42,270 nucleotides of DNA. Source: a bacterium (GTDB lineage: Bacteria > Zhuqueibacterota > Zhuqueibacteria > Residuimicrobiales > Krinioviventaceae). This document shows, piece by piece, positions 1-42,270 of this stretch. Location of the stretch: assembly GCA_963674595.2 (NCBI GenBank), contig CAXXFV010000028.1:1-42270 (forward strand), given 5' to 3'. The notes below the pieces were generated by a model. It searched no databases. It was not told where the DNA came from and was given only the letters and a program-made list of their open reading frames with translations. Position 1 is the stretch's first letter; each line of letters begins with the position of its first letter. The position numbers and the translations under genes are program-made.

Positions 1-3
1 TAG

Positions 4-402
4 GTGAAAACACTGATTCAGAAAATTAAAAAAGAATTCGGACCTTTACTACTCGTTTGCTATTTCCTGTTTACACAGGTTTATCCTTATTTGCATTTTC
101 ATGTACATCCCGAAGATGTGAAAAATCAAGTCAGGTTTGTATTTCATCCTGTTGACGGGTGCGAATTCCACCATGATGGAACAGGTACACACCACCATCA
201 TGAAGGTCATGTATGCGGGGACTGGAAACATGCGGTACAAGAAAAGGCCAAATTTTTCTTTTTAAATGGAATATTGGCATCAAATCAGTTTCAGTATTTT
301 TCGGTTTCACCTGAATTACAGATTCAGCATACGTTGGATCTTGTACAACCATTTTTCTTTTCATCTGACCTGCCGCAAAGGGCTCCACCTGTTTTTTGTT
401 AA
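4..402 (+). CDS. His-rich small membrane/secreted protein ending in RAPP (DUF2946/CruR/CutF-like putative arrest/leader peptide)
   Basis: GTG start; N-terminal hydrophobic stretch (LLLVCYFLFTQVYPYL) followed by HFHVH, CEFHH, HHHHEGHVC; C-terminus ...PQRAPPVFC; 74 nt upstream of the metal efflux operon. Confidence 0.7.
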   Translation: MKTLIQKIKKEFGPLLLVCYFLFTQVYPYLHFHVHPEDVKNQVRFVFHPVDGCEFHHDGTGTHHHHEGHVCGDWKHAVQEKAKFFFLNGILASNQFQYFSVSPELQIQHTLDLVQPFFFSSDLPQRAPPVFC

Positions 403-476
403 AATTTCATAATGTAAGATAATTGGGCGGATTATAATAGTTAATGGATAATTTTTTAACTCATTGAGAGAAAACT

Positions 477-1697
477 ATGTCTATTTACAAAGTAATTTTT
501 ACTGTTTTATTGTTATTCGGTATTGTTTCGGCACAAACAGTTGAAATTTCATTTGATCAGTTGGGTGACTATTTTATACAAAACAGTCCGAAAGCTAAAG
601 AACTGAACCTGGAGTACAAGATATTATCGGCTGAAAGCAAGATGGATTTGCAGTGGAAAAATCCTCAAATTGTTGTGGAACAAGAAAATTTAAAAAACAG
701 TGTTGAAACTGATAAAGAATTTGTTGCGGCTGTTGAAAAAGAAATAACGCTGCCCTGGAAAGGTTCTCTGCATCGTGCCGCATGGCAAGAGCAACTAAAA
801 GCGGCTGACTATACAAAACAAGCCAGGCTTTATGAGCTGATTTCAAAAATTAAATTTGATTATGTTAAAATACTTTTGTTCCGGCAAAAATTTAAGAGTT
901 TACATGAAATTGAAAATATTATCGGTTCGATTTTACAAATTACCGAGGACCGTTTTAAACAGGGAACATTATCCGGTTTGCAGCAGCAATTGATCCAATT
1001 GTCGTTACAAAATCTGCAAAGCTCACTCATTAAAAATAAATTGAATCAACAGGAATTGCTAAACCATTTTAAACTTGATTTAGGACTGCACCCTGGTGAT
1101 GAAATTGCCTTGACGGATAAAATAGTCTATCAGGCTGTTACGCTGCCGTCTGAAAAACAAGTTTCAGAGTTAATTAAATTGCATCCTTCCATGATGTCCT
1201 TAAAACATTTCAATCAAGCTGCTGAAAAGAGATTAAACATGGAAAAAAACTGGATCTTGCCGGAGCTTTCCGTGTCGGGTGGATATAAAAAAGTAAATTC
1301 CGATTTAGATGGATTTGTGGTGGGATTATCATTTCCATTACCCGTTTTAAATAACAATCGTGCTCAAATTCAGAAACAAAAAGCCGAATATGATATGTCA
1401 CTTGTTAAAGCCCAAAAATACCGGCAAGAGTTGTTCTCCGGAGTTTTGTTGAATATGGAACGTGTGCAGGTTTTGGGAGCATATTTTGAAAAATTTTCAC
1501 CATCCATTCAGAATAAAAAGAGTGTTGATGATTTGTATTTTTCATTTCAGGAAGGCTGGTCGGATATTGGTGATGTGATGGACGGCATTCAGGTTTATTC
1601 TGAAAATTTGGACCAATATTATGAAAACCTTGTCGAATATTACCAGTCTGTTTTTCAATTGGAAGCCCTGTTGGCTAGAGATTTTGTGCGGTTATAG
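477..1697 (+). CDS. TolC-family outer membrane factor (CzcC-like)
   Basis: Signal peptide; OEP-type repeats (WKNPQIVVE; ILPELSVSGGY...VGLSFPLPVLNNNRAQI); first gene of an OMF-MFP-RND operon. Confidence 0.85.
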   Translation: MSIYKVIFTVLLLFGIVSAQTVEISFDQLGDYFIQNSPKAKELNLEYKILSAESKMDLQWKNPQIVVEQENLKNSVETDKEFVAAVEKEITLPWKGSLHRAAWQEQLKAADYTKQARLYELISKIKFDYVKILLFRQKFKSLHEIENIIGSILQITEDRFKQGTLSGLQQQLIQLSLQNLQSSLIKNKLNQQELLNHFKLDLGLHPGDEIALTDKIVYQAVTLPSEKQVSELIKLHPSMMSLKHFNQAAEKRLNMEKNWILPELSVSGGYKKVNSDLDGFVVGLSFPLPVLNNNRAQIQKQKAEYDMSLVKAQKYRQELFSGVLLNMERVQVLGAYFEKFSPSIQNKKSVDDLYFSFQEGWSDIGDVMDGIQVYSENLDQYYENLVEYYQSVFQLEALLARDFVRL

Positions 1698-1706
1698 GAG
1701 GTTTAA

Positions 1707-3302
1707 ATGAAATTTTTAAATATACTTAATTTTTTTCTCATCATTATATTGAGCTGTGGGAGAGTAGCGGAAAAACAAAATCATACGGACGAACATGCCC
1801 ATGATGATCACACAATTAAAATTACAAAATGGTCGGATAACCATGAAATTTTTATGGAATTTCAACCGTTATCGGCCAACCAAAACGATGAATTCATAAT
1901 TCATGTTACAAATATATCGGATTGGACTCCGGTAACGTCGGGACGGATTGAACTGCATTTTCAACCTGATCAAGGAAATGTCCAAAAAATCGAATCACAC
2001 GAATTACTGCGTTCCGGTATTTTCAAGGTGGATGTATTATTGACGGAACCTGACGAATACCATACTATACTTTTTTATTCGGATGGGCAGAAAAATGATA
2101 CCTTTGAATTGGGACATATTAAAGTGAGTGGGAGCGGAGTTGATGAGCATTCAGATGAGGAGCACGAACATGATCATGCTGAAACCGAACGACTCGATAT
2201 GAAAAATGATCAGGATCATGGTGAACATGAAAATGAGCATTTTTCCGGTGAAGAGATTGTGTTTTTAAAGGAACAGCAATGGAAGACTGACTTTAAAACC
2301 GGTTTGGGACAAATGATGACTGTTAAATCATCCATAACGGCAATTTCAGAGGTTATCCCTTGCCAACATGGTTATGCACAGATAATAGCGCCGGTTGATG
2401 GATTTTTAAATATTAATCATAATGAAAATATGGCTATTCCCGGAATGCATGTGAAAAAAGGTGATGTTGTTGCTACGGTATGTCCCTATGTCGGCAGAAC
2501 AGATACGTGGACTGAGCGACAATTGTCCTATGAAACCGCTGCGAAAAATTTTGAGCGGGCTCAGGCATTGCTGGAAAAACAGGCAATTTCACAACGCGAA
2601 TTTGAAGACATTCGCCGGAATTTTTTAATTGAAAAATCCGGATTCGAGGCGTTAAAAAATAATATCCCGGCTGAAAGTAATCAGGAATTTGAAAATTGTT
2701 CACATTTTCAAATCAGTTCACCTGTTGATGGAATTGTCTCGAATATTAATGTTACACCGGGGCAAACCGTAAAAGCAGGTGACATATTGGCAACTATTGT
2801 CGATCCTTCAGTTGTATGGCTTCGGGCAGACATTTATGAAAAAGATTATTATAAACTCGGTAAACCCGATGGTGCAACGTTTTATGTACAGGGTTTGAGT
2901 GAGTCTGTTCATCTTGGAAAAGATGATTTGGTATTGTTAAACAAAAGTGATTTGGTTGATCCTGAGAGTCAAACCATTCCCGTATTATTTGAAATCGTAA
3001 ATAAAAACAGAATCTTGAAAATAGGACAAATTATTCAGACAGAGTTATATACTTCTGATTTAAAGGAATCTTTTTGTGTTCCTCAAGATGCTGTTTTGGA
3101 TGAAGATTTTCAAAAGGTTGTTTTTGTTCAGCATTCCGGTGAAGTTTTTGAAAAACGGGTTGTCAAACCAGGTGTGCATTTTAACGGGTGGGTTGCCATT
3201 GAAAGCGGAATTGACAGCGGTGAGCGTGTTGTGACCAAGGGCGCCTATCAGGTTAAATTAGCATCCTTGAAAACAAATATTGGTCATGCACATGTTCATT
3301 AG
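1707..3302 (+). CDS. RND efflux periplasmic adaptor (CzcB/CusB-like) lipoprotein with His-rich segments
   Basis: Lipobox IILSC; lipoyl-like IIAPVDG/ISSPVDG; C-terminal GERVVTKGAY; His/acidic tracts and terminal GHAHVH; AGGAGG RBS. Confidence 0.9.
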   Translation: MKFLNILNFFLIIILSCGRVAEKQNHTDEHAHDDHTIKITKWSDNHEIFMEFQPLSANQNDEFIIHVTNISDWTPVTSGRIELHFQPDQGNVQKIESHELLRSGIFKVDVLLTEPDEYHTILFYSDGQKNDTFELGHIKVSGSGVDEHSDEEHEHDHAETERLDMKNDQDHGEHENEHFSGEEIVFLKEQQWKTDFKTGLGQMMTVKSSITAISEVIPCQHGYAQIIAPVDGFLNINHNENMAIPGMHVKKGDVVATVCPYVGRTDTWTERQLSYETAAKNFERAQALLEKQAISQREFEDIRRNFLIEKSGFEALKNNIPAESNQEFENCSHFQISSPVDGIVSNINVTPGQTVKAGDILATIVDPSVVWLRADIYEKDYYKLGKPDGATFYVQGLSESVHLGKDDLVLLNKSDLVDPESQTIPVLFEIVNKNRILKIGQIIQTELYTSDLKESFCVPQDAVLDEDFQKVVFVQHSGEVFEKRVVKPGVHFNGWVAIESGIDSGERVVTKGAYQVKLASLKTNIGHAHVH

Positions 3303-3362
3303 TTTATCCCTTTTAATTCGTTTTTTGATTGCTGAGCCAGGACATATAGCTATGAGGATATT

Positions 3363-6300
3363 ATGTTGGATTATTTAATGCAGGCCAGTTTAAAAAACAG
3401 GCTTGTTATTGTTGTCGCTGCTGTTGGTTTGTTAATCTCTGGTATTTTTGTTTCCACCAAACTTCCTGTTGATGTCTTTCCCGATTTAACGGCGCCGACG
3501 GTCACTATAATGACAGAAGCTCACGGCATGGCTCCGGAAGAGGTTGAAATGCTGGTGACTTTTCCTATTGAAACGGCCGTGAATGGCGCTTCCGGTGTGC
3601 GGCGGGTGCGTTCAACCTCCATTCAGGGATTTTCAACGGTCAATGTGGAATTTGATTGGGGGACAGATATTTTTCGGGCGCGTCAAATTGTTAATGAAAA
3701 AATTCAATCCATTCAGGAAAGTTTTCCGGAAGGTGTTGATCAGCCTGCACTGGCCCCTATTACTTCTATTATGGGCGAAATTATGACAATCGGCCTTACC
3801 AGCGATACGCTTTCTCAGATGGAGTTGCGGTCCATAGCAGATTATAATATCAGGCGTAGACTTTTGGCCGTGCCCGGGGTTGCTCAGGTGAAAGATTATG
3901 GCGGGGAAGTAAAACAGTATCAAATCCTGGTGAACCCGAACCTTTTGAGAAAATATGACATTACCCTGCACCAGGTCCATTTAGCGGCCCTTGGAGCAAA
4001 TATTAACGCGGCCGGCGGATTTTTTGTTCATTCCGGTCAGGAATACCTGATTCGGGGACTGGGCCGGATTCGTTCGCTGGAAGAGCTGGAGAAAACTGTT
4101 GTTACAACCAAAAAAGTGCCTATTCTTTTAAGAGATGTGGCAACTATAAAAATCGGTCCGGCTACAAAAATTGGCGCGGCGTCAATTAATAATCAACCCG
4201 GAGTTTTGATCGTTATCAGCAAACAGCCTGATGCAAACACGTTGGAACTGACCCGGCGTCTGGAAAATGTGTTGCAAGATATACAAAAAACACTGCCGCC
4301 TGGTGTGGAAATGCATACCGACCTTTTTAAACAGGCTAATTTTATCGAACGGGCTGTTGATAATGTTATTCATGCTTTGCGTGATGGCGCGTTGCTGGTA
4401 GTTATTGTTTTGCTTTTGTTTTTAGGAAATGTACGAACCACGATAATTTCAGTTCTTGCCATACCATTGTCTCTTGTTTTTTCCATTATAATTTTACAGT
4501 TGTTCAAATTATCAATTAATACAATGACCCTGGGAGGGATGGCGATTGCCATTGGTGTGCTGGTTGATGATGCAATTATTTATGTGGAGAATGTTTATCG
4601 CCGGTTGAAAATGAATTCCAAAAAAATCACAAATAAAGAAATGTATATGAATGTGATTTATGCTGCTTCATCTGAAGTGCGGGCGCCGATTTCCATTGCC
4701 ACGTTTATTGTTATTATCGTATTTTTACCGTTATTTTTTCTCAGTGGTATTGAAGGTCGAATGTTAAAACCATTAGGCATTGCCTATGTTATCTCAATTT
4801 TTGCATCACTGATCGTTGCTGTTACATTAACACCGGCGTTAAGTTATTATTTGTTGAAAAATATCGGTTCTAAAAAGGAGCAGGACAATTTTGTAGTTCG
4901 TTTTTTGAAAAATCTTTATAAACCTGTTTTGGAATTTGTAACGTCTCATAAGAATAAAGTAATCGGTTTGTCTTTACTTTTAATGGCAATATCCATTTTA
5001 CTGTTTTCATTTGTCGGCCGATCATTTTTGCCGGAATTTAATGAAGGCACATTGAATATAAGCATTGCCACGGTCCCCGGAACGTCGCTTGAAGAATCAG
5101 GAAAAATTGGAATGATGGCTGAAAAGTTATTACAGGACATTCCAGCGGTTAAATCCGTCAGCCGCAGGACCGGACGAACAGAGATGGATGAACATTCTCT
5201 TGGGTCTCATGCTCATGAAGTTGAGGTTGATATAGATTTTGATAAAATTACTAAAAAAGAACTATTGGAGCAAGTCCGTGAAAAACTGGCTTTATTACCG
5301 GGAACGATTTTTATCATCGGTCAGCCAATCAGTCATAGAATTGATCACATGTTGTCCGGAAGCCGGGCAAATATCGCCGTCAAGATATTTGGCGAGGAAT
5401 TACCAAAACTCCGTCAAATTGCCGCCAATACGAAGCAACTGTTGTCTAAAATTGATGATTTGGCGGATTTAAATGTTGATCAACAAGTGGATATTCCTCA
5501 GGTACGTATTCGTGCAGACAGACAAAAAATGGCGCTTTATGGCCTTACAATGGCTGATATCGATGAAATGATTGATGCGGCATTTTTAGGTATTCCTGTT
5601 TCACAGGTTTTTGAAGGACAAAATCAGTATGATTTGGTTGTTCGTTATGACGAAAGATTTCGAAATAATCTGGATGCTATTCGAAACAGTCTTGTTGATA
5701 CACCAACCGGTACGCGAATTCCATTGGATATGGTGACGGATATTCGTGTTGACAAGGGGCCCAATTATGTCAGCCGGGAAAATGTGCAACGAAAGATGGT
5801 CGTGCAAGCCAATGTCGCCGGTCGTGATATTGGTTCCGTCATAGGAGATATTCAAGTCGTTTTGGCAAATAATTTGGATTTGCCGACAGGTTATTTTGTT
5901 GAACTGGGCGGTCAATTTGAAAGTGAACGAAAAGCCACTCGTATGATTAGTATTTTAAGCATCCTGTCATTTTTACTTATTTTTCTTGCCTTGTATTTGG
6001 AATTTAAAAATATTCGGCAAACGGTTTTAATTTTGGTCAATCTGCCGTTGGCCCTGATTGGCGGTGTTGCCGCGATTCTTGTTACGGATGGTATTTTGAG
6101 TATTGCTTCGCTGGTCGGCTTTATTACACTTTTTGGTATTGCTGTCAGAAACGGTATTATTATGATATCCTATTATAATCAATTATTGCAACAGGGGAAA
6201 ACCGTCAGGGAGGCAGTTGTTCAAGGTTCCCTGGAGCGGTTGAGCCCGATTTTAATGACAGCCCTGACGACCGGTTTGGCCTTAACGCCGTTGGCATTTG

Positions 6301-6437
6301 CAGGGAACAAGCCCGGAAATGAAATTCAGGCGCCATTGTCTGTTGTGATATTGGGCGGCTTAATAACCGCTACATTGTTAAATTTGATTGTGCTGCCTGT
6401 TTTGTTTGAAAAATGGGGCGTGCCAAAATCGGAATAA
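3363..6437 (+). CDS. czcA: CusA/CzcA-family heavy-metal efflux RND permease
   Basis: 1024 aa; LPVDVFPDL, NTMTLGGMAIAIGVLVDDAIIYVEN, ERLSPILMTALTT motifs of HME-RND; metal specificity cannot be read from the sequence. Confidence 0.92.
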   Translation: MLDYLMQASLKNRLVIVVAAVGLLISGIFVSTKLPVDVFPDLTAPTVTIMTEAHGMAPEEVEMLVTFPIETAVNGASGVRRVRSTSIQGFSTVNVEFDWGTDIFRARQIVNEKIQSIQESFPEGVDQPALAPITSIMGEIMTIGLTSDTLSQMELRSIADYNIRRRLLAVPGVAQVKDYGGEVKQYQILVNPNLLRKYDITLHQVHLAALGANINAAGGFFVHSGQEYLIRGLGRIRSLEELEKTVVTTKKVPILLRDVATIKIGPATKIGAASINNQPGVLIVISKQPDANTLELTRRLENVLQDIQKTLPPGVEMHTDLFKQANFIERAVDNVIHALRDGALLVVIVLLLFLGNVRTTIISVLAIPLSLVFSIIILQLFKLSINTMTLGGMAIAIGVLVDDAIIYVENVYRRLKMNSKKITNKEMYMNVIYAASSEVRAPISIATFIVIIVFLPLFFLSGIEGRMLKPLGIAYVISIFASLIVAVTLTPALSYYLLKNIGSKKEQDNFVVRFLKNLYKPVLEFVTSHKNKVIGLSLLLMAISILLFSFVGRSFLPEFNEGTLNISIATVPGTSLEESGKIGMMAEKLLQDIPAVKSVSRRTGRTEMDEHSLGSHAHEVEVDIDFDKITKKELLEQVREKLALLPGTIFIIGQPISHRIDHMLSGSRANIAVKIFGEELPKLRQIAANTKQLLSKIDDLADLNVDQQVDIPQVRIRADRQKMALYGLTMADIDEMIDAAFLGIPVSQVFEGQNQYDLVVRYDERFRNNLDAIRNSLVDTPTGTRIPLDMVTDIRVDKGPNYVSRENVQRKMVVQANVAGRDIGSVIGDIQVVLANNLDLPTGYFVELGGQFESERKATRMISILSILSFLLIFLALYLEFKNIRQTVLILVNLPLALIGGVAAILVTDGILSIASLVGFITLFGIAVRNGIIMISYYNQLLQQGKTVREAVVQGSLERLSPILMTALTTGLALTPLAFAGNKPGNEIQAPLSVVILGGLITATLLNLIVLPVLFEKWGVPKSE

Positions 6438-6456
6438 ATGTAATGTTATAACCCTT

Positions 6457-6499
6457 AAAAAAAAAGCCGACCTGTATGTTTAATTGGTCGGCTTTTTTT
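6457..6499. terminator. Bidirectional rho-independent terminator
   Basis: A-tract-GCCGACC...GGTCGGC-T-tract between convergent czcA and GH78 genes. Confidence 0.85.
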
Positions 6500-6517
6500 A
6501 TAATTTCAGTTGATTTA

Positions 6518-8341
6518 CTATTTTACGATTCGAACCCCTTTTGGTGTTTCTATTTCTGATTTTACAGAACCATCCGCCTTTTTAGTATGACGAACATGTA
6601 TTTCACCAAAAGGTGTGGGAAAGCTGCCTTCTGCCCATTCCAGATCGCCCAGATGCGGTTCTATTTTAACGGCTTTAAAACCGGGTTCCACCGGCTTAAC
6701 GCCTAATACATGCTGTGAAAGCCAGGCAGTCGGACCGGAAGCCCAGCCATGACACAAGCTGTGCCGAAAACCTTTATAACAATAATTTCCAAAATCACCG
6801 TGTATATCATTTTTACCGGCTTTCGGAAGCTCATCCAGTGGTAATGCATTTTTAGTCCAATCCAGATCAAAGTCTTCCCAAAACGTTGTTGCACCCATAT
6901 CCAGCATACCTCCCCAATAGGTGCGAATGTCATCCAGACATCCCTGGTAATCTCCTGCAAGCGCCCGCGCCTGAAGAACATAATAGCCGTAAAAAGTAGA
7001 TAGTCCTTTAACGCCGTTTTGTGACATCACCTGTTGATTTAAGGATTGTGCATCATCAATTCCCGAAAGGGCCAGTAAAGCTGCCGCCTGTTTGCTGTTG
7101 CCGGGGACCGGTGTGTATTGTTCAAGTTTTTTAACAGCATTTTCACATTTCACTTCAAGTTCGGATTGGTCTAAAACAGAGGCTATCGTGGCCCCGGCTT
7201 TAAATGTCATTGTCATTAATGCCTGCAAACCGGCATGAACAGCAGCCGGTTCTGCCCGGGTTGGCCAATCCAGAAAACGGAACCCGTTCAGTTTTTCTTT
7301 ACCGTTCTCATCGATAAATGTGGTTAGATGTGTTAACAGATTTGAAATATATTCTCTGTTTTCTTTTAAATAGGTAATGTCGCCGCTGTACATATACCAG
7401 TCATGATGGATCAACAGCCACCACATGGAATAAGAACTGATCCCATTCATCCATTTGGGTAGAGGTGTTTTATGTTTGACCAAATCAAGACTTTTGGGCA
7501 CGATATTATGAGCGCCAAACACAGACAAAATCGTCATGGTCTCCGGGTGCATATCGCCGATCCAAACCAGACGGTCCCGTTTAATGCCGTCCCATAAATA
7601 GTCCTGCATACAAAGATGGACCGTATAGGCGCCGGTTTCCCAGATTTTATTGAGCCGTTCGTCATTACATTGAAAAGAACCTTTGTATTCAATATCTCTG
7701 TAAGAAAAAATGGCGCGAACACCAATTAATGGAACAGAGCGGTTTTTGTCCAGCAGATCGATTCTAACAAAACGAAAACCGGTATTACCGATTTCCACAG
7801 TTCCCATCCACGGTGCCTGGACTGTCATGTCTCGGACAGCGTGGTCGTTTGTTGCATTTTTCTCCTGTCCGATGTCACTCATGGCTTCACTGGCAGACTC
7901 ACCAAACCGAATCCGGAATGTTGCCGGTGTTTGTTTTTTCATTCTTCCAACAAGGAGTTGTATACCGCCCTGTAACTCTTTACCAAAATCCAGCAATATG
8001 CCTGGGGAAGAACCATTATTTGTTAAAATACAACAGTTAACCTGTTCCAGTGTAACCTGCTGCTCTGTTGTGTTGATAAGATAGTCCGGGTTTTCCAGTT
8101 TAGCCTTGTTGGTGTTTTCTGAAGTCCAGATCACTTTTTTCGGCCATATATATTGACGGACCTTTTGGTCCGCAACGATTTTTAATGAATCGATGCCGTT
8201 TAAAACCGGGGTGTTTTTAGTTGTTTTCATGGATTTCATGTCGGCTGGTTTCTCTTTAAAACAGGTGATAAATAATGTTGCGATGAATAAAAAAGTTAAA
8301 ATATTACAGCATTTTTTCAAGCTCATAGTCTGGTTCCTCAA
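6518..8341 (-). CDS. GH78 alpha-L-rhamnosidase-like lipoprotein
   Basis: LLDFGKE, DGIKRDRLVWIGD, GATTFWE, SLCHGWASGP motifs; lipobox LFITC; start could be the MSLKK Met at 8326. Confidence 0.88.
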   Translation of the reverse strand: MRNQTMSLKKCCNILTFLFIATLFITCFKEKPADMKSMKTTKNTPVLNGIDSLKIVADQKVRQYIWPKKVIWTSENTNKAKLENPDYLINTTEQQVTLEQVNCCILTNNGSSPGILLDFGKELQGGIQLLVGRMKKQTPATFRIRFGESASEAMSDIGQEKNATNDHAVRDMTVQAPWMGTVEIGNTGFRFVRIDLLDKNRSVPLIGVRAIFSYRDIEYKGSFQCNDERLNKIWETGAYTVHLCMQDYLWDGIKRDRLVWIGDMHPETMTILSVFGAHNIVPKSLDLVKHKTPLPKWMNGISSYSMWWLLIHHDWYMYSGDITYLKENREYISNLLTHLTTFIDENGKEKLNGFRFLDWPTRAEPAAVHAGLQALMTMTFKAGATIASVLDQSELEVKCENAVKKLEQYTPVPGNSKQAAALLALSGIDDAQSLNQQVMSQNGVKGLSTFYGYYVLQARALAGDYQGCLDDIRTYWGGMLDMGATTFWEDFDLDWTKNALPLDELPKAGKNDIHGDFGNYCYKGFRHSLCHGWASGPTAWLSQHVLGVKPVEPGFKAVKIEPHLGDLEWAEGSFPTPFGEIHVRHTKKADGSVKSEIETPKGVRIVK

Positions 8342-8412
8342 TGTTTGTTATAAAACGTGCTTAACATAGAGAAAATGACCACAAATTTCAATATCTTTTT
8401 GTGTAAAAATAA

Positions 8413-9450
8413 TTATAAGACTTGGTGTTTTCGATTGCCGGGACCGGTTCCTGTTTCCCTGCCCAAATATAAAATGCGGTTTTTCATGCAGGTATGACAT
8501 TGTTCGGTGGTTTCCTGCAAACAGGCTTTTGCCGGATATATTTCATACAGTTTACGGTATTGAGGCGGGGTTATGTTCGGCATTACCACATTGGCCCCTC
8601 GTTCAAGTCCTAATTCACGTCCCTGTTTGATATTCAAGGTCGCTAAAGCGGTTGTACTTGGAATGTTTGCTTCCGGACACAAAATGCGCGTCAGTGCAAC
8701 AACCTTATAGGTCATTAATTCGGTATTGGGGACCTGTTCTTTTTTGTTGATAAATTGAGGCTGCTTCACAAGTTTGGTGTCCGGATGTGGAATATAGGGT
8801 CCGACACCGATCATATCCAGATTTAAATATTTAAAAAGAGATAAATCTTTGGCAAGTGTTTCATAGGTTTGGCCGGGAATGCCGATCATTACACCGCTGC
8901 CCACTTCATAATCCAGTTTTTTAAGCTGCTCGAGCAGTATAAAACGATTGGACTTTTGGCCCGGCAGAGAAGGATGAATGCGTTGGTAAAGTACCGGGTC
9001 CGACGTTTCAAAGCGTAACAAATAACGATCTGCACCGGACTTTTTCCATGTTTCAAGGTCTTTAAACGACCGTTCACCAACACTGAGCGTTACGGCCAGG
9101 GGTGTTTTTGATTTTATTTTTTGGATGATTTTTGCAAGCCATTCCGTTTTAACACCTATATCTTCGCCGGATTGCAGAACGACTGTACCATAGCCATAAT
9201 CAACTGCGTCCCCGGCACAGTTGAGAATTTCCTGCTCCGACATGCGGTAACGGGAAATATTATTATTGTTTGTGTTTATACCGCAATAGGCACATTTTCG
9301 GCGGCAATGGTTGGAAAACTCTATTAACCCTCGCAGATGGACCTGACTGCCGACATAAAGGCTTCGGATGTCATCTGCTGATTTCCAGAGCTTTTGTAAT
9401 TCATGTTCATCATTGTTTTGTAACCAGTACAGAATTTCATCGTTTTTCAT
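8413..9450 (-). CDS. hydE: [FeFe]-hydrogenase H-cluster radical SAM maturase HydE
   Basis: CxxxCxxC (CRRKCAYC), LRGLIEFSN, YEIYPAK, C-terminal CX7CX2C; 4-nt overlap with hydF. Confidence 0.93.
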   Translation of the reverse strand: MKNDEILYWLQNNDEHELQKLWKSADDIRSLYVGSQVHLRGLIEFSNHCRRKCAYCGINTNNNNISRYRMSEQEILNCAGDAVDYGYGTVVLQSGEDIGVKTEWLAKIIQKIKSKTPLAVTLSVGERSFKDLETWKKSGADRYLLRFETSDPVLYQRIHPSLPGQKSNRFILLEQLKKLDYEVGSGVMIGIPGQTYETLAKDLSLFKYLNLDMIGVGPYIPHPDTKLVKQPQFINKKEQVPNTELMTYKVVALTRILCPEANIPSTTALATLNIKQGRELGLERGANVVMPNITPPQYRKLYEIYPAKACLQETTEQCHTCMKNRILYLGRETGTGPGNRKHQVL

Positions 9451-10682
9451 ATAACTTCCATCTTTTCATTTTCGAATATTTTCAGGGCACCCGGAAACGG
9501 TCGTAACGCGCGCTCAAATATTCCCAGTGAATAAGCGATAGCCAGGCCATAATTTGTAATCGGCACACCTGCTTCCCGGCATTGATGAATTCTGGTTAAT
9601 ACTAATTTTCGGTTAAACATACAGGCTCCGCAGTGGATAACCAGGTTATAGTCGGAAAGGTTTTGGGGGAAATCGCGCCCCTGGTAAACGTCGAAATTTA
9701 ATTTTCCGCCTGTATATTGCGTCAGCCAGTTTGGAATTTTTACCCGGCCGATATCATCGCCGATCGGGTGATGTGTGCAAGATTCCGCGATAAGGACCCT
9801 GTCGCCCGGCTGCAAATTTTCTATCTTAACCGCGCCTTTTACCATTTCCTGCAAATCTCCCTGATGACGCGCAAAAAGTGTTGAAAAGGATGTCATGAGA
9901 ATATGTTCAGGTGTGTCTTGAGCAACTTTTTGAAACGCTTGAGAGTCCGTAACAACCAGACGAGGTGTTACTTTTAACATGTTGATGGCTTTTTTGAGTT
10001 CGTTTTCTTTAACGACCACTGAAAGTGCGTTATGGTCTAAAAGATCACGAATGGTCCTCACTTGCGGCAGAATGATTCGTCCTTTGGGTGCTTCTTTGTC
10101 AATAGGCACCACAAGAATGACGGTATCTCCGGGTGAAACGAGATCACTGATCAACGGTGGATTGTTTATAATATCATCCGGGGCTGCTTCGAAAATGGCC
10201 TTTCGAAGTTCATCCAAGCCGGTTTTTAATATTGTACTGGTTTCTACAATTTTGTGATTTATTTTCAGTTCTTTTAAAACAAGTTTATATGACGGGTTTT
10301 TATCTGTTTTGTTAAAAACAATAATAACAGGTATATTGTATTTTTTAAAATTTTCCAAAAGTTTGTTTTCAAATTCACCGAATAAGTGCGACTCTGTTAC
10401 CAGAACAGCAATGTCTGTTCGTTCAATGGCCTGGCGGGTTTTGGCAATTCTCATTTCACCTAATGCTCCGCTATCGTCTATACCGGCCGTATCGATAAAA
10501 AGAATCGGGCCAAGGGGTAGCAGTTCCATGGGCTTTTCAACCGGGTCTGTTGTTGTTCCGGCATGTTGTGAAACAATCGATACATTTTGACGTGTCAGCG
10601 CATTGAGTAAACTTGATTTTCCGACATTTCGTCGGCCAAACAGGCCTATATGGCATCTCATACTTTTTGGTGTTCGTTCCAA
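9447..10682 (-). CDS. hydF: [FeFe]-hydrogenase maturation GTPase HydF
   Basis: GRRNVGKS, DTAG, NKTD GTPase motifs; CTHH...HCGAC FeS ligands; start re-called at TTG 10682 preceded by GGAG (ORF track starts at 10781). Confidence 0.93.
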   Translation of the reverse strand: MERTPKSMRCHIGLFGRRNVGKSSLLNALTRQNVSIVSQHAGTTTDPVEKPMELLPLGPILFIDTAGIDDSGALGEMRIAKTRQAIERTDIAVLVTESHLFGEFENKLLENFKKYNIPVIIVFNKTDKNPSYKLVLKELKINHKIVETSTILKTGLDELRKAIFEAAPDDIINNPPLISDLVSPGDTVILVVPIDKEAPKGRIILPQVRTIRDLLDHNALSVVVKENELKKAINMLKVTPRLVVTDSQAFQKVAQDTPEHILMTSFSTLFARHQGDLQEMVKGAVKIENLQPGDRVLIAESCTHHPIGDDIGRVKIPNWLTQYTGGKLNFDVYQGRDFPQNLSDYNLVIHCGACMFNRKLVLTRIHQCREAGVPITNYGLAIAYSLGIFERALRPFPGALKIFENEKMEVI

Positions 10683-10793
10683 ACCTGGCTCCTTTTTTGT
10701 ATGTAAAGATTCTAGTTTTTTTGAATTTTTACAGCTTTTAACAGGGCCAACGATTTTTTTAATAACTGTTAAAAAAATCAAGCTCTATTTTTA

Positions 10794-12197
10794 TCAACAA
10801 TAAACGTCGCGTTTTCCTGATTTTACCAGGTTTACCAGTTTTTCACTGCGAATTTTTGCTGTAGCACCCATGTTGTTTAAAATGGTGTTGATTAGCTTTT
10901 CACCGACAGATCTCGTGCTGTCAGATGCATAATCTAAAAGGTATTCCGTAAAAGTAGAAAGAGCATTGGGATCACAATGGTTTTTTATTTCTCCGGGTTT
11001 TGCCAGATCCATGAAATCCTGGCCGGTCCTGCCCAACCGGTAACAACCGGTACAAAATGACGGAATAAATCCGAGTTGAGTAATATCGTTAATTACTTCA
11101 TCAAGCGGTCTGTGATCACCCAGAGAAAACTGGCTGTCATCTTCCGCATCTTCATTATATCCCCCGGGATTTGTGCGGCTGCCTGCTGAAATTTGCGAAA
11201 CGCCTAATTCCAGTGTTTCCCGCCGCATTTGCGGTGTTTCACGCGTTGACATGATAATACCGGTATAAGGTACGGCCAGCCGGAGAATCGCTACAATTTT
11301 TTTAAAATCCTGGTCTGATACGGCATAAGGGGGATTTGCTGCTGTATCCGAACCGCTTGCCGGTTCTATTCTGGGGACGCTTATGGTATGAGGACCAACA
11401 CCGAATTTGTTCTCCAAATGGCGGATGTGCTGTATCATAGCCAGAATTTCAAATTTCCAGTTATAAAGCCCAAACAGAACGCCGATACCCACATCATCAA
11501 TGCCTGCCTGCATGGCCCTGTCCATAGCATTTATGCGCCATTCATAGTTTGATTTTTGACCGGCAAGATGGACCCGGGCATAGGTTTCCCGGTGATATGT
11601 CTCCTGAAACAGTTGATATGTGCCGATCCCTTTTTGTTTTAACAGTCGAAATTCTGTAACAGATAATGGGGCTATGTTTACATTTACCCGGCGAATTTCA
11701 CCGTTATTTACTTTGGTTTTATAAATTGTGTCAATGGAATTGAGATAATATTCGAAATTTTGACGCGGGGGAAAAGCTTCACCTGCCACCAGCAACACCC
11801 TTTTATGTCCCTGTTGGACCAGTGTACGTATTTCCTTAGAAATTTGATCCTGATCTAAATAGCACCGGTTAATGTTTTTATTTTTTGCCCGAAAGGCACA
11901 ATAAGTACATTCGTTATGACAAAGATTTGAAATATATAACGGGGCAAAAAGGACAAGCCGTTTCCCGTAAATTGTTTCTTTAACAAATTTTGCCGTATTA
12001 TAGAGCTCTTCCAGCAATTCTTTGGACGTTTCAGCCATTAGAACGGCAATGTCTTTTTCATCCAGTCCCTGCATCTCTCTGGCTTTTGCCAGTGTTTTAC
12101 GGACCTGAATGATGCCTGGATGTTGATTAGATTGAATTGTTTGATGAATTTTTTGTTCGTCAATTATTACGGCAGGTTCCGTCGTTGTTTCCAGCAT
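10794..12197 (-). CDS. hydG: [FeFe]-hydrogenase radical SAM maturase HydG
   Basis: LFAPLYISNLCHNECTYC; YQLFQETYH; C-terminal CX2CX22C (CTGC...HC) auxiliary cluster motif distinguishing it from ThiH. Confidence 0.95.
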   Translation of the reverse strand: MLETTTEPAVIIDEQKIHQTIQSNQHPGIIQVRKTLAKAREMQGLDEKDIAVLMAETSKELLEELYNTAKFVKETIYGKRLVLFAPLYISNLCHNECTYCAFRAKNKNINRCYLDQDQISKEIRTLVQQGHKRVLLVAGEAFPPRQNFEYYLNSIDTIYKTKVNNGEIRRVNVNIAPLSVTEFRLLKQKGIGTYQLFQETYHRETYARVHLAGQKSNYEWRINAMDRAMQAGIDDVGIGVLFGLYNWKFEILAMIQHIRHLENKFGVGPHTISVPRIEPASGSDTAANPPYAVSDQDFKKIVAILRLAVPYTGIIMSTRETPQMRRETLELGVSQISAGSRTNPGGYNEDAEDDSQFSLGDHRPLDEVINDITQLGFIPSFCTGCYRLGRTGQDFMDLAKPGEIKNHCDPNALSTFTEYLLDYASDSTRSVGEKLINTILNNMGATAKIRSEKLVNLVKSGKRDVYC

Positions 12198-12250
12198 GGC
12201 GTTCCTCTCTCATGTGTTTGCCTGATTTTTGAGGGTTCAGAGAAAACACG

Positions 12251-12520
12251 TTACATTTTTGCAAATGCGGATTTTACCGTAACATCCGGCAATTGACCGA
12301 TTCGGCCTGTCATAGCGCCGACCTGGTCCGTGTTTCCGTCAACAATGAGAGAGATAATGGATAAAGAACGTTCCTTATAGGGAAGTCCCAGTCTGCCAAT
12401 TATAATATCGGAATATTCATGAAGGATTTGATTTAAAGCGGGTGACGTATCTCGATTTTGCACAATAATAGCAATAACTCCGATGCGTCTGTTTGGTGGG
12501 ATATTTTTTACATCTGACAT
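12251..12520 (-). CDS. TM1266-family iron-only hydrogenase system putative regulator (ACT-like)
   Basis: 89 aa, RIGVIAIIV...LNQILHEYSDIIIGRLGLPY...VTVKS; directly upstream of hydG; GAGGAG RBS. Confidence 0.88.
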   Translation of the reverse strand: MSDVKNIPPNRRIGVIAIIVQNRDTSPALNQILHEYSDIIIGRLGLPYKERSLSIISLIVDGNTDQVGAMTGRIGQLPDVTVKSAFAKM

Positions 12521-12612
12521 TTTATCTCCTCAACGTTAGGGTCTAAACCCCTTCATTTTAGAAAGTGAATTATGGAAACAATCTGCGAAATTTTTTTATA
12601 ATAATCAAGTAT

Positions 12613-12638
12613 AAAAAAAAAGCCCTCAAAATGAGGGC
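12613..12638 (-). terminator. Rho-independent terminator of hsp20
   Basis: Minus strand GCCCTCA-TTT-TGAGGGC followed by a T9 tract, just after the hsp20 stop. Confidence 0.85.
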
Positions 12639-12645
12639 CTTTCAG

Positions 12646-13089
12646 TTATTTGATTTCGATTTCCCGGGGTTTTACTTTTTCTGTTTTTGGCAGTTTAATG
12701 TCAAGAACGCCGTCTTTATAATTTGCCTGAATCTCTTCGGCTTTCACTTCATTGGGAAGTGTAAAGGAACGGCTGAAATTACCATAAAGTCTTTCGTGAT
12801 AATAGTAATCTTTTTCATCTTCAGTTTTTTCGACTTTACGCTCACCTTTTATCGTGAGAACATTATCGTTAACAGATATCTTTATATCTTCTTTTTTCAA
12901 TCCGGGCAAGTCAGCGGTAACGATGTAATCATTTTTTGTTTCTTTAACGTCAACACGCGGTGACCATGCAACAGAATCTTCTTCAATATTGTAAAGATTG
13001 TTGGAATTCCAGTTGTTAAAATCATTTAAAAAGCGATCAAAAGTTCTTGGGAAATCCATAACGTTGTTATTTCTTCGTACTAACCACAT
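12646..13089 (-). CDS. Hsp20/alpha-crystallin small heat-shock protein
   Basis: WSPRVDVKET, ADLPGL, ERLYGNFSRSFTLP, ANYKDGVLDIKLPK; start re-called at ATG 13089 with AAGGAG RBS. Confidence 0.95.
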   Translation of the reverse strand: MWLVRRNNNVMDFPRTFDRFLNDFNNWNSNNLYNIEEDSVAWSPRVDVKETKNDYIVTADLPGLKKEDIKISVNDNVLTIKGERKVEKTEDEKDYYYHERLYGNFSRSFTLPNEVKAEEIQANYKDGVLDIKLPKTEKVKPREIEIK

Positions 13090-13144
13090 GATATATCTCC
13101 TTATATTAATGAATCTTTGTTTTTCTGTTTTCACTACTATCATT

Positions 13145-13160
13145 AACAAGTTGCGTGCCA
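13145..13160 (-). promoter_or_regulatory. Sigma54 -24/-12 promoter for hsp20
   Basis: Minus strand TGGCACGCAACTTGTT vs consensus TGGCAC-N5-TTGC (one -12 mismatch), 55 nt before the start codon. Confidence 0.7.
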
Positions 13161-13251
13161 AAAATTTTTAAACGAATTTATCAGTTTGTTTTTTATTGTT
13201 TTTATTGACTTTAAATTTGTTTTTGTTTGAGTGATGAAAAAGTAACTGATA

Positions 13252-13336
13252 TGACAGGTATGACATCTTTTTCTGTCAAATTGGTTTTTTCTGTCATGTT
13301 GTCATATTTCATTTGATATGTTTGTCATATATGACA
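13252..13336. promoter_or_regulatory. Cluster of seven TGACA/TGTCA half-sites (putative enhancer/UAS)
   Basis: TGACA at 13252, 13261, 13332; TGTCA at 13274, 13292, 13300, 13323; about 90-180 nt upstream of the hsp20 sigma54 promoter. Confidence 0.55.
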
Positions 13337-13565
13337 GGTTTTATTCAAATTTTTACAATTATTTTATTAAAAGTGCCTGTAAAATTTAAAAAAAAATGTA
13401 AAAATTTTACTTTTCACTTGATTTTAGTCAAAATTTTGATTAACTATAAATACTTGGGTATTAATAATATTTATAGTTATTTAGAAGGTGCGGAAAGCAT
13501 GTGGCGGATATTGGTAAGAATAGTTAATTAAAAATCATTCTTGAGCTATTTATAAAGGACAATTT

Positions 13566-16346
13566 ATGTCAATCCTGAAAATTTTAATAGTTGAAGATGA
13601 AAAAATTATCGCACAGGAAATATCGCTAATACTTGAATCTCTCGGATATGAAATAATTGATGTTGCCGATAATGGCGAGCGTGCTATTAAAAAGGCAAAA
13701 TCAAAATCTCCGGACCTTGTTTTAATGGACATCCGCCTCAAAGGTGAAATTGACGGTATTGAAGCTGCTGCTGAAATTTATCAAAAATATAATATTCCTG
13801 TTGTTTACCTCACGGCTTACTCTGATGATGAAACACTAAAAAGGGCCAAAATAACCGAACCTTTTGGTTACATTTTAAAACCGTTCAACCGACGGGAACT
13901 ACAGGCCATTATTGAAATTGCAGTTTATAAAAATCGGGCGGAAAGTAAATTAAAAGAACGTGAAGCTTATTATAGGGCTCTTTTCGAACATTCCAATGAT
14001 GCCATTTTTCTAATGGATTATACCGGTAATTTATATGACGCCAATCAACGGGCCATAGAAATGCTGGATTATAAAAAAGACCAGCTTTTTAGCATGAAAC
14101 TTTTTGCCTTATCTGCTGATTCTGATAATTTTGATTTTGAATCCCTGTTACACAAAGTTATAAATAATGGATCTGTAGCTCTCGAATCGAGATTTCAACG
14201 CAGCAACGGAGATTTGATTGATGTCGATTTAAATGCCCGTGTTGTCAAGGTGAATCGCGAAACCATTCAGGTGGTCATACGTGATATTACGCGTCGAAAA
14301 CAGATTGAACGGGAACTGCTGGTCAATCAAAGATTGTTAAACCAGGCTGAAGAAATATCAAACTCGGGCAGTTTTGAATGGAACCTGGAAAACAGGACTG
14401 TTCGTTGGTCTGATGGTTTTTATCAGCTTGTCGGGCATGAAAAAGAACAGAAAAATCAAGCTCCATATCTGCTTTTTAAGGCCATTCATCCTGAAGACAG
14501 ACTGCGTTTTAAAACAGATTGCCGTGCCATACAACGTAATAAACAAATCAATTTTCCCAGAAAATACAGAATAATTAATTCGAATGGTTCTGTTCGCATG
14601 TTATATGGAACAGCCACTTATTTAATTGATTCGGAAGGAAATATTTCCCGCATGATTGGTGTCATGCAGGATATTACGGAACAGCATGAGACAGAGGAGG
14701 CATTGCGGGAGCGGGAAGAACGTTATCGGCAACTGTTTCAGGAATCACCTGTTTCATTATGGGAAGAAGATTTGTCCGGATTTAAAAAAATGGTCCTTGA
14801 TTTAAATAAAGATGGTGTTACTGATTTGTGTAAATATGCCCAAAAAGATCCTCAAATTTTACAACAACTCATCAATAAAATTCACATTTTGGATGTAAAT
14901 TACCGGACGCTGAAATTATTTGACGCAAAAAATATTAAAGAGTTGAGAGAAAAGTTACAAATAATTTATGGTAAAGAGTCGGATGTTGAGCTAAATGAAA
15001 TCTTTCAATCCATACTGGAAAACAAATCTCAGTTTGAAATGGATACGGTGCGACAGACTGTACATGGAGAAAAGAAATATGTTCGCCTAAAATGGGTTGC
15101 TGCTTCCGGGTGTGAGGAATCGTTGACTAAAGTTTTGGTTTCTATTTTGGACATTTCCGACTGGAAGCATGCAGAGTTTGCCTTAAAGACCAGTGAAGAA
15201 CGATTCCGGCGTATTTTTCAATACAGTCCAATTGGCATGGTTTTAATCGATACGGAATATAGAATATATGATGTTAATAAAGAATTTTGCAAAATGCTCG
15301 GTTTTGAGGAAAGTGAATTAAAGGGAATACCTCTGGAACAATTAATTCATCCGGAAGACAATATTATCACCAAAAAATTACTTGATAAAGTATTTAACAA
15401 AGTCATTTCATATTATCATATTCAAAACCGGTTTTTGGACCTAAACAAAAACACGGTATGGGGAAATGTTTCAACTACAATTATACAAACACCTGATGAT
15501 AAACGTATTTTCGGCCTTGTGATCGTTCAAAACATTACCAAAAACAAAAAGGCTGAGGCAGCGCGGGATGAGGCCGAACAAAAACTCAAGGAGCAGCGTG
15601 TTCTCAGTATGCATTCCGACAGATTAAGATCGTTAGGTGAAATGGCTGCGGGTATTGCTCATGAACTATATCAACCGCTTGCCGGTGTTCGGGGGCAGGC
15701 TGAACATTTGTTAATAGGCCATGATAAAGGGTGGACCTTTTCCGATGATGACTATCGGGAAAACTTGCAGGAAATCCTGAACCAGGCAGACCGAATGAAC
15801 CATATCATTGAACACATCCGGGTTTTTTCACGTGAAGCCGGAAAGCAGGACAAACAGCTTGTAGAAACAAATGATGTTGTGCTTTCCGCCTTGAAAATGT
15901 TACGCGCCCAACTTCACTCCAGAAGCATTAATTTGGAAGTTAATCTGTGTAAAGAGTCTTTACCCATTTTTGTAAATCCCTATTCTTTGGAAGAGGTCAT
16001 TATCAATATACTTACCAACGCCCGTGATGCTGTAGAAGAGCAGATTAAATATTCATCAAGTGTGGAAGGACATATCGGAATAAAAACTAGTATAAATGAG
16101 GATAAAGAATCTGTATTATTAACAATTAAGGATAATGGAACAGGAATACCAACTGACATTATAACCAAAATTTTCGATCCGTTTTTTACGACAAAAGAGC
16201 CGGACAAGGGGACAGGTCTTGGATTAGCTATTTCCAAATCAATTATAGAACAATTTGAAGGACAAATCACCATCCAGTCCGAAAGCGGTAAAGGGAGCAC
16301 AATAGCAATTTCACTGCCACTGTATAATGCCAGGGAGGAATTATGA
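13566..16346 (+). CDS. Hybrid sensor histidine kinase (REC-PAS x~4-HisKA-HATPase)
   Basis: N-terminal REC (LIVEDE, LVLMDI, ILKP); PAS/PAC ends (DIT/DIS); H-box AGIAHELYQPL; N, G1, F, G2 boxes (DNGTGI, FFTTK, GTGLGL). Confidence 0.92.
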   Translation: MSILKILIVEDEKIIAQEISLILESLGYEIIDVADNGERAIKKAKSKSPDLVLMDIRLKGEIDGIEAAAEIYQKYNIPVVYLTAYSDDETLKRAKITEPFGYILKPFNRRELQAIIEIAVYKNRAESKLKEREAYYRALFEHSNDAIFLMDYTGNLYDANQRAIEMLDYKKDQLFSMKLFALSADSDNFDFESLLHKVINNGSVALESRFQRSNGDLIDVDLNARVVKVNRETIQVVIRDITRRKQIERELLVNQRLLNQAEEISNSGSFEWNLENRTVRWSDGFYQLVGHEKEQKNQAPYLLFKAIHPEDRLRFKTDCRAIQRNKQINFPRKYRIINSNGSVRMLYGTATYLIDSEGNISRMIGVMQDITEQHETEEALREREERYRQLFQESPVSLWEEDLSGFKKMVLDLNKDGVTDLCKYAQKDPQILQQLINKIHILDVNYRTLKLFDAKNIKELREKLQIIYGKESDVELNEIFQSILENKSQFEMDTVRQTVHGEKKYVRLKWVAASGCEESLTKVLVSILDISDWKHAEFALKTSEERFRRIFQYSPIGMVLIDTEYRIYDVNKEFCKMLGFEESELKGIPLEQLIHPEDNIITKKLLDKVFNKVISYYHIQNRFLDLNKNTVWGNVSTTIIQTPDDKRIFGLVIVQNITKNKKAEAARDEAEQKLKEQRVLSMHSDRLRSLGEMAAGIAHELYQPLAGVRGQAEHLLIGHDKGWTFSDDDYRENLQEILNQADRMNHIIEHIRVFSREAGKQDKQLVETNDVVLSALKMLRAQLHSRSINLEVNLCKESLPIFVNPYSLEEVIINILTNARDAVEEQIKYSSSVEGHIGIKTSINEDKESVLLTIKDNGTGIPTDIITKIFDPFFTTKEPDKGTGLGLAISKSIIEQFEGQITIQSESGKGSTIAISLPLYNAREEL

Positions 16347-17722
16347 GGGAAGCACAAAATTTAAAAATTTTGCTCGTTGATGATGAAAAAATTATAAGGG
16401 ACACGCTGGGGAAATATTTGCGTCATGCCGGGCATGAGGTTGTCGAAGCAAAGGATGGTGAGGAAGCGCTTGAAAAAATAAAAAAGGAATCATTCGATCT
16501 TGGTATTACTGACGTCCGAATGCCAAAAATTGATGGATTGGCATTGCTCGAAAAAAGTCGTGAAATAAAGCCGGAATTACTGTTTGTTATCATTACCGCA
16601 CACAGGACGCTGGAAGTGGCCATTGCTGCATTACGGTTAGGGGCCGCTGATTTTTTAACCAAACCGGTAAAATTATTAGAACTGGATGCTGTTTTGGAAA
16701 AAACATTGCGTCTTGTCAAGTTAACATCTGATCGTCAACAGCTACAGGATACAATCAGCGGTTTGCAAAAAATTGAGCATCAACGTTACGGGAATCAGTA
16801 TCTTGTTGGGGAAAGTCTGGCTATTATGCAGCTAAGAGAACAAGTGAAAACGGTTGTTGAAGGAAAATGTGATTCGATTTTAGTAATAGGGGATACCGGT
16901 GTCGGTAAAGAAATGGTTGCACGCGAAATCCATTACCAGGCGACAAAGGATAAAAAGCCGTTTGTCGCTGTCAGTTGTCCAACTTTGCCGGATAACCTTG
17001 TTGAAAGCGAATTATTTGGTCATGTAAAGGGATCATTTACCGGTGCAACACAGGACAAACCCGGATATTTTGAAATGGCAAACGGAGGCACATTATTCCT
17101 CGATGAAGTAGCCGATTTATCTGCTTCGGCGCAGGCGAGCCTGTTACGGGTCCTTGAAACCCGAACTTTAAGAAGAGTGGGCGGCTCTAAGGAAATTCAG
17201 GTTGATATTCGAATTATTGCCGCCACCAATGCGCCGCTTGAAGAATTTGTACAGCAGGGTAAATTCCGACAAGATCTTTATTACCGGTTAAATGTTTATA
17301 TGATAACCATTTTACCGCTTAGAGAGCGTAAAGATGATATTTTACCACTTGCATACCATTTTTTAAACAACTATGCTAACGTACGCGGTCTTTCCTTTAG
17401 TGGCTTTTCCAGCGGTGCTCAGGAGACGTTATCAAGTTACGATTATCCGGGAAATGTTCGTGAGTTACGTAATATTGTTGAAAGGGCGGCTATTTTATGT
17501 CGTTCAGGGGAAATTCAAAAAGAACATTTAAATATTGTGAATAATTTAGTTCCGAAAACCAGTACGCCGGTAACTGATATTCGCGTCTCACCGGAAGCAG
17601 AGGAAAATATAATAAAAAGCGCATTACAGACTAATAAATGGAACAGGCGTGAGACAGCAAAAAAATTACATATACCCTATTCAACGTTGTGTTATAAAAT
17701 CAAAAAGTATAATATTAAATAA
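16343..17722 (+). CDS. NtrC-family sigma54-dependent response regulator (REC-AAA+-Fis HTH)
   Basis: GDTGVGKE, ESELFGHVKGSFTGA, LFLDEV, FRQDLYYRL, YPGNVREL; ATGA overlap with the kinase. Confidence 0.95.
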   Translation: MREAQNLKILLVDDEKIIRDTLGKYLRHAGHEVVEAKDGEEALEKIKKESFDLGITDVRMPKIDGLALLEKSREIKPELLFVIITAHRTLEVAIAALRLGAADFLTKPVKLLELDAVLEKTLRLVKLTSDRQQLQDTISGLQKIEHQRYGNQYLVGESLAIMQLREQVKTVVEGKCDSILVIGDTGVGKEMVAREIHYQATKDKKPFVAVSCPTLPDNLVESELFGHVKGSFTGATQDKPGYFEMANGGTLFLDEVADLSASAQASLLRVLETRTLRRVGGSKEIQVDIRIIAATNAPLEEFVQQGKFRQDLYYRLNVYMITILPLRERKDDILPLAYHFLNNYANVRGLSFSGFSSGAQETLSSYDYPGNVRELRNIVERAAILCRSGEIQKEHLNIVNNLVPKTSTPVTDIRVSPEAEENIIKSALQTNKWNRRETAKKLHIPYSTLCYKIKKYNIK

Positions 17723-17745
17723 AAGTTTTAGTAATAATTTTTGGT

Positions 17746-17778
17746 AAATATTACTAATATTGATATTTAGTAATATTT
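17746..17778. promoter_or_regulatory. Perfect 12-bp inverted repeat, putative activator binding site
   Basis: AAATATTACTAA-N9-TTAGTAATATTT; a third TTAGTAATA half-site at 17728-17736. Confidence 0.5.
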
Positions 17779-17829
17779 TGTTATTAATTCAACTAGTTGT
17801 TTTTTAAGTTCTTTTAATTGTGTTTATTA

Positions 17830-17845
17830 TGGTACGTCATTTGCG
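17830..17845 (+). promoter_or_regulatory. Sigma54 -24/-12 promoter
   Basis: TGGTACGTCATTTGCG = TGGYAC-N5-TTGC, 39 nt upstream of ORF 17885. Confidence 0.75.
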
Positions 17846-17884
17846 TTTATTAAATTATCCATCAAACAATAAGGATGATTTTAA

Positions 17885-18292
17885 ATGCGAATATTTCTTA
17901 TTAATGACGAAACCATTGTCTTTAAAACGATTTTCTCATTTCTACATCAATTAGGATATTCTCTTCAGGTTTTAAACGCGTCGCAGGAACTTTATTTGCA
18001 TAATCCTGAGCCGGGTGATATAATGATCGTTGATATTCTTGATCTGAATAAAGGCCATTTTGCTTTGCTGAAAAGAGTCACTCAGGAATATTCATTTTTG
18101 AGATTATTGGTTTTAATAGACAAAAAGCCTCCTTTTAATATTGAGGAAGCGTTAAGCTACGGCATTGTTTCTTATTTGCGCAAACCATTATACTTGAATG
18201 AGCTGGAGCTTGTTCTTTATTGGTATCATGAATTTCATGGTTTTAAACAAAGTTCAGGCGACAAACACCGGTCTTTTATTTTTGAAAGTTGA
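17885..18292 (+). CDS. Stand-alone atypical response-regulator receiver domain protein
   Basis: MRIFLINDE, DIMIVD, SYLRKP; conserved Thr/Ser appears replaced; AAGGA RBS. Confidence 0.7.
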   Translation: MRIFLINDETIVFKTIFSFLHQLGYSLQVLNASQELYLHNPEPGDIMIVDILDLNKGHFALLKRVTQEYSFLRLLVLIDKKPPFNIEEALSYGIVSYLRKPLYLNELELVLYWYHEFHGFKQSSGDKHRSFIFES

Positions 18293-18338
18293 TTTCTTTA
18301 GGCTAATGAAAAGATTTAATGGTTTTTGAGTATTATTG

Positions 18339-18752
18339 TTAGCTGACCAAACGTCTTAAACGTTTGGAAAGCATTTTTAGAACGCCCTGGGTTATATTGA
18401 TATGATCTGACAACAGATCATAAAAATCATCACGATCTATTCTTAACAGGTGGGATTCCTGAACGGTTTCGGCTGTCACCAATCGTGGTTCATCATCAAA
18501 CAGCGCCCATGTTCCAAAAACATCTTTTGTTGAGGCAAGCATGACGGTTTGACCTTGCCTGGTTATTTTTATCTGGCCGTCTGTGATCAAATACATGGAA
18601 TCTGCCGGGTCACCCTCTTTAAATATTGTATGTTCTGCGGAGAATGTTAATTCTTCGGTTATGGCTGCAATATGCGACAAGTCTTCTGTTGATGTATGTT
18701 CAAAAATATCTACATCTTGCAAAAATAACACTTTTTCTATAATTGTAAGCAT
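18339..18752 (-). CDS. Cyclic nucleotide-binding domain protein (no HTH)
   Basis: EKVLFLQDVDIF, IFKEGDPADSMYLI, FGTWALFDDEPRLVTA phosphate-binding cassette. Confidence 0.9.
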   Translation of the reverse strand: MLTIIEKVLFLQDVDIFEHTSTEDLSHIAAITEELTFSAEHTIFKEGDPADSMYLITDGQIKITRQGQTVMLASTKDVFGTWALFDDEPRLVTAETVQESHLLRIDRDDFYDLLSDHINITQGVLKMLSKRLRRLVS

Positions 18753-18775
18753 TTTAGAAACCTGATCTTGATATT

Positions 18776-21592
18776 TTATTGATTTTTATACTGTTTTAAT
18801 GCCAACCGGGCCGTCTCTTGTATGGACTTGTCCGAATCTGCTATAAAATGTTTCAGCATCCATTCCGGTTCATTACTATTGCGTACGGCCAGTACATATA
18901 AAATACACACTTTGAGCCATCTGTCATCACCCAAAAGTATGTACCGAATGGCTTCCTTTTCGGTTTTCAAGTTTATTTTAAAATGTTTTTGCGTTTGTTC
19001 AAACAGTAACTTTGGTGATTCCTGGTCTATAATTGGAAATAAAAGTTTTTTGAGTTTATTGTCCAGTAAATTGTCTAAAAATTCAATTGCGTTTGCCGAG
19101 ACATTTGTATTGGGACTTTGTAATGCTTTTTGCGCATTTGCTATATCGCCAGGCGGATATTTCAGACTTAATAGTAAAAACAATCTATCCAGATTTTGGT
19201 GTAATTTTTCTTTTATTGCTTTACAAAGCAAAGAATGGGCAATTGTTAATTTATCTTTGTTTTTAGTGTCATTTTTTATGGAATCATCAAATATATTTTT
19301 TATGGTATAAAGAGTGATATAGCTTTCTATTTCCTGAACAATAAAGTTATCTACTTTTTCCGGTCGGAATATCAAGCTTTCAAAATGTGCCCGGAGACGG
19401 GTTAATGCCTTTATAATGTTCGTTCTTAACAACAGATCTTTTTGTTCAATGTGCTTAAAAAGCAGGTCAACGGATTCCTGCAGGTTTATTTGTGATAAAA
19501 CGCGGGGAATTGCCAGTAAAACTTTTCTATTATATTTCTGGTCACTCAATACTTTATCCAGGGCCGGTAATGCAATTTCACCGTTCTGCACAAGCGCTTT
19601 ACGGGCATGGCGTCTAAAATTACTGGTTCCCAAATGTTCGATAAAAAACGGGATAAAACGTTCATCTTTAGTATTGCCCGCATTAATGATTGCCTGTTGG
19701 ACAATGTTAATATTTTTATCATGCAGTAAATTTTCCAGAAATGGGTATAACTTGGCCACCTGTGCCAGACCAATAATTCTGGAAATTGTTTTTTTGAGAA
19801 ATATTATTTCCTGCTCGGTATGTTCTTCTTCTTTACAATACATAAGAAACTGATCAAACAGCTCTATAAAATTTATTGTTTTGCCTGCATCAGTGCTTTC
19901 ATTAATAAAGCTTGCAATGGCAATTATGGCGGCACTCTGGATTTCATAATCTTCATTCTTGACGGATTCAAGTGTAAACTCTTGTCCGTTTTCCCAGTGG
20001 TGTATCATATAAGTAAATGCTGCTATTTTGATTTCAAATGGATGATTGTGTATCATTTCCCGTGCGGTTGACGAAAAATTTTCAGCATCATAAGTATCTA
20101 ATATTTTTAACGTTTCAAGCCGGACAGATTTAGAATGATGTTTTAACAGGTCTTTAAAATAGGGGATAAAATCATCGTTTTTAACATTTTCCAAAAGTTG
20201 TAAACCATATAAAATCTGTTTTTCGTTTTTTCCTTTTAAAATTTTTGTCAGTGTATTAAACAGTGTTGCGTCGTTTATATTTAAGGTCTGATCACTCAGA
20301 TCAATAGAACGTTTTTCCAAAGCAATTCGAAAAGAGTTCAAATATTCATTTTTAATCAGGTAGATGAATAGCAGCCATATTCCAACCAGTACTAGAAGAA
20401 TGATACTGATACTTTGCACGGACAAGTTGAAATAATGCGTTGCTAAAATTAATATTAAACCGCCCAACCCGGTTGCCAGGCTGTCGATAAAAACATCAAT
20501 AAAAGCTTTTGTTTTGTTTTTCATCGAGCTTGGGATGGGAAGCGACAGTAATTCCAGCCCGGATTTATTTATGGATTGTTTAAAACAACCGTCACTGACT
20601 TTGACTAAAACAGCGGACCACAGGGCGGGTTGAAGCAAAATGCAGATGGTGCCGGTTAAAATTCCAACCGGAAGAAAAAACAATGATATGGCAACACCGG
20701 AAACTTTGAGGATTTTACTGGTAAAGAAAACCTGAAAAACAAGAGAAGCGATACTTAGGTTTGAAAGCCAGAAACCAAAAAAAGCGGTAAGCTGGTCCGG
20801 GTCCTGAATTAGTTCCGTAGCGATGGCGCTGTATTGATAATCAACCAGGTTTGCGGCTATAACGCTGATACCGGTTATAGCGGCAAGATAAGCGATGTGT
20901 TTGGATCGAAATAAAAGTTGGATCGTTTTTTCTGAATGATATTTTTGGAACCGTTTTTTTTCATAATTCAGCTTTTCATCGTAATTTTCGCGTCCTTTTT
21001 TATGCCATACTTTTTTTACAATAAAAATACAGGCAATTAAAAAGAAAATGCATATAAACAACATATTTGCCGTACCCAAAATCGGAGCTAAAAATTTGGC
21101 AAGATAACCGCCAAAAATTCCTCCGGAGATACCGCCGGCGCCGATTAAACCGAATATTCTCTTTGCTTCCCGGGCGTTAAAGACGTAATTGGCCAATAAC
21201 CAAAATTGAGACGTTACGATAACACCGAACAGGGCCACCCATATATAAAAAACGTAATAAATCCAGCCTGCCTGAAAGCCTGACATGAGGATAAAGCGGA
21301 ACAAAATTAAACTAACTATAGATATAGCCAGCGTAAAATAAACCAGTTTGTTAAAGCGAAATTTTTTGGATATTTTTGTGTAAAACTGCACAACACCGGC
21401 TGCAGAAACAGCCACAAGTAGAAACGCATAGGGTAACTGTGAGACGCCGTAATGCGATAAAAAAAGTGAGTTCCGGACCGGTTTTATAATAAGTAAAGAG
21501 GCAATAATCAGAAAAAGGTAAAGAAACATTAAAAAGACAATTGTTTTTTCACCTTTTCTGAGATCAAAAATTTTATGTAAATTTTTTTTCAT
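18776..21592 (-). CDS. Npt1/Npt2 (TLC/NTT) nucleotide transporter fused to HEAT repeats
   Basis: About 12 TM N-terminal domain with IIKPVRNSL, FWLLANYVF, NKTKAFIDV; C-terminal HEAT-like helical repeats (LLHDKNINIVQQAI, ANAIEFLDNLL). Confidence 0.85.
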   Translation of the reverse strand: MKKNLHKIFDLRKGEKTIVFLMFLYLFLIIASLLIIKPVRNSLFLSHYGVSQLPYAFLLVAVSAAGVVQFYTKISKKFRFNKLVYFTLAISIVSLILFRFILMSGFQAGWIYYVFYIWVALFGVIVTSQFWLLANYVFNAREAKRIFGLIGAGGISGGIFGGYLAKFLAPILGTANMLFICIFFLIACIFIVKKVWHKKGRENYDEKLNYEKKRFQKYHSEKTIQLLFRSKHIAYLAAITGISVIAANLVDYQYSAIATELIQDPDQLTAFFGFWLSNLSIASLVFQVFFTSKILKVSGVAISLFFLPVGILTGTICILLQPALWSAVLVKVSDGCFKQSINKSGLELLSLPIPSSMKNKTKAFIDVFIDSLATGLGGLILILATHYFNLSVQSISIILLVLVGIWLLFIYLIKNEYLNSFRIALEKRSIDLSDQTLNINDATLFNTLTKILKGKNEKQILYGLQLLENVKNDDFIPYFKDLLKHHSKSVRLETLKILDTYDAENFSSTAREMIHNHPFEIKIAAFTYMIHHWENGQEFTLESVKNEDYEIQSAAIIAIASFINESTDAGKTINFIELFDQFLMYCKEEEHTEQEIIFLKKTISRIIGLAQVAKLYPFLENLLHDKNINIVQQAIINAGNTKDERFIPFFIEHLGTSNFRRHARKALVQNGEIALPALDKVLSDQKYNRKVLLAIPRVLSQINLQESVDLLFKHIEQKDLLLRTNIIKALTRLRAHFESLIFRPEKVDNFIVQEIESYITLYTIKNIFDDSIKNDTKNKDKLTIAHSLLCKAIKEKLHQNLDRLFLLLSLKYPPGDIANAQKALQSPNTNVSANAIEFLDNLLDNKLKKLLFPIIDQESPKLLFEQTQKHFKINLKTEKEAIRYILLGDDRWLKVCILYVLAVRNSNEPEWMLKHFIADSDKSIQETARLALKQYKNQ

Positions 21593-21595
21593 GTA

Positions 21596-23008
21596 TCAAG
21601 CGTTAGATGTCATTTGCTGATTGAGTTTTCCGATCCAAAATGCCAGTACCAGCCATACAAATACCAAACATGCTACAAACAGCGCAAATTGTTTGGTCTC
21701 AAAATTAAGCCATGTTGTGCCGACATAAACCAGTACAGCCGACAAAACATCACCGGCCCGAACAAAAAAGGAATCGATGGCCTGTTTTGCTTTGTATTTT
21801 TGTTCTGTTGTGGTGGGCAAGAACAATACCTGCCGCACAGTGTTTTGTAAAGAATAGTCTATCGAATTTTCAGCGGTTTTGGCCCAGCGTACAATTGAAA
21901 GGATCGGATAAAAAGCGATGATAAAATAACCGCCTAACGCTATAACCGGTAAAAAGAGAATGGCAATGCGAACACCAAAATATTTTAAAATCCTTGAGAC
22001 GATAAAAAGCTGGAACAGGAGAGAAACAATATTCACGATTGTGTAAAAGTCCGCATAAAATTTGCCGATAAAATTGCCGATATATTTTTTTAAATAATCA
22101 TTTTTATACTGTTCGTTGTTTGCAGCATTTGCGGCGTCTGTCGACTGTTGTTTCGCATATTCTTCTGCCTCAGTAATGACTGTTGGATTTTGAGCTTCAA
22201 TTTTGGCTGATCTTTCAATGGTCCTTGCTAATATATATTCTCCGGTGGTATTTACCCAGTTTAGCGTCATCATTAACAAGGCGATGAGTAACAGATAGCG
22301 GGTTTGAAATACCATTTTAAAGGCACCGGTTTTGTTAAACGATTTTTTAGGTTTCTGAGTAAATTCATTTTGATTGGATGCCTTTGTTGGTTTTTCTTTT
22401 GCATCAACAATATTTGTAAAAACAAGGCTGAGCCCCAGCAAGGCACCGGAAAATAATAACAGTTGGTAAACGCCAAGAGGTTCAATTAATTCTCTGGTTA
22501 TGATACCGCCTAAAACAGCCCCTAACGATGCGCCAAAAGCAACAATAACAAATAATCTTTTTCCGGCTTCCGGGGTATAAATGTCATTGGCAAAAGCCCA
22601 GAATTGGGCCGGAACCATAAGGTTAAAAATACCAATCCACAGGAAAAATATTACACCCAGAGGCACCCGTATCAGTGCTAACAGATAAAAAACAACCAGA
22701 CAACCGATAAAGAAAAAAGTAACAGTGTTGATCAGTTTTTTACGATTAAAACGGTTTGCGATCATGCTGTATAATGGAACAGCGCCCAACAGCAATATCG
22801 CCTGACCGGCTGATGCGTAGGCTTTAATTTCTGCTCCGCCGCCGGCTAGGATAAGCGCTTCCCGAACGGGCTTCATTATATAATAGGCGGTAAATATTAA
22901 AAAGATATTGAAAAATAACAAAATAACGGTAAATCCTTCGCCGCCTTTTACTTCTGTAAATAAACCAAGTATGTATTCCAGAATATTTTTTTTCGTTTTT
23001 TGTATCAT
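21596..23008 (-). CDS. Npt1/Npt2 (TLC/NTT) nucleotide transporter
   Basis: YYIMKPVREAL, QFWAFANDIY...GKRLF, ENSIDYSLQNT, KYKAKQAIDSFFVRAGD. Confidence 0.88.
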   Translation of the reverse strand: MIQKTKKNILEYILGLFTEVKGGEGFTVILLFFNIFLIFTAYYIMKPVREALILAGGGAEIKAYASAGQAILLLGAVPLYSMIANRFNRKKLINTVTFFFIGCLVVFYLLALIRVPLGVIFFLWIGIFNLMVPAQFWAFANDIYTPEAGKRLFVIVAFGASLGAVLGGIITRELIEPLGVYQLLLFSGALLGLSLVFTNIVDAKEKPTKASNQNEFTQKPKKSFNKTGAFKMVFQTRYLLLIALLMMTLNWVNTTGEYILARTIERSAKIEAQNPTVITEAEEYAKQQSTDAANAANNEQYKNDYLKKYIGNFIGKFYADFYTIVNIVSLLFQLFIVSRILKYFGVRIAILFLPVIALGGYFIIAFYPILSIVRWAKTAENSIDYSLQNTVRQVLFLPTTTEQKYKAKQAIDSFFVRAGDVLSAVLVYVGTTWLNFETKQFALFVACLVFVWLVLAFWIGKLNQQMTSNA

Positions 23009-23029
23009 AATTCATCCTTTTACAATATT

Positions 23030-24706
23030 TTATTCCATCCGCTTCAGGCCTAATATTTCGGGATTTTGATCATATTTAATATAGACAAATAAATCTTTAC
23101 TCCAACCTGTTTTTTCAGATTTTACCTGAATTTGAACAGCTATTTGTTTATTTATATTATTTTTAATTTTTGTCAAACAGTCATTTAATGGTATTTCAGG
23201 ATTTGTTGTTTCTTGCCAATCCTGCAAACATTTGTCTTCCGGAAGGACAAGCAGCCGGTATTTGTAGGATGTATTTTCTTTTGATTCCAGTTGTGATTCT
23301 ATGGCGTAATTTTTATAGGTCAACACATTTTCCATGGCGCCATTTTTCTGGATAGCAAAATCATCGCATGGATTAACAAGAGAAAAACAATATTCACCAA
23401 TTTTCTTTTGTCTTTCAATCAATATTTTTAGCAGAAATGCTGCCGCTTCCGGATCGGTGTAATGCGCTTCGTCGATAGCTGCCTGTAAATGTTCTTTTGT
23501 AAAGGCCATAATAATTCGAGCCGCCCAGAAAGCGTCATTAGCTGTCATATATTCAAAAGCAGGGTTCGGCACCTGTGGTTTGTATTTTATCGGGTTAAAC
23601 AGTTCCGATTCAATAAACCCAATCGACGGATACTGCACGCCGTCTTGTTTTTCCCAGGGACGGACATAAAGGCCCAAGGTTACGGCATTGCCCAGCAAAA
23701 CACCCGGATCAACATCGTGTTCGTGACCGCGCCAAAGCGTATTGGGACTGTGTGAAGCGCTGCCGAGAGTTGCTCCAAAATCAATTAAAAAATGTTTAAC
23801 AAAACTTTTACCATTTTCAGTTACATAAGAATCCAGCGAATTGCCGTCTTTGGTGTCAAAATGGTTCAGCCAGGCGGTAAGAAGCCGCAATCCCCGCAGT
23901 TCTCTGCGGTGCTGGTGCGGGATAAAATCGTTAAAATCGTCTTTACGAATTCCCCGGTAGCGAAACGGGCCCAATATTTTCCCGGAAATATATTTACTTG
24001 CCAGGGCCCTTATTTTACCGTTTTCACCAACTTCAACACGTTGTAAAATAGTTGCAAGATCGGTTTCATTCATAAAACGTTTTCGGCCTTTTTCATCTGT
24101 AAATTTAACCTTGCTGCCCATTTTTAATTTGGACGGATCAAAAAATACCACATAGTTTTCAGGTGTATTATAGCCGGCTGCATAGAAAAGTTTAGTAGAA
24201 ACAACCTCCGCACCGGAAGCCAGTTCGGAATATCCCGGCGGATCGAATTTAATTACATAGCTGGTACCATTTTTGTCTTTTATACTGAATCCGGGGGTAA
24301 CTCCCTGGGCTTTTGCACGGGTGATTATCCAGACATCTGAGGTGTCCGGTCCTGTTCCTGAATCCGGTCCTTTTTGCGTATCCTGAACATCAAAGTTTGT
24401 AAAACCAATCCGATTGGTAAACCAGGATGAATTTGGAACGCGTCCAAAGGCATCGATGTTTTTTGCCTGTTTCGGATCGCCGCTGATTTTTCTAAACTGA
24501 CGGGAAAAATCAAGAGACTCGTCAATTTGCCGGATAATTTGTTTTTCGAAATATTCAGCAAAAGCATTAATTTCATTTGATTCCGGTTTGGGCACATTGT
24601 TTTGGTCACCGGGAATCGGTTCCGGCGGCTGATAAAGTTTGGACCCTGCCAAAGATGTATTATAAATAATGAATAGTAAAAATATTATATAGACTGACTT
24701 TTTCAC
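23030..24706 (-). CDS. Secreted hypothetical protein with protein-kinase-like fold
   Basis: Signal peptide; Gly-loop-like QGVTPG, YVIKFD lysine, AEVV helix-C Glu, catalytic HFDTKDGN, LIDFG. Confidence 0.7.
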   Translation of the reverse strand: MKKSVYIIFLLFIIYNTSLAGSKLYQPPEPIPGDQNNVPKPESNEINAFAEYFEKQIIRQIDESLDFSRQFRKISGDPKQAKNIDAFGRVPNSSWFTNRIGFTNFDVQDTQKGPDSGTGPDTSDVWIITRAKAQGVTPGFSIKDKNGTSYVIKFDPPGYSELASGAEVVSTKLFYAAGYNTPENYVVFFDPSKLKMGSKVKFTDEKGRKRFMNETDLATILQRVEVGENGKIRALASKYISGKILGPFRYRGIRKDDFNDFIPHQHRRELRGLRLLTAWLNHFDTKDGNSLDSYVTENGKSFVKHFLIDFGATLGSASHSPNTLWRGHEHDVDPGVLLGNAVTLGLYVRPWEKQDGVQYPSIGFIESELFNPIKYKPQVPNPAFEYMTANDAFWAARIIMAFTKEHLQAAIDEAHYTDPEAAAFLLKILIERQKKIGEYCFSLVNPCDDFAIQKNGAMENVLTYKNYAIESQLESKENTSYKYRLLVLPEDKCLQDWQETTNPEIPLNDCLTKIKNNINKQIAVQIQVKSEKTGWSKDLFVYIKYDQNPEILGLKRME

Positions 24707-24718
24707 TTTTTTATGTCC

Positions 24719-26026
24719 TTAGTTTAATTTAAAAAGTAGTCGAAATCCGTCATCGCTTCTGCCGATTTCCAGACGTGTGATGAGACTTGAATCTGTGTAA
24801 ATACGGATGCCTGTTCCATAGGTGATCTGAAGATCATCCGTGTTTAAATGTGTGGATAAGCGTTCGGATACTTTACCGGCATCCGTAAACACCAGCGCAT
24901 CAATATGGCGGGTTAATGGAAACCTATATTCCGCCGAACCGAGGATAAAGTCTCTGTCATGGAACCGGCCCCGCAGAAATCCCCGAATAGAGTCGTCATT
25001 TCCAAGTTCTGCCAGATAGTAAAAGGGGATCGTTCTGTCGGATAAATTTTGTGTAACCTCAAAAGCCGCTCTCAATACAAGGACGCGGTTATAAAAAAGA
25101 TGAATATACTGTTTTACGTCGGCGGAATATTTTGTGAATCCAAATTCCGAACCGTTGGTTTGTTTAAAAATACTGCCGTTTAAAAACAGTTCCGTCCCGG
25201 ATGTCGGATTACCTTGTCGGTTTTTTGAATCGTACTCAATCTCTGTTTTTATAAAATTAAAATCAACGGTTTCACATAACCCTGGAATGATGGAACCGAA
25301 GGCCGCCGGTCTGGCAATAGTGTCTGTTAACGACGGACTGTCATCATCTGATCCGGATTTGATTTTGTTTCTTTCATATCCCAGCCGAAAATTGGTGAGT
25401 AAATTTTCGTGAAGGGCCAGGCCGATAGCTCCGTTAAAACAGGTTTTTTCGTGCCCGTAGCCTGATTCATGCTCTTTTAGTGAAGTCGGACCCATTCCGT
25501 AAAAATGTTCATTGGCAATAAACTGGGAATACATATCCAGGTCACCTTGCAGGTTCCCGTATATTTTTATTCTGCTGAATTTCATTTGAACATTTTTACT
25601 TTTTTTAGGGCCTGCTGTTAATGTTATTTTAAGCTTTGACCCCGGATTAATCAAGTCTTTTTGATAGAAATTTATACCCGCGCCGGTACGGGATGCATAA
25701 GTTGGTGTAACTCCCCGCAGGCCATCATCTGATGTTAAAAAATCTTTAACCCTCGGCCCGATTTTGCTTTCATCGTATATTTTAATTCCCTGCTTTACAC
25801 CGCTAAGGGTGAAATCAATGGGTATAAAAACAACCTTGCCCGGGAATGAAACTATTTTTTCAATTGTACTTTTTGATTTAAACCTTTTTCTAAGGATTTT
25901 TACCTGTTCTTCATCTATCTCTTTTTGTTCCTGTGCTATGGAATATTTGGGCATACCGGCAACTATGCAGAGCAAAAGGGGGATAAAGAGATATTTTTTT
26001 ATATTTTTAAAACTTTTGAGGTGCAA
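24719..26026 (-). CDS. Omp85 (BamA/TamA-family) outer membrane beta-barrel, apparently without POTRA domains
   Basis: Signal peptide; YDSKNRQGNPTSG, IPFYYLAELG, IRGFLRGRFHDRD loop-6 motif, SAEYRFP, YGTGIRI; only 435 aa. Confidence 0.85.
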   Translation of the reverse strand: MHLKSFKNIKKYLFIPLLLCIVAGMPKYSIAQEQKEIDEEQVKILRKRFKSKSTIEKIVSFPGKVVFIPIDFTLSGVKQGIKIYDESKIGPRVKDFLTSDDGLRGVTPTYASRTGAGINFYQKDLINPGSKLKITLTAGPKKSKNVQMKFSRIKIYGNLQGDLDMYSQFIANEHFYGMGPTSLKEHESGYGHEKTCFNGAIGLALHENLLTNFRLGYERNKIKSGSDDDSPSLTDTIARPAAFGSIIPGLCETVDFNFIKTEIEYDSKNRQGNPTSGTELFLNGSIFKQTNGSEFGFTKYSADVKQYIHLFYNRVLVLRAAFEVTQNLSDRTIPFYYLAELGNDDSIRGFLRGRFHDRDFILGSAEYRFPLTRHIDALVFTDAGKVSERLSTHLNTDDLQITYGTGIRIYTDSSLITRLEIGRSDDGFRLLFKLN

Positions 26027-26061
26027 TTGCCTGTTCCTTTCGAAAAAAAATTAACCTGTCC

Positions 26062-26982
26062 TTAAAATTTAAAACTTAAACCTGCTATAGCAGTATTGTT
26101 TTGATATGAGAGTGTCGGCTTTACTCTTTTATTTTCATGAATTTTTAATATTGTTCTTGAAATAGCTGTGCCATAAACGGCGGCCAGAAATACATCTGAA
26201 GGCCAGTGACTGTTGGAATCGATTCGCTGCAGGCAAACAGATGTAGCAATGGTGTAAGCCGCAACCGAAAAAAGCTTACAGTTTACATGATAGGACAAAA
26301 TGGTTGCCAACTGAAATATTGTCGATGCATGGCCGGATGGGAAAGACGATCCTTCATTATATTCAAAAGAGTAGGGCCCCTTTCTTTCATAGGGTCGGGC
26401 ACGGCCTACCAATATATTGGCCAGGTTTTTAAAACCTCCGGCAATAAAATGTGATTCCAGTATTTGTGCTGATATTCGAGTCAGTTTATTTATGTTGAAA
26501 ATGTATCCGACTGCCAGTCCAGCGAAATAAAATCTGTTCGTATAACCCATATAACCGATAGGCTCGAAATAATTACCCATATCCATAAAACGTGAATAGA
26601 TTTTGTTTTCATGATGCCTGTGAAGCTGGGTAAAAATTTTATCCTCGTTTTTATATAGAAAAATTGAAACAGCCGTTATTCCCCCAAGGTATAGTGCCTG
26701 TTTGCGGTTTATGGAAAAAGGTGATTTTGTAATTGTCCATGTATCTTTAACATATGTTGTTACGGCAAATTTAAAATCGGATGCCGCTTTACGTGGAAAG
26801 CATTTTTGGTCGCTTTGGTCTGTTTCATGATTCATCAAACCGGGACTGGAATAATGTAATGGTTTTGAAAATACCGGCTTGTTAAATTTTATTGAATTAT
26901 TGTTATCAATTGTATTGGAATAAACCGGTTGATAAATAATTGAAATAAGATTAGACAAGATAATTAATAATAGTATTTTCAC
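26062..26982 (-). CDS. PAP2-superfamily phosphatase with signal peptide
   Basis: C1 K...GRARP, C2 SFPSGH, C3 QRIDSNSHWPSD; N-terminal signal peptide; C-terminus AIAGLSFKF. Confidence 0.88.
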   Translation of the reverse strand: MKILLLIILSNLISIIYQPVYSNTIDNNNSIKFNKPVFSKPLHYSSPGLMNHETDQSDQKCFPRKAASDFKFAVTTYVKDTWTITKSPFSINRKQALYLGGITAVSIFLYKNEDKIFTQLHRHHENKIYSRFMDMGNYFEPIGYMGYTNRFYFAGLAVGYIFNINKLTRISAQILESHFIAGGFKNLANILVGRARPYERKGPYSFEYNEGSSFPSGHASTIFQLATILSYHVNCKLFSVAAYTIATSVCLQRIDSNSHWPSDVFLAAVYGTAISRTILKIHENKRVKPTLSYQNNTAIAGLSFKF

Positions 26983-27009
26983 ATTATTTCCTTAGCATTT
27001 TATACCAGA

Positions 27010-28198
27010 CTATTTAACTTTTAACAACAGACCCTTTAAATAGAGCCCTTCCGGAAAATTGGTTGAGACACAATGGTCAGGGGCCTGCCATAAACGGTCC
27101 ATAATGACGGCGTCTCTTTTAGCATCAATAGCGGCATCGGCAATGATTTTGTTGAATAGACTGGGAACAACATGCCCGGAGCAGGAAAAGGTGAATAATA
27201 AGCCACCCGGCTTTAAAAGTTTCATGGCTAAAAGATTAATGTCTTTATACCCTCTGCTGCCCTTTATAAGTTGTTTTGCGGAGGCAACAAATTTTGGCGG
27301 ATCCAGTACGATGACATCAAATTGCCGGCTGGTATCGCGGAAATGACGCAGCACCTTAAAGACATCGTCCTGTATAAATTCGTTTTTCCCGGAATTAAAT
27401 TTGTTAAGATCAATATTGTCTTTGCATAAAGACAATGCCTGGGCCGATGAGTCAATATGCACCACATTTTCGGCTTGCCCGGTATGGGCGTAAACACCAA
27501 AACCACCGGTATAAGAAAAAACAGTTTAAAACATCGGCGCCTTTAACATAATTTGCCAAAATTTTTCTGTTACTGCGCTGGTCCAGATAAAATCCGGTTT
27601 TGTTGCCGTTTTTTATATCCACCAGAAATGATATATTATTTTCCTTTATTTCAACCACATCCGGGGGTGTTTGTCCCCAGATGACACCGGCCGCCGGTTC
27701 AAGTCCTTCTTTTTTACGCACATCAATATCCGACCGTTCATAGATACCCTTAGGTTTGAGCATGTCTGTCAATTGTTCTACAATTGTTTCTTTGTAATAT
27801 TCCACACCGGAAGATAAAAACTGACAGACGAGAAAATCATTGTATTTATCAACTAAAAGACCCGGCAGGCCGTCGGATTCGGCATTCACAAGTCGGTATG
27901 CTGTGGTTTGGTCCAAATCCGGTAATATTTGTCTATATTGAACGGCTTGTTGTAATTTTTTTCTAAAAAAATCAGCGTCTATATTTTCCTGTTCATCGTA
28001 AGACCATATACGGCTTTGAATTTGAGATTGCGGTGAAAAATTGCCATAGGCCAAAAAATCATTATTGTGTGCAACAATTCGCACTGTTTCGCCACTTTGT
28101 ATACCATCATCCTTTTTTTGTATGGCGCCGCTGAATATCCACGGGTGACGACGTAAAACAGAGTCTTGTCTGTTTTTTTTGATAAAAATTGTTTTCAT
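27010..28198 (-). CDS. rlmI: 23S rRNA m5C1962 methyltransferase RlmI-like (one apparent +1 frameshift at ~27516-27521)
   Basis: PUA RRHPWIFSG, ESDGLPGL, KTGFYLDQR, DPPKF, PEGLYLK; removing one T restores LNCFSYTGGF. Confidence 0.88.
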
Positions 28199-28211
28199 AT
28201 ATTTACTTTTC

Positions 28212-31200
28212 TCAATGTTTGTTAATTGTGTTTTCATCCAGATCAGCCGGAAAAACTAAAGTAAAGGTTGTGCCGGTACCGACCTCACTGTCGACAAGAA
28301 TCTCACCTTTGTGATCTTGCATAATCTGGTAACAAATTGATAATCCCAACCCTGTTCCCACACCGACTCCTTTTGTTGTAAATCCGGGGTCAAAAATTTT
28401 CGAAAGGTGTTCGGGCGGAATGCCTTTGCCGTTATCCCGGATTTTTATATATACTTTATTCCCCAGGATAAAAGTAGTAATCTCAATTTCTCCTTTATCA
28501 GCTATCGCCTGTTTGGCGTTAACGAGCAGGTTGAGTATCACCTGGTTTAAGCGGCCCGGAAAACAGGAAATCTGCGGCAGGGGTCCATAATTGGTTTTTA
28601 CTTTAATATGATGTTTAATTTCGTGATGGATAATTGTTAAAGTATCTTCTATTCCTTCATTAATATCTGCTTTTTTCAGTTCAGCTTCATCCAGCCGGGC
28701 AAAGCTTCTGAGTCTTTTTACAATGTTGGTTACCCGTTCCGTACCGGACTTTATGACTCTGTTGGCATCATCAATGATATTAAAAGATGTCTGCATGGTT
28801 TTATTGTTAAAAAACTCGGCATTCTGGCTCATGATTTCATTCTTGATCTTTTCGATTGCTTTGATGGAGGTTTGCTGCATACTGTTAACGGCCCCAACCG
28901 GTGTATTGATTTCATGAGCAATCCCGGCTACCAGCATACCCAGCGCTGCCATTTTTTCGGATTGTACCAGCTTTGTGTGAGTGTCATGAAGTTCCTTGTT
29001 GGCGGCTTCCAGATTTTCAACCATGTTTTTCATGTCGGTAATGTCATGACCAATACCGATATTGTCTATAATTTCACCTTCATTATTAACGATGGAGGTC
29101 GTATGTGAAATAAACCATCTCCATGAGCCGTCTTTATGTTTTATACGATAATCAAATTCTTTATCTTTTTTACTAATAGGTTGTGTAAAGTGCTTGTTAA
29201 TTTTGCTTTGATCAATTGGATAGATTAAATCGGTAAATTTTTTCCCAATAAATTCAGCAACTTCATATCCTGTTGATGCTTTAAACTGCGGCGATAAATA
29301 TGTAAACTCACCTTTTGAATTAACCGAATAGATAATATCATGGGCGTTTTCGACAAGTGAACGGAATCTTTCTTCACTTAATTTTAAAGCATCTTCCGCT
29401 TTTCTTTTAACAAGAAAACTGCCGATCATATCTGCTGCTGTTCTTAATAATAAAATATCATCCGGCAGCCATGTTGCATCACTTTCCATATAATCAAATC
29501 CGATATAACCATACCATTGATCTGATATCCATATTGGTATAATTAACATCGATTTTATACCCTGGGTCTGCAAAACTTTTTTTTCAATTTCCGGGAAATC
29601 GGAAATATCACCGGCTATCGGTTCGTTTTTTTGTAGTTTTTCTATCCATCTGTTAAAATGTGGTCCATAGGGACGGTGTTCAAGTTCTTCAGTCCCTAAA
29701 AGTGATGGTAACGATTTTCCATGGGCTTCATATTTCAAACGCATGTGCAGCGTTTCGTCCATAAAATTTTCAAAAATATAAGCCCTGTCTGTTTGTGCCG
29801 CCTTGCGAAGTTCTTTTAACGCTGTGGATATTGCCGTATCGGTATCATCTATATTCAGCAACGCTCTGGAACAGGTTGCAAGGCCTTCTTCATATTTTAA
29901 TTTTTTTGCAAGATTTTTTTCAGCCAGTGTACGTTCTTTAATTTCACCTTTTAAAGAATCGTTTACAGTTGCTAATTCATGAGTTCGTTCCTGTACCCGT
30001 TTTTCCAACAGCTCTTTTGCTTTTTCCAGAGCTGCCTGTGCTCTTTTTTGTTCCGTAATATCGCGAACAATTGCCAGGGTTTCATCCGTACCGCTGATTA
30101 CAATTCTGGCTTCATAATCATAGAGATTATTATTTATCGTTAACTGGAATTCAAAAATCTGGGTTTCACCGAGTCTTAATGTCCTTCGGATAGCTTTAAG
30201 CGCTTTTTTTGAAATATGTTCCGGCAGAATTGCAAAGATACTTTTGTTAATGACCATTTCAGCGGAAATTGAAAAGTTATTATCCTTAGGTACATGATAA
30301 TCTATTATTTCTCCTTTTTTATTAATACGAAACATCACATCGGGAATGGCATTTAATATCGCTTTTTTCTGTGTTTCGCTTTTACGGAGCGCATTTTCTG
30401 TTTGCATCCGCTCAATTATTTCTTCCTTTAATGCCTCGTTCAAATCTGCCAGATCCTGGGTTCGTTCTTTTACCCTAATTTCCAGTTCGTCATGGGCCCT
30501 TTTCAGTTTTTCTTCTGCTTCTTTGCGGGACGTGTTATCTCTGCCGATACCGACAAATTTTTCAATTTCGTCGTTTTCATTTTTTAAAGGAAATAATGAA
30601 AGGTCAATATATAAGGTCTTATTGTTTTCTGTTTTTAGTTCAAATTCATGGCGGATACGGGTTTGTTTTGGTTTGTTTTTGAAAAAATTGTCAATTCCAT
30701 CAGAATTGATTAGCTTGTAAACAGGGTATTCTGCTATATCTTTGTCTGACATACCGCTGTATTTTTTATGGGTTGGATTCCGTTCGATTATATAGCCGTC
30801 TTTATTTAAAACGACAATAGAGTCGTTCGAGTTTAAGAATATTTCTCTGTATAGTCTTAAACTTTCTTCCAGTTTTTTACGAACGGTGATATCGATGCCT
30901 GTGGCTACAATAAATTCAACATTTCCATCCGCATCATACAAAGCCGTATTTGACCATGTAATAAGACGGGGGAGTCCCTCGTTATCAATAAGAGCACTCT
31001 CTGAAATATATGGTGTTTGATTTGGAGAAAGACCTTGAAACAATGTTTTTAACTCATCACATTGTTCTGCAACACAAAATAAATCCCAGGGTTTTTTGCC
31101 GATCACTTTTGATGGTTTTTTACCAGTGAGGTTTTGACAGGCGCGGTTGAATCGAATGATGTTTGAATGAGAATCCAGTACCATAATGAGCGCACCGGAT

Positions 31201-32783
31201 GTTTCCAGAATAGCATCTATAAAATTTCGCTCTTTTTTTAGTGCTTGTTCTGCTTTGCGGCGGATGCTGATATCATAAAATGCATTGATCCATACTGTAT
31301 TTCCGTCTATTTCTGTTTTAACTATAGAGTTTAATACCCAGTGTTTTTCACCCGTAAGGGATTCTATTTCCAATTCATAATTTAAAACTTGTTCGTTATG
31401 TGTTAATTGTTCTTTAATAGAATGATAGTCATGTGATTTTGCATAAAAATTTTGAATGTCCTGCCCAATTAAATTTTCCGGATTATTATTTAATAGAGTA
31501 GACATGGGTTTGTTGACAAACAAAATTTTACCATCTATTTCCCGGTTAATGACATAAGGTATTGGAGAAACTTTAACGATTGCCCGTAACTGTTCGTTTG
31601 CTTCTTTTATTCTGGTAACATCAAAAAATGACCATAAGAATCCGGCGGTGTTATTATCTTTTTTTATGGGCATACAAAAAACCGACACAAATTTTTCTAT
31701 CGATTTTTTTGTTTTTAAAACCCGGGTATATAATTTATCAAAATCGATGTCTTTTTCACTAAATTCATCAGGTTGTTGTTTTAATTCCTGGATGATATTT
31801 ATAAATTGATCTTTATCCTGAAAGATATTTGCAACGTTATCGATTAAATTGGAAAATGGTGTTTGTAATACCTTATTTTTATCGATCTGGAACAGTTCTA
31901 CTGCCTTTTGATTTGCGGCTGTGATTTTATCGTCCGGCCTTACTAAAAGAAGCGCTGAACCGGACAAATCAAATATCGTTAGTAATTCGTCTTTACCTTC
32001 GGACAATTCCTGATTAGCCAACTGTAGTTTTTTATTTGATTTTTTCAGATCATGGATCAATTCGTCGTTATGGTGTTGTTCCTCATTTTCTGTTGCAACC
32101 CCAATGATTTCAGATATTTTTTCATTATCTAAAATATATTTCAGTTTAACTAAAAAATCTTTTATTTTTTCATCTTTGGTAACCAGACGAACATTCAATT
32201 GCGGGACCTTCCGGATTTGTTGAAAAAATACCGTGTCATCCGGATGAATTATGTCTGAGAATGAACGGCCTGTGAGTTCGTCAGGAGTGTAACCCAAAAC
32301 AGATTTAATTGAATTACTGATATTTTTTATTTTTAAAGATTGGTCCAGTGTAAACAAAATATCTGATGAACCGCCTGTTAAAAGCGCTATTGTTTGTAAA
32401 GATTTTTCCAGCTTTTGTTCCAGTATTTTCCTGTCGCTAAATTGTTTAATCGTTGCGACGAGTTGCCCGGTATTAACCGGTTTGACTAAAAAGTGGTCAG
32501 CGCTATTTATGGCAGACTGAGTGGAGAGGTCAGATGTTTCGTCGGGTATTAACAGGATTATTATCGTGTTTGGGGAATGTTTTTTTATTTCTTTCAGTTC
32601 ATTCGTGATTGATTTATTCAATCCAAAAAGAACAATATCTGCTTTTGATGACACAAATTCATTAAAAGCGGTCTGCCAATCCGGGAAAGAAAGAACGTTC
32701 ACATTATGTTTCTCAAGTTCGCCGGACACGTGTTCGCGTTGTGATTTTTCTTTTTCTATGTAAAAAAGGATCATTTTAGTCAT
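28212..32783 (-). CDS. Large cytoplasmic sensor histidine kinase (pseudo-REC, ~7 PAS, GAF, HisKA-HATPase)
   Basis: Repeated PAS/PAC ends, S-helices (RVKERTQDL, RVQERTHEL), GAF (IPIWISDQWYGYIGFD), AGIAHEINTP, GTGLGL. Confidence 0.92.
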   Translation of the reverse strand: MTKMILFYIEKEKSQREHVSGELEKHNVNVLSFPDWQTAFNEFVSSKADIVLFGLNKSITNELKEIKKHSPNTIIILLIPDETSDLSTQSAINSADHFLVKPVNTGQLVATIKQFSDRKILEQKLEKSLQTIALLTGGSSDILFTLDQSLKIKNISNSIKSVLGYTPDELTGRSFSDIIHPDDTVFFQQIRKVPQLNVRLVTKDEKIKDFLVKLKYILDNEKISEIIGVATENEEQHHNDELIHDLKKSNKKLQLANQELSEGKDELLTIFDLSGSALLLVRPDDKITAANQKAVELFQIDKNKVLQTPFSNLIDNVANIFQDKDQFINIIQELKQQPDEFSEKDIDFDKLYTRVLKTKKSIEKFVSVFCMPIKKDNNTAGFLWSFFDVTRIKEANEQLRAIVKVSPIPYVINREIDGKILFVNKPMSTLLNNNPENLIGQDIQNFYAKSHDYHSIKEQLTHNEQVLNYELEIESLTGEKHWVLNSIVKTEIDGNTVWINAFYDISIRRKAEQALKKERNFIDAILETSGALIMVLDSHSNIIRFNRACQNLTGKKPSKVIGKKPWDLFCVAEQCDELKTLFQGLSPNQTPYISESALIDNEGLPRLITWSNTALYDADGNVEFIVATGIDITVRKKLEESLRLYREIFLNSNDSIVVLNKDGYIIERNPTHKKYSGMSDKDIAEYPVYKLINSDGIDNFFKNKPKQTRIRHEFELKTENNKTLYIDLSLFPLKNENDEIEKFVGIGRDNTSRKEAEEKLKRAHDELEIRVKERTQDLADLNEALKEEIIERMQTENALRKSETQKKAILNAIPDVMFRINKKGEIIDYHVPKDNNFSISAEMVINKSIFAILPEHISKKALKAIRRTLRLGETQIFEFQLTINNNLYDYEARIVISGTDETLAIVRDITEQKRAQAALEKAKELLEKRVQERTHELATVNDSLKGEIKERTLAEKNLAKKLKYEEGLATCSRALLNIDDTDTAISTALKELRKAAQTDRAYIFENFMDETLHMRLKYEAHGKSLPSLLGTEELEHRPYGPHFNRWIEKLQKNEPIAGDISDFPEIEKKVLQTQGIKSMLIIPIWISDQWYGYIGFDYMESDATWLPDDILLLRTAADMIGSFLVKRKAEDALKLSEERFRSLVENAHDIIYSVNSKGEFTYLSPQFKASTGYEVAEFIGKKFTDLIYPIDQSKINKHFTQPISKKDKEFDYRIKHKDGSWRWFISHTTSIVNNEGEIIDNIGIGHDITDMKNMVENLEAANKELHDTHTKLVQSEKMAALGMLVAGIAHEINTPVGAVNSMQQTSIKAIEKIKNEIMSQNAEFFNNKTMQTSFNIIDDANRVIKSGTERVTNIVKRLRSFARLDEAELKKADINEGIEDTLTIIHHEIKHHIKVKTNYGPLPQISCFPGRLNQVILNLLVNAKQAIADKGEIEITTFILGNKVYIKIRDNGKGIPPEHLSKIFDPGFTTKGVGVGTGLGLSICYQIMQDHKGEILVDSEVGTGTTFTLVFPADLDENTINKH

Positions 32784-32798
32784 TATTGCTTTTGTATG

Positions 32799-33650
32799 TT
32801 AATCAGTTAAATTATATTTTTCACATAAAGAACGGATAAATTTAATACCTTCCTTTACCAGCGTGTCGCCGTCCGGCGCCAACTGCCGCCAAACCCAGGT
32901 ATTAATATTGTCGGTAATGTCGACAAAAGATTCCATCGCTGCATAGCCCTTGTAATTTATTTCCGATAATGCTTTAAAAATACCTTCCCAATCCACATGT
33001 CCGGTTCCGGGTATTCCACGATCACATTCGCACAGATGGTAATGAATAAGGTCTTTACCGGCCAGTTTTGTTGCATCATAGAAACTTTTTTCTTCTACAT
33101 TCATGTGATAAGTGTCGAGATGGATTTTGATATTATCTTTACCAATCATTTCTTTGAGTCTCTTTGCTTGTTCACATGTATTAATAAGATAGGTTTCGTA
33201 CCTGTTAACAGGTTCTATGCCGATATTAATATTAAATTGTTCCGCATATTCTGCAACAGCGTGCAAAGCTTCGGCAGAATGTTCCCAGTGATCTATTGTC
33301 GGCCGCTCTGAAATCGCCTTTACATGTTGAGAATAGATAACACCTGAAAAACTGTCGGCGCCGATCTCTGCCGTTGCCCGTACGCAGTCTTTTAAATACT
33401 CGGTGCCTTTTTGTCTGGTGCTTTTATCTGTGCTTGTTATATCTGTTTCACTAAAAAGAACGGTTGAGGTAACAGCATGCAATTCATTTTTTTTCAACCT
33501 GGAATCAATGGATTTTGTGTCAAATTCTTCAAGGACCATCAGGGGGAGTTCAATAAAGTCGAGACCTAATTCTTTGGTGCGGTCAATAAGATCAAGGGTT
33601 TCGTTGCTCCATTTGGAGCACCAGGCATATGCATGAATTCCAAATTTCAT
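32799..33650 (-). CDS. D-tagatose/D-psicose 3-epimerase-family sugar isomerase
   Basis: IEPVNRYETYLINT, HLDTYHMNVEE, HYHLCECDRGIPGTGHVDW, MESF, VWRQL. Confidence 0.88.
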   Translation of the reverse strand: MKFGIHAYAWCSKWSNETLDLIDRTKELGLDFIELPLMVLEEFDTKSIDSRLKKNELHAVTSTVLFSETDITSTDKSTRQKGTEYLKDCVRATAEIGADSFSGVIYSQHVKAISERPTIDHWEHSAEALHAVAEYAEQFNINIGIEPVNRYETYLINTCEQAKRLKEMIGKDNIKIHLDTYHMNVEEKSFYDATKLAGKDLIHYHLCECDRGIPGTGHVDWEGIFKALSEINYKGYAAMESFVDITDNINTWVWRQLAPDGDTLVKEGIKFIRSLCEKYNLTD

Positions 33651-33762
33651 ATCAACTCCTTTTAAAAAACAAAAAATATATTAATAAATTGGATTAGCAA
33701 CAATGGGGAAATTTTTTTGTAACAGTTTAAAAACAACAAGTTAAATTATACAATTCGTTAGG

Positions 33763-34149
33763 TCAAATACTATTTTTTTCTTTTTCAGAAATGGCTTCTC
33801 GGATTGCTTTATAGAGCGCTTCATCTATTGTTGGTTTTGTTAAAACTTGAATAGGATTTGTTTTAATGAGACGTTTGTCTGTTGCAAGATGGCTGTTACC
33901 CGTGATATATATTATCGGTATATCTCTTTTTGCTTTAATTTGAGTTGCAGCTTCGATACCATCAATATTTCCGCGTAAAACTATATCCATTAAAATCAGG
34001 TCTGGTATTATTTCATTTGCAAGCTCAACAGCTTTTTCTCCGGATGAAGCGAGATATACACTTTCATACCCTTTTGTTAAAAGTTTCATTTTGAGCTCTA
34101 AAGCAATGATTGATTCATCTTCAACTACGAGAATTTTTATATTTTTCAT
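33763..34149 (-). CDS. Single-domain response regulator receiver
   Basis: ILVVEDE, PDLILMDI, IYITG, LTKP; same receiver subtype as the N-terminus of 13566. Confidence 0.9.
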   Translation of the reverse strand: MKNIKILVVEDESIIALELKMKLLTKGYESVYLASSGEKAVELANEIIPDLILMDIVLRGNIDGIEAATQIKAKRDIPIIYITGNSHLATDKRLIKTNPIQVLTKPTIDEALYKAIREAISEKEKNSI

Positions 34150-34506
34150 TAGTACTGATTCTCCTATAGAGTACGAGTCTTCAGAACGTAAAGTAAATAA
34201 ACAATACCTAATTATGCAACATATTTTTAAAAGAAAATCATTAATAATTTATTTAAAAGTGATAGACAAGCTGACCAGGGACAAGACAAGTTAATAATAA
34301 TTTTTATAAAAGTTTATATTAAAAAAATATTATTTTAATTAGACCTTGATTTGTTGGTCAAAAATTTTATATTACTTTTAGCGGTTTTATGAGAATAAAA
34401 TATTGTTTAATCAATTTTTATAGGAGGTCTCATTAAAACAAAATCAACATCCGGGGAAAAATCTCAAGTTCCTCCATATCCGATTCTAAGCAAGTTAAGC
34501 AGATGG

Positions 34507-34977
34507 GTGAAATTCAGACTGTTGGTGAAATATCTTGAACCGGGTTCTTCCGTACTGGAAGTCGGCTCTGGTTCCGGGTGGTTTGCAGAACGACTTTTAA
34601 AAAAAGGTTATAAAGTAACGACAATAGATATTAGCGATTCTACGGCTGATATAGTTGGTGATATTAAAAGTTGGAAGTTGGTTGGCATTGCAGAACATTC
34701 ATTTGATGCCATTGTAGCTCTTGAGCTGATAGAGCATGTTGATTGCCTTGATGATTTGACACATATTTGTAAAATAGATGGATTGATATTTTTATCCTCA
34801 CCACATCCTAAATGGGACCGGCTTCTTTATATGTTGGAGAAAATAAATCTTTTGCAGCCACGAACTTCCGAACATATAAACCTGACTGATTTTAAAAACA
34901 TACGACTACCAGCCATTGCCAGAAAAAGACCTATGGGGGTTCATCAGGTTGGGCTGTTTCGAAACAGTCCTGTATAA
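34507..34977 (+). CDS. Class I SAM-dependent methyltransferase (true start may be upstream, e.g. 34432)
   Basis: VLEVGSGSG, FDAIVALELIEHV, LSSP. Confidence 0.8.
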   Translation: MKFRLLVKYLEPGSSVLEVGSGSGWFAERLLKKGYKVTTIDISDSTADIVGDIKSWKLVGIAEHSFDAIVALELIEHVDCLDDLTHICKIDGLIFLSSPHPKWDRLLYMLEKINLLQPRTSEHINLTDFKNIRLPAIARKRPMGVHQVGLFRNSPV

Positions 34978-35143
34978 ATTTTGCGCAAATATTCTGATTT
35001 TAAAAATACAGCACTTTTAATACAAAGCTACTGATTTGATGGCGGATATTAAATTCATCATAAATTAGAATATTTTTTCAGTTTTGCAATGTATTGTCGA
35101 TTAGACAGTAAATAGCAAATTTTAGTTTTTAGGGTGAGGAAAA

Positions 35144-36721
35144 ATGGTCAGAAGTAAACGAGCTGTTATTATCGGTGCCGGTCCGGCTGGACTTACGGCT
35201 GCATACGAACTTGTTACCAGAACAGATATAAAACCTGTTATTTATGAAATGTCATCTGACATCGGGGGATTATCGAAAACAGTTGTGTACAAAGGCTATC
35301 GTATGGATATTGGGGGGCATCGTTTTTTTTCCAAGTCCGACAAGATTATGCAATGGTGGCACAATATTTTACCTCTTCAGGGTAAACCAGCCATTGATGA
35401 TATTCTGCTCAAGCGAAATGTGCCATTGTCTACGGATGAGAATGCACCTGATCCGGAAAAACAGGATAATGTTTTATTAATTCGGAACCGCCTCTCAAGG
35501 ATATTATTTTTAAGAAAGCTTTATGATTATCCCATTTCTTTAAAAGGCAGTACCTTTAAAAATCTGGGATTTAAAAATATTGTTAAAATTGGTTTCAGTT
35601 ATATTCATTCGCGAATTTTTCCCATTAAAACAGAGCGTTCTCTTGAGGATTTTTTAATAAACCGGTTTGGACGGGAATTATATCTGATTTTTTTTAAAGC
35701 ATATACTGAAAAAGTGTGGGGTGTTCCTTGTGATAAAATAAAACCTGAATGGGGAAGTCAGCGTATAAAAGGATTATCAATAACCAAAGCAGTAAATCAT
35801 GCTTTGAAAAAAGTATTTAAAAATGATAGATCAATCTCTCAGAAACATACGGAAACGTCTTTGATAGAACAGTTCGGATATCCGAAATATGGCCCGGGAC
35901 AGTTATGGGAAGCTGTTGCAGACCAAATTGTTAAAAGGGGAGGGGAAATACATCGGGAAACTTGCGTCCATGGAATAAATCTTTCCGATAATCAGATTAA
36001 AAGTGTTATTGTTAAAAATGTCAGGACAAATGCGACAGGGGAGGAGTATTGTGATTATCTCTTTTCTTGCATGCCGGTTAAATATTTAATTTCGTCCATT
36101 TCGTCGGATGTGCCGGAAAATGTGTGTCGTGTAGCGGATGGTTTGTTGTACAGAGATTTTATGACTGTCGGCCTTTTGCTGGAAAAAATGAAAATTAAAA
36201 ACGACACCAAAATTCCTTCGTTAAATAATTTTATACCTGATAACTGGATATATATCCAGGAACGGGACGTAAAACTCGGGCGGCTTCAAATTTATAATAA
36301 CTGGAGTCCCTATATGCTGGAAGACAATAACAAGATATGGCTGGGCCTGGAATATTTTTGTAATAAGGGAGATGAACTGTGGAGCATGCCGGATGATGTT
36401 TTTAAAAAATTTGCTGTTTCCGAGTTGTGCAAAATAGGATTTATTGATAAAGAGGATGTGCTGGATTCAACTCTTATTAGAATGCCAAAAACCTATCCCG
36501 CTTATTTCGGCACCTATGATGAGTTTGACGTGATTAAAAATTATACAAACAAAATAGAAAATCTGTTTTTAATCGGTCGAAACGGCATGCACAAATACAA
36601 CAATGCGGATCATGCCATGCTGACGGCCATAACGGCTGTGGATAATATTATTGCTGGAAAAACATCCAAAGAAAATATCTGGCAGGTGAATACGGAAACG
36701 GAATATCACGAAGAAAAATAA
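35144..36721 (+). CDS. NAD(P)/FAD-dependent oxidoreductase (HemY-like/UDP-galactopyranose-mutase-like)
   Basis: [45 protein letters not shown]. Confidence 0.85.
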
Positions 36722-36737
36722 AATCTTTTTTTTATAA

Positions 36738-36773
36738 AACAAGACCGGCCCATTGTTATGAGCCGGTCTTGTT
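36738..36773. terminator. Bidirectional terminator hairpin
   Basis: AACAAGACCGGC...GCCGGTCTTGTT 12-bp stem between convergent genes. Confidence 0.8.
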
Positions 36774-36778
36774 ATTTA

Positions 36779-38312
36779 TTATTTGGTCAAGCTGTTAAAC
36801 GGGGATGCCGGTAAGCCTTCCGTATTTATCAGGTTTGGTTCGGCTGTTTCGTGCCAGCCAAACCGTACCGCAACAGGCGATTTAACTTGATCGCTCCAAA
36901 CTTCAACCTGATTCCCTTTATTAAATGCTCGGGCCTGGACAAAAATATTGTCACTGCCGGCAATTTCAAACCAGTCCAATGGTTTGCCGTCACTGCTTTG
37001 TAAACCATTGTCAGCATATTTGAAATTCACCAGAATTCTATCATCTTTAATTTCGATGGATTCATAAAGCGGTCCTGAAAAAACAATGTCTTTTTGACCA
37101 TAGGTTTTTGCCAATGCCCAAAGCGCCAGTCTGCGAGAGGTTTCTTGCTTGTTTTGTGGATGGATGTTATAAATGTTGCCAATGTCTGTCGTTACAATCA
37201 TGCCGGTATTGGGTATTTGCAAAGCCTTGCGCTGTGCTTCCCGAACAATTGGTAATCTCATTTCACCTTCGGCATCCGTGCCCATGGTAGAATAGCTGTA
37301 GGGCGCTAATTGAACATAATAAAACGGGGAAACTGCCCTGGTCCCACACTTTGCGCCAGCCGTTGATTAATGCCATCATCATTTCATAATACAGCATGCC
37401 GTCATTGCGGTTGCTTTCACCCTGATACCAGATGGCGCCCTGGAAGGTATAGGGAACAATTCCGTGCACCATACCGTTATAGAGGCTTGTCGGTTTTTGA
37501 TGATATGCCAGCGGATGTTCGGCCAGTTTCGGCATATCCGGCATATCCGATTTTTTGTTAAAAGCTTCCCGGGCCTCTTTTGTCCACTTTTCCAATTCTG
37601 TTAAAGATTTTCCCAACTCTGCATTGTAAACCGAATCGGATTGTTCAATTTCAGTGACAATATCCGCCAGTTCAGGAATGCCATTAAATCCAACAGGCGG
37701 CGTCCAGGGTTCGATCCTTGTGCCGCCCCAGGCTGTTTCAATAAGCCCGACAGGAACGTCAAGTTTCTGGTTTAAATTTTTTCCGAAAAAATAGGCAACG
37801 GAAGAAAAATTGATAACGGTTGAGGAATTACATTCCTCCCATTCTGCGTCAACATCTTTTTGAGCATGAGCGGCCGCTTTTTTGGGAATGTGAAATAACC
37901 GGATGTTTGGATTATTGGCCTGCAATATTTCCTGAACGTTGTTATCAATGGTGCGCATCGACCATTCCATATTTGACTGTCCGGAACAGATCCACACTTC
38001 ACCGACAAGCACATTGGTCAATTCAATAGTATTGTTTCCTTTAATTTCCATTTTAAACGGGCCGCCTGCTTTCATGGCCGGCATGGTGATGTTCCATTTT
38101 CCATTATCATCGGTTTTGGTTTTTTCTTTGTTGTTATTGATTTCAATAGAAACGGATTCACCCGGTTCTGCCCAGCCCCATAATTGTATCGGTTTGTTTT
38201 GCTGCAGGACCATATTATTGCCGATAACGGAGGGCAGCGTTACATCGCCAAAAACAATATTGCTTTGAATGAAAAACAAGAAACAAACAAACAATTTTAA
38301 AAGTACTTTCAT
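36779..38312 (-). CDS. Sialate O-acetylesterase (SASA), apparent +1 frameshift at ~37326-37329
   Basis: GEVWICSGQSNM, AWGGT, WYQGESN, IHPQNK, GLPASPF; removing one C restores FPFYYVQLAP. Confidence 0.88.
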
Positions 38313-38333
38313 GATTTCTCTCTCCTGCTATTA

Positions 38334-39528
38334 TTAAGAATGTTGATTTATTTGTTCTAAAAGTTTCCAGGCTGTTAATTGCATTCTCGGTATGTGAAAA
38401 GGCCCCTTCCACATATTGCCTTTTATGGGTGTTGAAATTGAGCCGTCACGATGCAAATAGCCATACCATTCACCATAGACAGGATCAGGAAAGTGCCGGT
38501 ATGTCCATGAGTTTATCAATTCATGCCATTGCAAATATTTATATTCTTTTGTCAGCTTGTAGGCATATAAAGATGCAATAATTGCTTCGTTGTGTGGCCA
38601 CCAGAATTTCATGTCGTGCCAGTATTCTGTTGCCGGCAAATTTTTGGCATCGCGGAAATAGAATATGCCGCCGTGCTCCGGGTCCCAGCCGCGCTGAAAT
38701 GACCAGTTTATAATTTGACATCCCAGTTTTGTTAATTCCGGGTCGTTGTTTCGAATGGCGGATTCAGCCAGAATAAACCAACCGGCTTCTATAGAGTGGC
38801 CGGGATTGATCATTCTGCCGTCGAAATTGTCATAAAATTCTCCGTTTGGGCCGACAGATTCCAAAAGGCATTTAAACTCTGGTTTGTAAAAATCCGTTTT
38901 GATTTCATTGATGGATTCATTAATAATTTCTGTACAAATTTTGTCATCAACAGCCTTGCGTAGTTCCTGTGCTGTTACTGTTAGTATCATCGGCATAGCC
39001 AACCCCTTCAAGGGGCGTACATCCGGATCGGTTTTAGGTTCGCACAATCCTGGTGTTTTGTAATATTTGAGGACCATTTTAAACAAGTCCAGCGCTTTTT
39101 GGGCATACTCTGGTTTTTTAGCGGCCCTGGCATAGGCGGCAAATGCAATAATGGCAAATGTTTCAGAAAAAAGATATCTTCTTTTTCTTAGCGGCCGGCC
39201 GTCATGTGTTACGGAAAAAAACATTCTGCCGTCATTGTCAAAACAGTGTTTTTCCAGAAAATCAATACCCAGTTTGGCGGCATCCAGGTATTCATCTTTT
39301 GCATCAGCTTCAATAAACAGAGTTGATAATAACCAGGAAAAACGTCCCTGGAACCAGACGGATTTGTCCGAATGCAGCAGTGTGCCGTCCCCGGTCAAAC
39401 GAGGTGAAATATCCACCATGCTCTTTATCCAACGCCCTGGGAAGCCAAAAGGGAATTGTGTCGTCTAGCAGACCATTCTTGTATTGTAACAGATAGTCGT
39501 TCAGTTTATTGTTGGTTTCCGGTTGCAT
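38334..39528 (-). CDS. N-acylglucosamine 2-epimerase (AGE family), apparent +1 frameshift at ~39389-39392
   Basis: IPFW, DKEHGGY, DKSVWFQGR, NPGHSIEAGWF, KFWWPHNE, KGPFHIPR; removing one G restores DRDGT. Confidence 0.9.
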
Positions 39529-39548
39529 TAATTTACTCCTGAATAGCG

Positions 39549-41043
39549 TTAATTAACAAACATGTCTGAAACATTCACAATTTTAATTTTGTCGGCAGTT
39601 GCAGGTAACGGATATGCAGCGATTTTTTTATCTTCCTCCAAAACGGATTCCGGTTTTGGTGTGGTATAGGTCATCGGGTGGGAGATGTTGTTTAGCAAAT
39701 CATTTTTTAAGGATTGTGCATCCTGTGTTACCATAACGATTTTTATATTTTGTGCTTGCAAATATTTTTTAATGGCTGTGTTGACTTGTTCCAGGGTCAA
39801 CGAGTTTATCATTGAAGCGAAATTTTCCAGGAAATGGTAATCCAGACCATAGAAATAATCATCCAGTTTGAAACCAAGGCGCTGCATAGTGGTTGGTGCA
39901 AAGTGCAGGTAATATTTACTGAGAAAGTTTTTTGTCAATTCAAAATCGGCTTCCGACATTACCCTCTTTAACCAGTTTGTCAAGCTCTCGGGAGTGCGGC
40001 ACGTAAAGCAAACAAACGGGCGTGGTTTTGCACCGGTCGTATCCATATTTGAAAAATTTGCTCATGTCTGCCGACGTTTGTAGGGGGGAATTGACGTGCA
40101 TGTCCGTTGGGAAAAGCCTCGATATAGGAATAGTCTCCATAATTCATACCGGCGCGTTTCCCGGATAACCTGGTAAAGATGACTGCTGGAGTTACGATGT
40201 TCGCCCAGCCATGAATTTGCCAGCCACATGGCCGCAAAATCCGCATCACTGCGCAGTAAGGTAATGGGAAATCCCAAACTGATTGCAGTTGATTCAACAT
40301 CTTTATCGATTAACAAGAATTCAAGTCCGTCAATCGCCTGGACCTGACCGATGGTCGTTTTGTTTAACGTGCCTTCCGGCAGGTTTTTCATGTCCTTGTA
40401 AATTTCCGATTCCATCTGAGAAGAGAAACTTCCGCCAAGCCCTATCTTTAAATTAGCAAAATTATAGTGTTTGTTTGTAAAAAGATTCTACATCCTTTAA
40501 CGTCAGGTTTTTAACACGTTCGATGAGTCCCTGTTCCGGGTGATCATAGGATGTACCCTGGAAAATAAATTGATTGAGGGCCTGTTTTCCCAGTTCTTCA
40601 TCATTTGAATAACGCAGCGTGTTTTCCAGATAGTTGAGATGTTCTTTTTTTATCCTGTCAAAATCGGATTGTTCAAATGCGGGTTCCAATACAGCCTGTT
40701 TAAACAGTTTATAAAATTCGTTCCAGTTGTCTTTATGGGTCCGTCCGGCAATAATCGTAACCTCTTTATCAACCTGTGCTTCATAATTAGCGGACATGGG
40801 GTAAAGTTTTTGCAGGATCATATCATAGCTGTTTTGTTTGGTGGAAGCATCTGTGAGCATTTGTGCCGTTATCGTTGCCAGGCCTTCTTTACCCTTGGGA
40901 TCGTCCTGTGAACCTGTCTGAAACAGCAGACGAATGGAAATGGTCGGATCGTTTTCCGATATTTCTTTAATAATATTATTATTGTTCTGACACATAATCG
41001 ATATACACCCTGTTAGCAAACACAATAGAAAAAGTTTTTTCAT
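39549..41043 (-). CDS. M16 (pitrilysin) peptidase non-catalytic subunit, probable lipoprotein; four apparent +1 frameshifts
   Basis: GSQDDPKGKEGLA, no HxxEH, RGMNYGDYSYIE; a continuous frame is restored by single-base removals at ~40471, 40149, 39990, 39959. Confidence 0.8.
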
Positions 41044-41044
41044 T

Positions 41045-42270
41045 TTATTTTCCTCCCCTTAAAACGGCAATTGTTCGTTTATTTTTGTCCATATAAACCT
41101 GGGAAGAACGCTGAATATCCTGGGGAGTAATTTGATCAAAGGTATTATAGAGCGTGTTGATGCATCCCATATCTCCGGTAACAGCCAGAAAACGGGCCAG
41201 TCTGGAAGCTGTTTTTTTCCGGTGTGTCCAGATTCATAAGAAATTCATATTTATTATGGGACCTTTGTTTGTCAAGAGCTTGTTCATCGACCAGATTATT
41301 TTGAAAATAAGTGATGGTGTTGTCGATTTCCCGGATGATATTATCAATGTCGGCAGGGTCCTGGACCATTGTATAAATCGTCATCAAATTCGGATCGCGG
41401 TTAATACCCACGCCCATTTCAATAAACTGGACCCGTTGTTCATTGATGACCAGTTTTTTATAAATTTCACTGGTGGGTCCAAAAGCCATATCCGAAAATA
41501 ACAGGTTTGCCGCCACGTGCTTTATTGGATGCATCAAAAACAGGTGATTTGTATGCGACAGTTACAATCGGTAAAGTCTTGCCGTCATAAGTGATATTAA
41601 CGTTGCGTTCTTTTTTCTGTTCCGGCTCTTTTGGGATTTCCGGTTTTACATAACCGGTTTTCCAGGGTCCGTAAAAAGATTTGATTTTTTCCAGGTCCTT
41701 TTGCAGATCAATATCACCGGTCATTAACAGGATGGTGTTTTCCGGGCGATAATATCTTTTATGGAAATTCTGACTGTACTCATACATGGAGGGCATGGCT
41801 TCAATATCTTTTTTAAAACCGATGACCCGGTGGCGATAAGTATGTTTTGTAAAGGCGGTTTTCAACAGATTTTCAAAAAGATGTGCCCAGGGGCTGGTCA
41901 GCCCTTTAAGATATTCACCATGCACAGCGCCGGCTTCGGTTTTAAAATCCTGTTCCGTGTAAAACAGGTTTTGGAAACGATCACTTTCCAGGTCCAGCAC
42001 TTTATCCAAATCTTCGCGGGCAAAAGAGAGATGATAACAGGTGTAATCATCGGTGGTATAGGCGTTGCCGTCTGCTCCCATTTCCGTCATCATTTTGTCG
42101 TAAACATTGCCGGGGTATTTTTTTGTACCACGAAACATCATGTGTTCGAAAAAATGTGCAAATCCTGTGTGTCCGGGTTCAAATTCATCCCGGCTTCCGG
42201 TCCGTACAATAGAGTAGAAAGAAACAAGACCGGGACTGTCCATAGGAATCATAATAACTTTAAGTTTGTT
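41045..42270 (-). CDS. M16 zinc peptidase catalytic subunit (5' truncated by window; two apparent +1 frameshifts)
   Basis: GSRDEFEPGHTGFAHFFEHMMFRGT (HxxEH), NAYT, YYRPEN; frame restored by removals at ~41522 and ~41215. Confidence 0.88.

Follow-up and report, generated by a model that had tools for sequence, protein, structure and literature searches.

The gene at 23030..24706 on the reverse strand of the window (the whole stretch of DNA that was analysed, 42,270 nucleotides) encodes an exported protein with a predicted protein-kinase-like (PKL) fold, and it belongs to a family of diderm bacteria that joins this fold to conserved catalytic residues, export signals and pairing with a gene for an outer-membrane barrel of the Omp85 family. 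We consider, with a probability of about 0.55, that the protein is an envelope phosphotransferase that works with its Omp85 partner and is possibly supplied with ATP by carriers of the NTT type; the activity, the substrate and the export of ATP are what we infer. From the PAP2 gene to the cNBD gene the operon is closely packed, the genes being separated by 35, 12, 21, 3 and 23 nt, and the gene neighborhood reads as follows.

28212..32783, reverse strand: receiver-PAS/GAF hybrid histidine kinase, 1523 residues, upstream (Pfam)
26062..26982, reverse strand: PAP2-superfamily phosphatase, 306 residues (Pfam PAP2, E 1.4e-15)
24719..26026, reverse strand: Omp85-family outer-membrane beta-barrel, 435 residues (Pfam Omp85, E 5e-23)
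23030..24706, reverse strand: exported PKL protein, 558 residues (ORF, AlphaFold2, Foldseek)
21596..23008, reverse strand: NTT/TLC-type nucleotide carrier homologue, 470 residues, polytopic (Pfam TLC, MFS_1)
18776..21592, reverse strand: NTT-HEAT fusion, 938 residues, TLC with C-terminal HEAT (TLC; HEAT_2, E 1.9e-16)
18339..18752, reverse strand: cyclic-nucleotide-binding (cNBD) protein, 137 residues, last gene of the cluster (cNMP_binding, E 2.9e-20)

A scan for promoters and terminators gave no enrichment over shuffles. The sequence-only reading of this DNA had dealt with the kinase-like gene; the Omp85 partner, the NTT carriers and the PAP2 phosphatase in its gene context go beyond it. The kinase-like ORF has a GTG start with AAGGA about 10 nt upstream, and its product carries the following features.

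24647..24706, reverse strand: signal peptide, residues 1–20, MKK, a hydrophobic core and TSLA/G (hydrophobicity)
24290..24307, reverse strand: Gly-rich loop QGVTPG, residues 134–139, between the first two N-lobe strands
24248..24250, reverse strand: K153, the beta3 lysine (VIKFD), in strand 149–154 (AlphaFold2 and alignment)
24206..24208, reverse strand: E167, the helix-C glutamate, in helix 162–177 (AlphaFold2 and alignment)
23891..23941, reverse strand: family-specific invariant block DDfNDfIPHqHRRELRG, residues 256–272 (alignment)
23840..23863, reverse strand: catalytic loop HFDTKDGN, residues 282–289, with D284, K286 and N289, after helix 268–280
23774..23782, reverse strand: DFG, residues 309–311, with the presumed metal-binding Asp, after strand 300–307
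23039..23368, reverse strand: C-terminal beta-sandwich domain, residues 447–556, poorly conserved (strands in the AlphaFold2 model)

The motifs from which the sequence-only reading had argued for an exported kinase are all in the translation of this ORF where it had placed them. A translation check returns MKKSVYIIFLLFIIYNTSLA as residues 1–20, YVIKFD as residues 150–155, SELASGAEVV as residues 160–169 and LIDFG as residues 307–311 with DFG at exactly nt 23774–23782, and within the catalytic loop D-T-K-D-G-N occupies exactly nt 23840–23857. The reading as a whole is supported, with its enzymatic part staying at the level of a putative activity, and the claims of a PKL fold, a complete catalytic set, a predicted location outside the cytoplasm and an unnamed family all hold up in the analyses below.

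The extracytoplasmic location agrees with the signals of the family. The window protein has a single hydrophobic segment, residues 4–22, after MKK and before TSLA/G, and among 179 relatives with complete N-termini 150 have lipoprotein-like signals, 25 a signal without the cysteine and 4 none, giving an N-terminal hydrophobic signal in 175. The lipobox cysteine of most relatives falls in the column aligned with L19 and is at least 90% conserved in alignment A1; the window protein reads L-A-G at this point and does not qualify as a lipoprotein. That the relatives are mostly lipoproteins, and that the window's copy instead carries an ordinary signal of the signal-peptidase-I type, is a further observation beyond the sequence-only reading.

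AlphaFold2 gave confident models of both the full protein (pLDDT 90.1, pTM 0.90) and the core, residues 100–446 (pLDDT 91.7, pTM 0.91), which point to a bilobal fold of the PKL superfamily. Foldseek searches of the PDB at E ≤ 1e-3 returned 13 matches for the full model and 61 for the core, and all of the matches listed are kinases: CtkA, Fam20C/Fam20, CotH, Rio2, actin-fragmin kinase, haspin and PI4KII, with PI4KII-alpha reaching only E 4–5e-3 with the full model. The likeness to solved kinases is modest (TM ≤0.56, r.m.s.d. about 10 Å), and at the level of sequence phmmer found no match among the solved-structure sequences at E ≤ 10, while the A1 profile found one meaningless match there at E 0.5. 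In the predicted N-lobe, strand 126–132 leads into the Gly-rich loop, followed by strands 139–143 and 149–154 (K153) and helix 162–177 (E167); further on, helix 268–280 precedes the catalytic loop, strands 290–297 and 300–307 and then DFG. The motif residues are thus modeled on canonical kinase elements, and their predicted convergence on one pocket is taken from topology only. The C-terminal beta-sandwich had no usable match in the ESM Atlas, and CBM_4_9 gave one weak Pfam match among 33 relatives.

Conservation was counted over 269 family members aligned with MAFFT, which reach down to about 35% identity. Each of K153, E167, D284, N289 and D309 is retained in at least 96% of these relatives when Asp at position 167 is counted: K153 in 263 of 267, Glu at 167 in 228 and Asp in 30 of 268 (either one in 258), D284 in 264 and N289 in 261 of 269, and D309 in 263 of 268. 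Of the glycines of the Gly-rich loop, G135 is kept in 261 and G139 in 252 of 266, and position 286 is Lys in 174 and Arg in 69 of 269 (243 together). As they are conserved across the 269-member alignment, the quoted motifs are not chance. The beta3 lysine and helix-C glutamate of the PKL superfamily are therefore both present, their salt bridge being putative on the model, and the catalytic Asp and Asn and the DFG-type Asp are found in the alignment and occupy canonical positions in the AlphaFold2 models.

The family, with more than 4000 proteins and relatives in no fewer than 535 of the scanned species genomes, is new within a known fold. No Pfam or NCBIfam model reached its cut-off on it, and all the named database members seen carry the label "hypothetical protein," just as the sequence-only reading had expected. 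Sub-threshold hits to DUF5481, IDEAL, TrmI-like_N (9 of 34), CBM_4_9, GOLD and DUF903 were regarded as noise; the exception is a set of consistent sub-threshold Pfam matches of the N-lobe to HipA_2/APH. Tests against named kinase families were negative. Hanks-type kinases gave no Pkinase (PF00069) match at E ≤ 0.1, and hhalign of A1 against one Hanks kinase from locus L074 gave a probability of 0.15, i.e. no similarity. Fam20C (PF06702) and CotH (PF08757) gave no Pfam match, nor is the structural likeness to either close (TM 0.33–0.45 and 0.41, respectively). PI3K/PI4K lipid kinases have the catalytic loop DRHxxN; the window protein has no Pfam match to PF00454 and reads HFDTKDGN there. In the ESM Atlas, used for leads only, the nearest named cluster was Fam20C (0.81), and HipA_2 was a lead at 0.79. 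A search of the open-access literature found no paper on the kinase-like family or on a periplasmic protein kinase.

Three solved systems come closest in structure, and each differs in its setting. CotH, which acts in spore-coat assembly, is likewise a bacterial atypical PKL kinase (PDB 5jd9; Foldseek E 1.8e-4, TM 0.41, r.m.s.d. 8.4 Å with the core) but lacks an Omp85 or NTT context. The Fam20C/Fam20 kinases (PDB 4kqa, 4kqb, 5xom) were the top match of the full model (E 3e-5) and the second of the core (E 2–4e-6; Hydra Fam20, TM 0.45), but these are eukaryotic proteins of the Golgi, either secreted or anchored as type II membrane proteins. CtkA (JHP0940) of Helicobacter pylori (PDB 3akj/3akk/3akl), described in part of PMC5536186 as a bacterial atypical Ser/Thr kinase, is the core's best match (E 1.8e-6, TM 0.45 on the query and 0.55 on the target). 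It shares 12–14% identity with the window protein and no sequence-level match, and with about 280 residues it is without the N-terminal extension, the C-terminal beta-sandwich, the lipoprotein signal and the Omp85 partner; in its pathogen it is linked to a type IV secretion system.

The pairing with Omp85 is near-obligate. The Omp85 gene, separated from the kinase gene by 12 nt in the window, lies directly upstream in 69 of the 72 loci with room for it, and kinase-Omp85 pairs have been duplicated as units (L043). The similarity matrices of the two proteins correlate with a Spearman coefficient of 0.86, and the nearest neighbor is shared in 39 of 62 cases. The product of 24719..26026 belongs to the Omp85 superfamily (PF01103, 82.5 bits against a cut-off of 24) and matches the BamA barrel by profile (E 1.3e-9) and the TamA barrel too, with the NCBIfam equivalog models of BamA and TamA far below their cut-offs.

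Both carrier proteins are of the NTT type by PF03219 (46.5 bits for 21596..23008, which starts 21 nt downstream of the kinase gene, and 62.2 for 18776..21592, against a cut-off of 21). They are distant members, since their TIGR00769 scores, 39.7 and 34.6 bits, fall far short of the cut-off of 387. The NTT-HEAT and cNBD genes, which follow one another in this order across loci, have exactly the architecture and order of the module of Major, Embley and Williams (2017, PMC5381601). The relevant passages of that paper present the module as widespread in free-living bacteria with its function unassigned, and they draw no link to an exported kinase or Omp85; the paper discusses uptake and does not use the words "periplasm" or "export." Our open-access literature search found no function for NTT-HEAT. 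A PAP2 gene is near the kinase gene in only 11 of 80 loci, and one natural kinase-PAP2 fusion (P0204) stands on a single contig; metallophosphoesterases at other loci are lipoprotein-like in 22 of 22 cases read by eye. A homologue of the upstream histidine kinase is found in 25 of 80 loci, with the same architecture in L002, L007, L008 and L019. A defense-system reading was rejected, as PADLOC gave no match for the kinase, Omp85, NTT or PAP2 proteins and matched the cNBD protein to the cNMP-binding parts of Pycsar effectors only.

The mechanism that we propose would place the mature enzyme in the periplasm, with most relatives lipid-anchored, probably to the outer membrane beside their Omp85 partner. 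It would use ATP as donor and place the gamma-phosphate on a substrate in the envelope, whether protein, lipid or glycan; dephosphorylation would fall to the PAP2 phosphatase nearby, or in other genomes to a lipoprotein metallophosphoesterase. The kinase of the window's clade would be fed by the two NTT carriers of its operon, which would bring ATP out of the cytoplasm in exchange for ADP from the periplasm. In bacteria, such an enzyme would correspond to lumenal kinases like Fam20C: these act in a non-cytosolic compartment into which ATP has to be brought, and they depend on an ATP/ADP exchanger; in the endoplasmic reticulum AXER/SLC35B1 is described as such an exchanger (part of PMC6113206). 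Tentatively, and with distinctly less confidence than we attach to the enzyme itself, this can be extended to a dedicated periplasmic system of ATP-dependent phosphorylation in diderms, made up of cNMP-gated NTT/NTT-HEAT antiport, an Omp85-docked outer-membrane kinase and reversing lipoprotein or PAP2 phosphatases, in which the NTT and NTT-HEAT proteins may export ATP and retrieve ADP. The diderms named for this proposal are Calditrichota, KSB1, Zixibacteria, Latescibacterota, Marinimicrobia, Ignavibacteria, Acidobacteriota, Gemmatimonadota and others.

The distribution of the carriers bears on the alternative that survives best, namely that kinase and Omp85 act independently of the NTT, NTT-HEAT and cNBD proteins, which would import or sense nucleotides to some other end and would be in the operon with the kinase in one clade by coincidence, and that the donor is leaked periplasmic ATP or another compound. 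Where 6 kb or more of downstream sequence was available (56 loci), an NTT gene is present in 29, a cNBD gene in 23 and a metallophosphoesterase gene in 19; the absence of an NTT from the other 27 suggests a kinase without strict need for an adjacent carrier, and whole paralogous clades of the kinase tree have no NTT linkage. Moreover, ATP export by NTTs is speculation, because those characterized so far are nucleotide importers according to the passages concerned of PMC5381601. However, kinase genes with linked NTTs occur repeatedly in several phyla and group together on the kinase tree (0 of 500 shuffles), the window's clade (seven rows, support 99/99) is NTT-linked throughout, and gaps of 3–23 nt imply that the NTT, cNBD and kinase genes are co-transcribed. 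Unlinked copies can also be accommodated, as IP29b_bin.73 has one NTT-linked kinase and one unlinked (L003 and L039) and one carrier set could therefore serve several kinases. On balance, we regard independence of the carriers as unlikely.

The Omp85 partner could instead export the kinase to the surface or the medium, by two-partner secretion or surface-lipoprotein export, for action on host, prey, matrix or neighbors. The obligate pairing and the export signals would suit this, as would the top Foldseek match, since the PDB lists CtkA as a proinflammatory kinase from H. pylori, and action outside the cell has been proposed for CtkA or CotH-type kinases. Yet TpsB transporters possess POTRA domains and Pfam detected none in the Omp85 partner, the organisms are free-living environmental lineages, sediments and water are poor in extracellular ATP, and inner-membrane NTTs with cytoplasmic cNBD/HEAT regulators are a better fit to periplasmic supply. 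Action at the surface thus seems to us less probable still.

PKL folds also support reactions other than phosphotransfer, and the family could have AMPylation or nucleotidyl transfer as in SelO, nucleotide sensing or an Omp85 scaffold as its function. Within the invariant block of residues 256–272, a putative substrate site, D257, H264, R268 and R271 are each present in 269 of 269 relatives, more conserved than the catalytic residues. A search for longer proteins found four relatives of 985–1163 residues, their extensions free of Pfam domains, and of these P0271, which was aligned to the window protein, persists without K153, D284, N289 and D309. Against other chemistry, the family as a whole keeps the full canonical set for phosphotransfer, including the Lys or Arg two residues past the catalytic Asp, and its recurrent neighbors include phosphatase genes (PAP2, metallophosphoesterase), so that we hold this reading to be improbable. 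A cytoplasmic HipA-like toxin kinase, to which the weak HipA_2 N-lobe matches (seen in 6 of 34 members, with a best E of 0.004 and scores no higher than 16.9 bits where the cut-off is 27) and the Atlas lead might point, is effectively refuted by the export signals and by a gene context of envelope proteins (Omp85, PAP2, NTT) with no adjacent HipB-like antitoxin and no PADLOC match of note.

The periplasm is generally regarded as ATP-free, and envelope phosphorylation is ascribed to other donors, as with LpxT, which draws on undecaprenyl pyrophosphate. LpxT recalls the kinase cluster through the PAP2-family neighbor of the latter but is itself a PAP2-fold phosphotransferase and not a kinase-fold enzyme; its periplasmic phosphorylation of lipid A is a known Gram-negative route (part of PMC2229476). 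The envelope phosphotransferase that we favor belongs to a large conserved exported family with an intact kinase active site, genetically linked with an outer-membrane barrel, with phosphatases and with ATP/ADP-exchanger homologues, and together the family and its context make the question of ATP-driven phosphorylation outside the cytoplasm directly testable. They also yield an initial hypothesis about the function of the NTT-HEAT-cNBD module and of an Omp85 subfamily that lacks POTRA domains. If the periplasmic ATP-dependent system is real, it would overturn the assumption that there is no ATP-driven enzymology in the periplasm and NTT-HEAT, so far an orphan family, would gain its first function; should the substrates of the kinase prove to be lipids, glycans or outer-membrane proteins, the envelope biology of poorly studied phyla would acquire a further layer.

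The kinase ORF (23030..24706, minus strand; 558 aa, GTG start) has an AAGGA ~10 nt 5' of its start and lies only 12 nt from the preceding gene. Its sole hydrophobic segment, residues 4-22, has MKK before it and TSLA/G after it, the form of a Sec signal, as the sequence-only reading had claimed. All the motif strings quoted in that reading occur in the translation, and it places D-x-K-x-x-N (23840-23857) and DFG (23774-23782) at exactly the right nucleotides. Sequence searches gave little further guidance. Pfam and NCBIfam returned no family above cut-off for this protein, neither phmmer nor the family profile matched a solved structure, and hhalign found no similarity between the family and a bona fide Hanks kinase from the fetched locus L074. 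The sole recurrent signal across family members was HipA_2, sub-threshold in 6/34 (maximum 16.9 bits versus a cut-off of 27) and confined to the N-lobe (around residues 130-200 versus profile positions 3-70), where a single APH match also fell.

The full-length protein was modeled with AlphaFold2 from a 34-sequence alignment (pLDDT 90.1, pTM 0.90) and the core, residues 100-446, from 45 sequences (pLDDT 91.7, pTM 0.91). Foldseek against the PDB at E<=1e-3 gave 13 matches for the full model and 61 for the core, and every one among the matches listed is a kinase, in keeping with the PKL fold proposed from the motifs. They include CtkA of H. pylori (E 1.8e-6, TM 0.45/0.55), Fam20C (E 2-4e-6), Hydra Fam20 (TM 0.45), CotH (TM 0.41), Rio2, actin-fragmin kinase, haspin, and PI4KII-alpha. 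ESM Atlas scores, taken as a lead only, were 0.81 for Fam20C, 0.79 for HipA_2 and for PI3/PI4K, and 0.78 for CotH. The predicted structure is decisive for the question of a kinase fold, to which sequence methods were blind. The TM scores to solved kinases are modest and the rmsd large, and the modeled protein is therefore placed outside every solved kinase family. The quoted motifs occupy canonical kinase secondary-structure elements.

Active-site elements in the AlphaFold2 model and their conservation in 269 aligned family members
Start of the N-lobe: strand 126-132, Gly-rich loop 134-139, strand 139-143
K153: strand 149-154; kept in 263/267
E167: helix 162-177; E in 228/268, D in 30/268
D284: loop 282-289, after helix 268-280; kept in 264/269
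K286: same loop; K in 174/269, R in 69/269
N289: same loop; kept in 261/269
D309 of D309-F-G: after strands 290-297 and 300-307; kept in 263/268

Outside this classical set, Asp-257, His-264, Arg-268, and Arg-271 are invariant (269/269) within a block, DDxNDxIPHxxRRELRG, immediately before the catalytic loop, and have a putative role in substrate binding. We put the probability of an exported PKL fold with an intact active site at about 0.9.

The family comprises 4155 proteins at E<=1e-3 among 8000 candidates scored, or 2734 clusters at 50% identity. It had been called unnamed, and indeed no profile library names it and the named database members seen are all "hypothetical protein"; the open-access literature searched held no account of the family or of any protein kinase in the periplasm, and assigned NTT-HEAT no function. 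This is a new family inside a known fold. Four relatives, P0269-P0272, are 985-1163 aa long, with C-terminal extensions of ~600 residues in which no Pfam domain was found. The only one of them aligned to the window protein, P0271 (1151 aa, from an Acidobacteriota genome), looks pseudokinase-like: Lys-153, Asp-284, Asn-289, and Asp-309 are lost, and the family therefore appears to have pseudokinase offshoots.

Export signals were counted in 268 family proteins, of which 89 were excluded for an incomplete N terminus (no Met start, or <60 residues ahead of the WFxNR motif). Of the 179 kept, 150 are lipoprotein-like, with a Cys within a few residues after the hydrophobic region, 25 resemble the window's copy in having a hydrophobic signal but no Cys, and 4 have neither, probably through miscalled starts. 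The Cys column, at least 90% conserved in the family alignment A1, aligns with Leu-19 of the window kinase. These signals and the conserved Cys therefore predict a family that is extracytoplasmic and for the most part lipid-anchored.

The gene context, absent from the sequence-only reading, is a compact cluster with successive gaps of 35, 12, 21, 3, and 23 nt from PAP2 to the cNMP-binding gene.

The cluster and the gene upstream of it
28212-32783, minus: receiver-PAS/GAF histidine kinase, upstream of the cluster
26062-26982, minus: PAP2
24719-26026, minus: Omp85
23030-24706, minus: the kinase
21596-23008, minus: NTT/TLC carrier homologue
18776-21592, minus: NTT-HEAT fusion
18339-18752, minus: cNMP-binding protein (cNBD)

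The Omp85 protein has a BamA/TamA-like barrel (E 1.3e-9 to a BamA barrel by profile), and Pfam detected no POTRA domain in it. The cNMP-binding protein matches PADLOC Pycsar effector and cyclase models (E 1e-7 to 2e-10) through its nucleotide-binding part only, and PADLOC found no other defence components nearby. Between the histidine kinase and the cluster stands a split methyltransferase gene (27010-28237, minus), a position with nothing in other loci; its ORFs, 27452-28237 (PUA_3) and 27010-27465 (C-terminal part of a SAM-methyltransferase), overlap by 14 nt and look like one frameshift-split RlmI-type gene. Convergent to the cluster is a 135-aa degenerate receiver ORF (17885-18292, plus; Response_reg 26.8 bits against a cut-off of 30.2); in other loci cNBD is followed on the same strand by a response regulator of 160 aa. 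Elsewhere the window carries a complete RND efflux set (477-6437, plus: outer-membrane factor, HlyD-type adaptor, AcrB-type pump), three adjacent genes with [FeFe]-hydrogenase maturase domain make-up (8413-12197, minus: HydE-like radical SAM; HydF, with GTPase and HydF dimer/tetramer domains; HydG-like radical SAM plus BATS), and two ORFs ~420 nt apart (40462-41043 and 41467-42252, minus) that each encode an N-terminal M16 peptidase domain and are possibly fragments, possibly paired M16 subunits.

Relatives were encoded in 535 stretches of the species-representative genomes scanned; 80 loci were retrieved. Of these, 72 have 1.3 kb or more of sequence upstream of the kinase ORF, and in 69 of them the gene immediately upstream, on the kinase strand, is Omp85, 65 by script and 4 recovered (L044, L049, L051, and L064, where the kinase ORF was over-extended and the Omp85 match ends just before the tblastn match). 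The true exceptions are L017, with PAP2 upstream, L063, and L066. Downstream sequence reaches 6 kb or more in 56 loci, of which 29 have NTT genes on that side, 23 cNBD, and 19 a metallophosphoesterase. Family-specific HMMs placed metallophosphoesterases in 24/80 loci, always within 3 kb, PAP2 in 11/80, and cNBD in 31/80. The recurrent long order is [receiver-PAS-GAF histidine kinase] [PAP2] Omp85, kinase, [metallophosphoesterase], NTT, NTT-HEAT, cNBD, response regulator. Inspected by eye, 22 of 22 metallophosphoesterases show a hydrophobic stretch and then a Cys, and are predicted to be exported lipoproteins too. The relative P0204 (782 aa, a single contig) has a kinase-like domain (34-440) fused to a C-terminal PAP2 (644-754, E 4e-13), mirroring the PAP2-kinase neighbourhood of the window. 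At L020 (9568-10911, ABC1/UbiB-like) and L074 (8440-10077, Hanks-type), loci without NTT genes, a cytoplasmic-type kinase lies directly downstream of the exported one or one gene further.

Kinase-Omp85 pairs duplicate as units: L043 (2512-8659) holds two tandem pairs, with kinases 43% and barrels 27% identical. Second kinase copies, tandem or nearby, also occur at L035, L038, and L041. Across 62 loci the kinase's nearest neighbour is the barrel's in 39, and pairwise scores track (Spearman 0.86), which is consistent with co-evolution, with shared ancestry as a confounder. We consider a functional pairing of kinase and Omp85 likely. A maximum-likelihood tree built from 75 kinase cores (L042, L044, L057, L074, L076, and L077, without the anchoring motif, were dropped) places the window kinase in a seven-member clade with 99/99 support, NTT-linked throughout. 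NTT-linked kinases group together on the tree (0/500 shuffles as low), as expected among kin, and this does not alone imply co-evolution.

The kinase would be an ATP-dependent phosphotransferase active in the periplasm, tethered in most species close to its barrel partner; activity outside the cytoplasm is predicted with somewhat better than even odds, and the distance of its structural similarity to known kinases weighs against it. The NTT pair would feed it ATP and take up ADP in return, controlled from the cytoplasmic side by the HEAT and cNBD parts. This putative supply is rated at somewhat less than even odds: NTT genes are missing from about half of the loci and characterised NTTs are importers. 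Major et al. (2017, PMC5381601) describe the NTT-HEAT(+cNBD) module as one found widely among free-living bacteria and lacking a known function; their paper treats uptake and uses neither "periplasm" nor "export". The proposed supply resembles the reliance of eukaryotic lumenal kinases on the ATP/ADP exchanger AXER/SLC35B1 (PMC6113206). The phosphate mark would be taken off again by PAP2 or the metallophosphoesterase, and the phosphatase types and Fam20-like similarity allow a protein, lipid, or glycan substrate. PAP2 enzymes are typically lipid-phosphate phosphatases, and metallophosphoesterases are broad. Pairing with Omp85 is near-constant, and the kinase gene often shares an operon with NTT carriers and with phosphatases that are exported or membrane-bound, a setting suggestive of an envelope system of a new kind.
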